This document shows, one piece after another, positions 1 through 64,000 of a DNA stretch of 64,000 bases. Origin of the DNA: Proteromonas lacertae (lineage: Eukaryota); contig NGBS01000009.1 of NCBI GenBank assembly GCA_002245135.1, forward strand, positions 1-64,000, read 5' to 3'. Below the pieces are notes generated by a model. That model was given only the letters and a program-made list of their open reading frames with translations. It was not told the DNA's origin and did no database searches. The stretch's first letter is position 1. The number at the start of each line of letters is the position of its first letter. The position numbers and the translations under genes were made by a program.

Positions 1-10
1 CGTTGTGCTA

Positions 11-3000
11 TTATATTTGTAACATTTGTTGTAGTTGTTGTGGTGTTGCTGTGTCTGCATTTGTTTCATAATCAGTTCTTCCAGTTGGTTTACTTCCTGG
101 TGGAGATAATGGCCTGATTTTATTGGCTAAATGAATTGATGAATATACATCCTTTTTCATTCCTTCTTTTTCTTTATTACTACTATTATCTGAAGATGGT
201 TTCATTGATGAATATTCTCTTACTATTTTATAGAATTTTGGAGTTATTATAATCAATGTTATTCCAATATTAATCAACACTATTCCTATACTCTCTAATA
301 AGAATTTAGCTGCTGGAGATGATGTTAATGTCATTCAATAGCGAAGTATAGAACAAAACACACAAATAAACATCCAATACATGCTGTTAATGTGTTTGAA
401 TCATTATAATCATCAACACAATTTCTAGTTGTATAGGAATAGTATAAACCTAATACAAAGATAAATAATAGGAATATAAAAAACACTGCATCATATACAA
501 CTGATCTATTACATGTTGGAATATAATATGAAACTAAATAATTACCTTCATCTGTTGAAATTTTTTCTTCATATTTCGAGAATGGATATATTAATCCCCA
601 TATTAATGATAATACCACAAATATTGATAAATAAAAAACAATCTCATAAATACTTCTCATTATTTATTCTTAACCTTTTCATATCTCTATTGTTATAAAC
701 TGCATGAATTCTCCAAGTTCTTAACACAATTATACAAGAGTAATTCAATAATAATAGATAAAAGATTGCTTGAAATACCATACACGTTCCATCACTATAT
801 TGAGATATATTCATTGGAATGATTGACCATAATATTGTACCACTGAATAAGAAATATATTACAAATGTATGACTTGCTGCTCTTATTATTTTGAATCTTC
901 TGAATTTAATTATAAATCCAATTACTATATAAATTGCTATTGAAACTAGTACCATTACTACTATCACAGCTATTAAACTATCACTTGTAATTCATATCTT
1001 AATAATAATGGTCCAACATTACATTCTGCTACATCACCATAATAAACTTCTGGATGTTTCATTACAGTAAATTTCGTATCATCAACCAATACTGGTATTC
1101 CTGACATACTTAATTCGGCTAATTTATTACTTGAATAAATTGATTTGTTACTGTTCCTTGTTTTTCCTGAGGATGTATCTATTAATATTAATTGACTAGC
1201 TCTTCGAATATAATCTAAGGAAACTACATTATCATTCACATCTAAACCATCAGATTTCATCAGATTTCTACTTTGAGTATATGAATTAATGAATATTTTG
1301 TAAATACTTTCAAAATCAGATATTGACTGAGATATAACATCAATTTTACCAACATTAGTATTTACATAGTTTTGGAAATTAATTGAGTTTATATTGGTAT
1401 TATCATTCAAATATGTTCTAGTTATTATATTTCCATACAATCTTGGCATTTTATCTGTTCCTAATTCATATTCATCAACATAATAAATAATTTGAAGTGC
1501 TCTAATATAAGATATTTGATTGATGTAAATAAAATCTTCAAAAATGTTAATTCATTACCATTTAATGAGTTTAAAATTAGTATTGTATCATTCCTTATAA
1601 ATTCTTTTATAAACATTACTGTTTCATTTATTAGTTTAGTTCTTTCACTATTTTCTATACCATCAAATACAGGAATTACATATGTTTTAACAATTACACT
1701 ATCTTCAATATATTCTTTTACATTTTTAGTTATATAAGCTATCAAATCATCCATATATCCACTTACAACCATACTTCTTGTATTAATAACATTATATTCT
1801 TAAATCCTAATCTTTGACTGAATTTCAATGATGGTCAATTCTACTCTTCATTGATGCAGAAATAAAGAATATATATTTATTACATATTGGCGGATATACA
1901 AATACAGTCGAATAAATCAATTTGTATTGATTTTTCTTTCATAATTGAGTAATAAATATCTAATCACATCCATAGAATTTGATGTAAATAATATCTTATA
2001 TTCATTGTTAACTTCAAACAAATTATCAAACACTAACTTGTCCTTATTTTCATCATTATAATATGGAAATACTTTAAATTCAATATGAACATTTGTTGAA
2101 AATTGAACTTGTTATTATCTCTAATTAATGAATCTATTAATATAATAATATATGTGATAATTTCTTCTGTTTTTCTTTAGAATAATCAAGCAATAATCCT
2201 ACTTTAACATTTACCTCTCTCGTTGTACATTTCTCAATATATTTATCATAATCTCTTGGTGCTAATTGATTAGTTACATCAATAATTCTTTTTCATTTCA
2301 TACTCACAGTTAAATTCTGTATGGAAATAATACCTTTGAATGTATAAATCACCTCCTAAATACATCGTTACTCCACTGTTAGAATATTGATGATTTATCA
2401 ACTGAGTGATATAATCTCTCGAAGTATAACTAGATAATAATAAATTTTTATCATTATTACTAGTGAATCTGTTTAAAACTAACTCTAACATCTTAAATGC
2501 TGAAAATATATCTTCTGTTGAAGAAGAATAGTAATTATCATAAGGGAAATAATCTTTACAATATTTTTGAAATGTTTTTGTTCCATTTGATAAGAATGAA
2601 TATGAAGAATTCTGTAATGCTGGTGTATAGGTTACTATTGATTTTACATCACATAAATATTTTTTATAAGAACCATGATTTGGTATTTCCATTAATGAAA
2701 ACATATTGTATATAATTATATCTTTTATTTTTGTCAATAATCCTTTCATATATATACTTATATTCTTCTCCAACATCATTTTTATATATTGAAACAATTA
2801 TATAACACTTATTCTTAGATGATTTACAATAATCATAAATACTATTATATAACTTTTTTTCTCACTCTCATCTTTATATAACTCATCATATACATTGAAT
2901 TGTTGATAATAAAGGTTTGAATCATTCAAACTTTTATCAATATGATCTATTAACAATTTAGACATGGGTGAATAATTATATAATATAATCACATCATTAG

Positions 3001-6000
3001 ATTCTCTTATAAATGATCTTTCATGTAAATATGAAATAATTGCTAATGAATTAGTCATATGAATGATATTATCTCTACATACTATTTGAGTATCATATCC
3101 AACTGTTAAATATAGTGTATCATTATAAAGATTAAGTTTGGAAACATCAAAAAATCCAAAAGATGTAAATACTATATTAATCTTATTCTTATGCATTTCA
3201 TCTAAATACTTTTGTAGTTCATTTACATCTCTCTTTTTCATATTATGTGATTTTACAGCTAAATATGTATTACTACTGAATGAATTTACATCATTATAAT
3301 CATCTACTAGTTTGACTAACATATAAACCGTTGAATTCCATTATAATAATCTTCAATAGTTAATGGTAATATCAAACCAATGTAATATAAATTCAATTCT
3401 TTATTACCTGAATGACTATTCATATCATCATTCCACATACAAGCTGTAAGTTTATTATTATTTCCATTATTAACACCATCAAAGTCATAATTATCATCCA
3501 TACTAAATAATAAAGCTGCATTTGGTGAAAATGAATATTCTATCAATTCTCCATTGAATTCATAATAAGACATTGTAATTGATTTTGTCAAATAATTGTT
3601 TCTTTGCATATATATTGCATTTCTATTATCCATTCCTTCATTTTCATAAGAATAACACTTAAAATTATATACATGTTCTCTAAAATGTTTATCATTTGGG
3701 GTTAATTGCCATATTCTTTCAAATTCGTACCAGAAATATAATATGTTCAATTCTGATACAACATCTCTACTAAGTTCTTTATCCAGCAATAATGAAGTAT
3801 AATCAAAATCATACAATACTTTGGAAATATAATTTTCTAAATCATCATCATTATTAGAGTCATATTTATAGTTATTCTTCTTACTACTAAACTTTCCATT
3901 CAAATTCCAGAAATGAGGTAAATATTTATATTTCATTGGTTTATTTTCAGGATGTTGAGACATATAAAATATATTATTTACATCTATTGAATTGGTTGTT
4001 AATAGTGTATTATTTATATAATCAGAATGTAATCTAAATCTTCAATATCACTTGAATCCATCATTATTGCAACTTTATAGTCAATAGATTTTTCTAATAT
4101 TCCATTCAATTCATTCTTACTTTCTTTAATATCATCAAATGTCATTGAATATATTTCTGGAATTAATAAATACTGTCCTGTCTTCTCAAATATTGATGTA
4201 ATTTTAACATAATCATTATCATGAATCACTACTAATATGAAATATCTAAATATATTATAAAATGTTTCTAAAACAACAGGAACATTACTCTTTGGCACAA
4301 ATGAACCATGATAACATTTTCAAAACAAAATGTCTCATTTACTTCATTGATTATTGTCACTTTGAAGTTTTTTTCCTTCCACCCAAATTGATAAACTTTT
4401 TCAAACATTCACTTGGTAAGTATAAATAAACAGTTGAATCATATTTGAATTGTTTAATTATATTCTCGAAATCATCACATTCTGATTCAGTTCTTAATAA
4501 ATAGCTTCTTATATCAAAATAATCGTTTGTGTCTTTTCCTAATATATTAAATCGTTCTTTAATTGGCATGGAACATTCCATAAATTTCATAATCTTTGTC
4601 ACTTCTAATCATTATTACTGTTTCTATTACAATTACTGGAACAGTATAAATATATTCTTCTTTTGTAAAATCACACATTTTCCCTTGGTTCAATTCCCAA
4701 TTAAATGCATATGGATATTCATTGAAATAATACCTCTTTAATATTTCAACTGTATTATTTGCATATACTCTAGCCAATTGATAATAATTGAAAATGTTAT
4801 TATTTGATGCTAATTGAGTTATTCCTTCATGACTATCAAAATCAGAATAATAAATACTTGATAAATTGAATTGAGTTATTTCATTGTTTCTATTCATAAC
4901 TATATCTGAATCTTTCATTTTTTGGAATAATTTATTTAGTATTATAAATGCCATAAATATATTTGACATTTGATTGAATGGTTCAGATATCATTGAGTAT
5001 TCATATAAGTACTTTAGAAACACTTTGTTCATATCACCTTCTTCATTATTCTTATTAAAATAACCACCTATTATATCAATTCTATCTTTCAAATAGAATG
5101 GCATTGTTTTAACATTCTTTTCTGTTAGTAATAATGCTATTATTCCCCACTTATCTCTATCCAAATTTCTTATATAAAACTCATATAAAACTGATTGAGA
5201 ATCTCCTAAATCTGTTGCTAAAAATATTACTCCAGCAAATTCCTCTATTACTCTCATTGAATCATTCATTTCTGTTGCATTTGACACATCAACACTAATT
5301 GATGGAGATGGACGATCTAGTCTGTCTTTTAACAATTTCTCCAATATATTCTTTACATCAATCGTTGATTGATCATTTGAATTATAAAATATATATGATA
5401 TATTAGTAAGATATCCATTCAATGCATAGTAATACATTGAATTGAAATAATATTGACTTGGAACTCCAGATGTTATAATTACGTTCTTATAACATATTTC
5501 GCCAGTTACTGGTGTAGTAATAAAATATAATATATCTTTATGATCATCTTTTATCTTATTGATTATTATCTTCATACATTCTTTTGAATTACCACTTATA
5601 ACTATCTTAAATCCTTCTTCTATCGCTTGATCAATTAATGATTCACATGTTGTTGTTGGTGAACTTTCTATATCAAATAACTTGTAAGAGATTTGATAGT
5701 TTTCATTTTCATTCTGTACATAATTATATCCTGCAATGGCAGATAGATAATTTGAAATATCATAGTAATTATCATTATGACTAATAGAAAATACCAAAGC
5801 AATTTTTATTTTCGGTACTTTTGTAACTCCTTCAATATTATCCAATATTCTATTCTTTGTATGTTCTACAATCGGTTGTAAATCACTAACTTCACATCTT
5901 TTACCACTGTATGGAGGAAATGGTTCAGATTTAACTGGCGATGAAGATTTAAATACAGTTTTAAACTTCAATGTAACATTATCACTTTTATCAACTTCTT

Positions 6001-9000
6001 CTAATTTTATGAAATAGAAATATCCTTGAAAATAATGATTCTTTCCTATATAAATCTACTCCAGCTGGTGTTACAATAGGAATCTTATAAAATGTATAAA
6101 TCAATTCACTAACTTCATTACTGTGTATTGTATGTGTCGAATATCTTAAGAACAATGGTATAGTATATAAATTATAAGTTAATCTAGATAGAGTTATATT
6201 TTTACCATATTTGTCATAATATCTATTCAATATTTCATAAGTTATTGAATTATCTTCTCCTTCTTCTTTAGCTTCAGTTGGATTAAAGATTGTGAAGAAA
6301 TAAGTATCTATTGTTGGTTGTACTTTATCACTTGCATCAAATGTGATTAAACCTGGATCAATATTTAAACATATAATTTTGCTTGAACTTCCAACCACAT
6401 TATAAGAATATAACTCTGTTAATAATGAACTAATTTGATTTGGAGATACAATTGTAACAATACAACTATTGTGACTTAAATATTGATTTAATGAACTTAA
6501 TATATTATAATATTGACTAGTATTATCACTAATTGCCAGTTTATAACTAATTTCCATTCCATTTTCTACAAACATATTCTCATATATTTCTAACAAAGTT
6601 TTATGTTTTTGAGTAACACTATATAACATTAATATATTCTCACAATTATTGATCATATATGATAGTCCAGGTTTCATTGACTCATAGATACTTCCACCAT
6701 AGAATAATATATTATTATTATTACATTTTGCTATATATGTATTACTTGCTACAATTAACAATATTGAATTATCATTTTCAATTTCATTCGATATTATTGT
6801 TATTAATGGATCACTTAAATAACCAATAAATATTCTAACACCTAAATCCATCAACTGTCTGAATGATATGATGAAATCTGTTTCATTTGTGTTGGATGTA
6901 TATGTTAATGATTTATAACTAGCTGTAACTCCTAATATACCTCCATATTTGTTGTTTATATTATCAATTCCACTTTCAAAGGATGTTTTTACCATTTCTC
7001 TTTCAATTCCAAATGTTTCATCATGTATTAAACCTAATGTGAATAAATTGATGGGTCTTAAATCTGGTTCATTTTCTTCAGTGAAATTACAATAATTTCT
7101 CATCACATTTGAATCAACATATAATATGTTTGATGTTTTAGTTGTTGAAACATAGCTAATTACATTAAACTGACTAATCTTTACTACAACTGAAGGTAAA
7201 CGTTCATACAGATTAGATTTCATAGAATTAATTCCACTTACAGTATCAAATTGTGTAGTTAAGCATTGTTCTTTGTAGTGTATATAAATCATATGGATTA
7301 TGAGATGTGATCTGATCATGGAAATTGAAAAATGCATCAGCTGCTAATAACTCATATATATAAAATATCTTATCTTTTCTATAAATTGTATGATATATAT
7401 TATCAAACAAATTACTTCGTTCTGTAGATAAGAAGAAATCAAATATTGTGTAAAAATAAATATTGTAATTTCTAGCGGATATAGCATTATCATTAAAGAA
7501 CGATGTTAATGCATAGAATTGATAATTTCCTCCTAATTGCATAGTAGAAAAAACATTCATAATTTGATTGGTTTTTTCTGCAATATTATATGTATTAAAT
7601 ACTATAATATTACCACCTGTTGGCATAAATGAATATATTTCTTTGATTATATTATCTATTGAAGCAGTATTATTTTCAATATCAATATATATTACATTTT
7701 CAGAAAATGAAATTGATTCTTTTATATTGTTAATGATTTTCACTTTATTTGGTATATCACTATGTAGAATTACTAATTTTCGATTTGTAGTATGAACAAA
7801 GTTATACATTGTTGTAATCAACAAATCATTTGCAGAATATGTAAATACTCTTGGACTACATTTCTCCAATGAATAATAATATCCAATATACCACAATTGC
7901 ATATCATATTGATCTAATTTCTTAACAATATGATCCATCATAACTCCTCCTAATACTCCAAACACATGTTTGATATTATATTTAGTATGAAATTCTTCAA
8001 ATATTTGACTTATCTCTTCTTCTGTATTTGCATGTTTTACTATTCCTTCATATTGAAATTTTGTATCAGCAACATTATTAAAATAAGTTCCCAGTGCATA
8101 TATTATCCTAGAAACCATTCCAGATTCATATTTTAACTTTTCACATCTTACAAACAACATACCAAACCTTACTTTAATTCTATTGGTGATGAATTCGTTT
8201 GTAACATTACTGTTTGAAGCAGATGAAGTAGAAGAAGTTGTCAATATTGTATCATATTTACTACAATCACAAACTTGACTATTTTCCTCAATAAACATTA
8301 TTGCAGGTAATGGATATTTAAAACTACTTGTAGGAAAAAAGTTATTATCACCATTTAAATCTACATATATTATCATAACAGTCAAATAATGAGATAATTG
8401 GTTACTAATTGAAAATGTCAATGGAGTATCTAAACCGATATTTAATTCAGTTTTTCTCATATTTATATCACAATTCTTTTCTTCTAAACAATTTGAATTC
8501 ATATTTATCGATAAAGTCAACATTGATTGTGCATAAAATAATGGATATAATAGATAATTATAATCATAATAAATATCTTCAAATTCTGTAATACGATCTA
8601 AAACAACATTAACAAACTTTGATTCACTTTCTTTTATATGATCTGAAATAAACATAAAATTATCTAATTTTGGATTATGTATTGTTTTAAGGCTTTTAAA
8701 CTTCATTAATGATGGTGTATATGAAGGAAATGGAAGTCTTGATGATTGAAATTCTGCTCCAACTTCTAATATTTTTTTATCATCATCTAAATTCACTAAT
8801 ATTCCACAATTACCATCTGGAAATTGAGTTTTTATATCTATAAATATATCACTTATTGATTTTGTATTGATTGAAGTTCTAACTACTTTCATATCTGTTT
8901 GATCTAACTTCTTCAGTGTTTTTATTATGTATTTATACATTTCATCATCATTCTCATCGTCTATATCAGTTATTATGTAAAAACTTTTCAATTTTGAGTC

Positions 9001-10133
9001 TAAAGCATAATAGATTACAGGAAAATAGAGTTGAATCAAATTGAAGTTTGTATAGAATAGATATGGTGAACAATCATTTTTCTCATTCAAATACAAATCA
9101 AATGTTATTATTTTCTTTCTACTGGTTATTTCTATCAGTTTCTTCATCTTCATGTAATTATCACCAGCTAAGAATGCGATTGGATTATATTTCTCTATTA
9201 ATTTTTCCACTTGAGTCTTTAACTTCTCAGGATTATTACTCAATTGATATTCTATTACTCTATATCTATACTTAGTATCATAAAACGAAACAGACATTAA
9301 ATTAGTCACTGTAAATAATGAATTCATTAACAATCGAGGAATTGTTTCAAATATACTGATTATTACTATAGTTTTACCTTCTTTTGTATAATTACTATTA
9401 TATTTACTCCAATCACATACACAATTCTCATTTACTGTTGATGAAGTGTGAGGAACTGGAAACCATTCATAATTGTAAATTATCTTCTTTATTTCTTGAA
9501 TAATGGTAAAATCTTTTGGATCAACTGTCTTGCATAATTTTGTTATTAATTGTAATGTATTTTCTCTTGTATATTGTACTTTATATTCTTCGCTGTAAAT
9601 ATCTAACGATGGTAAAATAGATAGAATATTATCAGGTGTTATTGATGTTAAAGTAGTGAATATTTGATATGCAATCTGAGTAGATAAATATGCAAAATAT
9701 GCAATTTCAGTCATCAAGTTGTTTGGACTTATTATTTTGTATGTATCACATATATGATTATTATTTCCACATTTACCATCAAAATACATTATAGTGTAAA
9801 AATCTTTCCACTATTAAAATATAACATATATAATATATATAAATACAGAATTATCATCAACATAATCAATATAAGATAATCCCATTATATAAACTTTAAA
9901 TTGATTTTCACTATATCCTTTACGACTGTATTGTTTCATAAATTCAGATGAATATGGTGGAGCTGTTATTGATATAATTAATATATTATTCTTTGTCTTA
10001 TATCCATCGATTGTTGTGATAATACTTTGAACAGAATTCTGAATATTATCCAACTGAATTATTAAAGATTCTAACAGAGTATTATTCTGTTTGATTGTAT
10101 TTTCTGCATATGTTTTAAGTGTTTTTGCAGCTC

Positions 10134-10168
<35 letters not shown>

Positions 10169-11723
10169 TTTATACTCAGTTTTTGCAGTAATTAATATCA
10201 CATCTTTCCTATCATTTTCCAAATTCAACATCAAATTTAAGATTGATGGAACAGTTAAACCTGTATTAAATACTCTTGGATGACAATACAAACCTGAAAG
10301 ATATCCGATATTGAAAATGACAGGTAAATCATCATGATTTTCATGATAGATATCTAATTGAGGTATATCTTTGTTTATAATATTTCCATGTGAATAATAA
10401 ATAATAACCTTTATTTTATTCTCTACATAATAATCATATTGTTCAGCAGGAGTATGTGAGTAATTTGAATCTACCAGTAATATCAGCCTTTTATTACCAA
10501 CTTTCTCAAGATTATTTGCATTTGCAGATATATATACACTGTTGAATATGGGAATGATATATTCAGCTTTCAATGACCTATCAGTAATTAATCCTATAAA
10601 AAAAACATCTTCTACCTCTAATTCACCTATTTCATTACATCTATTCTGATCTATTACACTAAAATCGTCATATGCCTCTAAAGGAAAGTAATTTCTGAAA
10701 TTGTGTATAAATTTGATATCTCCATTTGCTTGCACCTCTCCTAAATAGGAACTTCGCATAAAATATTGATTTGTATATAAATATATAAGATCCTCTGAAA
10801 CATATGCATTTATTCTTTTAAATGTCATATTTTGAATAAAAACCGATACAGGTACTTTGTATAAACTATCTATACACTGTAAAATCATTTTCAGGAATAT
10901 TCCACTGATATACAATGAATCAGTTAAATATTCACCTGAAGCTAGATTTAATGCTGTTAAAAATGCTTGATTCTCAGGAGATGGATAATTCATCAAATAT
11001 CCTGAATATATATAAGCACCAGCGAATAGAGTAGTATCTTTGTGAGTAAGGTATTCATCAGCACTTAGAACAGCTATTTTATACCCTTTAGCAGCAACAT
11101 TGTATTGGTTAAAATATTGGACTATTTTTATCTGTTCATCATACTTTCTATAATAATCAGCAATTGTAATGGCAGTTGTTGTATGTTCTAAGTTCTTCAA
11201 ATATTTTTCAGCATCTGCAATCTCCATTCTATTGTTTAAAATCTTTATACCAAGCAGCGTGTAAGTTCTGACCAATCTATTATAATCATCTTCATTATTA
11301 GTCAATATAATTGATTTATATTCACTATTAACTATAAATGAGTTGGCTATGATAATAATAAAGAGATTAAAGCATACCTTGATAATCTAAATTTCTGATA
11401 TTGATTGAATTAATGAGATTAGGGTTACACATTGGTTCAATATATTGATTAGCGACGAATAAAATATTTGACGAGTTTGAAGTGTCTATTAGGCTTTCTT
11501 TTTGAGATAAAAGAATGTTTATCTTGTGTCGTGTAACTGGCTCATTATATACATACTCTAACTTATCACTAATATTAAGATAATCTGTTAATTTGAAGAA
11601 AACTGGCTGAAACTCTGCTTCCGTCATATAGGACTCTAATACTACATTAATAGTAAGTCTGTCACTCAAGGCGACTAAATGGCCATAAAATATAAATATT
11701 ATAATATATATCTTGTAGAACAT
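11..11723 (-). CDS. Giant class C (7tm_3, GABA-B/GRL-like) GPCR with ~9 tandem type-1 periplasmic-binding (UrtA/AmiC-like) domains; ~3,800 aa; 3 mini-introns near 5' end plus several frameshifts
   Basis: Signal peptide MFYKIYIIIFIFYGHLVALS. ORFs join via GT-AG introns (~11348-11378, ~10132-10171, ~9811-9846) and 1-nt frameshifts. C-terminal 7TM has class C motifs KFRRFKIIRAASHTF, C..F..LNYSCIIVLRTWRIHAVY, YYSYTTRNCVDDYNDSNTL. Ectodomain repeats carry GLYCHPRVFNTG / KNDCSPYLFYT / EKCSPRVFTYS and GAYIYSGYLMNYPSPENQAF. Confidence 0.85.
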
Positions 11724-12306
11724 CCTAATAACTGAAATTTATTTTTTGTAATGTTACCGTTTCAAAATTGTTCAATCACACCAATAAAGTTAATCATAGT
11801 TTAAAAAAATATATTTAACCAGTGTAATCTTAAATATTTATTTTTCATAATTCTGCTAAACAAAGCAATTATCAGGAAGTATTTATCATACACAGACTGT
11901 TGCTTTTTATCTATAATGTTAAATATCATACTATATATAATGCCAATTCATCTCTTTTATATTATCTATTGCGATTGTTAGACACTTACAGTTGTAATAA
12001 CTCTTACTCCTATTATAAATCTTTCTAGTAATTTGTATATCATTTTTATTCAATTATTGTGTTAAGAATACAATTACTCAAGTGTTTACATGATATTGTT
12101 CTTATAAATGTAAATATTATCTCAACTATAATCTGTAAATAATTGAATATCACATTAATGTTATTCAAAATAGCGAAAATACACTAATCTTACACTTCTA
12201 CACAAAATAGATTTAAAAATCTAAAATAATGCTTGAGTAAATCAAGCATTTTAATATATTTCGATTTTTCTCATGTTATAGATAATACATAAAGAATCAT
12301 TTGGAT

Positions 12307-14073
12307 GATGAAATGATATTGAAAATATTGGAATTGTATGATTTAATTAATAAAGAAGAGATTGGAGAATTAATAAAAGTGAGTGAAGAATATTTGAAAG
12401 AAAATGGATATAAATATTTGAATGATGGTATGAATTATATTGAAATTATTATTGAATAGAAAGATTGTTATATAAATTAAAGATAGAAAATTTAGAGACA
12501 ATATTAGAAAGTGAAAAACTGATAATCAAAAATGAGAATTGGTTATTAATTAGATTAATGAAATGGTATAGAAATGAAGAGAAGAAAATAAAAGAAGAAG
12601 AAGATAAGAAAGAATTGAATAAAGACTTCAAAATACTTTTATTAAAATCAATTCATTTTAAAAATCTAAACATAGGAGAAATAGAACAATCCCTATTGAA
12701 TGAATTGAAAATGATGGAAATGAATGAATATTTATTAGGAATGAAGAATAAAGTAAGTCATAAGAGTTTGAATATTGATATTAATGATGAAAGAACAGGT
12801 GATTTAGTATTGAAGTATTATAACAATGAAGAAGAAAGAATTGCAAGAAGAAGATTTGAGAGTGTTGAAGAATGAGAAAACAATCTCAATGTTATTAAAT
12901 AATGAAGATATAAAAATGAAAGAAATTGGATTATTAATAGTAATAGAAAGTGGAATTGTTTTTAAAAGTATTAATAAGTCTCTATAATTAAATTTTCATA
13001 GTATCTAGAAAATTGAAAAGAAATATATTTCTTCAATTAATAAATGAATACAATAGTATAGAAACTGGTAGAATAATAAAATGTTTATGTTTGTTTGTTG
13101 ATAATATAAAACACATATCTACAATAGAAGATATTTGTGGAAAAGAAATTCTTTTCAAATTATTAAACTATAGTTGTTATTATTCTAAACAGGTCAAAGA
13201 ACTAATAATTAGTTTTATTTATGAAATGAAATTTAACGAGGAAGAAAGAGGAGAGATGTTACAGCTAATAAACAAAGAAGAAATAAAAAAAGAAGTACTA
13301 TCAAAAAGAATAACATTTTTTGCATATTCTCAACCAGAGTATAAATTTTTATAAATGAAGAAGTATTAATATATCCAATATTTGATGGATCGAAATGTGA
13401 GTTTTCAATAACTCCTTCCTTACCTGATGGACTAAATATAGACAACAAAAAAGGAACAATTTATGGGAAAATGGATAAAGTTTTAGAAAAGAGAGAATAT
13501 GAAATAAGTTGTAAAAATATTCGAAATGAAAAGAAATTCAAAATATCAATACAAAATATTAATATAAAATTCACAGAATTATACAAAAGTAAAGGAATCT
13601 CTATATCTAGTAATGGAAATATAATTACGAATATACGACCCAAATTAGATGAATTTTGTTACTTAAATTTGAAAATGGAAAATGGAGTTTATCATATCAA
13701 ATATAAATTCTGTCTAAATCAATCATATTATGATAGGATCATTTTAGGTTTATCAACTAATAATACATATTCTGCTCATGATTTGTTAAATCAACCAACA
13801 ACATGCAATTATTTTGCATGTAAGCAAAAAAGTCAGGATATTATCTATTTTTGTTATATTGGAACAGTTGTTGCTTCAAATCCAAATTTCAATAATCATG
13901 GAGATGGTTCAATTTATGAAGTGATTGTTGATATGAATAAAAGAGAATTTTGGATTAGTCATAATAACTCACCTCCTGTTTTACTTGTAAAAGATTTACC
14001 TTCTCCATTATATCCTTATGCTTCAGTATGTACTACTGCAATTGAATTATTATCAGTTTCTCATCAATATTAA
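12307..14073 (+). CDS. BACK-like helical domain + putative Ig (He_PIG-like) domain + B30.2/SPRY-like domain protein; frameshifted, 5' end uncertain (possible pseudogene)
   Basis: LYKLKIENLETILESEKLIIKNENWLLIRLMKWY resembles BACK. FSITPSLPDGLNIDNKKGTIYG (~13400-13470) is a He_PIG-type motif. GDGSIYEVIVDMNKREFWISHN...LPSPLYPYAS is a SPRY-type C-terminus. Confidence 0.55.
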
Positions 14074-14406
14074 ATTAATTAAATTTTACGATTTTTATAA
14101 GTACAAACCAGTTCACCATAATTCACATCCTTATTAATTCGCTTATATCATTTTCCTACATATAAAATTAATCTAAATCATCTATAAATTGAATCAAATA
14201 TTCATTGAAAAAAGAATAAAATCAAAAAACATTAAACCATAATGAATGTTCTTTTCTTATATTTTTTAAATCAAACAGAGTAAAAATAATGCCATTTATA
14301 GATATATTTATGTTTTTTATATTTTTTAAAATACTATTTCAATCAATAAACATTTACTTAAATATAATTTAACAATAAAATAAACTATCTAAAAAATGAT
14401 GTTTAA

Positions 14407-15897
14407 CTACTGTATAATACAAACTTCGGATTGCATTTGATTTGCTTTTAGTGTAGTATTTAATTCATCTTTTTCTAAATCAACACTCACATCAAATACA
14501 CAGAAAACTGGATTATGATCAGAAGTCTTCATTGTATTCTCATCACTGTATATTAAACAATCAACTTTACCTTTCGTTTTAAACACACATCTATCAGTCC
14601 AAGAAGGTATACGATGCTTTTTAGATGTATCATAAGTATCAGTACCTTTATCATATTTATAAGTAGGTCTAAAAAACAAGGGAGCTTCTTCAAATCCTTG
14701 GAATATCAATCCTTTCTTCTTATTAATCGTTAATTGATCATTATTCATCAATACTTCATACAAATTCTCTTTTAATAAAGTATCAACCATCTTTCTACTA
14801 CCATTAATTCTATAATTAAAATCGCCAGTCCAAAAGCAATGGTCAAATCTATCTTCTACATTTGGTGCAATAGGATCACCCAATGAAAGTGAAGTAGAAA
14901 TTGTCATTTGATCCAAATTCCTCTTCTTCTCACCATTTTGACCAGCAGCAAAATGTGAGGTAATAAATATTATTGAAGTTTTTCCTAACACAAAACTCAT
15001 TCCAATTCCTCCTTTATTACCCATTGTTTTACCAATACCAGTTGCAACAGATTGACTTTGTATATCAGTGATATATGGTATTAATGATTTATGTATATAT
15101 AACAATATATTAATTGCTTGAAGAGTATGTGATTTTATTAATGTATAATGTTCACCTAATGTTTCATTGACTTTAGATATCCATACACTCTTTGATGTAT
15201 TGATCATACTAGCTGCTATTCCTCTTTCACATTCTTGACTTGCTATACAGTAAATATGATATTTATTCTTCTTGATTAAAGGTGTTATATCATCTGGTGG
15301 TGGTTTTCCATACATATTCCAGGTAGTAATGAAGATTCTGATAGATTTTAATTCTTTTATTATATTGATTATTTCTTCGTATGGTTTGTCTCCTAAATCA
15401 TACTCTTCTACTTCTGTTAATTTGTTGTATATTTTTGGCCATTCTTGTGCTGCTTTGGGTCTTGATGATTCTGGAGCTACTCTAGCGGATGATGAGGAGG
15501 ATGCACTTTTAATTGCAAATGGATCATCTGGTGGTGATAAATTATCTACTAATCTTTTTGAATTTTGTCTCATAACATCTCTATATGTCAATATTTCATA
15601 TAAATATACAATGATTTATTGCTAGTTTCTGGATTTTCATTGTCGCTATCATCATCGTCTTCATCATCTTCTCTTTCACCTTCATCATCATTTTCTTGGA
15701 ATGGACCAATTTCTGGCACTTTTTCTCTAGTCACTCCTGGAGTTGGTGTATTACCTGTAGATACAGGAGTTCTAGTTAAGTATTAGAAGAAAATATACCC
15801 ATCCATCATTGATCCTTCAATAGAAAGTCTAAAAACATTATTTGTATTATTAATACCTTGTAATGATATTTGATGAAAGTTTTGCAATACTACTCAT
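14407..15897 (-). CDS. INPP5E: Inositol polyphosphate 5-phosphatase, INPP5E-like, with C-terminal CaaX (CIIQ)
   Basis: IFITTWNM, GNKGGIG, FITSHFAAGQ, FWTGDFNYRI, PTYKYD, RIPSWTDR, SDHNPV motifs. 5' mini-exons run up to the ATG at 15897. Confidence 0.8.
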
Positions 15898-16010
15898 GTT
15901 TTTAAATTCAAAAAAACGATTACTGAAACGATTATATTTTTAAAATCCAAAACTTATTTTACTTTTTTTATCCCTAAAAAACATCTATCCATTGAATATT
16001 AATATATCAA

Positions 16011-16763
16011 ATGTATGCTGTAAGAAGATTGTTTGTAGCTATCGGTAATCCAGGTGAAAAATATAGACTTACAAGACATAACCTTGGTTTTCTTGCATTG
16101 GATTACTTTATTGATAATTATTTCAACCCATTAGCTCAAATAAATGGAATTCCGCCAAAATTAGAAAAGAAATATTCTGGTTTGTTTTACCAACATGAAT
16201 TGAAATTTCAACAAGAAATTAAATCTCAATTATTACATAAATATGATATGATAGATGAGATCTCAGAGAGAAGACGAAATAAAACCAAAACTAAAGGTGT
16301 ACCATACCCTATAGTGAATTTAATGTTATACAAACCAGAAACATTCATTAATCTATCAGGAACAGGAGTTAGAGAAGTATTAGACAAAGAACATTTCAAA
16401 TTAAAGAAGAATCCAGTGTCTTTAAACAAAATGGATGAAATATTAGTAATTCATGATGATGTATCATTACCATTTGGAACAGTAAAATTATCACATCAAG
16501 CAAGTTCTGCTAATCATAATGGAATAAAGAGTATTGAAAATAAATTAGAAAAAAATCAAAAATATGGTAGATTAAGAATAGGAGCTATGAAAGAAGGTCA
16601 AAAACCAATAGAATATGTATTACATAGACTTTCTGTGATTGAACAAGACAAATTACCAACTCTTTTTAATTTTGTTTGTGAAGTACTTCGTGTTTATTTA
16701 TTTAGAGGAATGGAAGATGCAGAAATGGTTTGTAATACACACAAACAGATTATAAAAGATTGA
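16011..16763 (+). CDS. PTH1: Peptidyl-tRNA hydrolase (bacterial/organellar Pth1 type)
   Basis: AIGNPGEKYRLTRHNLGF, KPETFINLSG, LVIHDD, ANHNGIKSI, RLRIG. Confidence 0.92.
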   Translation: MYAVRRLFVAIGNPGEKYRLTRHNLGFLALDYFIDNYFNPLAQINGIPPKLEKKYSGLFYQHELKFQQEIKSQLLHKYDMIDEISERRRNKTKTKGVPYPIVNLMLYKPETFINLSGTGVREVLDKEHFKLKKNPVSLNKMDEILVIHDDVSLPFGTVKLSHQASSANHNGIKSIENKLEKNQKYGRLRIGAMKEGQKPIEYVLHRLSVIEQDKLPTLFNFVCEVLRVYLFRGMEDAEMVCNTHKQIIKD

Positions 16764-16835
16764 TAAAAATAGAATTATATTAATTTATTATTTATTCATT
16801 AATATACACCATATTTTTGTGTTTAATTATGAAGA

Positions 16836-17430
16836 TTAATCATCTGGTTGTAATGGTGGGTGTACTTTCGGTTGTGTTCTTAATAATTGGAAATTTTCTA
16901 CGAGTAAAGATATCCATTGCTCAATTCCATTATCTAATTTTACTAAATGTCTTAATTTATCACCTTCTCCCTTAATATCACATATAGTTCCTTCATATTT
17001 CCTCTTTTCATTTCCCCATACTAGTGATATACGAGTGAATGGAATTGCTTCATCCATATAACAAACTCTGAAATTATTCTTATAAAGTGATTGTCTTTTT
17101 TCTCCATTTGCGTTTATTGAATAGCCTATTCCGTGAATTTTTTAAATATCAAATAAAGAAATTCAATGTCTTTAATAGGTAAATATACAAAAGGATATAT
17201 TCTTGAAAAATGTACCTTCCCATTTTTCTCCTGTACTCCACATTATTGTTCCATGTCCATGTCTTTCTCCGTTTAACCAATCACCAGAATATTGTAATCT
17301 ACCATCTTCAGTAAAATAGTCTCCTTTACCACTTGGCATTAAATAACCAATATCTTCTACAAAACCTATATATTTTGCACCTGATGGATATGCAACTATT
17401 TCAATAATAACAATTCTTTATACTAGTCAT
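16836..17430 (-). CDS. MORN-repeat protein with C-terminal Tudor/SH3-like domain
   Basis: Spliced translation YPSGAKYIG...QYSGDWLNGERHGHGT. C-terminus ISLVWGNEKRKYEGTI...HLVKLDNGIEQWISL. Confidence 0.65.
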
Positions 17431-17595
17431 ATTTTCAAGTTTATTTTCAAGTTTAATAGCTTTCATTTGTATTAGAGTTCTGTAAAATTATAAATATATA
17501 GAAAATACGGAGTACTAGGCTGAGATATTGACATTTATAAAAAAACGAAAAACGAACAAAATTTTAATCAAAAATTCAAATTTTTAATTTCTTTT

Positions 17596-19215
17596 ATGAA
17601 TAATTCAAATGTATTTAAATTAGTGATTTATTACTATTAGTCAAATGATTCTTCATTTAGTCAGCTTCATGATGATACAGATAAAAAGCCTCAAAACACT
17701 TACAATGAAATTATCAAGACACAATTACAAGTATAACTTATATTATATATCATTAGCAGCTAAAAGAGTTAAACAAATATAGAGCAGAAATGCAGAATAA
17801 AAAGTATAAAAATACAAATTTACTCTAATAGACCTATTAAAAACCAACAAGAACAAGAGCAACTACAGCAATGGCATGAAAGTTTTACTGTCAAAGCAGA
17901 TCCATCTCTATCCTACAACAATAGTTATTATAATGATATAGACAAAATCAAAGATTTAAACCAACAAATATTAGAATATAAATACAAAAATCTAGAAACT
18001 GAAAGAGAATTGAAAGCAACACAATCAAAATTACAAACATTACAAACTCAATTAATGAAAGAAAGAACAAGAACAGATGAATTAAGAACAAAAAATAAAG
18101 AACTTCAAACAGTTGTAATAGAGAAATATGAAACACAAATAGGTGAATTAAAACATTACTATGAAACAAGATTAACAGAGAAAGATGATATATTAAACCA
18201 AAATTCATTGAAATTACTTGAAATGGAAAATAATTTGAAATCTTTACAAAAAACGATTGAAGAAATGCCTCTGAATAATAACAACAATGAAAATAATCAG
18301 AATACTACTTTTGTTGAAGAAATATCTGAATTAAAACATGTTAATGAAGATATATGTAATGAAAATAAGAAATTAGAAATGGAATTAGAAGAAATGAATG
18401 AGAAAATGAAAGATATAGAAAATGAACTAGAAAAATCTACAAAAATAGTTGAAAAAGTATTTCCTTATAATATTATCATTATATTTATAAAATAGTATAA
18501 ATCTGCATATAAAGAACAATATGATATGATCTGTTACTTTGCTGAAAGACAATTTAATATCAAACAAGCAAATAAAATGAAATTGGAATTAATATTGAAT
18601 AAAATTGATGAGAAATACAGAATAGATGTGATTGAAAGAAATTCAAATGTCAATAATAAAAATGAAAATAATATATCTTTAGAGAATGACAATAGTATTA
18701 AACATTATATTATCTATTATATAATTATATAGAAATATTAGAAAATGATTTAAAAGAATCACAAAAACAAATATCAGCATTAGCAAAGAATATATAATCA
18801 AACAATTGATGAAATGAATGAACAAAAGAAACAATATAATAAAATGTATCAGAAAATGATGGAATTAACAGAAGCAAATAATAATAATTTAAGACAAAGA
18901 AATCAACCATTATCAACTACAACACCAAATAAAAAGAGAGTCGTTATTAGAAAAGATGATGTTGAAGATAACATCTTAAGTCCATATCAAATAAAAGTTG
19001 AAACTCTCCACAGAAAAACACAAAGAACATCAACAGAAAGAAGTAAAAGTGTTCCTGTTAATAAAAAGAAGACTATTCATGTAACTATTCCTACTCAAAT
19101 TCCAGTAGAAAAAGAAAACCAGAGATTAATTAAATCAAAGAATATTGTGAAGAAGAAAAAGAAGAATACAAAACCAATTTTAGGTAGACAAGCTTGTTTT
19201 GGTATAAAGTGTTAA
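17596..19215 (+). CDS. Coiled-coil protein of unknown function (multi-exon)
   Basis: Consecutive + strand ORFs with heptad-rich E/K/L/Q sequence, separated by ~30-nt GT-AG introns. Confidence 0.6.
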
Positions 19216-19302
19216 TTTATTTCCTTTTATTATGTATAATTTCTGATTTTCTATTAATATTATAAAAAAATCAAAGAAAAAAGCTTTTAAAAACAACATA
19301 AA

Positions 19303-19591
19303 TTACTTAGTTCCTCCTAATAATTTATTTATAAACGGTAACAATTGTGGTATTTGATTTGAAGGTGGTGGAGGATTTGCTTTCTATAATAAATTATATT
19401 CATGCAATCTATACAATATTTGCTCTGCATCGATCATATTGAGCTAATAAATGAAGACATTTATTTGAATCACCTGTTGCAGTTACACATCCAATCAATA
19501 GTTGCAGCTCCTGTACGCATCTAGAGACTCTCTCATTCCTAAATCTCTTCTTCATAATAATCATTGCTCTTTCTCTAATAGGTCGAACCAT
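19303..19591 (-). CDS. Twin-CX9C (CHCH) small protein, possibly mitoribosomal mS37/Mrp10-like
   Basis: C-VQELQLLIG-C ... C-LHLLAQYDR-C, basic N-terminus, one intron then KANPPPPSNQIPQLLPFINKLLGGTK*. Confidence 0.55.
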
Positions 19592-19687
19592 TTCAATAAA
19601 GCTTGAGAAAAATCATGTCTTTTCATATTTTAACTAAAAACATTCTAAAACTCCCTGTATGTTATTTGATTCTATCTTAATACATAG

Positions 19688-20525
19688 ATGCAAAGTCAGT
19701 TTATAAGAAATTTCTCTGGGCATAACAAGTGGAGTAAAATCAAAAGAAGTAAAGCAATTGAAGATTTAAAAAGAAGTAATTTATATACAAAAATAGCTAA
19801 TAAAATATCTGCATCTATTGTTTCTGGTGGTAGTGATGATCCAGGTATTTCTTTGTTTTTTATGATGAATAGATAAGAATCCAAGACTTCAATCTGCCTT
19901 ATCTATTGCTAGAAGCATGAATTTACCAAAGAATATAATCAATAATGCATTAAGTAAAGGTAAAAGTAAAGATGTAAAGAAAATGGAGAGTATAATGTAT
20001 GAAGGATTTGGACCAGGAGGAATTGCTTTATTAATAGATACATTAAGTGATAATAAGAATCGAACAGCTGGTTTAATAAGACATATATTAAGTGCGAATG
20101 GAGGAAAATTAGATAAAATAGGATCAGTTCAATGGATGTTTGATAAAAAATGTTTAATAAAAATGAATAATGAGAATAGTGATATAAATGAAGTATTAGA
20201 TATATCATTAGAACATAATGTAGAAGATGTGAAAGAAGATAATTTTGGAAATATAGATATTTATCCTGATAATAAGAATCTGATAATATTGACTGATTTA
20301 TTTAAGAACAAAGGATATAATATCTTATTTACTGGTATTTCTTATATTCCAACTGTATATATAATAATAATAATAATTATTATTATTATAATTGCTAGAC
20401 TGTGTGTGAAGTGAATGAAGAAAATCTTATATCTGTGGATAATTTGTTGAACTAAACTCTATGAAGAAGATGTAGTTCAAACTGTGACTCATAATGGTGT
20501 TAATATCGAACAAATGTTTTATTAA
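19688..20525 (+). CDS. TACO1: YebC/TACO1 family protein (mitochondrial-type)
   Basis: SGHNKWSKIKRSK, YEGFGPGG, DTLSDNKNRT, GSVQWMFDKK, DVVQTVTHN; short presequence-like MQSQFIRNF. Confidence 0.9.
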
Positions 20526-20734
20526 AATAATATCTTTCGTTTTTTGTTTCATTTTATTGAATTTTACATTATATTCATTGTACACAAACAAATACAAGAT
20601 TTAAACTAAACAATACTTTGAGCATTTTTTTAGTCTTCATTACATTCATGCTCATTTCATTCTTGATGTAACTGATTTAATTATAAAAGAATTCTTTTCA
20701 ATAATTATTCCAAAATTAATAATTAGTATGATGA

Positions 20735-21052
20735 TATGATTATCATCTGATAATACATATTCTAATAATTATATATATCATCAATCCACATGTAATTATT
20801 TTGCATCTGGTGATACCAACCAAAAATGTGTTTGTAACATTGGAACAATTGTTACTTCAAATCCAAAATTCAATAATCATGGAAATGGTTCAATTTATGA
20901 AAGTAATTGTTGATATGAATAAAAGAGAATGGTGGATTAAACACAATAATTCATCTCCTGTTTTACTTGTGAAAGATTTACCTTCACCATTATATCCATA
21001 TACTGTGTTAATTAATAAAAACAAGTTGTTATTTGTTTCAAATCAAAATTAA
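20735..21052 (+). pseudogene. 5'-truncated, frameshifted SPRY-domain fragment paralogous to 13745-14073
   Basis: Near-identical DNA (gttgatatgaataaaagagaa, cctgttttacttgt.aaagatttacct.c.ccattatatcc); no upstream domains. Confidence 0.75.
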
Positions 21053-21329
21053 AAAATCTCATCTAATGTTTTTCATATTTGTTTAAAATGTATTCATATA
21101 AGTCAATGCTTTCTATTTGAAGAGATTTTTAAAAAGAAAATATTTCTCAAACCTCATTCAAATCAAACGATCATCAAGCCTAATGAATATTAAAAATCTA
21201 TTTATTTCATTATAACAAAGTAATCTTATAATAATATGATGAAAATGAAATATTTAAATGTAGAATGGATTGATTAGATATTTATTAAAATGAAAGTGGT
21301 GAATATAGATAAATAGTTTTATAAAAGAT

Positions 21330-21752
21330 ATACCAACCAATATATCAGTTAAGAATGATTTTAACACTCCTCAACCATGTTCACCTGGATTCTATTGTCC
21401 AATTGGATCAATGACAGCTGAAGGAACTTCTCCTTGTTTAAGTGGTCATTACTGTCCAAATAGAACACACACAATTAAATGTGAAAAAGGTCATTATTGT
21501 CAACCTGGTTCAACTTCTGCAACAAAATGTTATCCTGGAACATACAATGATAAGAAAGGTCAAACAACATGTAAATTATGTCCAAGAGGTACATGGTGTC
21601 CATTATATGGAATGGAAGTTCCTTGGATATGTCCAGCTGGTCGAGTATGTATAGAAAATGGTGTAAGTGAAGCTGTATTAATGTGTAAAGCTGGTTATTA
21701 CTGTTTGAATGGAACTGCATTATATGATATTGCAGAAAGTAAAGAAGAATGA
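21330..21752 (+). pseudogene. Fragment of Cys-rich repeat surface protein (GCC2/GCC3, ephrin-receptor-like CxxGxYC repeats)
   Basis: CSPGFYCPIGS, CLSGHYCP, CEKGHYCQPGS, CYPGTYN, CPRGTWCP, CKAGYYC. ORF ends where homology to the kinase-LRR cassette 3' flank begins. Confidence 0.65.
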
Positions 21753-21848
21753 ATTTCTATAGTATAAGAGAAATAACGAAATAATAATGTGTAAAAGAAT
21801 GTTAAAAATGAATTGAATAATAATAATAATAATAATAACAAAGGTTAT

Positions 21849-23592
21849 TTAAATCTCAAATTTCAATTCTTTGTTTGGATGATTTTCTTTGATTATTCTT
21901 TCAATTTCTTCTTCATTTGTTATTTTGTTATAACTAATATTCAATTTCTCTAATTTTGTAATATATTGAATATTATCACAAAATACTTTTATACTTTCAT
22001 CTGTTAAATTATTATCTATTATAATATAGAATAAAATAAAATACACTCCAAACTTAAATATTCTAAATTTGGAATATCTTTCAAATGAGAAAAGAAGAGT
22101 TTAAAACCATCATCACCAATTTCACAATCTATTCATTGTAATATTAAAGTAATAATACAATAAAAACTCAACCATTTCATGTTTGGAAATAAATGTAAAC
22201 TTTTACTTAATATTTCCATTCCTTCTTTTCCTATTCTATTACCTATATTATTATAAAAAACAAATCTAAAAATACGTTCTAAATCCAATTTTTCTAATTT
22301 TGGAATGAATTGAATATTTTCTACAAAATATTTCATTCCATTTGAAGTAATATTATTAAAATCAACATTCAATTCCATCAACTCAGGAAGATATTTGAAT
22401 GATTTACATATATGATTAAAACCATCATCACCAATATAATTCACTATCATTATAAAACAAAAGTATAAATACATCTTAAGTCAATAATTGTAATAAGTGG
22501 ATATAATTTCAATTTTCTACTCAAATATAATGCACCGACTTCTTTTATTGGTATATCAAAAACTATTCAAATATATAATAATAATAATACATCTATAGTT
22601 TAAATCCAATTTTGTTGATTTTTCATTTATCTTATTTAAAGCATTATCTATTCTTTCTTCTATTTTATTCATATTAATATCATATTTATACTTATTTTTA
22701 CATCTAATCCTTCTATTTCTTCTTCTTCTTCTTTCATTTCAACTACTTCAGGTAAATGAATTGGATCATTTATTATCTTTAATTCATTCAATATTTCATC
22801 GATTGATATTCGATTATTCTTTTCTTTCAACATCATCTTATTTAATAAACCATTCAATTCTTTTTCAAATTCACATTCCAACTTCTCATATTTACATTCT
22901 TCAATATTCTTCATGGTTTTGAATGGTGTTTTATCTTTGAATATTAATTTACCACTTATCACATAATAAAATATACATCCAAAACTCCAAATATCACTTT
23001 CTTTACTCACTTCATCTCCAATTATTTCGTCATAACTAATAAAACATATATTACCTCTTTCATCTTTTCTTTTATTCTCATTTCCTTTGAATAATTCATT
23101 GTTTAAATAATCACTCAATATCACTTCATTCTCTTTATCTAAAAAGATATTAGAAGGTTTTAAATCACCATGTGACATATTCAACATATGTAATCTCTTT
23201 AAACCATTACATATTCCACATAATACAGCATATGTACCAATTTCTTCGAAATATTTCAAAGGATTTATCTTTCCTAAGTTTATTCTTATATAAGGCATTA
23301 ATAGATAGAATTTATCTTCAATCAACATCAATTTATGGTATTTCATCAGATTTTCATGTTTTTCATTATTCACTCTCTCAATCTTACTAAAAACACTCTT
23401 CACTACATCTTCATTCAACTTGGAAGTATTTATCACCTTCATAAACTCTCTAACACCATTCTCTTTATTTTTAACTACCATTAATAAACATTTCACACTA
23501 TCTTTTTCTTCTAAAACCTATTTCATTAGATTATCATCAATTTATACTTCATAGTCACTATCTAATACATTTTCACATTTTATATTAATCAT
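21849..23592 (-). CDS. Atypical/pseudo protein kinase + RI-like 28-aa LRR protein (copy A, apparently intact)
   Basis: HGDLKPSNIFLD, SDYLNN in place of DFG, SDIWSFGCIFY. LRRs e.g. LPELMELNVDFNNITSNG, IPKLEKLDLERNRIGKEG; phase-1 mini-introns at the same LRR position. Confidence 0.85.
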
Positions 23593-23748
23593 TTTCACTT
23601 ATATCAATCACAATATCAATTCAAAAATAAAAGATCTCAAACAGAGAGTCGAGCCTAGATATGTTCTTTTTACATAAAAAAAACATAAACAAATAATAAC
23701 AAATAATTCTAGATATAAAATAATATAAATTTCAATTAATAAAAACAA

Positions 23749-26700
23749 CTATGGAAAATCACTCAGAATCACTTTCTTCTTCAACTTCATTATCTTCTTC
23801 TTCTCTTTCATCCATCTTCTTTCTTCTCTTTCATCAGCATTAACTCCTTCATCTTCATTTTCATCATTTCTTAATAATCTCATAAAATGTTTTAAACTCT
23901 TATATTTTTTATCATTCATTATATCTGCATATTTACTTAGCAATTCATTATATAAGCATTCTCTATCAAAATCATTGATTTTATTAACAAATTTCTCATA
24001 ATATTCTAATATTTCAACATTATTATCTTTTATACTTTTCTCTATTCCATTCATTAATGATTTTATGAATAGTTTACTTTTATTCTTTATATAACCTACT
24101 CCCATTAAACGATGAAACTTCTTCACTATCTCATTCATTCTATTATCATTTTATTAATATTATATATATATATATACGATGATGATTTATTTTTATACAT
24201 ATATTCAATAGTTTTAAATATTATTTCATAATAATAATATATCTGTTTTTCTTTTAAAATATTCAACATTTCTTTATAATATATATCATATTGTTTTTGT
24301 TTTACCATCTTTTCTAATATCAAACATATCTCTTTGCTACTTCCATTGTTTAAACCAACATAAAAATAACTTTGCATCAATTCACCTATCTTATTTATAT
24401 CACAATTATTTGAATTATTTAATATCAATTCATTTATATATTTACTCATATAATTATCAATATCTTCATTTTTACTTTTGTAATAAAATATCTCATTTTC
24501 ACTTAATACACTTACGTTTCTACAACATATGCTTCTTAAATTACAGTATAATTGGAATAATTTTATATCATATATATCATTATTATTATCATTATATTTT
24601 TCTATATAAATCATAAAGATGCCATCAATCATTATATATAGTTCATTTATAACATTACTATCTACTGATTCATTATTCTCTACATTATTCATTATTAAAT
24701 GTAATAATGAGTTGATTATGATTGATATACAACTATAAACACATATTTTATCACTTTCATCTATCTCATCTTTTATTTCATTTATATAATTGTATAAAGT
24801 CTTTATAAACTTCATTTCTATCTTCTTTACATCATTGTATTCGATCAAATAACATAATCTTTTTAAACACATATCTCTGTTGACTTTATTATTATTATTA
24901 TTGATTAACTTTAAGGTTTCTTTACAACAGGTTAGATATATATCATTAATTATCTTTTTAACCATCTCTTTAGAATCACTAGAAGTAATTTCTAAACGGC
25001 AAAAACACTTTGAACATTCCATCAATATATCATCTTCCATTTTTATATTGTAGATATCTTTGATAATTTCCAACATTATTCTTAATTCATCTTTACTTAT
25101 ATCACATATTATATTATCTAATTCACATACACTGTACATTCTTATTAACATTTCACATATTCTATTATCATGTTCAAATGAACGAATTAATTCAGGAATT
25201 CTGTTTTTTAAACCATATTTTATTTCATTATATTCTCTTTCTATTTTGGATTTGTTTGGATTTCGTTTTAAACTATCTTCATTGTTGTTTATCTTATCTA
25301 ATAATGACCAGTAACAGCATAACATTAAACTCTATAAAAGAATTATATATATTAATGAAATGTATATATATATACGATATAATATTGATATTCATTAGAT
25401 ATAGGTTGTTTTGGTTCAATTAATAAGTTGTATAACATATTGAAATTTAATATTTCTTTGTTATTATTATAGTTTAATAAACAGTTGGTAAAATTCATTA
25501 TTTTCTCTTCCATATTAATCATATTGTTGTTGTTGTTGTTCTTTTTAAGTGTTTTATCAATTACATCTATTATTCTTATAAACATCTTTTCATAATTATT
25601 TTCTACAGTATCATTGTCTTCATTATTATCATCACATATATCATTCATTAAGAAATTGATTGCACTGTTTTGAATCTTATTATTTTCAATAAATAATAAC
25701 TCGTAGACTTTATAAACCTTTTCATCATCAATATAACTGTATTTATATAATAATTCTAATAGCACCAACACATCACATATCACATTCTCATCTTTATCAT
25801 TTAACATACTGTAAATACGATCAAGAAAATGAGATGTAAATCCACTCATTTCATTCAAAGTTGATTCATTCTTATATAATTGAATTAATACATTCACACT
25901 ACTATCTCTAACTTTAGGCTTCATATCATTCAAACACCAGCCATAATATTTCGTATAATTATCTTTGATATAAACAGTTGGTCTAATAAAGAACCATTTA
26001 CCGAAATATCTCAAACATTCTTCTCTTATTATTTCATTTATATCTTTATAACGATGAACAAAAACACTATTGAATATTGTATTTACTATCTCACATAGGT
26101 AATTCATATTGTTTTCTATATTATTTATATTCATCTCCTTCATTCGGTTATTATTATTATTTTTCTTCTTTCCAGTACCATTACCATTTATACTACTCAT
26201 CTCTAATTCATCGATATCACTCTTATAGTTTTCAATTATTGATAATAATTCTTCACCAATTATTAAACTACTTATTGTACTGATATGTCTTAATTCTTTA
26301 TAACAACAACTACTCATTGAAACTAATAGCCTTATCCATTCTGGTAATAATTCAGCTTCCATTAATATTGTATCTTTACTTTTCATTATTAAATCTCGTA
26401 AGAATCTTTCATATTTATTTCGATATTTCTTTTCGTTTGATTTTGGTTTATTCCATATTGTTTTTTCTTCTGGTTTTTGTTTTAATAAGCCAGCTAAAAT
26501 AAAATCGATATTTAAAGATTTGATATCCTCAATATCATCCATATTCGGTATTGTTTTAAAACCAACCGGATTTAAATACACAAATTAACCAATTTTTGAA
26601 AGCTTCTACTGGATTCGTTCTGAACAGGGAAATAAATTGAGTGGCCAGTTGACTGGACTTGATTGGAGTTAATAAATCTCTTGATAAGTCTAATGTGGAG

Positions 26701-27087
26701 TTCATATACTCATCAATCTAAATTAATTAGAATATAGAGTAAATATACTGTTGAATTCTTTGATTTCTTACTCACTTTGGTTCTTTTGGTTGGCTACAGT
26801 AGAATAGATTATAGATGTTTATATACTGTCGATTCTTCTGATACGTCTGAACTATCATTATCATTTCTTTGATTTGACTTTCTTTTAGTCTAAACAATAA
26901 AAACAGTGTGAATACCTGTGATGATTCATAGTCTGATTCTGATTCAGCTTCATCAAAGCTTATATCCTCGTCAAAATCAATCTCCACATCTCCTCTATCT
27001 TCAACTCTATGGAAGATAATATTAAATCAGTGAAACATACCTCTTTTTAGGAGATATTCTTTTTCTTCCTTTAGTTTTGCCTTTCAT
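23749..27087 (-). CDS. SCC3: Cohesin subunit SCC3/STAG (stromalin)
   Basis: MSSCCYKELRHISTI, IFNSVFVHRYKDINEIIREECL...W, YIKDNYTKYYGWCLND..PKVR (STAG/SCD motifs). Confidence 0.9.
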
Positions 27088-27190
27088 TTAAAACAGTGTG
27101 GGATATTCAATGATTGGATGTAATTGAAAGTGTAAGCGAAATAAAATTAAGTCTATATAAAGCGGTAGAGCTTTTAAAATATTCTTTTTA

Positions 27191-27205
27191 ATTTTCGCGC
27201 CTTTT
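27191..27205. promoter_or_regulatory. E2F-type site ATTTTCGCGCCTTTT upstream of SCC3
   Basis: Matches TTTSSCGC; exact reverse-complement copy at 31036-31050. Confidence 0.6.
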
Positions 27206-27397
27206 ACTCAAACCTATAAACAAGCTTAAGAATTTTATTTTCTGCTAATTCTTCTCGAATAATTACATTTTCAATTAAATTTATGCAACAACATGCACTA
27301 TATATGAAAATTATGGGAAAATATCAATGAATTAATCCAATCAACAAAAGAATGATTATAAAACTGTAGCAACTTAATGTTAATTCTAATATGTACA

Positions 27398-28022
27398 TTA
27401 ATTAGTCTTACAATGGTAAGAAGACTTTAAATACTTTAGACATTTAGAGCAACCATCAGATCCTTCAACATGAAACACTAATTGGTTGTAATATAACACG
27501 TAATCTTCAAGACTGACATACAAATCAAAATTTAGTAAGAAAAGAAACTCCTTTTCTAGATCATTCATTTCACAACCTGATATTCCACCAATTTGTGCAA
27601 AATATGCATTATTGAAAAACTGATCATCAGTATATTTGTTGGCAAGTCTTAAACTATTTGAAAAGTATATTACTATATATAAATTATACCTAGCTAATAG
27701 TAAACGATGTACATTATAAGAATTAACAATAAACTGATGACTTTGGATAATTCGATCGATATAAATCAACGAAATGAGGAAGCACTCATTCGAGCATTTC
27801 AAGTATTCTTTCAATCTATAATGGATAAACCCAAAATCTTACCTTGATAGATAATCTGCAACTCTTATACCTGGAATCTGTTGTGAATGAAATTTTGTGA
27901 TTCTATTGTCATAATGCATCTATTGTCCATATAAAAAAAAAGAATTATACTTCATCATTTTGATTAACAAGCTTGTCAACCACGCATGATATAACCATAA
28001 TTAATGCTTTTCCAGTCTTCAT
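27398..28022 (-). CDS. PHO80-like (P/U-type) cyclin; 3' end may extend via a further intron
   Basis: FHSQQIPGIRVADYL, CSNECFLISLIYIDRI, NVHRLLL, KYTDDQFFNNAYFAQIGGI, EMNDLEKEFLFLLNFDL. Confidence 0.88.
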
Positions 28023-28410
28023 TGTTGCACACAGTTTGCAGCAAATATAGTGTTACTTTCAAGATTAGGATAAAAAATACTTCTATAAACATAAATAAAA
28101 CTACTATTTTTATACCGATATGTGAATGAAATAAACCTTCAAAACGTCAGGTCTTTAACTCTTATAGATAATGAAAAATCCAACAGAAATGCTATTTTTA
28201 TTCTTCCATTAATTATACTAGAAAAGAGCTTGTTATTCAAATTTATTTCCTTCTTTAGAACGCTAGTATTAGCACAATCGAAATAAAAGTATCTTCTATA
28301 ATATTAATACTCATCAACGATGATTTCAGTGCAAAGAACCAAGCCAAATTAGAAACATCAGAAAATGAAAAATAAGTGATTATATGAACAAATGATGTGA
28401 TTATAACATT

Positions 28411-29014
28411 TTAATGATTATTACTTTCAATGGTTTTAGCAATTCTGTCTCTTTCTTCAATATTCTGCCTGTACATTATCCACTCCTTTAGTGCAGCACA
28501 ACCTTCCTTATGATAGAATTCTTGGGATGGAGTATTCCAGTCTAGTACTACAAATTGATATCTCACGCAGTTCATTAACTATTCCATTAGAAGTAGAAAA
28601 ATACTTTAGAAATATGAGAACAAGTTTCGAAAAGTGCTTTACCTAAACCTTGTTTTCTAAACTCTGGATAAACGATTAAATCTTCTAAATAAAAAGCTTT
28701 TCCTTCCCATGTAGAATAGATTGTGTAAAATAAGGCCATTCCAACAACTTTCTTATCACTTTCTCTCTCAGCTAAAATACATCCAAATAAGGGAAATTCA
28801 CCAAAACCATCTTTCAACAGAGTTTCTTCATTGATAAGAACAGCATCAGGAGCTTTTTCATATTCTGCAAGGCAATGAATTAATTTCATCATGTCACCTA
28901 CATCATTTTTGTAGCACTTCGAATATGGTATTCTTTGAAGTGTGTTGAGTAATCCTGTGGATATGGAGAAATCTAAAATCCAAATAAAATGCAACTATAT
29001 ACTTTGCTTGCCAT
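28411..29014 (-). CDS. GNAT diamine/thialysine N-acetyltransferase (SSAT family)
   Basis: LIHCLAEYEK, LLKDGFGEFPLF, GMALFYTIYSTWEGKAFYLEDLIV.PEFRKQGLG, VLDWNTPSQEFY. Confidence 0.88.
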
Positions 29015-29127
29015 TTAAAAATGAAATGCAATAAAAAGATTCGTTTCAAAATATTTAGTCCTTTCATAGTAATTCTTTAAAATAAAATCCTAACAAAAAT
29101 AAGTATAGATAAAAGAAAGAATGAAAA

Positions 29128-31016
29128 TTATTTCTTGTTAGAACTACCAAATTTTGCTGAATTTAACAAACTACGTAAAGATTCACTTAATGAACTTTTG
29201 AACAGGCTGTTTGTGGGGTTTAATTCTCTTATTATTACCATAACTACTACGAATAGATGAACTACTTGAATCACGAGAAACACTTGAAAATATATATCCT
29301 TTTGATGATAATTGAGTAATATTTGACATATTAGAACTAGTGGAATTAGATTCAATCATCATTGAATGGGTTCTTTTAAATGCATAACATGAATTACTAT
29401 CTGACCTTGTATAAGATAAAACACTACTAACATTATGTTGATTAGTTGAATGTGTCATATTAATAGGATGAATTGTATTTTTATTATGTTTAATATTACT
29501 ACATCTAATCATATTCAATATTTCTTTAGTTTTATCATCCATAATATCAACTACTTTATTCTTATTCTCTTCGGAAGTTATGATTCCTATTTAATCTCAC
29601 TCTTTCTTCCATTTCTTTTGCTTCTCGTTCTTCTCTTGCTGCTTCATCTTCAGGTGTCTCTTCAAATATGTTTGGAGAATATTCTGGAAATTTCATATCT
29701 TCATCATTATTTTCTTGATTTTTCTTTTTCATATATTTGACCAATGATCTTACAAATACTTCATCATCATCTAAACTTTCATCATAACCCTCATCCTCTG
29801 AATCACTTTCATCACTTTCATCTTCGTCCTTTAATATTGAACGAAGAATGCCATTTCTATCCATCCCTTTACGTTTCATTCTATGATAACCATAAACTAG
29901 TTGCCTTTTGATCCTTCTAATTACTGATTCATCTTTCTCATCTTGTAGTTTGTGTGTTAGTTCTTCTAAGGCTGAGATGTTTATATCTTCATTATTGTCG
30001 TTGGAGATTAGTCCTTCTATATCGATATCTTTATCATCAATATTTTCATCTCCACTATCATCATCACCACTTAATTCTGCTTCATTTTCTACATATTCTG
30101 ATTCTTTTATTTTTGGTTTTGTATTATTGTTATTATTATTATTATTCATTAATAATGTTTGAATGGTGGTTTGATCTTCACCATCACTATCAATTGCTTC
30201 ATTTTCTATTACATTGTTGTTATTATCTTCTTCATCACTAGACAATTCTTCAAATAATTCATTTTCTTCTTTATCTCCTTCATTTCCATCATTATCTTCT
30301 TCATTATTATTATCTCTTATTGTGATATTATTATCTTCCTGTGGTTGCGTTGGTTTTATTTTATGAACTATTTCATTATCTTCATCTATCTCATCTTCAT
30401 CATCATTGATTATTGTTTCATTTATTTCTTCTTTCTCTTCATTTTCTTCCTTTGTTTCTTCTACTTTTTCTTCATTCTCTTCATTCCCATCTTCTTCTTT
30501 TGTTTCTTCCTCCTCTTCTTCTTCATCATCACCACTATATTCTATTTCATCATCACTCTCTTCTTTTTCTACTTCATTTCCATCATTATCTCTCTCTATT
30601 ACCTCTGTATCACTACTATTAATATCAATCTCTTCTCTTTCACTTATTGCCTCCTTATCTTCAACAGTATTCTCATCATTTTCTTTTTCTTCTTCTTTCT
30701 CTGCTATATTCTCTTTAGTTTCTTCATCTTCATCTATACAACATAAATAAAATATGAATATACCAATAATCAACGGAAGTAATGCTTTCTTGGCATTTTC
30801 TTTCCATTCGCCGATTATTCGTCTTCTTCCTGTTTTAGGAACATAATCATGCTGTATAAACACTGTTGTATTATTTTCTTGTCTCTTCTTTTTGAGCATT
30901 TCAAGTAATCTAAAGATTATTGAGTATATATACCTATTACGCTTTAAAGCTATTGGGTCCGGTTTTATTAACTCAATTTCAACATGTTCTGATGGATGAA
31001 CATCCACTTCTGCCAT
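29128..31016 (-). CDS. Highly acidic protein with Mrc1/Claspin-like C-terminal motif
   Basis: EYVENEAELSGDDDSGDENIDDKDIDIEGLI resembles the MRC1-like motif; E2F-type site 20 bp upstream. Confidence 0.5.
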
Positions 31017-31035
31017 GTTTTTGTTTTAAAAGAAA

Positions 31036-31050
31036 AAAAGGCGCGAAAAT
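31036..31050. promoter_or_regulatory. E2F-type site AAAAGGCGCGAAAAT upstream of Claspin/Mrc1-like gene
   Basis: Exact reverse complement of 27191-27205. Confidence 0.6.
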
Positions 31051-31593
31051 GAGATTAAGTGAATGAGAATGTAATTTTAAATTGTGATATGAAATATGAA
31101 TTATTGAGCATGTTTTTAATACATCTGTGATAAAAGTGAATGAAATAAGTGAAATTCTTTGATTTATTAGTAAAACAGATAATACTTTAAAAAGTATTTA
31201 AAATCGTGACATTACTTGATTGAAACTATTTCTGATCAAAAACCAATTCTATTTCACGAAAATGAAAAACAAAATAGTTCAAGTTTTGGCTTGCCAACGG
31301 ATTTGTTTTAAAAGCAAGTTTTTATAGGAATAAGGTATTTTATCGGTATAATATTCTCTTTTTTCTTATTAAATCTACTGAAAGCATACTGTAATATTGG
31401 TATCGTAGGCTAAAGATTTTTAATTTAGCTAATATTCGATATTTATATCTACTATGGCTTTAATATACATTTTATATTATCTATTTATTTTATTAAACTG
31501 AATAGGAAGAATATAAGTCTATTTTCTCTCTCAAAATTCAATAAATATAGCAGTATATATTATTGTATATAGATAATACTTATAAGTGATTAA

Positions 31594-32767
31594 ATGAGAA
31601 TATATTACATTACTTTTTATAATTTTATCAATATACGGAAGTCAATGTCCAAATCTTTGTAGTGGACATGGCACATGTAATTCCAATGGTATGTGTAATT
31701 GCTTATCCTCAATGGATGGAAGGTGATTGCTCACAAAGTATACCTATTAATCAATAATTATTTCTCTAGGAACTTGTCCATATGGTGTTAGGAGTAGCTG
31801 ATCCAAATGGTCATGAATCAAAACACGATTTAGAATGTAGTGGTCAAGGTATCTGTGATAGAAGTACAGGATCTTGTCAATGCTTCAATGGTTTTGGAGG
31901 TTCATCCTGTGAGAGAGTGCTATGTCCAAATGATTGTAACGGACATGGTGTTTGTACTCAAGCCAATTATTTGAGTATTGATACAGACACTTATTATTAT
32001 GATCAATATATTAATAGTGATAGAATTGCTAAAGGTAATGATTTTAGTGAAAAATGGGATGGGAATGTGATATATACATGTTTATGTGATCCAGAATATA
32101 CTGGATTTGATTGTGCACAGAAGAAATGTAAGTTGGGATATCAACAGACGAGTTATTGTGATTCTCCATCACAGTATGTTCAAGAAATACTAATTGTAGG
32201 TAAAACTGTTACAGGAGGACAAAATCTAATTAGTGGATGTTTGGCTTATGCGAAATTATACTGATTCATTTGGTAGATCTTGGATTACTAGACCATTTAA
32301 TATATTCAAAGAAACTAATAAACCAACAGGTGATAAAATTACATACGATAATAAATGTGAATGATAAATCAAAATTCCCTTCATTTAAAGAAGCATTAGA
32401 ATCATTACCTGCTGGAGTTATTGATATTGAAAGTATTGATTTTAAACCTTTTAAAACTGGAGATTCAGCATTATCATTACAAATTAAATATGGAAATCAA
32501 CAAACTGGAAAACAAAATGCAATTCAAATAATACAAAACTCAGATTTTAACAAAGGTGATGGTTTTGATGATTCAAATCTTCCTCATGGTATTGTTGAAT
32601 TAAAAGATAATTATCCACTTGATGCAACTATTTTATACCAAGAAACTACATATATCCCACCAGTTGAATGTGCGAATAATGGTTATTGTAATCGTCAATC
32701 AGGTGTGTGTGAATGTTTTGATGGATTTTGGGGGGATGCATGTACAGAGATTGTCCCAGTCATGTAA
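31594..32767 (+). CDS. Tubular mastigoneme (Ocm1/Sig1/Mas-like) EGF-repeat protein, paralog 1 (one intron, frameshifts)
   Basis: Signal peptide, CPNLCSGHGTC, LECSGQGICDRSTGSCQCF.G..GSSC, CPNDCNGHGVC, WD...YTCLCDPEYTGFDC, terminal ECANNGYCNRQSGVCECFDGFWGDAC. Confidence 0.8.
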
Positions 32768-33122
32768 TTTATTTTATTATAATTGTATTAGAATGTGTTT
32801 ATTTTTAACATTTCAAAAATAGGTTAATGAAAAAATACCCCACAAAATTTTGATCAAGCCAAAACTTGCCAACGGATTTCTTTCATTTTTTGATTTTAGC
32901 ACGAAATTGAGTATATTATAATATAAAATCCTCTCTTTACTTTTACTGCACTAAATTCTATTGATAGAGCTTATAATATCCTTGTTTATTCACTTACATT
33001 CATTAATCTCGTTGTTATAACTATTTATATCTATTAATTATTCTCAATATTATTTAAATCTATTAATATATGCTTTATAATGATCAACCATTTATTATCT
33101 ATTTTTTAGATTAATAGTAGAA

Positions 33123-34355
33123 ATGAAATATATACAAATATTTTTATTGATATTAGCTGCTTATGGAGCTCAATGTCCAAATCTTTGTAGTAGTCATGGT
33201 AGTTGTAATGCAAATGGTTTGTGTAATTGTTATCCAGGATGGACAGAAGGTGATTGTTCTGCAAGAACATGTCCATATGGTGAAAGAATTGCAGATCCAG
33301 ATGGACACAATGAAGAGAATTACTTAGAATGCAGTGGTCAAGGACATTGCAATAGAGTATCAGGTGAATGTGAATGTTACCCAGGTTATGCAGGTTCGGC
33401 TTGTCACAGAACAGAATGTGTAAATCAATGCAGTGGTCATGGTGTTTGTACAAAAGTTGGTTATTTAGGAATTGAATATAATACATATTTTGATCCATAT
33501 TATTCTGATGAGAATAATAGATTGAGTGATTATAATAGTTGGGATAAAGAGAGTATGTATACTTGTGTTTGTGATAAAGAATATACTGGTTATGATTGTT
33601 CACAGAGAAAATGTGCAACTGGTTATAAAGAAACTAGTGAGTGTGATGTTTCTTCTATTTATACACAAACAATTGCATTATCAAAAAGAAATACTGAATT
33701 GGATGGTTGTTTAGCTTATGCAGAATATACAGATACATTTAATAGAACTTGGTATACAAGACCATTTAATATATTTAAAGATATGACAAATGATGAATAT
33801 ACATCATTAAACAATATTGCAAATAGGAAAGTTAAGTGTGGTAGATATACTCCTCAATTTCCATCATTATTAGAAGCATTGAAAACTTTACCATCAGGAA
33901 CAATTGATGTAACTGAAGTTAGTTTTGAAGTAAGTAGTACAAATGTATTTATTCATATTACATATGGAACTCAACAAACAGGAAGACAACAACCAATTAG
34001 AATTATTACAGCAGAAGATGAACCATTAGCATCAGCTTTAGCTGGAGATGCACAATATTGTGCAAATGTTCCACAAGTCAAACCAATTCAAGAATATAAA
34101 AGTGGTAATTCTGATACTTATAAAGATTTAATTGCAAAATACAAATGTCCTGGTAAAAATGGTAATCCTGACAAATGTAAAGCTGAAGATTTTAAAGCTA
34201 ATTATCTTCATGCCTATGCACTTCCAGTGAAAACAACATATGTTCCACCATTAGAATGTGCCAATAATGGATTATGTGATAGAACATCAGGTTTATGTCA
34301 ATGTTTTGAAGGATATTATGGTTTAGCATGTACTGAAGCTACTCCAGTAGTTTAA
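33123..34355 (+). CDS. Tubular mastigoneme (Ocm1/Sig1/Mas-like) EGF-repeat protein, paralog 2 (intronless)
   Basis: Same architecture: N-terminal EGF cluster, YTDTFNRTWYTRPF motif, single C-terminal EGF. Confidence 0.85.
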   Translation: MKYIQIFLLILAAYGAQCPNLCSSHGSCNANGLCNCYPGWTEGDCSARTCPYGERIADPDGHNEENYLECSGQGHCNRVSGECECYPGYAGSACHRTECVNQCSGHGVCTKVGYLGIEYNTYFDPYYSDENNRLSDYNSWDKESMYTCVCDKEYTGYDCSQRKCATGYKETSECDVSSIYTQTIALSKRNTELDGCLAYAEYTDTFNRTWYTRPFNIFKDMTNDEYTSLNNIANRKVKCGRYTPQFPSLLEALKTLPSGTIDVTEVSFEVSSTNVFIHITYGTQQTGRQQPIRIITAEDEPLASALAGDAQYCANVPQVKPIQEYKSGNSDTYKDLIAKYKCPGKNGNPDKCKAEDFKANYLHAYALPVKTTYVPPLECANNGLCDRTSGLCQCFEGYYGLACTEATPVV

Positions 34356-34444
34356 TTTCTATATTTCAATACTTATTATATATTATTATAAATTATTTGA
34401 ATTGTTGTTTTAGTTTTTAATCAAATAATGAAATGAATAAATAA

Positions 34445-35020
34445 TTAACGATTAATAAAATCTTTCTCTTTATCATATGTTACTTCTAATACATCTTCTG
34501 GTAATGTATCTAATGGACCAACTTTAGAAGGTCTTGGACTACTTCTTCTCAATACTTCTGGTGGTTTTGGAACAATTTTACCAGATATCTTTGATACTCT
34601 TACATTTTCCCCATCTATTTTCTCTATTTTAACTTTTGTAGGTTGACTATAAAAAATATTAAATTCATTATTATACTGTGTCTCTGGATCAAGTAATGCT
34701 ACATTTGAATAACTAATTGGCGATTCCATTTCTATTTTACTTCCTACAAGCGATTCGTCACGTTTTATATGTCTTGTATGCTATTTCAATCAGTATATAA
34801 AAAATACAATATTAACACCTTCTACAACCAACTGTTGCTTTTTTCTTAATACCTGAACCACTTTGCCTTGCTTACCTTTTTCTTTCCCACTTATAACTTG
34901 TACCTAACATACTAATCTTAAAAACTATACTGTATCACCTTTTACTATTTTCCATTGCTTTAATGGTTCTGGATATTTTATGTTCCTCATCCTTTTCATG
35001 TGATTTAAGAATCGCTGCAT
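34445..35020 (-). CDS. MRPL24: Mitochondrial ribosomal protein uL24
   Basis: WKIVKGDTVQVISGKEKGKQGKV, VVEGVN, ESPISYSNVALLDP, VRVSKISGKIVPKP. Confidence 0.9.
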
Positions 35021-35089
35021 TGCAAAAATTGAAATTTATTTTTTTATTGTCAAATCAAAATCAAGCTTTTTGTTGTTTGTTTTGTGAAT

Positions 35090-36325
35090 ATGTCTTTGAT
35101 TTTATATGTTTTTATTATTAATAACATGTGCATTAGCACAATATGATGATCTTAAAATGACTGTATGATTATTGAATTACAATTTAGGATAATGAGAAAA
35201 TAAACATAATGATAGAACAATTTAATCCAGTTTATTTAACACCTAGCAATTATACCGCATATACTACAGAAGATCCAAGATCTTATAGCATTTTTGTTCT
35301 ATATACAACATATACAAGAAGACAGGAATGTGTAGTATGCAGACAAGCTTTAAGCAATTTTTATCGTATAATTTGGACTTATCAACATTATTATCCATCC
35401 TCTCGTGAATTATTCTTTGCTTATGCTAATTATGAAGAATTAGAAGAAACTTGTGTGAAAGTATTATATTTATATATATCTATCTATTAGCTTGGTATAA
35501 CTACCTTGCCTAGAGTTGCTTATTTCCCTCCATCATCTTCATTTCCTGATTCAATAACCAATATGACAGATGTTATATTCAAAAATAATTCAATCATTAA
35601 TCCTTACACAAGTGATGCTTTACTATGGTATTTTAATAAAATGACTGGTTTAGGAGTATATATATAATATATATATTGTTATAAACAGTTGAAGTTCTTT
35701 GAAGATCCTGAGAATAATTGGGCAATAGGAATAATTTGTGCAATTGGATTTGGTATTTATACGATTTGGCTTGAAAGTTATGGTGAAACATTTTATGAGA
35801 TGTTTATTAATAAATATATGCTTAGAAATATATGTTTAATGATATATATGTTGAGTATAAGTGGATTTATTTATTGTGTTTTAAGACATAGTAAATTGTA
35901 TGAAATTATATCTTCTTTTTAATATTCAATTATAATCATTTATATTCTTTAATTTAACATTTGTTTTACAATCATAAAGATCAAGAATATCTGAATAGAA
36001 TAGAAATGTTTAGTAGATCAAAGAGTTCACAAACAGTATTAGAAGGTGTTACAATTGCTATTATCTGTATATTCTGTATGATTTTCATGGTTTCTTTGTT
36101 AAAGTATTATTGTAATGATCATTTATTTTTATTAGAAATAAGAGAAAACTGACTAAATCAAAGAAAATGATGAATGTTATGAATGTGTTTTTCTTGTGTT
36201 GTATTTATGGTTTGTTGTTAGAATTATATGATGATTATCTTTTTAAAGACACTTATTTATCAATTCGTATGAGTAATCAATTCTATTTCTTCAAGAAGTT
36301 TTTAAGGAAATATATTAATTTTTAG
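35090..36325 (+). CDS. OST3/OST6 (MAGT1/TUSC3-like) oligosaccharyltransferase subunit
   Basis: Signal peptide, thioredoxin-like PRSYSIFVLYT...CVVC...ELFFA, several TMs, SGFIYCVLR, SQTVLEG. Confidence 0.75.
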
Positions 36326-36394
36326 TTGAGAATAATTATAATTGGATTTTTTATTTGTATAAAAAACAAAAATAAATCATATATCATAAATAAT

Positions 36395-38092
36395 TTATAA
36401 TGAATAAACTTCATTTATATCTTTTCCTGATTTTGCTGCACTGTCTTTCATTATTTTATATTGTTCTTTCAAATCATTGGCTGTTCTTTGTAAATTAAAA
36501 CTATAAGTAGCTAATATTTCATTCCAATTATTCTCTCCAAACTGTTTTACACCTTCCAATAGAAATATTTTCTCTTTTATATCAAATGGTTTGCCTTTTC
36601 TTCTTCTTTTGTTTTCTTTTTCTTTTTATATTTGCTAAATGTAAATGCATCATCACTTGTATTTTCAGTTCCTTCTGATACACCTCCTAATATTTCATCT
36701 ATATCAACATTTTCAACACTATTCTTTCTTTTATTACTAGTTGATAAATTTGCTGTCGTTGAAGCGACAGTTTTATAATTCATTCCTTTCATTTCAAAAT
36801 CTTCATCATCATCTTCAATATCATTATCTTTTTTAGATGATTTCTTACTTGTTTTATTATTAGTATTGTTATTAAAATCATCAAGAGTATCTTCATCTTC
36901 AGTTTCTGGATTGGATGTTGTAGTTGATGAATCTACTTCAATATTATTATTAATTTCTTCCTCCTCTACCTCTTCTTCTTCTTCTTCCTCTTCAACTTCT
37001 ACTTTTACTTCCACTTTTGTTTTTGGTCTTCCTCTTTTTCTTTTTACTGGAGGATTTGTTACTGGTTGAACATCTGAATCAATTGGAATTTGACCAACCA
37101 TAATTGAAGTTGGCGTTGCTGATTTTCCATTAACATTTTTTCTCTAACAAATAAATAATAATGATATTACAATATACTCTTCTTCTCCTTCTTATAACTT
37201 TAACTTCTCCATTTTCATTTGTATTGGTGTTTGTATTATTATTTGATCTAAATATCTCACTCCTTCTATTATATCCATATTCATTAGATATTGCTTCATC
37301 AAATCTATCATATTGATCAAATATCTATAATAATTATAAAATATATAATTAACAATTATACAATTTCTAATGTCGTTGGTTGTGCAAATACACTCTCTCT
37401 CACTTGTAATGAGAATTCCTTCAATTTCTCTTTAAAATAATTATAATTATATATTTCTCTCAATTGGTTAAATTCCATTACATCTACAGCTGGTAAATTC
37501 TCTTCATTTAATTTTATTATTGATAATAATTGATCTTTTATCACCTGTTCTTTATATCCAATATTTCCTAAGTTACTATTACCATTAAAATAGTGATATA
37601 TTAATTGTTGATATTTCACTATTTTATCAGAAGTTGGCTCCGGCATTAAACAGTACAACTATTACATTATATATAATCATAATATTAATATATACGCATG
37701 CTTGTATTTTATATAGAAAAGTAACTGTGTTATACTCTGTCATTACAAAAGAATCATAACTTATCAACTGCGGTATTTCTGTGTCAAAAAATTGAATGTC
37801 ACTTTCAATATCTTCAAATCCTGGATTTTGCACCTATCATGTGTTGATAGACAATAAAAATAATACAATTGTTTTAAGCCAGTAATATATTAAATAGGGA
37901 GATCTAAATTGTTCTTCAGAATAATTTCGGAATATATCTGCATGCAAATAAATATTAAATACTTTCTAATATTGATGATTGTTCTTGTGACAATAAGAAT
38001 TCAACAATCCATCTCATGATTTCCAAATTCTTACCTGTTATACAAACAGGATATGAATAATTATCTCCTGAAATATCATCAATATCCGACAT
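36395..38092 (-). CDS. Telomere-repeat-binding-factor-like protein: helical N-terminus, AT-hook, C-terminal single Myb (telobox-like)
   Basis: KRKRGRPK AT-hook; after a frameshift near 36580, EKIFLLEGVKQFGENNWNEILATYSFNLQRTANDLKEQY. Confidence 0.65.
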
Positions 38093-38197
38093 AAAAGGTA
38101 AAATATATTATTAGAGATTTGAGGTAATCAAGCCTATATTGAATAAAAATCCGTTTTTCTTTTATTTATTGTTTTAAAATAAAACTAACAGAATATA

Positions 38198-39589
38198 ATG
38201 GTATGAATTAGAAATTTCATATAAAATATAGAGTAGCAAAACAGCTCAAAGTCGTATAACGGGAAGAATCGCTGAGCTAAAAAAAGAATTAGGTGTATAG
38301 TTAGTTTATTCTATGTAATAATAGCACACTCCTCTCCAATCACCTGAAGGCAAACCATACATGAGAATGTCTCCAAGAACAGCAGCATTAATACAAAATA
38401 ACGACAATCCAGAATGGAGTGAGAAAGAAAAAGAGTTTGTACAAAAAATAGAACGATTAGAAGCAGATTTACAAAGAAGACAAGAGAATTATGTTCAACA
38501 AAAAAGAATGATGCAAAACGAAATAGCAGAATTACAAGAAGAGTTAAGAGCAATACGTGAAGCTAATGTATCTCAGTTTGGAGAGCCAGAACAATTAAAA
38601 GAAATAAGAGTATTACATGGACAAGTATTAGAAAACATTGAAAAAGTTCAAGGAAGAACAGTGAAGATATTGAAAGAACAAGAAAAGGATTTATTAAGAG
38701 CATTTAGAGCTAGATTGTTTGATGTTCAAGCTGAATTGGTAAAAGAGAAGAATAAAAGTGATGAAGGTTCTTCTCAGTGGATAGAGAAGGTTAGACAGTT
38801 AGAAAAAGAATTAGAATGGACTGAGAGAAATGGCTGATAGATTAGAAAGAGTCAATCAAGGCTTAACTAAAGATAATGCAAGATTAGCTACCAGATGTAA
38901 AACACAGGAAGATGATCGTGAATTATTAGGTTAAGAGATTAGTTACAGCAAAGAAAGAGGCAGCTCGATTTGAACAGGAGTTAGAAAAAGTAAAGAATGA
39001 ATTAGACACAGAGAAAGCAAAAAGACCCTATACAGCATCTAGCTATAACGATGGTTTTAATAATTCAATGAATTCAGCAATGATGGGAACAGCTGGAGCA
39101 AACGGTGGAAACGGTGAAGCTCCCAATGATGCTACTATTAATTATATGGCAGAAGCTAAATACAAATCAGTAATAAAGAGATTAAAGAGGTTATTAGAAC
39201 AGGAAAGAAGAAATGTAAGAACATTGAAACAACAATATGCTGATGAATTGCAAACAAGAACAGAGTTAGAAATATTTTTAAGAAAATGTATTGATGATGT
39301 AAAGAATGAAATAGCAGAGAGAAGAGGTGAATTGTTGGAATCTAAAGGTATTTATAGAACTCCATTGAATACTGATGGATCTGTATTGTCTCCTGATATA
39401 AAATTGGCAGATTTTACGCCAGGTGATAGACAGAGAGTGATGGAGTTGTTATTATCGCAAGAAAGAGTTATTGGTATATTATATGATAAAGTCTTTCCCC
39501 AAGATTTTCCACAAGAAAAACCAAGTGGATATGATAGTAGAGGAAGTGTTGAATTGCCTGATATTCATTTAAGACCAGATTCACATTAA
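38198..39589 (+). CDS. Conserved ciliary-type coiled-coil protein (CFAP157/BBOF1-like family)
   Basis: EQEKDLLRAFRARL, ELEIFLRKCIDDVKNEIAERR, DFTPGDRQRVMELLLSQERVIGILYDKVFP; first exon is the ATG alone. Confidence 0.55.
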
Positions 39590-39769
39590 CTTTTGTTGTT
39601 TATACTTTAATTCTAAAATTATTTATTATTTATCTTCTTTGTGTCAGTCATTTAATAAAGAAAAATGAAAGAGATGATCGAGCCAAGTTTATTGTTCGTT
39701 TTCTTTTTCTGATTTTTCATTTTTTATATCATCTATTATTAATAAATAGTTGATAAACAATATTTATAA

Positions 39770-41808
39770 ATGGATGGAGATTTACAAGACGCAATACAGG
39801 ATGCTCAATATTTTGGAGCTTTATGTGATCCAGTTCCAAGGTATATTGGATGTTTATATATATGTAGACCTACTACTAAACTAATATTACCTACAGAAGA
39901 AGAAGCCAAAGCCTTTGGCAAGACAATGGAAGATGTTACTCTGTTTTCAATAGTGAAAGAGCCTGTAGGATATTATCTTGTATATTCTTTTCGTTTTATT
40001 TATTAGTGGAAGAAATTTGTAGGTCAAGATAAAAAAGAATTAGGATTTATCGCATTTATAGAGTGGACTTATGATTTTAAAGTAAATATTTCTATTTATT
40101 TAATTTCAATTAGACATGCACTTCAAGAAGACGTAGAAATAAATATGGCAAGAAGATATATGATAAATTTATTTCAAGTGGAAGTTTTCTTGATACAAAC
40201 CTTAGAAAGGAATTATATACAAGAGTATAAATATATATATTATAATTGTTTTTAATAGTGTTTTCGAAATGAGCATGATTATCGAATATTAGACCTAGAT
40301 ATGTTACAATTCCAAATAGATTATCGAAAAGCAAAAGAAGACTGTAAAGTATCATCTGAAAACATCATTCCGTGAAAAAGGAGGAGAATGTGAAAGAATT
40401 AAGCAGAAATTACTAAGTATAGACAATGGAGATGATAAACGAAACAATCAAAATAGATCAGCAGCTAATGTAATGTCCAATTTAACGCCATCAGGCAATA
40501 CATCCAATAATGCCAATACTAATCAACAACAACAACAGCAACCAGCAACCACAACAACCTCAGCCAAGTAGTCATCATCATCACAGTGTTATTAATCCAT
40601 TACCACCTGATCTATTTGATCCATTAACCGCATTAATATTCGATAGATTGAGAGTTAATTATTTTGATGATTTTAAAAAATCTTTTAGATATACACTTTA
40701 TTTACAAATTAAATTATTAGAGAAAAGAAGTGTAGGTGAAAGAGACTTTGCAATACTTCGTGTGCTAGGTAGAGGTGGATTTGGTATGGTAAGTGCCTGT
40801 AAAAAGAAAGATACTGGAAGATTATACGCTTTAAAAACAATGAGTAAAAAACGAGTAAAAATGAATCATGCTGAAAGAGTATGTTTAATTGAAAGACGTT
40901 TATTAGCACGTATTAATAGTCCTTTTGTTACAAATTTAAGATATGCTTTTCAATCAAGAGAAGATCTATTTTTGGTAATAGATATTAAATCAGGTGGTGA
41001 TTTGAGTTATCATTTGAGAAGGAAGAAATTCACTCAAGAACAAGTTGTATTTTATGCAGCACAAATATTATTAGGATTAGAACACTTACACTCAATGGGA
41101 ATCATCTACAGAGATATGAAACCAATGAATATAATGTTGGATAAGAAAGGAAATGCGATTATCACAGATCTTGGACTAGCCGTTGAAGAATCAACTCATC
41201 CTGCTAGTTTGTGTGGTACAAGAGGATATTGGGCTCCAGAGATTATCTTATCCAGAGAAACTCACCGTCCTTATGATAGAAGATGTGATTATTGGAGTTA
41301 TGGTTGTTTGATATATGAAATGTTAACTAGTAAATGTCCGTTTAGACGAACTGAATGTTTGAATTTTGATCCTGATCGACATAGATCGATTGATATTGCT
41401 ACTTTACAGTATGATCCACCTTATAATCCCAAGTATTTTACTACATCTGAAACTAAGTCATTTTGTAGAGGTTTATTAACTAGAGACCCAAATCAGAGAT
41501 TAGGTACGAAAGGTATTGAAGAGATTAAAAATCATCCATTTTTCGCTAAAATTAATTGGCATGTAATTCAGTCACTGCAAGCTGATCCTCCTTATCACCC
41601 TGATAGAGATATTAATGCTGCTTCACAAAGTTCTATTGGTGAATTCGAATCAATTCACACAGAATTGACTGAAGAATGGCAACAACAGTTTTGTGAGTGG
41701 GAGTTTGTTAATCCAATTGCTTTACAATGTGAGATAACAGAATTGATGAAACATGAAGAAACTCTTGGCGCAATAGCACAACCTGCATCATGTTGTAACA
41801 TCATGTAA
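39770..41808 (+). CDS. GRK: G-protein-coupled receptor kinase (N-terminal helix + RGS/RH domain + AGC kinase), C-terminal CaaX
   Basis: MDGDLQDAIQDAQYFGA (GRK alphaN-like), RGS-like EPVGYYL...FI, DFAILRVLGRGGFGMVSACKKKDTGRLYALK, YRDMKPMN, TDLGLA, GTRGYWAPE, INAASQSSIGEF, ends CCNIM. Confidence 0.9.
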
Positions 41809-42198
41809 CCCTCAAAGAGAATAATTTCAGAATTTTGCATGTATTTTAATTTCATAGTTATGTTTATTAATTTTTATGTTTGTTGTGTATATATTCAATA
41901 ACAAGAGAGATTTAAAAAAAACAGAATAGTGGGATTATCTTTCAATACACTCTCATTTCAGTATAATTATGTTGACATATGTATTTCCCAACAAAATAAA
42001 GGTATTCTAAAATTATTGTTGAGTTTCTATTTTTTGGAATGTCGTTATTTGAATGAAACATTCATTTTAGGGGGTAAGGAAATAACTGATTTTTTGAACG
42101 GTATTTTCGTAATAATTTGGGGTTGCTTTGTTTAAGGGGCTTAGAATTTTTTGATTCATTTTGGTGGCGCTCTTTTTCATAAAAAATAAGCTTTTACA

Positions 42199-44639
42199 AT
42201 GTCTGTAATTCAAAATCCAGAGAAGAGGAAGTTAAATGACCTTAATAATGGTATATTGAACCGTTCTATAAACTTTTCTTAGAATCGATGAAAAAACTTA
42301 AGGCACAGGTATCTAACACCTATATTATCATTCAATTTTTTATCTTATTCCTAGGAACAAGCTCATCTTGATGAAGATAGAGGTAATAATTTATTGTATA
42401 CTGAATAATCACTATATATCCTAGAAATCACATGGAACCAGCTTTATCAAAGCCAGAAGATACTATTAATACAAGTCATCCCAGCGGTCATGAAAATCAT
42501 TCATTACCACCTGCATTACATCCAGGCAACAGCTCTTTACCAGTTCCTGGTCAATTATCCGAACCACCCATGCTGAACGGCGCTTTACATAGCAATGATT
42601 CCATCAAAGAACCACTTCATTGTCCATATCAGCAGTGCACTTATGTAGCACCAGATGGAAGAGTATTAATAGAACATTTAACCCAACATCTAACTATCCC
42701 ATCACAAGAGAACTCCGGTAATGTTCAATACGAGAATAATGGTGAAGATTACAAACAAAACTCAATGTCCAACAATTCAATACTTCCATCTCGCTCATTC
42801 ACAACACCTAAACTAAATCCAGAATATAAATGTTCATTACCTTCCTGCAAATACATTGCTCATAGTAGAAAGTTATTAGAACAACATATCTTAATACATT
42901 CAGGTAAAAAACCATATCAATGTACACAAGAAGGCTGTACTTATGCATCTTACCGTAAATATGATATAATCAGTCATATTAAGAACAAACATCAAGGAAT
43001 AACTCTACCAGATATTGATAGTATTGTTCCACACACTGATGGACCAACAGAAACAAAGGCATATCGATGTAGTTATGATGGTTGTTATTACTCCACCAAC
43101 CGTTCATCTGATTTGAATTCTCATCTATTAATGCATACAGGAGAAAGACCATTTCCATGTACTGTAGGTGGTTGTAGTTATTATGCACCACGTCAGAGTG
43201 ATTTGAGTAATCATATTAGAGTATGGCATCCTGATGAATATTTAGCAAAACAACCATTTGAAGCACAATTCAAGAAGATTGTTACACCCTCCAAGTTAAA
43301 GACTCAATTAGTATGTGAACAAGAAGGTTGTTCATTCACTACAACATCAACAAAGACATTATTTATACATATGTGCGAACATAGAGGAATTAAACCATAT
43401 CCATGTCCATTCAATAATTGTCCACTTGGATTTAATACAAAATATCATTTGAAGAGACATTTGTATGTTCATACTGGTGAAAAACCATTTCATTGTCCAA
43501 TAGAGAATTGTACTTATGCAAGTAGTCGTGAAAGTGGCGTAAGAGGTCATTTAAAGTCAAAACATCCACAATATACTCAACCGTATACTAAAGAAGATTT
43601 CCTTAATAAAAGTAAAATAAATACTGAAACTACAGCTGCTTCTCAACTATCCAATATATCACCACAATTAACTACTACTACTAATAATAATAATCAAACA
43701 GTAGTAACATCCAATAATAATGGTAATAATAATAATAATAATGCATCTAATGTTAATGGAACTGCTAATAATCTATTCTTAGATAATAAATCAGTCTCTT
43801 TATTTGAATGTAATCACAGTGGATGTAATTATGGTACTACTCAGAAAGATTGTTTAGAAAAACACTTGGAGAAACACAACTCATTACAGAATACAGATGG
43901 AAGTAATGGTGGTAATAGTTCAATCAATGGATCAACAGATAAACCATATAAATGTGATAAAGAATATTGTGATTTCTCCACTAGTAATCCATATTATATA
44001 GCTCAACATATTAAGAATCATGATAAACTAACAGTGAGTTGTCCATATGTATGTGAAAATAACCATGAAATACCATTAGATAACTTAAAACCACATTTAT
44101 TAAAGTGTCATACATATACTGATCAAATTCCATGCAATTACTGTGGTTGTCAGACTGTGTTAACATCTCATGAAGATTATTGTAATCATTTCCAAACACA
44201 TTTCCATAATAAAACATATAAGTGTCCATTTAAAGAATGTCCATTCACTACAGTGAAAGAAACATCATTAAGGAAACATATCGTTCAACATAATAATGGT
44301 CAATATTTGAGATGTCCTGAGATGAATTGTAGTTATGTTGCATTGAAACAAGAGTTATTAACTATGCATTTAATGAACCATTATCAGAATAGTAATAGAT
44401 GCACTCAACCTGACTGTGATTTCCAATGTGATGATAAGATGGTACTTATTGATCATAGATTAGGTCATCCATTACCAGCTAGTTCAATGAAATCATTACC
44501 TGTTATTCCTGTACCACCTTCACTTCAATCTGGTGAAGATGAACTTCAATCTACACAACAACAACAACAACAGCAACAACAACAACAATCAGGGTCAATG
44601 ATGCAGAATATACCTATTCATAAATCTCAGAAAGTGTAA
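42199..44639 (+). CDS. Multi-C2H2 zinc-finger transcription factor with Asn/Gln-rich tracts
   Basis: Many CX4CX12HX3-4H fingers with TGEKPF/TGERPF linkers; 5' mini-exons from the ATG at 42199. Confidence 0.9.
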
Positions 44640-44768
44640 AAATCCAATCTAATATATATATCTTAATTCAACTTTATTTTTAAGCTCCGTTTATTTTTTA
44701 TTTTATCTTGTATTTTTAAATACATTTAATATACACACAAAAACATAATGAAAATAAATAGATTTTGT

Positions 44769-45340
44769 TTAATTATTAGTTACATTACATTTAAATGTAC
44801 ATTTAGGTAATTTTCCAACTTCAATATTTATTTCACATTTCATTCCTAAATTATGTAATGCTCCACGAATAACACCAGCTGGGAATATTGCATATTTCAT
44901 TACAATATCTTTTGAAAAATCTTTGGATGACATTGCTTGGAATGGTGGGAACTTTGAATCTTCAAATACGTATAGATCCTATTTACCAATAACTTTCATT
45001 GTATACTTTTGAATTAGTTTGTATAGTTTCTGGTTCTTTACAATATAAACCCAACCAAAAATATTTTATGACAAATTTGAATTTCTCTAAATCTGTTGTA
45101 GGATATTTAACTCCTTTCAAATATCTATTTTTGTTAATCTATCAAATATACAATTCAACAAGTCTATATCCAACGAAATATCCAATTTCTTCTAATTTTT
45201 TACAACTTTGGGAATAGTTCCACTCATCATCACCAGAAGATTTGAACTATAGCAAAGATTATCATCATTTTCATAAAATATACCATCTCATTAACCATTT
45301 CATTGGTAAAATATTCAAAAGCACACAAAGACACACTCAT
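44769..45340 (-). CDS. TRAPPC6: TRAPP complex subunit, TRAPPC6/Trs33-like
   Basis: VSLCAFEYFTNEMV, EEIGYFVGYRLVE, LEKFKFVIKYFW, FPAGVIRGALHNLG, LPKCTF. Confidence 0.8.
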
Positions 45341-45569
45341 AAATCAATAAAATATAAAATTAAGGGGTAAAAATATAAGTGGATTATCAATACTATATTT
45401 TCTATTTAAATTATCAAATAGTATCTTCATCATTTTCTAGCTATTAATTATAGTTAATAACGATTCAACATTTATATAATGATAGTTATGATATGTATAA
45501 GATATAAATGGATTTATAAAGAAAAACAAAAGAAAAAGAATGAAATAATATAAGTTATAATAACAACAT

Positions 45570-47191
45570 TTATATTAAGAATTTTCCATCGACATTAGTC
45601 TTCATTGTAATATTACCTTCTCCGAATTGATTTCTGAAGAAGTAGAGTAATCTAGCAGCTAAGTAAGTCAATGTAGCAGATAATGCTTCATTTCCCCACC
45701 AATAATAAGTAATTGACCATAATAAAGCATGGAACAACATTAAATCATATTCAATTCCCCAAAATAATAATCCTATTTAATTAATATAAATGAGTATTAT
45801 ATACTTGAATGTCTTGAAGAAAACAACATTGAATTAGAATCAGGTACCCACCAACATTGTTCTTCTCTTGACATATCAGGTGGAAAATGAATCATTCTTT
45901 TCCACATTGGAAATGGTTCAAATATTGTTCTTTTCACTGGACAGTTATTCTGTTCAACGTATTCTTTAAGAAACGCCTCTATTTTTGCAACTAATTTGGG
46001 ATCTAAAGGTACTCTACCATTTCCACACAATGGAAAAGCTCTAAAGAAACCACCCATTGGACCAGCTTGTTGCATTTTACTTCTCAAATCATCATCAAAC
46101 TTATGAAAATAACTTTCTTTAAAATTCTTTGATAAAAATATTTCATACACTTGAGAATCTTTTCCACCTGGTAGATTTTCTCCAGGCATCTTCAAATGCT
46201 GTAGCAATGTCTCCATATCTGTATCAGCATGTTGACCTGGTAAATGACAGTGGAAATAATAACCATGATATTTCTCATCCATTATAAACAATGAGATTTT
46301 TGCAACTGTACATAAATCTATGAATAGTGATTCTTCTGGTTCCTCAATGAATCTTTGCTATATAAATAAATAAATGAAATAAATAAATAAAATATATTAA
46401 ATATACATAAACAGCATAATTCCATATCAATTGTAATGAAGTAACTAAAAACCATAAGAATAATATCATATAACAATGTAAAAACATATTCACAGGAATT
46501 GTAGGATCATCTCTGAATGCTGGTTCTTGTGTAGCCATCTTCTTAAAACCAGCTATTTCAATTAAAAACCATATAAAGAACAATGAAAACTCAAAGGAAG
46601 TTCTTCGCTTTGTTTGTAATTCATTGAATTCATTGGCTACAAATAGTTTCCTCCAAACACTTACTGGGATTTGTGGAGCATCATCATCTTCTATAATAAT
46701 AATAATAATAATAATATACTTGATTCTGCTATATGATATGTATCATATGGTGTTTCCCAATCAATTAGAAATATATCACAAGTGCATTGTTGATATACTA
46801 AATAGATGACTCTAATAACTTGACAAACTGTAGCTACATATAATATACATTCAAATGGATAATACTATAATATATAATAAATATATATAATAATAATATT
46901 TATACATTACTAAATCTTTCAACATCATCAATATACGGTGGTAAAAACACATATGGAACATCTTGAAATTTAAAGAAGCAAAACCAATAAGTACCAAATA
47001 CAGCTAAATAACAACCAGCGCAGAATGGACCAGCTAGCGATATCAATAGTACAGCTGCTCTAATAATAGATTCAAATGATAGAGTCTCTTCTTCAGTAGA
47101 TCTTGCATTGTTTCGCTGTTTTCTAATATAACTATATACCCAATAGAAAAACATTACCACCATAAATATCCAAAACCACTATATATTGTTT

Positions 47192-47241
<50 letters not shown>

Positions 47242-48781
47242 CAGCTGTTTGAAAGTTATTCCATGTTGATAAATCATGTTCATATTCTACTTTAATAGAG
47301 AATTCTTCTGTACCTGCATTACCACTAGCTACTTCACCATATTCAATTCTTACAACTGGTAAGTATATTCTTTCTATAATTAACAACAATAATAATCAAT
47401 AACTATACGTTTATCATCTTTTCTTGCTCTAACTCTAATAGTTATATCTTTAGCATATCTTATTGCTTGAACACCCATAGCAGTATTGGCTCCTAAATTA
47501 TCAAATAAAGTAAATCGATAAACATAAGTGGGTGATTCACTCCCTTTTACATTTATTCTATTACCATCTGAACCTCTTAATTCTTTATTATATATTGGTA
47601 CTTTAGTCCATCCATTTACATTTCCACCTCTCACATTCAATATATATAAATCATAAAATAAATTATCTCCTCTATTGAATAATCTACTAACATCACATTT
47701 ATATCGATAATCAAAACCTGAACCATATCTTAACCAAACCGAACCTAAATCTTCATCAACACTTCCTTCACTAGAACAGTAGAAAAATTGATTCTTTAAT
47801 TCTTCAAAACTAACTAAAGTACCATTCAATGTATAACTTGCTAAACCAAACCTTAAATGAGTACTACCAGCTGCATTATTTCCTCTTTTAAATGTATAAC
47901 TTGTTTCTACTTTATTACTAATATCTAAATCAGTAGCTACAGCTCTAATTGTGTTGACTAATGATGATTTTAATACAGCAGCACCACATATTGTATTCCC
48001 TTGGAAATTGCCATAATAATTGGTTAATGTACATAAATTTGATAATGTATTACACCATTCAGGTTTTGAAGGTAATTCTATATTTGGACACATTGAATAC
48101 GAAACATCTAATAAATCACTAATAGCTTTAGATTGATATGTACCACCTATGATTGCATAATTGGTATCTCTTACTGTAATTTGACTTTGAAGTGGTGTAT
48201 AACAGAATTTCTTTGTATAATAACCATATGAATTTGAATAAAGTGTTAGACCATTGTCACAGACACAGTTACCTACTGTTGTATCATATCTCATATTATC
48301 TCCATCACATATTATTAATTCTGATGTATTTCTTACTTTGTGGACTTTTGTTGGATCGAATGTGAAACATTCTACTGTATCTAGTCTTATTCCTCCTTTT
48401 TCATATAATGGGAGTTGATTATCGGCAGTACATGGAGATTGAGATGGATTTATGCAGAATGACTGATCTGGTGTTGGATTTCCTGTTGGACATACTGAGC
48501 ATTTTGGATTCGTTGTGTAATCCCAATATGTTTCATTCGCACATGAATAAGATATGGAATAACTATTACCAAACATATCAACTTTATCTTGTGATGGTTC
48601 CTAGAATAAGTTACATATTATTAATTAGCAATACTGCATTATCAGGTTTTTGGACTGTATATAGACAAGAACCTAAATCTATTGGATTTAGAACATCGCA
48701 TAAAGGAGGAAGTGTTTGACTGTATGATTTGCTTATACAGCACATCAACAATACTATTATACATAATTTATTATATGACAT
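45570..48781 (-). CDS. TMEM67: Meckelin (transition-zone MKS module)
   Basis: Signal peptide, Cys-rich N-terminus, CNTLSNLCTL, YRFTLFDNL, FGTYWFCFFKFQ, SVWRKLFVANEFNELQT, FIDLCTVAKISLFIMDEKYHGYYFH, C-terminal NLKTNVDGKFLI*. Confidence 0.92.
47198..47236. repeat. (TA)n microsatellite inside a meckelin intron
   Basis: Uninterrupted TA run, making this intron about twice the usual length. Confidence 0.85.
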
Positions 48782-48829
48782 ATTCTTTATCTATCTATTG
48801 AGTTTTTGAATTTTTCTTTTGGAGGTAAA

Positions 48830-48849
48830 GCTTGATTCTCTGTCAAGCC
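48830..48849. promoter_or_regulatory. Palindromic GCTTGA-N7-TCAAGC element in the 70-bp meckelin/tectonic bidirectional promoter
   Basis: Directly visible inverted repeat; half-site recurs upstream of many genes in the window. Confidence 0.5.
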
Positions 48850-48851
48850 AA

Positions 48852-49982
48852 ATGAAGTTTTTCTTATTTATTTTATTAATCGTATGCCTAATTTTAAAAA
48901 TGTAATATATTCTAGATATATTCATACCAATATTTACCTAAAGGATGTACTTGTTTGAATGGCAACCAAAATATAGAGTATCTCGCTTAATACTATTGTA
49001 GAGAATGTACTGATTATGATTGCAGGTGTGCATGCGATTTAACAAATGTTTGTGATAGTAATTGCTGTTGTGATGAAGATGTATCTTTTTTTTGAATTTT
49101 TTTTATCTTACTAGTGTTCTGAAGATGAAAGGTCATTATCTTATGAATTAGGACAATGTGTATTCAGTGGTGCAGAAACATCCAGAGTAAGAATGTGTAG
49201 AAATAATGATTATTTTCAAAAAGTCAATTCATATACTAATATGAGAGTTACAAACATCGTATACATACTCATTTCATCCATTATTATTTAATAGTTTGAT
49301 AATCTGATGTGTGTAGAAGTAGATAACAATCCTTCAAAAGGTAACTTTTATGTTGAACCAGATTCATCAATCTCATTTCCTCCTATCACTCCAGAACCAT
49401 CTTCAGTTCCAAGTAATTTAATAAACGAATTCTATGTGACAAATTCTGATATATATGTAAGTGTAAATGAAACAGAAAATGAAGCAAATGAAATGAATGA
49501 AAGAGAGTTACAAACAATAACAGTAAATAATAAAGAACCATTAATATTTCTAACACCAGTATATATATAATATAATATAATTTATATATATATTTAATAG
49601 GGTTTCTCAAACCTTTGCTTGAAATCAAACAGAGCCAAATTTATGAATAGTCCAATCAAAACCACCAATTGTTTATATGAAATCAAACAAAATGAAGTGT
49701 TAGAAGATGGAATATTAGATCCAGCTTATTATACAAATATGATGTATTATACTACTCCCAATGGAACAGCAAAGAATCCAATAATCAGTTATAATGGAGG
49801 TGATTTAACAAAGAATGGAAATAACATCAATGATGTAGTGAATAGTGTAAATTATATTATCAAATATACATATGATACCACCAGTAATAATCAATCGAAG
49901 AAAATTATTGATGAATTTGATATAGCTATAACTACTACGAATATAGCGAATATACAATATCCTTATTATCATCCTATTACAG

Positions 49983-50017
<35 letters not shown>

Positions 50018-50704
50018 ATAGTCAACAATTCAATTTGTAGATATAAGTAGTAATACAAACAATATAGTAATGCAAAGATCAGGGAATCCTGGCTATTTAA
50101 AAGGTCGACCAATATTATGTGCTAATTCAACAAGTGATTCTTGTATTAATAATCATTTATCAATTCCAATACCAACTTCAAATGGAAGGTGTAATTTTGC
50201 AAATGGATTTAGTGCTTTGAATTTTGGTAGTGGTTATGTTAGTTATTGCTATATTACTGGTAATGATATTGCCATTGTGAATAATGGAATTGCAAAGTTT
50301 AATGGTATATCAATAGGTAAATATGGTAATTCTGATTATAATAATACTATTGTATTTATATATTTATTTATAATTATGAATAGCCTGAAGAATGGATTAG
50401 AATGGAAGTAAGTTCAAATTGTCCAGCTGCTAGTTCAACATCTGCTGTTTCTGTTATTACTTTTCATTTCGTTACTTCTTATGTTGGTGCTTTCCCTAAT
50501 GCACAAGAGATAATTATAAAATCACAAGTTAGCTGTGAGAATTCCAACTATAACGCTAATGGATTTTATTTGAAAGTTGCAGCTGTATTTGATAGAGCTG
50601 ATATTAAGAAGTTTAAAGATTATACACCACCTAAACCAAAATTGAGATTGAAACTTCCTGCTGATATATTTAGACCATTTTTAATGAAGGATGTTGAAGA
50701 TTAG
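48852..50704 (+). CDS. TCTN: Tectonic (TCTN, DUF1619) transition-zone protein
   Basis: CRCACDLTNVCDSNCCCDEDC, QRSGNPGYLKGRPI, LNFGSGYVSYC, IGKYGNSD, YVGAFPNAQEII, LKLPADIFRPF. Confidence 0.9.
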
Positions 50705-50877
50705 TAATATTTGTTTATTTTTATATATAGATTGTTTTGCTATAAAATAAAATCATAAATAAAGTGATAAAATTTCATCTCTGTCAATAGATAAATGAAA
50801 TTTAAAAAATATCAAGCCAAGTTTTTTCTTTAACGTATTTGAGATTTTTTCTAATTTTATAGGTGATTTTGAAAGCT

Positions 50878-53800
50878 ATGAATATTGTAACAATAATTCT
50901 TGTTACATTATGCATCAATATAGCTTATTCAAATGGTTGTATATTTTAATCAACTTTATTGTTCTTAGCTGTTCCAAAATTAAATACTCCTAATGTGGTT
51001 CTATCAAGTATTACTAATAGTTCTATGGTTTTACATTGGTACGCTCCTTTTAATTTAGAAAATACTCCTACTGAATATGAAATACAATACAGTAAATTGG
51101 GAGATGATTGGGAAAATGTATATGGAACAATAGGGAGTATATCAGAACCTCAACATGAAATCCTTTGGATTGAAGTAAAAGGTTCAGATTCTGCTCCAAT
51201 AAATGGTTCTTTCCGTCTATATCTCAATTATTATACCAGATATCAACAGCCTGTTCATTTCGTTACAAATGAAATACCATTTGACGCAAAAGCAGATGAT
51301 ATAAAAACTGAATTAGAGCATCTAACAGGAATAACTAATGTTCATGTAATAGAAGGAGTTCCAAAACATAATTCCATAGTAGAAGGTAAATCATCTTGGA
51401 TAGTGATATATGACTATAGACATGATATTATCGGTGGAAATATTGTACCGCAATTACAAGTATATGATGAATCGATGAATACTAATGATGACAGAGAAGA
51501 TATACCACCAACATTAAAAGGAGATATTCAATGTATAGAACTATATACAGGAAATGGTAAAGAATTATCAGGAGAGTTTTCATTACATATCAACGGACAT
51601 GAAATATCAGAAATATTAGTAAATATAACAGCAGAAGAATTAGAAAACAAATTAAAAGGAATATTTCCAAATGTTAAAGTAGAAAGACCAAATGATTATT
51701 ATTCCGTATTAGAGTATTATGGATATGACACTGATTTTCAATCTTGGTGTATAACATTTTCCACTGAAAAATCTATTCTTCCAATCTTAATCCATCCACC
51801 ATCTGGTAATAATGGAATAGTAAGAATAGTTCAAAAATATGGTGAATATAAAGTAACGAATGTTCAAATCCATGAGTTAAGAAGACAAGGAAGTAATAAT
51901 ACTTTATGCTTTGGAGATTGTTATCAATTAATTGATAATTTATATCCTAATTCAGGTTATATTTATAGATTAAAATATAAAGTTGAAGTATATTATATTA
52001 TATTCATTTTATTATTATTATTATTTTAGACTGATGATTGGTCTGAATATACATCTTCCTCTCAGATATATTATACTCTTCAATATGATGTACCATCCCA
52101 TCCAGTACCTCCATTATTTATTAGTTCAACTAAAACATCAATTAATGTTGAATGTATTTTGTCTAATGACAATGGAGCTAAAATAACAGATATTACATTT
52201 GAGATATCTGATGAAAATGATAGTATTTTATAAATATATTATTTATTTATTTATAATAGAATCATTCATGTGGAGAAAAGCAGAAATTGTTAAGACTAAA
52301 AGAGATTTCTTACATTATACAATTATAAGTATATATTTTTTTAAGTAATTATTTATTTATTGTAATAGAGTTAAATCCTGATAGTAGTTACTATGTAAGA
52401 GTGCAAATGCATAATTCAGCTGGTGCTAGTGATTATAGTAATCCAAGTAACTTAATGAAAACTCAGCCAGATTTACCATTAAATCCACCTAAGATATATA
52501 TTGAATCTGAAAAGACAACTACTTATAGTATTACACTGTTTTGGCTTCCTGTTAAAGATAATGGTATTCCAGTTGATTCATATTCTATTCAATATAAAAC
52601 ACAACCATTTGGTTTTTGGAACAATATTCGTTATGCTGTATCAGCTGTTAATTCAAACATCAAAAGAGAAGTATATATATTCATATAAATATTTTATTTT
52701 TGTACAATAGATACAAACAATTCAATGTAATGTTCCGATCAAAGAAATAGAAAGTACAGACACATTTACATTAGAATTTGGTTATAAATATTCAGTAGAT
52801 AGTATTAAACCAAATAGATATAAAACTAAACCATTATCATTCAAATGTACAGCAGAAGAAATGAAAAATGCATTGAATGCTATTCGTCCTCATTCTATTT
52901 ACCATATTGATAGAATAGTTGAAAACTCGAGATATGTATGGAGAATATACTTCAATTATTATCAACAATCCTTCACACTTCCTTATCCATTACTCAGATT
53001 AAGTGATGCTTCATTTTATGCTTCTGATGAGTATAGTGAATCATTTACATTTATGAAAATTCAAGAAGCAACACCAGCAGTGTTTAAAGATGTTTTATCC
53101 TTAAAAGTGGATGGTTTAACAAATTATACAACTTATATATTCCGATGTAAAGCCAATACAATAGAAGGATCAACAGAGTGGAGTGAAGCAACTTCACCAG
53201 AAACAACGAAAGCAATAACAACACTTCTACCACCATCCAGAATACCTTCCATAGTAATACCAACAATAGCTGCAACTGGAAGATATGCAGCTAATAGAGA
53301 AGATCCTGATTATGTAGGAGGAATTGGAAATGGTGGATCTAAATACAGTAAAGGTGAGAATGGAATGATTGTAATATCAACTTGTAATACTCATGGTCAT
53401 TTAATACCTAAATCATATTATTATTATAAAGAAGTAAATAATGAACCTGTAGTTCAGAAATATAGAGTAAAAGCACCTCCAGGTGTTACTATTGATTGTT
53501 TAGAGATAAAAGCATGGGGAGCTGGAGGTGGTGGAAGTAAAAACAGTACAGGAGGTGGTGGAGGATTTGCATTTATCCAAATGAAGACAAAGAATAATGA
53601 AGAATATGATATATTAGTAGGTGAAGGTGGTTATGCTGGATTGAAAGAAACAGGTGGATTAGGAGGTTGGCCAAATGGTGGTAAAGGAGGAAATGGAAGA
53701 GAAGCAGGTGGAGGTGGTGGTGGTTATTCTGGTGTATTTTACAAAGGTTCTTTAGTAGTAATAGCTGGTTCAGGTGGTGGTGGAGGAAGTACTGATCATT

Positions 53801-56319
53801 TGAGTAGTAATGGAGGCCATGGAGGTGGTTCAGATGGTGGTGATGGTGATACTCCAATTATTCCAATTGATAAAGCTAGTGGATATGCTGGTTATCCTCC
53901 TGATTATGTTCACACTGATTTAGAGATATATAGTACTAATAATTATGATGTATTGCCAAGTGGTGGTAAAGCTGGTACAATTTCGAAAGGTGGAGATAGT
54001 GGAAGACAATCATCATTCCAGTATGGAGAAAATATTCATTATATTGATGGAGTATATTTATATTTATATATTATAATTATTATAGAAACCATTATTAGAA
54101 GGTGAAACAGGTTCATTCCATCCTCCAACAGCTGGTTATAGTTTAACAGGAGGTATAGGTGGTAGTAGTTTAGAAGGAGGAGGTGGTGGTGGTGCTGGTT
54201 ATTATGGTGGTGGTGGTGGAGGTGCTGGTATTGATGGAGCTGGAGGTGGTGGTGGTGGTTCATATGTTAATATTACTCATATGTATAAAGATCCTGAAGA
54301 TACAACTCCAAGTCAAGATCCTCAAGATATAAAACCATCATTTTATGTAATAAGAATAATGTGTAATAATATAACAATAGGTTGGAATGGTGCATTTATT
54401 GCTCGAAATTATCCTGATGTAATATCAGTTGGAATAGAATTTGCAGTTGGTTTATCTACTTTGAATTTCACTTATGTTGATGTAGTTCCATTATTACAAT
54501 CTCAATTCACAGTAAATGATTTAATTCCAATGGATATATATCGTATTAGAATATTCTATGTTTATCGTACCTTACCAATATCATTATATTCCGATCCATT
54601 AACATTTCCAAACACCATTATGTCGAACAAATGATTGGAATGAATTAGATCCAAGACCAAATATAAATATAAAGAATGAAAGTTATCGATCTCCTGATTA
54701 TCCAATCAAAGCCATTCCATCTCCAAGAAGAGGTCATACACTTGCAGTAGTTGATAATTATGTTTATATGTTTGGTGGTTTTACTGAAGGTTATAATTGT
54801 GAAATATTACATGGTTATGAATGTTATGTAGGTAGTGACAGTAAATCATATTGGATTGATTCAGAAGGTAAAATAAGTGCATTAGATACAACGAATGAAT
54901 TATGGAAATTAAACCCAATGTCAATGATATTTGAAGAATTAATTCCAGATAATGGAACAGATCATTCCTGAACCAAGAGAATTACATTCAGCTTCAGTAG
55001 TTAATAATACAATGTATATATATCATATTTATATTTATTATAGTTATATATTTGGTGGAAGAAATGGTGAAGATGATAATGAAGGAAGAGATGATTTTTG
55101 GACATTAGATATTGATAGTGATGAATATAGATCATTTGATTATAATAATTCTACAACATTGAATGAAGGAAAGAATGTTTATACATATATTGAATCTTCA
55201 TCAAATTATAGTGATAGTTACTGTTTATCATCTATAAATGTGACAATTACAATAAATCATCGATGTGTAGAAGAATTGGATATATTCTTAATAAAAATTG
55301 CGAATTATGAATTAGATGGAGCTGGTTTAAAAAGATTGAGATTATGGAGATCAAATAATAATGGAATTTGTCATAATTTCACAGTATATTATATAATTAT
55401 TTGATTATTTGTTTATTTATTTATATAGAAAGTGACATTTAGTGATAATGGAATAGATGTAAGTCTATTAAGAAAATATGAAAATTCCATAATCAAACCA
55501 ATCGATTTATTCTCTAATTTTATGAATACTCATTCTTCCGCTAATTTTTCATTACAAATCATTGATCGAGTAAGTAATGGTAATGCTGGTGAATTAGTAG
55601 ATTGGAGTATATCAATTGCATCTCATCATTGTCCATTTGTATTTAATTGGAGAAAAATCGAAAGTGTTAGTGAAAATAAACCTCCTAGACGATATGGTCA
55701 TGCTTCAATCGTATTGGATAATTCAATTTACATATATGGTGGTTATAGTAAAGGTGTATTACATGATTTATGGCGATATGATATATATGATAATAAATGG
55801 ACTGAATTAATATCTCCTTCTGATATTCATATTCCTTATTCATTTCGTTCAATGTTAGTAACTCCTTACAATTTAATGTGTTATGGTGGTTATTCTTCTA
55901 GTGGATATAGAGAAGTAGATCAAATCGATGTATTGAAAAGATTTACTGAAGAAATCGAAGTAAGTGGAAATTCAACAATGAATAGTAAATCACATCCTGT
56001 ATCTCGTTATATGACTTCAATGGTTCTTACTAAATCTAGATATAATGAAGATCAATATATAATGTATGGTGGATATGATGGTATTCGAATATATGGTGAT
56101 TTATGGAGTTTGACATTGAGTGAATGGGGAAATAAAAGAGCTGAATTAGCAAAAAGCTATTTGGATGATCATTGTCGATTATTGGATAGTTCATTAGAAG
56201 TAGTAGAACATTGGGTTAATAGTTGTGGTGCAGAAAAGCCAAGTGAGGTTTGCAATCCTTATGAACTTCTTGATTATGCTTTTTGTAAGAATACTTATCA
56301 AACAATTGGATTTTTGTAA
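50878..56319 (+). CDS. Large secreted multidomain protein: FN3 repeats, Gly-rich (ALK/LTK-like) domain, Kelch repeats interrupted by a proprotein-convertase P-like domain
   Basis: Signal peptide; LHWYAPFN, LFWLPVKDNGIPVDSYSIQY, GLTNYTTYIFRCKAN; IKAWGAGGGG...GGWPNGG..GGGGGYSG; PSPRRGHTL, PEPRELHSA, PPRRYGHAS; INVTITINHRCVEELDIFL...LQIIDRVSNGNAGELVDWSI. Confidence 0.75.
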
Positions 56320-56466
56320 TTAATATAATTTATCTAAAGGTTATTATTATTTTTATTATTATTTCTTTATGTTTTTATTTTTTATGTAAAAAGAACATAT
56401 GTAGGCTTGACTCTCTGTTTGAGATCTTTTATTTTTGAATTGATATTGTGATTGTTATAAGTGAAA

Positions 56467-58571
56467 ATGATTAATATAAAATGTGAAAATGTATTAGATA
56501 GTGACTATGAAGTATAAATAGATAATAATTTAATGAAAATAGGTAGTAGAAGAAAAAGAGAGTGTGAAGATAATAAAGAACAAAATGAGTGGTATTTATG
56601 AATGTTTGAAGGTGATCAACACTTCCAAATTGAATGAAGATGTAGTGAAGAGAGTTTTTAGTAAGATTGAGAGAGTGAATAATGAAAAGCAGTGAAAATC
56701 TGATGAAATACCATAAATTGAATGTTGATTGAAGATAAATTCTATCGATTAATGCCTTATATAAGAATAAACTTAGGAGAGATAAATCCTTTGAAATATT
56801 GTCGAAGAAATTGGTACATATGCTGTATTATGTGGAATATGTAATGGATTAAAGAGTTTACATATGTTGAATATATCACATGGTGATTTAAAACCATCTA
56901 ATATCTTTTTAGATAAAGAGAATGAAGTGATATTGAGTGATTATTTAAACAATGAATTATTCAAAGGAAATGAAGGTGAAAAAGATATATGGAAATGAAT
57001 GATAATATATGTTTATCAGTTATGACGAAATAATTGGAGATGAAGTGAGTAAAGAAAGTGATATTTGGAGTTTTGGATGTATATTTTATTATGTGATAAG
57101 TGGTAAATTAATATTCAAAGACAAAACTCCATTCAAAACAATGAAGAATATAATAGAATGTAAATATGAGAAGTTTGAATGTGAATTTGAAAAAGAATTG
57201 AATGGTTTATTAAATAAGATGATGTTGAAAGAAAAGAATAATCGAATATCAATTGATGAAATATTGAATGAATTAAAGATAATACATGAAGTAAAATATT
57301 TACCTGAAGTAGTTGAAATGGAAGAAGAAGAAGAAGAAGAAGAAATAGAAGGATTAGATGTAAAAATTAGTATAAATATGATATTAATATGAATAAAATA
57401 GAAGAAAGAATAGATAATGCTTTAAATGAGATGATAAATGAAAATCAACAACAGTGGATTTTAAACGGTGAATGTATTATTGTTATTATTTATTTAAATA
57501 GATTTTGATATAGAAATAAGAGAAGTCGGTGCATTATATTTGAGTAGAAAATTGAAATTATATCCATTCATTACAGTTATTGACTTAAATAGTATTTATA
57601 TTATTGTTATTTATAATGATAGGTAATAAAATGGGTGATGAATGGTTTTAATCATATTTGTAAATCATTCAAACATCTTCCTGAATTGAAAGAATTGGAT
57701 GTTGGTTATAATGATATTACTTCAATTGGAATGAAATATTTTGTAGAAAATATTCAATTCATTCTCAAATTAGAAGAATTAGATTTAGAAGGTATTTTTG
57801 TTTTGTTTTTTATAATAATATAGATAATCAAATAGGAAAAGAAGGAATGGAAATATTAAGTGAGAATTTACATTTACTTCCAAACATAAAATGGTTGAGT
57901 TTTTATGGTATTATTACTTTAATATTACAATGAATAGATTGTCATATTGGTGATGATGGTTTTAAAATCTTCTTTTCTCATTTGAAAGATATTCCAAATT
58001 TAGAATATTTGAATTTGGTTGTATTTTATTTTATTCTATTCTATATTTTAATAGTAAATGTTTTAACAGATGAAAGTGTAAAAGTATTTTGTGATAATAT
58101 TCAATATATCACAAAATTAGAAGAATTAGATTTAGAAGGTATTTTTGTTTTGTTTTTTATAATAATATAGATAATCAAATAGGAAAAGAAGGAATGGAAA
58201 TATTAAGTGAGAATTTACATTTACTTCCAAGCATGAAATGGTTGAGTTTTTATGGTATTATTACTTTAATATTACAATGAATAGATTGTCATATTGGTGA
58301 TGATGGTTTTAAAATCTTCTTTTCTCATTTGAAAGATATTCCCAATTTAGAATATTTGAATGTTGATTGTATATTATTGTATTCTATTCTATATTTAATA
58401 GATAAATGTTTAACAGATGAAAGTGTAAAAGTATTATGTGATAATATTCAATATATCACAAAATTAGAGAAATTGAATATTATGGTATAACAACATCACA
58501 AATAAAGAAGAAATCAAAAGAATGAATCAAAGAAAATCATCCAAACAAAGAATTGTAATGTTGAGATTTAA
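56467..58571 (+). pseudogene. Atypical/pseudo kinase + LRR protein (copy B), many frameshifts (pseudogene or unpolished repeat), three extra LRR exons
   Basis: Highly similar to the reverse complement of 21849-23592, including introns and flanks. Confidence 0.75.
57767..58460 (+). repeat. Direct tandem duplication, 2 x 347 bp (three LRR exons + three introns)
   Basis: aaattagaagaattagatttagaaggtatt starts at 57767 and 58114; register resumes at 58461. Confidence 0.9.
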
Positions 58572-58779
58572 ATAATCGTTTATTATTATTATTATTATTC
58601 ATATTCATTTTAACATTCTTTTACACATTATACTATTCATTTCGTAAATCATTCTCATCTTTTACTATAGAATTCATTCAAACCCTTTCATTCTCATTTC
58701 ATTTAGATTTTATAAATATTTGACTTTCTAATCAATTAAAATACAAAAAACAAACAAATAAAATCATATAGAATTTATA

Positions 58780-60725
58780 TTATTCTACATCTTCATTTCG
58801 AATTAATGTGAAATGAATTACTGCTTCTTCTTTTTCACTTCGGTTTGACAAAGAATAACGAACATTTTTAGGAACATACAATGTATTACCTTCTCTCAAT
58901 AAATATTTCTTATCTTCGATACTTATTATCAACGAATTCTCTTGACACGATACTACATACATCACTATTACACTCATTTTGGATTTTTCTTCCTTTTTAT
59001 CATGTTTTGGATCAATTCGAAATACTCCACAAGTAAAACATTTCTTCAATGTTAAACCACTATTCACTCTTACGCCTTCACTAACACTCATTATATTATC
59101 ACTATCACCAATAAATCGAAATCTACCACTTTTGATTTTATTTTTGTTTTTATCTATTCCTATTGTTACTTCACAATGTTCAGGATCATCTTCTTCTACA
59201 TCACTTGGATATTCTAAAGCTTCATTTTTCACCTTTTCTTTCTTCACTACTTTTCTTTCTGTTTTTCTCTTTCTATTTATATAATAATATTAATAATATA
59301 TTAATTTATATATATATATATATATACTTTCTTTCAGGTTCTTTTACTCCATAATCTACTACTTTCACTTTGGATTTCGAAATGAATAAATGTTCTCCTT
59401 TCCAATATTGTAATGGCTTAAATCTCTTTCGAGGAGTTTTTGTCTTTGCTATATTATCTTTACTAGTATCTCTTATTGACACATCTGTTCCACTTACTAT
59501 CAATTCATCATCTTCTTCATCATCATCTTCATCTATTTGAGATTATATTATGAGATTCATTTCTATAATCATTATCTTCATCATCATCATCAATTATTGT
59601 ACTTGTACTATCATCTAATATAAATGAACTGTAATTCAGATAAGATCTATTCGTTTTATTATTATTATTCTTATTATTCTTTTTAGATGAATCTTTTGAT
59701 GGAGTTATTATAGTTTTTGCTTTGGAAGAGGATGTTGGTGTTTTATTATTATTTTTGGATTTTAATATTTTCTTTTTACCATTTGAATTTCTAGATGTAA
59801 ATGAAAGATTATCTAAACCATTATTATTATTATCACTTTCATTACTTATATCATTATCATTCGCTACACTATCAAAATTACTTGATAAATTCGTCTTTAT
59901 ACTCTTTCTTTTTTTCAAATTACTACTTTTTCGTTTTTCTTCAATTATTGATGGTGGAGATGGTAAACTATTATTACCTATATCATTATCATCATCATAT
60001 TCTATTGCTCCTTGATGGAGTCGATTTTCTTCTTCTTCTATCACTACTATTCAATATTGAACTATTTCTTGAATTGGAATTGGAATTGGAATTTGGTCGT
60101 TTATCTTTATTTTCACTTTTTCTTGGAGTTGGAGTATTTGATTTGGGTATTGGAGAGACATCTGGAGTTGGTATATCAGCAGGTTCATCGTCTTGTATTT
60201 CTTTTAATCCTTCTGCTTTCTTCTTCAGAAAATGAATTATTTTCTTCAATTATTGGATTAAATGAAGGAGATTTCGTTGTTTTCGGAGTATTTTCAACAC
60301 TTACACTTTTTCTTGACGATTGGCGTTTTGAATGTTCAGATACTATCATAGAATTACTTTCATCGGATATTGAATTATTTCTTTTACGAATATGATCAAA
60401 GATTTCGGTATTTCGTGGCTCTGGTAATTCCAGGATCTATACTGCTTCTTGTAGATTGATTATTCATGATAATTTCATCAACTATTCAAACATTATTCTA
60501 TTTTTGCAATATACTTTTGTTTAAGTCAGCAACAAATACAGCAGGCTTATATTCATATCTATCTGATGATAGTATAGTTGTAGGTTTTCTATTGGATGCC
60601 TATTGAATATAAACACAAAAAATACTTCAATATTCAGCATAGACGATAGTTTTTTTCTTCTTGGCTCATCATATGTCTATTAAAAATAATATAAATGGCT
60701 TCAATACTGTTTTTAATGATTCCAT
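58780..60725 (-). CDS. CENPC: Centromere protein C (Mif2/Cnp3)
   Basis: CENP-C motif TPRKRFKPLQYWKGE and C-terminal cupin (LREGNTLYVPKNVRYSLSNRSEKEEAVIHF); disordered N-terminal part. Confidence 0.85.
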
Positions 60726-61208
60726 TATTCTTTAAATTCAAATTTAAAAAACAAAAGATCAAATCATAATCAAATAGTTATCAAAACGACTTAATATTTA
60801 GAAACAAAAATATTTGCTTAACCTTGATAGTTAATTAGACTTATGACATAATATACACCATCACATATATCAATACTAGTATTTTAATATGTTACTTATT
60901 TAATTTTTGTTTTAGAAAAAAGAAAAAAAAGAGAAAAGAAGAGTAGGAATGAGGAGTAACATATTCTCTTTGCCTAATGCGTATAGGCATTGTTTATGTC
61001 TCTTTACGATATATATAACATTTATTTATAGAATTCAAATCAGAATCAAACATTTCAGTTTTTATTTTCTTGATTTTATCCTAAGTGATTGATATAAATC
61101 ATCTATATAAGTTATGATGGTGGTTTGAGTAATTTGGAGTTTAAACTTCATTTGTTATCCACAACAAACATAGAATAATATTAATATCAATAATAACTAT
61201 AATAGTAT

Positions 61209-64000
61209 TTATTCTTCTTGACACAATTTAATAAACACTTCTTCCAAAGAAGATTGATTCATACTCCATTCTCTTATTGCATCATCTTTCACTTCATGCA
61301 ATTTTTCAAATACACTAGTTATATCATTATTCTCACAATTCAATTGATAAGTTCTTGTTTTACCTGAAGTTCTAACAACTGTTGCTGTTGGACATACATT
61401 CTTCATGATAATATTATCAACTTTATCCCATTCTTCATTAGGAGATAATACTTTCAGTTTATATCCACTTCCATATTTGTTTTTCAAATGTTGATGAGTT
61501 CCAATACATTGTAAACTTCCATTTACCATTATTCCTATTTCACTGCATAATGCATCAGCTTCTTCCATTGAATGAGTTGTTAATACAATTGATAATCCAC
61601 TCTCTTTTACATCTTTTATAACATCCCATATAAATCGACGATTCTCTGGATCTAATCCTGTTGTTGGTTCATCTAACAATATCAATTTCGGATTTCCTAA
61701 TAGTGATATTGCTAAAGACAATCTTCTTTTATTTCCACCACTTAAAGCACCAGGACATAAATAAAAAACATCACCATCAAGATTTAATGATTCAGCTGCA
61801 CTTGTTATTACAGATTTTATCATTTTCAATGATACTCCTTTTAATAAACTGTAAAACTCTAAATGTTCTTTTATTGTTAAATCATTCCATAATACATCAA
61901 ATTGAGTACAAACACCAACTAATTCTCTTACATCACTAATTCCATTTACTAAATGATTATCTATCATTATTTCACCTGAAGTTCTTTGCTGTAAACCACT
62001 ATAAAGATATAAAAACAACAAATATACCATAATATTTCTAATGATGTTGTTTTACCAGCTCCATTTGGTCCTAACAAGCCAAATATTTCATTTTCTTTTA
62101 CTTTTAAACATAAATCTTTAACTGCAGTTTTTGTACTTCCTCTTGATTTAAATATTTTCTTTAAATTCTTTATATAGATCAAATCATCCTTTTCTACTCC
62201 TTTCATCACAGAATCATTCAATTGTTTTATATCTTCATCCATATCATCATCTATATCTACTGTTGTAATTCCTTCTTTATCAACTAATTCAGAATATACT
62301 TTTTCTTTAGAACAGGTAGGTAACTGTGGAAAATGTATATTATTGATATGAAAATATACTGTAGAATAATCATGAATCATTATAATCATCAATCCAATTA
62401 TCAAAAGAATAGTGGAAATAATAAACATCCAATAGAAACATTGGTTAATCTGAAAATCACCATTAATTACATCACTTCCATACTAAAATGAAATATAAAA
62501 ATAGAATTATACTGCAAGAAATCCAGTAACAATATGAGCAAAAGCAAATGGTGGTAATAACTGTAAAATAAGTGGATATTCTGTTTCACTAAAAAGAATA
62601 TATATACTACAAATATATATACAATTCCATCACATTTGTAACAACAGCTGGAGCAATAAATATAATCAAAGCAAATGATCTTTGAAACTGCTTTACTTCT
62701 TATTATTGAGGCAATGAAGAAAATAATACAAACTTGACAGTAAGACCATAAGAAATATGTCAAAAACATCCACAAATAATTCGCTGAATCATAAGCAATT
62801 GAACCAACAATTTTACTATGTTTATATATATATATATAATTATTATACTTCAATATTAACAACAATATGCAACTTATAAATGGATAAATGAAACAATATA
62901 TGGCATTACCAATAACATATGTTGAAAAATTCAAACCATGTAACTTCATTTGAGGCAATAATCTTCCATTCAATTCTTCAACTATAATTGATAAGCCTGG
63001 AGACATTAACATTAACATTGTTAAAATGGAGAAAACTGATTGTAATTTACCTCCTTCAGGATCATATAAAGGAATATGCTCAAAATCTGGAAATGTGTAA
63101 TATGAAACATCAATAAAACTATCATTTTCTTTATTTAACAGCTATAGAGATTATATTAACAACAAAAAATACTTTATATTGAGAAGCTAAGCCATTATCC
63201 ATCATATTTGCATATATGAATGAATCACATATTGAATATAATTTCAATGAATCAGAAGAGTAAGCATAATAACATTTTGAATCATAATCATTGGATGAAA
63301 TCTGTGTTGGATTCTTACGACTATTTAGATTATATTATAAACACTTATATATATACTAAATTGAATAATCAAAATCGATTCTATTGGATGATTGTTGTAT
63401 TCTGTCAAATTTTAATCCTCCAACTGGATAATTTTCATCCACAATTGAACAAAAATCATTAATTGAATCACAATTGACTTTATTATTTATTGTATTAATA
63501 CCAACTATATTATCTCCTAAAATATCATTGGAATATTTAAAATCAACTTTGAATTTTGTATCAGTATATTCTCCATCTAAATTATCATCAACAATACCAC
63601 TGAAATTCCATGAATCAATACTATCTTTTACAGCAGATGTATCTATTAATATCCTAACTGCATTATTGTCATGACAATTAGTAGATGAATATGCACTAAA
63701 TACAAAAAATATATTAATAAATATACGCTAAAGTACTCTTTATATTGACCCATTTAAATTCATTACGATCATTGTAATGACTATCACATTCGCTATACAT
63801 ATTATCAAACTCTCTTATAAAGTCATCAACATTACAATAATTATTGTGACCCTAATGAATATATACATATGATATGAAAATATATACTCTTCCTTTGCAT
63901 AATGGTGCATCATTGACTTTTGCTCCAACTAAAGCAGATACTAATACAAGAATAACAAAAAAAATAAAGGCACAACAATTACTTTTCTTTGATTTAAGTT
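61209..64000 (-). CDS. ABCA: ABC transporter subfamily A (runs off the window end)
   Basis: [82 protein letters not shown]; upstream TMs. Confidence 0.92.

Follow-up and report, generated by a model that had tools for sequence, protein, structure and literature searches.

A predicted class C receptor with nine tandem UrtA-like units in Proteromonas lacertae

Introduction

Class C receptors are understood as carrying one flytrap per chain, and in general they act as dimers. In Bordetella, BvgS carries two flytrap modules in tandem on a single receptor chain and has a kinase output. Class C receptors with a single PBP domain are already known in protists. The architectures catalogued in the available portions of PMC3251606, PMC3727952, PMC3971589 and PMC10445921 include combinations of Peripla_BP, Bmp, OpuAC or TctC with 7tm_3, with N-termini of at most 1667 aa (PMC3251606), or 730 aa in diatoms (PMC3727952). 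The same portions of these four papers make no mention of UrtA or of a tandem array, and no nine-unit or UrtA-derived class C receptor was found in the literature searched.

Here we analyse a gene at one end of a DNA stretch of 64,000 nucleotides (the window), for which a preliminary description had proposed a giant class C receptor with about nine tandem bacterial-type binding domains. We consider it rather probable that the gene encodes an intact nine-unit class C GPCR derived from UrtA, in which the urea contacts have been lost here and kept in relatives.

Results

Gene and domain organization

The gene lies on the minus strand, with an ATG at 11723 and three short introns, and the 5' edge of the window cuts its C-terminal part. 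The predicted receptor has ~4,000 residues. Its orthologue P0001 (3387 aa, one open frame) is 68% identical across 3253 aligned residues. The features are listed below (bits are those of the strict unit HMM described below, unless stated otherwise).

11661..11723, minus strand: start codon and predicted signal peptide of about 21 aa, with a basic then hydrophobic N-terminus (hydropathy 1.84)
10637..11660, minus strand: unit 1, about 330 aa, with a short first lobe; contains intron 1; 34 bits
11347..11377, minus strand: intron 1, 31 nt, GT-AG
9415..10636, minus strand: unit 2; contains introns 2 and 3; 44 bits, a single continuous match across both introns
10133..10175, minus strand: intron 2, 43 nt, GT-AG; contains a trinucleotide microsatellite
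9811..9846, minus strand: intron 3, 36 nt, GT-AG; in frame, with two internal stops
8263..9414, minus strand: unit 3; PF13458 above cut-off; 58 bits
7089..8262, minus strand: unit 4; 59 bits; model pLDDT mostly 70-90
5894..7088, minus strand: unit 5; 84 bits
4673..5893, minus strand: unit 6, the best conserved; 122 bits
3439..4672, minus strand: unit 7, the most diverged; 0.5 bits, or 14.7 with P0003 in the profile
2227..3438, minus strand: unit 8; 13.4 bits, or 28 with P0003 in the profile
1021..2226, minus strand: unit 9, membrane-proximal; 13.0 bits, or 33.7 with P0003 in the profile
226..990, minus strand: seven-helix domain of class C (PF00003), interrupted by four frameshifts in the window copy
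1..225, minus strand: cytoplasmic tail, continuing past the window edge; alignment to P0001 stop-free to base 3 after a frameshift near 43

The signal peptide of the preliminary description corresponds to a hydrophobic N-terminus at the ATG at 11723, a call made from hydropathy alone. Of the span 11..11723 given there, the start holds, and the stop at 11 is an artefact because it is preceded by the frameshift near 43; by alignment, the frame at the window start exits ~117 aa before the end of P0001. Splicing out all three introns leaves 608 codons without a stop. The annotated ORF of P0001 opens at the first Met past the position of intron 3. A codon-model Viterbi gene model placed false introns at several breaks and was replaced by the P0001 alignment. 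Short introns and low GC had initially suggested Blastocystis as the host, a candidate that was then abandoned; the Blastocystis transcript-end motif likewise showed no enrichment (8 matches vs 5.8 expected).

Seven-helix domain

As had been proposed, the C terminus is a 7tm_3 domain: PF00003 exceeds the Pfam cut-off of 33.5 in two window pieces, at 46.8 bits (E 3.8e-12) and 36.3 bits (E 6.4e-9), and reaches 90.4 bits in P0001, over profile positions 8-251. P0001 and P0002 each have seven hydrophobic segments. Retained are the TM3 basic motif, the TM3-ECL2 cysteine pair, the acidic residue before TM6 and the TM7 PK motif, which the available part of PMC3727952 gives as class C hallmarks. Together with 7tm_3, this motif set, the large extracellular type-1 PBP region and the hydropathy-predicted signal peptide place the protein in class C. 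The closest PDB match of the 7TM is GABA-B2 (E 6e-11). NCD3G (PF07562), on which assignment to the mGluR/CaSR/T1R group depends, gave no match in P0001 with E values as high as 10 allowed, and a linker of about 12 residues, lacking any cysteine-rich domain, joins unit 9 to TM1. A GRK gene is present within the same window.

Nine PBP units

The nine cysteine-centred motifs of the preliminary description are all encoded by the minus strand and fall no more than about 10 nt from the positions given there, with Cys codons at 11429, 10285, 9072, 7860, 6725, 5494, 4327, 3079 and 1884 (spacing 371-417 codons), and the GAYIYSGYLMNYPSPENQAF stretch is likewise found in the window. A second periodic cysteine, which that description had not listed, ends every unit (spacing 381-411). 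The nine units tile the ectodomain, which comprises about 3,500 extracellular residues.

Profiles place eight or all nine of the proposed ~390-aa units as type-1 PBPs. A strict HMM whose training set excluded the window, P0001, P0002 and P0003 detected 8/9 window units at 13-122 bits; among 20 controls, shuffled or reversed, the best reached 3.8 bits. Unit 7, missed in the window, scored 10.7 bits in P0001. With P0003 added to the profile, all nine units scored 14.7-136 bits (best control -1.5). An expectation of Pfam matches in each unit held in part: PF13458 clears the cut-off in unit 3 (E 8.3e-12), and PF13433 stays below it in unit 1 (E 2e-4). The units are indeed highly diverged, with 8-17% pairwise identity within the window receptor. 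BLAST of P0001 against itself found no internal repeat, and in a unit-versus-unit comparison 8 of 36 pairs exceeded the best shuffled control. A three-sequence profile of unit 6 matched no PBP in the PDB; ESM features assign unit 6 to ANF_receptor/Peripla_BP_6 clusters (0.95), and the positional orthologue of unit 7 in P0003 to PBP clusters (0.95).

The fold was assessed on the model of unit 4, for which Foldseek returned UrtA as top match and VIA gave Z of about 18 to type-1 PBP folds, ranking glutamate-receptor N-terminal domains equal to UrtA. Overall, the model of the window protein has poor confidence (pLDDT 57), and the alignment behind it included UrtA-like relatives. A tandem unit pair from the relative P0037 was modelled, without a control, at pLDDT 86.9 and pTM 0.82. 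All nine window units have both periodic cysteines, as does the solved cyanobacterial UrtA. They are lost jointly in P0003 unit 8, in unit 9 of P0005 and P0038, and in two proteobacterial UrtAs.

UrtA ancestry and distant relatives

The proposed kinship of the units with UrtA/AmiC holds through Peripla_BP_5 matches, Foldseek and a profile chain that connects the window units to P0005, and descent from the bacterial urea-binding protein UrtA is supported. PF13433 scores 73 bits in P0002 and 84 bits in P0003. At the level of named families, TIGR03407 reaches 12.2 bits vs a cut-off of 492.75, and a search of NCBIfam gave no match above cut-off.

Three distant proteins each have nine units followed by 7tm_3: P0037 (4080 aa), P0038 (3909 aa) and P0005 (3745 aa), the last of which is truncated at its N-terminus. 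Identity to cyanobacterial UrtA is 46-58% for their intact units; the window units are 11-19% identical to UrtA. Between the 7TMs of these three proteins and those of the window group, identity is 16-22%, which is no nearer than GABA-B2 stands. At that distance, a shared origin of the whole design of nine units and 7TM is at most a possibility. Of the earlier proposal that the PBP domain was possibly acquired horizontally, the bacterial kinship stands; the acquisition is old and common to unrelated-looking eukaryotes, not particular to this lineage.

A cyanobacterial donor is not claimed: the sister branch was unsupported, and Thioclava UrtA also carries both cysteines. The unit tree was a fast tree of 42 of the 67 rows, omitting AT-rich-host units, two P0039 units and ten bacterial rows. 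Two metagenome scans and a first genome scan yielded no confirmed locus. In a further genome scan, the best 80 of 593 matches were cyanobacteria or had no taxon name, but one scan pattern included the cysteine, and the other bacteria were represented by seven rows. A parallel, P0008-type family shows clear in-register homology for unit 6 only, which was itself the search query, and partial homology for units 4-5.

The urea pocket

Eight UrtA residues contact urea: W120, S122, Y141, Q144, E146, Y190, N246 and S274 (PMC10392092). All eight are present in 20 of the 27 units of P0005, P0037 and P0038, and unit 9 retains 1/8 in each of the three. Such conservation makes it likely that the distant nine-unit relatives sense urea. 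By alignments at 11-19% identity, between 0 and 2 of the 8 contacts remain in each unit of the window receptor. Urea is therefore an unlikely ligand of the window receptor, which is predicted to sense other molecules.

Between the window and P0001, 50/63 pocket positions are conserved vs 42 expected, a modest excess. Against P0002 the count is 8/48 (14 expected) and against P0003 7/36 (9.5 expected), both below background. Conservation in P0001 that weakens in P0002 and P0003 is as expected of specificity positions. In the P0008-type family, pocket residues vary freely at each position. On this evidence, the multi-ligand 'antenna' of the preliminary description receives weak support.

These data also bear on an alternative in which the receptor is real but its units, no longer binding small molecules in this lineage, serve as an extended stalk or adhesive surface for sensing contact, force or a macromolecule. 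Non-binding flytrap domains play structural roles in GABA-B2 and in the N-terminal domains of ionotropic glutamate receptors, and the latter are the domains that VIA places level with UrtA for unit 4. The urea pocket is lost in all nine window units, pocket positions show no conservation against P0002 and P0003, which are further removed, and are free to vary in the P0008-type family, and the disulfide cysteines are retained, all as a stalk would have it. However, pocket conservation between the window and P0001 lies above background, the units are position-specific and conserved, unlike plain spacers, which are often homogenised, and relatives of the same design retain working-looking pockets. 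We thus regard a stalk as unlikely and favour a receptor whose units bind small molecules other than urea.

Integrity of the gene

The assembled window copy carries 23 frameshifts relative to P0001, between 7263 and 43, and could accordingly be read as a pseudogene in decay, with intact counterparts of the receptor in related species. Yet the alignment contains no in-frame stop in 3244 codons, although 6.4% of random substitutions would create one and ~7 stops would be expected at an assumed ratio of 5 substitutions per indel. The breaks are concentrated towards base 1 (KS p 2e-6), and their density climbs steeply: the first 4.4 kb of the gene has none, whereas 21 fall within the last 4.6 kb. 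Of the 23, 16 are losses of a single base. Identity to P0001 does not drop there (0.67-0.80 below 5 kb vs 0.62-0.70 above, in 1-kb bins), and codon GC is unchanged in the frameshift-rich region. P0002, 32% identical to P0001, is colinear from unit 4 through the 7TM. Because P0001, at 68% identity, is one open frame, the frameshifts are likely assembly errors in an intact gene, and decay is improbable.

A single receptor gene, as first described, is sustained by the one frame of P0001 and by unit 2 running across introns, with the three introns and 23 frameshifts as corrections; the comparison of these sequences supports signal peptide, nine units and 7tm_3 as parts of one gene. That secreted PBPs are instead encoded by adjacent genes followed by an ordinary one-domain receptor is the least probable alternative: no database protein spans window units 1-2 plus the remainder and exons 1-3 are connected solely through the predicted intron model, but P0001 is one frame from the end of unit 2 to the tail, the profile match of unit 2 is unbroken across introns 2 and 3, the window ectodomain has no internal hydrophobic segment above 1.8, and P0037 and P0038 are complete single-frame proteins from N-terminus to tail.

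Discussion

In the nine-unit receptor proposed here, the two periodic cysteines of each unit would form a disulfide that staples that unit. Adjacent units would pack in a defined manner, such that closure of an outer unit could pass down the array. Output would go via a G protein or GRK/arrestin, probably from a dimer. The ancestor would have been a polyvalent urea sensor, and in the AT-rich lineage of the window each unit position would have diverged towards a ligand of its own or a structural function.

A broader reading, which we offer tentatively and hold to be possible rather than probable, is that these proteins form an undescribed family of giant GPCRs in microbial eukaryotes that captured a bacterial urea-transport subunit and arranged nine copies in a semi-rigid array. 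Free-living members would be polyvalent, cooperative urea sensors with up to eight sites and the ninth unit as transducer. The window lineage would have enlarged the family and adapted every position to a different solute, so that one receptor integrates many chemical inputs.

A chain of nine flytraps raises a direct mechanical question: by what route the closure of a membrane-distant unit would be passed on to the helices, and whether the sites sum. The relatives with intact pockets supply a named candidate ligand, urea; we know of no urea-sensing GPCR. If correct, this would reveal how a major source of nitrogen is perceived by protists and would trace a path from a bacterial transporter subunit to a eukaryotic receptor, of which the window lineage, with every module diverged, illustrates a later stage.

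Comparison with known receptors

The window units resemble UrtA (PDB 8HIC, 7S6E, 7S6F, 8TG1) and AmiC (1PEA) in their fold and length, in having both cysteines and in the C-terminal tail. UrtA is a free, single, soluble subunit of the UrtABCDE importer, whereas the window units are fused to a 7TM. Trypanosome ESAG4-type adenylate cyclases, as far as described in the available part of PMC6027212, also carry tandem flytraps on one chain, but with two modules and a cyclase rather than a 7TM as output. GABA-B receptors (GABBR1/2) have in common with the window receptor the PF00003 7TM, a type-1 PBP fold adjoining TM1 and the lack of a cysteine-rich domain. By contrast, animal class C receptors (GABA-B, mGluR, CaSR) carry one flytrap of the ANF_receptor type, and the window receptor carries nine of the UrtA/Peripla_BP_5 type. 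Protist and fungal class C GPCRs, in the available portions of PMC3251606, PMC3727952, PMC3971589 and PMC10445921, share the combination of a bacterial-type PBP with 7tm_3; the window receptor differs from them in having nine units, a number repeated in the three distant proteins P0005, P0037 and P0038.

Gene model of the receptor

The receptor is encoded on the minus strand in a region of about 25% GC, and three introns interrupt the first part of its frame:

11377-11347, minus strand, intron 1, GT-AG
10175-10133, minus strand, intron 2, GT-AG
9846-9811, minus strand, intron 3, GT-AG

Splicing these out from the ATG at 11723 yields 608 codons without a stop. The introns measure 31-43 nt; 30 bp is the length given for Blastocystis introns in PMC5608401. 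Intron 2 is mostly a trinucleotide microsatellite, and like runs mark other introns of the window. Upstream of the receptor, a divergent ORF (13345-14073, plus strand) resembles the Ig-like domain He_PIG only weakly (E 6e-4, under the cut-off).

Downstream of the 608 codons, the frame changes repeatedly and no splice signals were found there. Comparison of the longest piece with longer proteins gave one match among 4134 candidates, the orthologue P0001 (3387 aa in one open frame on a 12.1-kb contig), which begins at the first Met past intron 3 and has 7tm_3 at its C-terminal end. In a frameshift-aware alignment the two share 68% identity over 3253 residues, with 23 frameshifts and no in-frame stops. 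The receptor model comprises 3875 residues within the window, and by analogy with P0001 the whole protein would have about 3990. The stop at 11, taken as the gene end in the preliminary description, falls past the last frameshift; the true frame leaves the window.

We infer that the frameshifts are sequencing errors, which increase towards the contig end. None lies in 11723-7264, two lie in 7263-4601 and 21 below 4600 (KS p 2e-6), and 16 of the 23, as called by the aligner, are single-base losses. Neither identity to P0001 nor codon-position GC falls in the broken part. Given that 6.4% of random substitutions create a stop, the 23 indels, if neutral and accompanied by 5 substitutions apiece, should have produced about 7 stops, and none is observed; this test hinges on the assumed rate, the probability of no stop being 5% at 2 substitutions per indel.

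Nine units in the ectodomain

All nine cysteine-centred motifs of the preliminary description are present where it placed them, and a second cysteine, beyond the motif cysteine, closes each of the nine units. The units share only 8-17% pairwise identity; self-BLAST found no internal repeat, 8 of 36 unit profile pairs beat the best of 144 shuffles, and Pfam matched a periplasmic binding protein (PBP) domain in units 1 and 3 only. A unit-6 profile built from three sequences retrieved 18 proteins from 1.84 billion representatives, with PF13433 in all 16 new ones. Without the window receptor, P0001 and the more distant relative P0002, a profile of these unit-6 relatives gave exactly nine matches, which tile the ectodomain. 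When P0003, another distant relative, was also left out, eight of nine window units scored 13-122 bits (best control, 3.8), and unit 7 gave 0.5 bits for the window copy and 10.7 for that of P0001. The profile relatives had been recruited with window unit 6, so the remaining units offer the most independent test.

By ESM features, unit 6 and P0003 unit 7 belong with type-1 PBP clusters (0.95). A structure model covering units 3-4 has low overall confidence (pLDDT 57) but is good in unit 4; its top four Foldseek matches are UrtA entries, and VIA gave Z of about 18 equally to UrtA, other type-1 PBPs and glutamate-receptor N-terminal domains. The type-1 PBP fold expected for each unit is borne out by the nine profile matches and, as far as the model goes, by the Foldseek result for unit 4.

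Relatives and the urea pocket

P0002 and P0003 are colinear with the window receptor, and the grouping of units 5-9 by position is strongly supported. Another AT-rich group (P0004, P0006-P0015, P0017 and P0018) has the same repeats in another dozen clusters, all under 50% identity. None of its ORFs extends as far as a 7TM; P0008 has a signal peptide, eight units and a ninth, within which the sequence is cut. That several of these ORFs stop at about one position within unit 9 suggests that they share an intron and that the family has expanded in AT-rich hosts.

The full design occurs in three compositionally very different proteins, GPCRs of 3.7-4.1k residues with a complete urea pocket in most units: P0037 and P0038 have an N-terminal leader, nine units and 7tm_3, and P0005 likewise has nine units and 7tm_3 but is cut at its N terminus. 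Their contigs scarcely exceed their frames, which would fit transcripts. Their intact units are mature UrtA copies joined head-to-tail, with 46-58% identity to cyanobacterial proteins; against seven proteobacterial sequences, the best match reaches 38-46%; together with PF13433 in the relatives, this upholds the proposed kinship to bacterial UrtA. In the unit phylogeny against bacterial UrtA, eukaryotic array units form a single clade (support 0.986; second tree 98.7), although long-branch attraction may affect the window group; the branch to their bacterial sister has no support.

All eight urea residues of UrtA, as named in PMC10392092, are present in 20 of 27 units (eight in P0037, seven in P0038, five in P0005). 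Unit 9 retains one in each protein, and the window units keep 0-2 of the eight. Of 63 pocket positions, 50 are conserved between the window receptor and P0001 (42 expected, thus above background); conservation with P0002 and P0003 is below background. This pattern leans slightly towards lineage-specific ligands and would also fit relaxed pockets. The two unit cysteines occur in 80/80 and 75/80 of the best 80 of 593 UrtA matches in a genome scan, one pattern of which itself contained the first cysteine, and, where absent, tend to be absent as a pair. Because they are common in UrtAs and tend to disappear jointly, they presumably form a disulfide.

Units of P0005 and P0038 pair in register at 1 and 5 and weakly at 4 and 9, but the pairings 6-8 and 3-6 are out of register; those of P0037 partly cluster among themselves, and its stalk differs. 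Across groups, 7TM identity is only 16-30%. The count of nine was either inherited or arrived at more than once. P0039 intersperses its UrtA units with degenerate units and Ephrin_rec_like repeats, ahead of a membrane region that is not 7tm_3; by its predicted domains, it is the UrtA module reused in another receptor type.

Proposed mechanism

The 7TM retains class C motifs, with GABA-B2 as the nearest solved structure. TM1 follows unit 9 after about 12 residues, the cysteine-rich domain between them being absent. Unit 9, in which the pocket is always lost, could act as a transducing or dimerising base. Two equal, freely oriented domains would give a pTM of about 0.5-0.6. Since a two-unit model from P0037 reached 0.82 (pLDDT 86.9), adjacent units likely pack in a defined way, judging from this one pair in a single model. 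Among the PDB matches listed, none of the chains spans the whole pair, and TM-scores by query do not exceed 0.47. On the best reading, coupled clamps form a chain that would be polyvalent towards urea in P0005, P0037 and P0038 and would have diversified in the window receptor. The architecture is very probably real; its function we infer.

Other genes in the window

A predicted GRK gene (about 39770-41808, plus strand) has GRK2, GRK5 and GRK1 as best PDB matches (E 1e-77); the match extends into the segment preceding the kinase domain and outranks other AGC kinases. This gene, as predicted, shows that the host possesses receptor-desensitising machinery. PMC3971589 reports GRK-like genes for Holozoa, Dictyostelida, Heterokonta and Haptophyta, which makes a stramenopile host plausible. 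Meckelin (TMEM67), a ciliary transition-zone gene (45797-48600, minus strand; PF09773 in two pieces), argues for a flagellated host and against Blastocystis, the candidate to which the low GC and short introns had pointed. A tandem gene pair at 31770-34355 (plus strand) has teneurin-type EGF repeats on both sides of a common central domain. At 50950-56319 (plus strand), a long gene or cluster combines Kelch, fibronectin-III and ALK/LTK-type glycine-rich domains and probably encodes a large surface protein.

Comparison with known receptors

Peripla_BP with 7tm_3 appears in an architecture figure of PMC3971589 that gives no copy numbers, and the repeat form could therefore be concealed there. 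Searches of openly accessible papers found no literature on a multi-unit or UrtA-derived GPCR, and zero matches combining UrtA and GPCR. On these searches, the window receptor is a previously unreported form of class C GPCR, with UrtA-derived units in ninefold tandem. Its main interest is that distant proteins, P0005, P0037 and P0038, also have nine units; they offer a testable ligand, urea, and are better targets for experiment than the window gene.

Follow-up and report, generated by a model that had tools for sequence, protein, structure and literature searches.

Recently duplicated genes joining a degenerate kinase to a fast-changing LRR face: candidate cytosolic sensors in a protist

Two closely related genes encoding a kinase domain followed by LRRs, here copy A and copy B, lie in one 64-kb stretch of DNA (the window), and the question they raise is whether the differences between them record the diversification of a receptor surface and, if so, by what route. 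The initial annotation, which described an exon-modular, immune-like family under diversifying selection, placed the system at 21849..22700; this interval covers only part of the copy A gene, and copy B lies outside it (Table 1). The reading that we favour, with a probability of about 0.5 as judged from the sequence, is that A and B are recently duplicated genes for a likely cytosolic sensor, in which a predicted inactive kinase is joined to a fast-changing LRR face that binds a probably foreign ligand.

The window is eukaryotic and gene-dense, mostly with 20-33% GC per kb and with introns of about 25-45 nt as delineated by an ab initio parser. These values are similar to the GC and intron-size values given for Opalinata in the relevant part of a published account (PMC12129017), a lineage that the resemblance may indicate. 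Among the genes present are meckelin, STAG, a CENP-C-like gene, teneurin-type EGF genes and an INPP5E-like phosphatase, the last with an 87%-identical cluster of 15 members as its top match, followed by protist proteins at ~45% identity (Triparma among the named ones). Meckelin stands head to head with a gene that we take to be tectonic-like, a tentative label for a gene of which four pieces gave no Pfam match, and the ciliary genes suggest a flagellated organism. Positions 1-11700 (minus strand) hold a nearly intron-free gene of ~11.7 kb whose product has an extracellular part built of recurring binding-protein-like units and a C-terminal region that crosses the membrane several times, and is presumably comparable to a class C GPCR of giant size. 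Two tandem paralogous teneurin-type EGF genes (31592-32312 and 33121-33781, plus strand) are 66% identical, the first being frameshifted as assembled. Copy A itself sits in a patch of gene fragments: a frameshifted partial copy at 20724-21053 (+) is 76% identical to 13734-14074 (+), the SPRY-like end of the gene at 12456-14073, and an orphan ephrin-receptor-like cysteine-rich fragment (21309-21752) abuts the 3' end of A. Upstream of copy B, a large gene with fibronectin-like, glycine-rich and kelch-like parts (50950-56319, plus strand; labels by inspection) ends ~150 nt before it.

Also significant is the quality of the assembly. The parser placed 17 frame breaks in the first 9 kb of the window, which are the last 9 kb of the ~11.7-kb gene, and five in the CENP-C-like neighbour. 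Applied roughly to 17 other stretches, it found breaks in 15, or left only 3 without one, depending on the counting of missed introns, which some of the frame breaks may be; the stretches with zero breaks were INPP5E, YebC and one quarter of the first gene, the other 14 carrying at least one. Scattered single-base frame breaks of this kind suggest an unpolished long-read assembly, and they call for caution over broken genes reported from the same assembly source.

Table 1. Window positions of copies A and B, their parts and three ciliary-type neighbours.
Feature	Position	Strand	Remarks
Copy A, whole gene	21849..23592	-	8 exons, 7 mini-introns, 510 aa, frame intact
A exon 1	23548..23592	-	15 codons; intron 1 = 23547-23518, 30 nt, phase 0
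A exon 2	22692..23517	-	degenerate kinase domain and acidic linker; Pfam Pkinase 5e-28; intron 2 = 22691-22660, 32 nt, phase 1
A exon 3	22591..22659	-	69 nt; helix and irregular cap repeat; intron 3 = 22590-22563, 28 nt
A exon 4	22473..22562	-	90 nt; ends within repeat 1 strand; intron 4 = 22472-22444, 29 nt
A exon 5	22276..22443	-	168 nt; includes the repeat 2 strand, which lacks an intron, and stops within strand 3; intron 5 = 22275-22243, 33 nt
A exon 6	22159..22242	-	84 nt; one repeat; intron 6 = 22158-22129, 30 nt
A exon 7	22045..22128	-	84 nt; one repeat; intron 7 = 22044-22016, 29 nt
A exon 8	21849..22015	-	167 nt; repeat 6 and C-terminal cap with HPN motif, a cap also found in P0090 and P0098
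Copy B, whole gene	56467-58571	+	90% identical to A over 1793 nt; three extra repeats; frameshifted as assembled
A-B homology, A side	21747..23703	-	gene plus ~110 nt upstream and ~100 nt downstream
A-B homology, B side	56352-58679		as for the A side
Tandem 347-bp duplication in B	57775..58468	+	spans three repeats and their three introns; 7 substitutions and 4 one-base gaps separate the units
Hybrid 84-nt exon of B	58055..58138	+	repeat-6 helix followed by repeat-3 strand
INPP5E-like phosphatase	14407-15615		by Pfam
Meckelin	45797-48770		by Pfam
Tectonic-like gene	49100-50704		assumed label

Removal of seven GT-AG introns of 28-33 nt from copy A yields an open frame of 510 codons, and the ab initio parser, given no exon borders, recovered six of the seven without a frame break; the one that it read through is 33 nt long and stop-free in A, its counterpart measuring 32 nt in both B copies. 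The product comprises a kinase domain and acidic linker (residues 16-290), an irregular cap repeat, six 28-residue repeats with their strands at residues 343, 371, 399, 427, 455 and 483, and a short cap. The 28-residue period of an LxxLxLxxN strand and a helix marks the repeats as RI-type and, together with the Pfam Pkinase match, bears out the kinase-LRR architecture originally proposed. In the PDB, exon 5 matches LRRC34 (best), a GALA protein and ribonuclease inhibitor (E 0.002), its match to Pfam LRR_6 lying below the cut-off, and a single-sequence fold of exon 8 was uninformative (pTM 0.44). By inspection, the translation contains no hydrophobic segment that could form a signal peptide or membrane helix, in agreement with the intracellular location claimed for it, and the 510 residues hold kinase, linker and LRR only, with no NACHT or NB-ARC domain.

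Introns 4-7 all have phase 1 and interrupt the codon that comes immediately ahead of the Asn in LxxLxLxxN, while repeats 2 and 6 have no intron. The idea of phase-1 introns at one LRR position is thereby upheld for these four, with the amendments that the split codon directly precedes the Asn (LxLx-split-N) and that intron 3, in the cap repeat, keeps another register. The accompanying statement that the exons are mostly of 84 or 168 nt does not describe the gene, as the six exons of the LRR region measure 69, 90, 168, 84, 84 and 167 nt, three of the six having either length. The two introns flanking the kinase exon appear more alike than the rest, matching at 26 of 32 bases, compared with 18-25 for most other intron pairs of the gene.

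The kinase domain scores 98.6 bits against Pfam Pkinase (cut-off 31.7), as expected of a Hanks-type fold. The canonical features of an active kinase (glycine loop, alpha-C Glu, HRD Asp and DFG) are nevertheless not all intact in copy A: the glycine loop is absent, the catalytic loop reads HGDLKPSN, DYL stands in place of DFG and, by inspection, a Lys occupies the expected alpha-C Glu site. From these motifs the domain is likely to be catalytically degenerate, that is, a pseudokinase, although some activity may persist, since the beta-3 Lys, the catalytic Asp and the Mg-binding Asp are retained. Solved structures gave no match to A's kinase at E 1e-18.

The degenerate kinase is not confined to this locus. 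Among the best 150 representatives listed by an exhaustive search are at least 41 clusters of DFG-less kinases, less than 50% identical to each other, membership being partly circular in that it was defined by a score of at least 140 on a profile combining A with 31 proteins of the family. A regular-expression read of 40 of the 41 clusters (one row was misparsed) found DFG in none, with the catalytic Asp kept in 7 and replaced by Asn in 28. The ten clusters that were looked up all derive from Logan assemblies. By our own labels, ten of the 41 have LRR tails and five SPRY-like tails, with Pfam giving an LRR match in seven of the ten and a sub-threshold SPRY match in one of the five; in P0282, P0108, P0125, P0165, P0221 and P0001, SPRY-like domains and a low-complexity tail rich in proline occur as fusion partners of the DFG-less kinase. 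The closest relative among the matches listed, P0074 (60% identity), has Asn (HGN) in all 12 of its members, and its ORF ends at the site of A's intron 2. In a kinase tree of 47 rows, A groups with P0074 (99/97) inside a six-member clade (100/98); repeated swapping of LRR and SPRY tails is unsupported by this tree, because the deep branches are poorly resolved.

Relatives of A also bear on the age of the intron site. All six of those whose frame stops inside the LRR end in LxLx[C/S/G]I, a sequence found in none of 30 internal strands, and reading through a phase-1 GTAT intron placed at the codon that is split in A would give just such an end, so that the intron site is an old family trait, patchily kept; four other LRR relatives have long intron-free LRR runs. 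P0080 matches ribonuclease inhibitor in the PDB at 1e-29. The AlphaFold model of P0090, which stood in for A's spliced protein, has a disordered linker between a kinase fold and an RI-type solenoid of 28-residue strand-helix units (mean pLDDT 90), and aligns with known kinases with Z up to 24 (rmsd 2.7 over 231 residues). Searches with the LRR reading frame 22160-22444 yielded no candidate, and a longer-protein search (27 matches) yielded no full-length spliced homologue; the ESM Atlas gave generic kinase-LRR clusters only. Scans for related loci returned L001 and L002 from metagenome contigs, L003 from genome contigs and nothing from viral contigs, of which L001 lies in a bacterial polysaccharide locus and matches by chance on the opposite strand, and L002 and L003 are both 37% matches over the same 57 residues. 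A literature search over the main texts of openly accessible papers found no description of a DFG-less kinase family, and in both versions of the Blastocystis genome paper the main text does not mention LRR or kinase.

How, then, did the two copies arise? A self-comparison of the window recovered only A, B and an internal duplicate of B. Since the introns are kept and the homology is limited to the gene and short flanks, A and B derive from a DNA-level duplication of a single gene, the introns also ruling out a retro-copy; transposon-like ends were ruled out as well, in that no terminal inverted repeat stands out. The introns of both genes measure 28-34 nt overall. Copy B has nine repeats compared with six in A, and at the join of its tandem duplication the hybrid exon passes from repeat 6 into repeat 3 inside an 8-nt word common to both (58114-58121). 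The three extra repeats are thus the product of unequal crossing-over within coding sequence, not at intron positions, and represent exon-unit duplication in a broad sense only; with the break inside an exon, intron-mediated shuffling is ruled out for this event. That the duplication is an assembly artefact we reject by inference from the in-frame 84-nt hybrid exon at the 8-nt shared word.

The differences between the copies are concentrated on one surface. The predicted binding face was taken as x2, x3, x5, x7, x8 and x10 in each of repeats 1-6, leaving out codons close to gaps; A and B have different residues at 18 of its 34 sites, compared with 16 of the 129 other codons of these repeats (Fisher p=2e-6), a rate four times that elsewhere in the repeats; the kinase and linker differ at 23 of 263 codons. 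When the differences were permuted across the 28 repeat positions without classes set in advance, two statistics gave p=0.0006 and 0.0013, and swapping in B's first duplicate for the second changes the face result little. Changes occur at x10 in all six repeats, at x8 in four and at x7 in three; x10, which carries much of the signal, was in the site set from the first count, a set chosen after the A/B example segments quoted in the initial annotation were known. Charge-altering changes make up 12 of the 18 on the face versus 4 of 16 elsewhere (p=0.02), the net face charge passing from -3 in A to -9 in B, whose face is the more acidic, and eight of the 18 changed face codons carry two or three substitutions. 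An artefact of splice junctions is ruled out, as intron-free repeats vary as much as intron-bearing ones (6/10 versus 12/24 face changes) and intron 6 shows no difference between A and either B copy although both its flanks have changed, an identity that also confirms the reported conservation of intron sequence.

This clustering sustains the earlier view that A and B differ mainly at the strand x positions, a view that has to be widened to include variable patches in the kinase N-lobe, the activation segment (where the two kinases differ most) and the linker. The segments quoted for it, IIDLRLNY/VIDLNSNK, MELNVDFNN/KELDVGYND, EKLDLERNR/EELDLEDNQ, WLSFYYCE/WLSFYDCH, YLSLEYNN and YLNVDYKC, were recovered exactly, with the exception of YLNLVVNV, which is not spliceable as written, its exon being 83 nt long with a further -1/+1 pair after the intron.

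By simple counting, dN on the face is 0.37, in comparison with a whole-gene dS of 0.14 and an intron divergence of 0.07. A two-class maximum-likelihood codon model of our own making was fitted to these two sequences only (463 codons kept, 47 of 510 near gaps or otherwise unusable being dropped). Under equal, F3x4, window F61 and third-position frequencies, respectively, the face omega is 3.4, 2.2, 1.8 and 2.5 (p for omega=1 of 7e-5, 0.011, 0.064 and 0.004), and that of a stricter xxLxLxx set is 2.4, 1.5, 1.2 and 1.8 (p 0.012, 0.23, 0.57 and 0.11), omega=1 being rejected for the stricter set in one of the four models. The non-face omega of 0.24-0.47 shows that the framework of both copies is under purifying selection. 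The seven-fold difference in rate between face and non-face codons is solid; positive selection on the face, with omega >1, is likely, and rests on x10 and on the choice of model. The diversifying selection originally proposed is therefore favoured, in a form that with two sequences is model-dependent (face p from 0.064 to 7e-5).

Exposed residues vary more in any protein, and the pattern could in principle reflect relaxed constraint, with exposed strand and loop residues drifting freely while the fold is kept and no ligand driving selection. The AT-rich codon bias, by which simple dS is underestimated, speaks for such drift, as does the fact that omega=1 stands for the face under F61 and for the xxLxLxx set in three of the four models. 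However, all eight omega point estimates exceed 1 (1.2-3.4), the multiply substituted codons and the enrichment of charge changes point the other way, and the convex helices, which are also exposed, are far less changed (13 of 100), so that we hold free drift to be rather unlikely. Improbable in our judgement is that the genes encode an ordinary signalling adaptor, each copy having retuned its LRR face once, in a short burst, to a different endogenous partner with no role in defence. RI-type LRRs do serve many housekeeping functions (LRRC34 being the best PDB match), and the LRR positions of the intron-less relative P0090 vary little among 13 members, those of P0080 at two positions among four. 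Against this, the repeat number has changed as well as the face, and the subfamily of A and B is more variable in the relative P0074 too, where the 12 members differ by a mean of 3.6% in mosaic blocks with several types of activation segment, although P0006 is about as variable (3.2%) and such mosaicism, seen in other clusters as well, may represent alleles, population variation or assembly chimeras.

A further concern is copy B itself, which as assembled carries no fewer than 11 one-base indels in its coding sequence, 8 of them insertions and 3 deletions, plus one further compensating -1/+1 pair, and AT-rich genomes can show high indel rates. Were B a decayed pseudogene or a mis-assembled haplotype, the contrast with A would be partly artefactual, and the face differences between its two duplicated units do lie in an indel-damaged stretch. 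Yet the sole apparent stop adjoins an insertion and is not an independent change, leaving no independent nonsense substitution (random substitutions give a stop in 6.6-10% of cases); the non-face codons have stayed constrained, and errors striking at random would not single out repeat positions 7, 8 and 10. Since the rough parse shows broken frames in many parts of the window, local assembly error probably accounts for the indels of B, and uncorrected long-read error is likelier than recent pseudogenisation. Furthermore, A and B are not alleles, because their flanking genes differ; we regard an artefact of a decayed or mis-assembled B as very unlikely.

The arrangement can be compared with several described LRR systems. 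The type II LRR-kinases of Ectocarpus (Zambounis et al. 2012, PMC3341825) are stramenopile proteins, as A and B probably are, and like these have a kinase, LRRs and repeat-sized exons, and the parts of that account describing them report positively selected concave-face sites and no reshuffled or spare exons; their repeats are of 24 aa in 72-nt exons, in contrast to the 28-aa RI-type repeats, 84/168-nt exons, 30-nt introns and degenerate N-terminal kinase of A and B. The Ectocarpus LRR-ROCO genes, as described in the same source, share the exon-modular LRR, local repeat duplications and a proposed recognition role, whereas A and B have neither a Roc-COR domain nor intronic or antisense spare exons, show a sole duplication that breaks inside an exon, and do not follow the rule of one 72-nt exon per 24-aa repeat (69-168 nt in the LRR region of A). 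The exon shuffling of Ectocarpus, invoked earlier as a parallel, is accordingly a weak analogy, given 30-nt introns that lack spare exons and a repeat-number change that broke inside coding sequence. Vertebrate NOD/NLRC and NLRP genes, from the sections of Hoss et al. 2019 (PMC6642158) that treat exon structure, resemble A and B in their RI-type 28-aa repeats, one or two per exon, in exon borders at one fixed beta-strand point and in the possibility of in-frame skipping, alternative splicing being demonstrated there for NLRP3; they carry a NACHT domain where A and B have a pseudokinase. In Tetrahymena LRR genes, according to the portion of PMC6564038 (2019) concerned, a junction codon is likewise divided by introns that share one phase, and added repeats are proposed to arise when exons cross over unequally, but the phase is 2, the arrays are of 90-nt exons encoding 30-aa units, and the genes number in the thousands with a linked retrotransposon, compared with phase 1, 84-nt/28-aa units and two genes in 64 kb here. 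The repeat-per-exon, variable-face design is thus already known from brown algae, ciliates and animal NLRs and is not new; the novelty lies in the degenerate kinase partner and in the breadth of the DFG-less kinase family.

In comparison with plant LRR receptor kinases, which have a signal peptide, extracellular N-terminal LRRs, a membrane helix and a C-terminal kinase, the domain order of A is reversed. Degenerate kinase folds serve as binding surfaces in host-microbe conflict in Toxoplasma ROP5 and Arabidopsis ZED1/RKS1, to which A and B are likened by description; in distinction from them, ROP5 is secreted and has no LRR, and ZED1 works with a separate NLR. The activation segment, as a second variable patch in A and B, recalls such polymorphic or decoy pseudokinases.

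The recognition reading of A and B builds on the gene structure, the degenerate kinase motifs, the rates, the excess of face changes and the crossover inside an exon, and from these we infer the ligand, the catalytic inactivity, the cytosolic location and the immune role. The concave face and the loop after each strand would bind a ligand that itself changes fast, the most plausible candidate being an invader's protein, whether viral, bacterial or other, and the kinase-fold domain would pass on the signal without catalysis, as a scaffold or decoy. New specificities would come from whole-gene duplication, from point substitution at x7, x8 and x10 and from unequal crossing-over that changes the number of repeats. 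The fixed intron site would have spread with the repeats as an old family trait and would permit in-frame exon skipping; nothing shows it to be a driver of diversity.

A lineage-specific pseudokinase-LRR family acting as a variable cytosolic sensor is, overall, the likely identity of these genes. RI-type LRR and SPRY/B30.2 are sensor domains used by animal NLRs and TRIM proteins, and a broader, doubtful extension would give this protist lineage a modular innate immune repertoire, with one dead-kinase module joined to interchangeable RI-type LRR or SPRY/B30.2 domains in dozens of members, two fast-evolving surfaces (the LRR face and the activation segment) and junction codons recombinable by exon skipping. 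Little is established about the way in which unicellular eukaryotes detect viruses and bacteria within the cell. If the sensor reading is true, a pseudokinase family with swappable LRR and SPRY-like tails, and with a face on which positive selection is likely, would offer a concrete and small (510 aa) candidate receptor, and would represent another independent origin of the repeat-per-exon, variable-face design.
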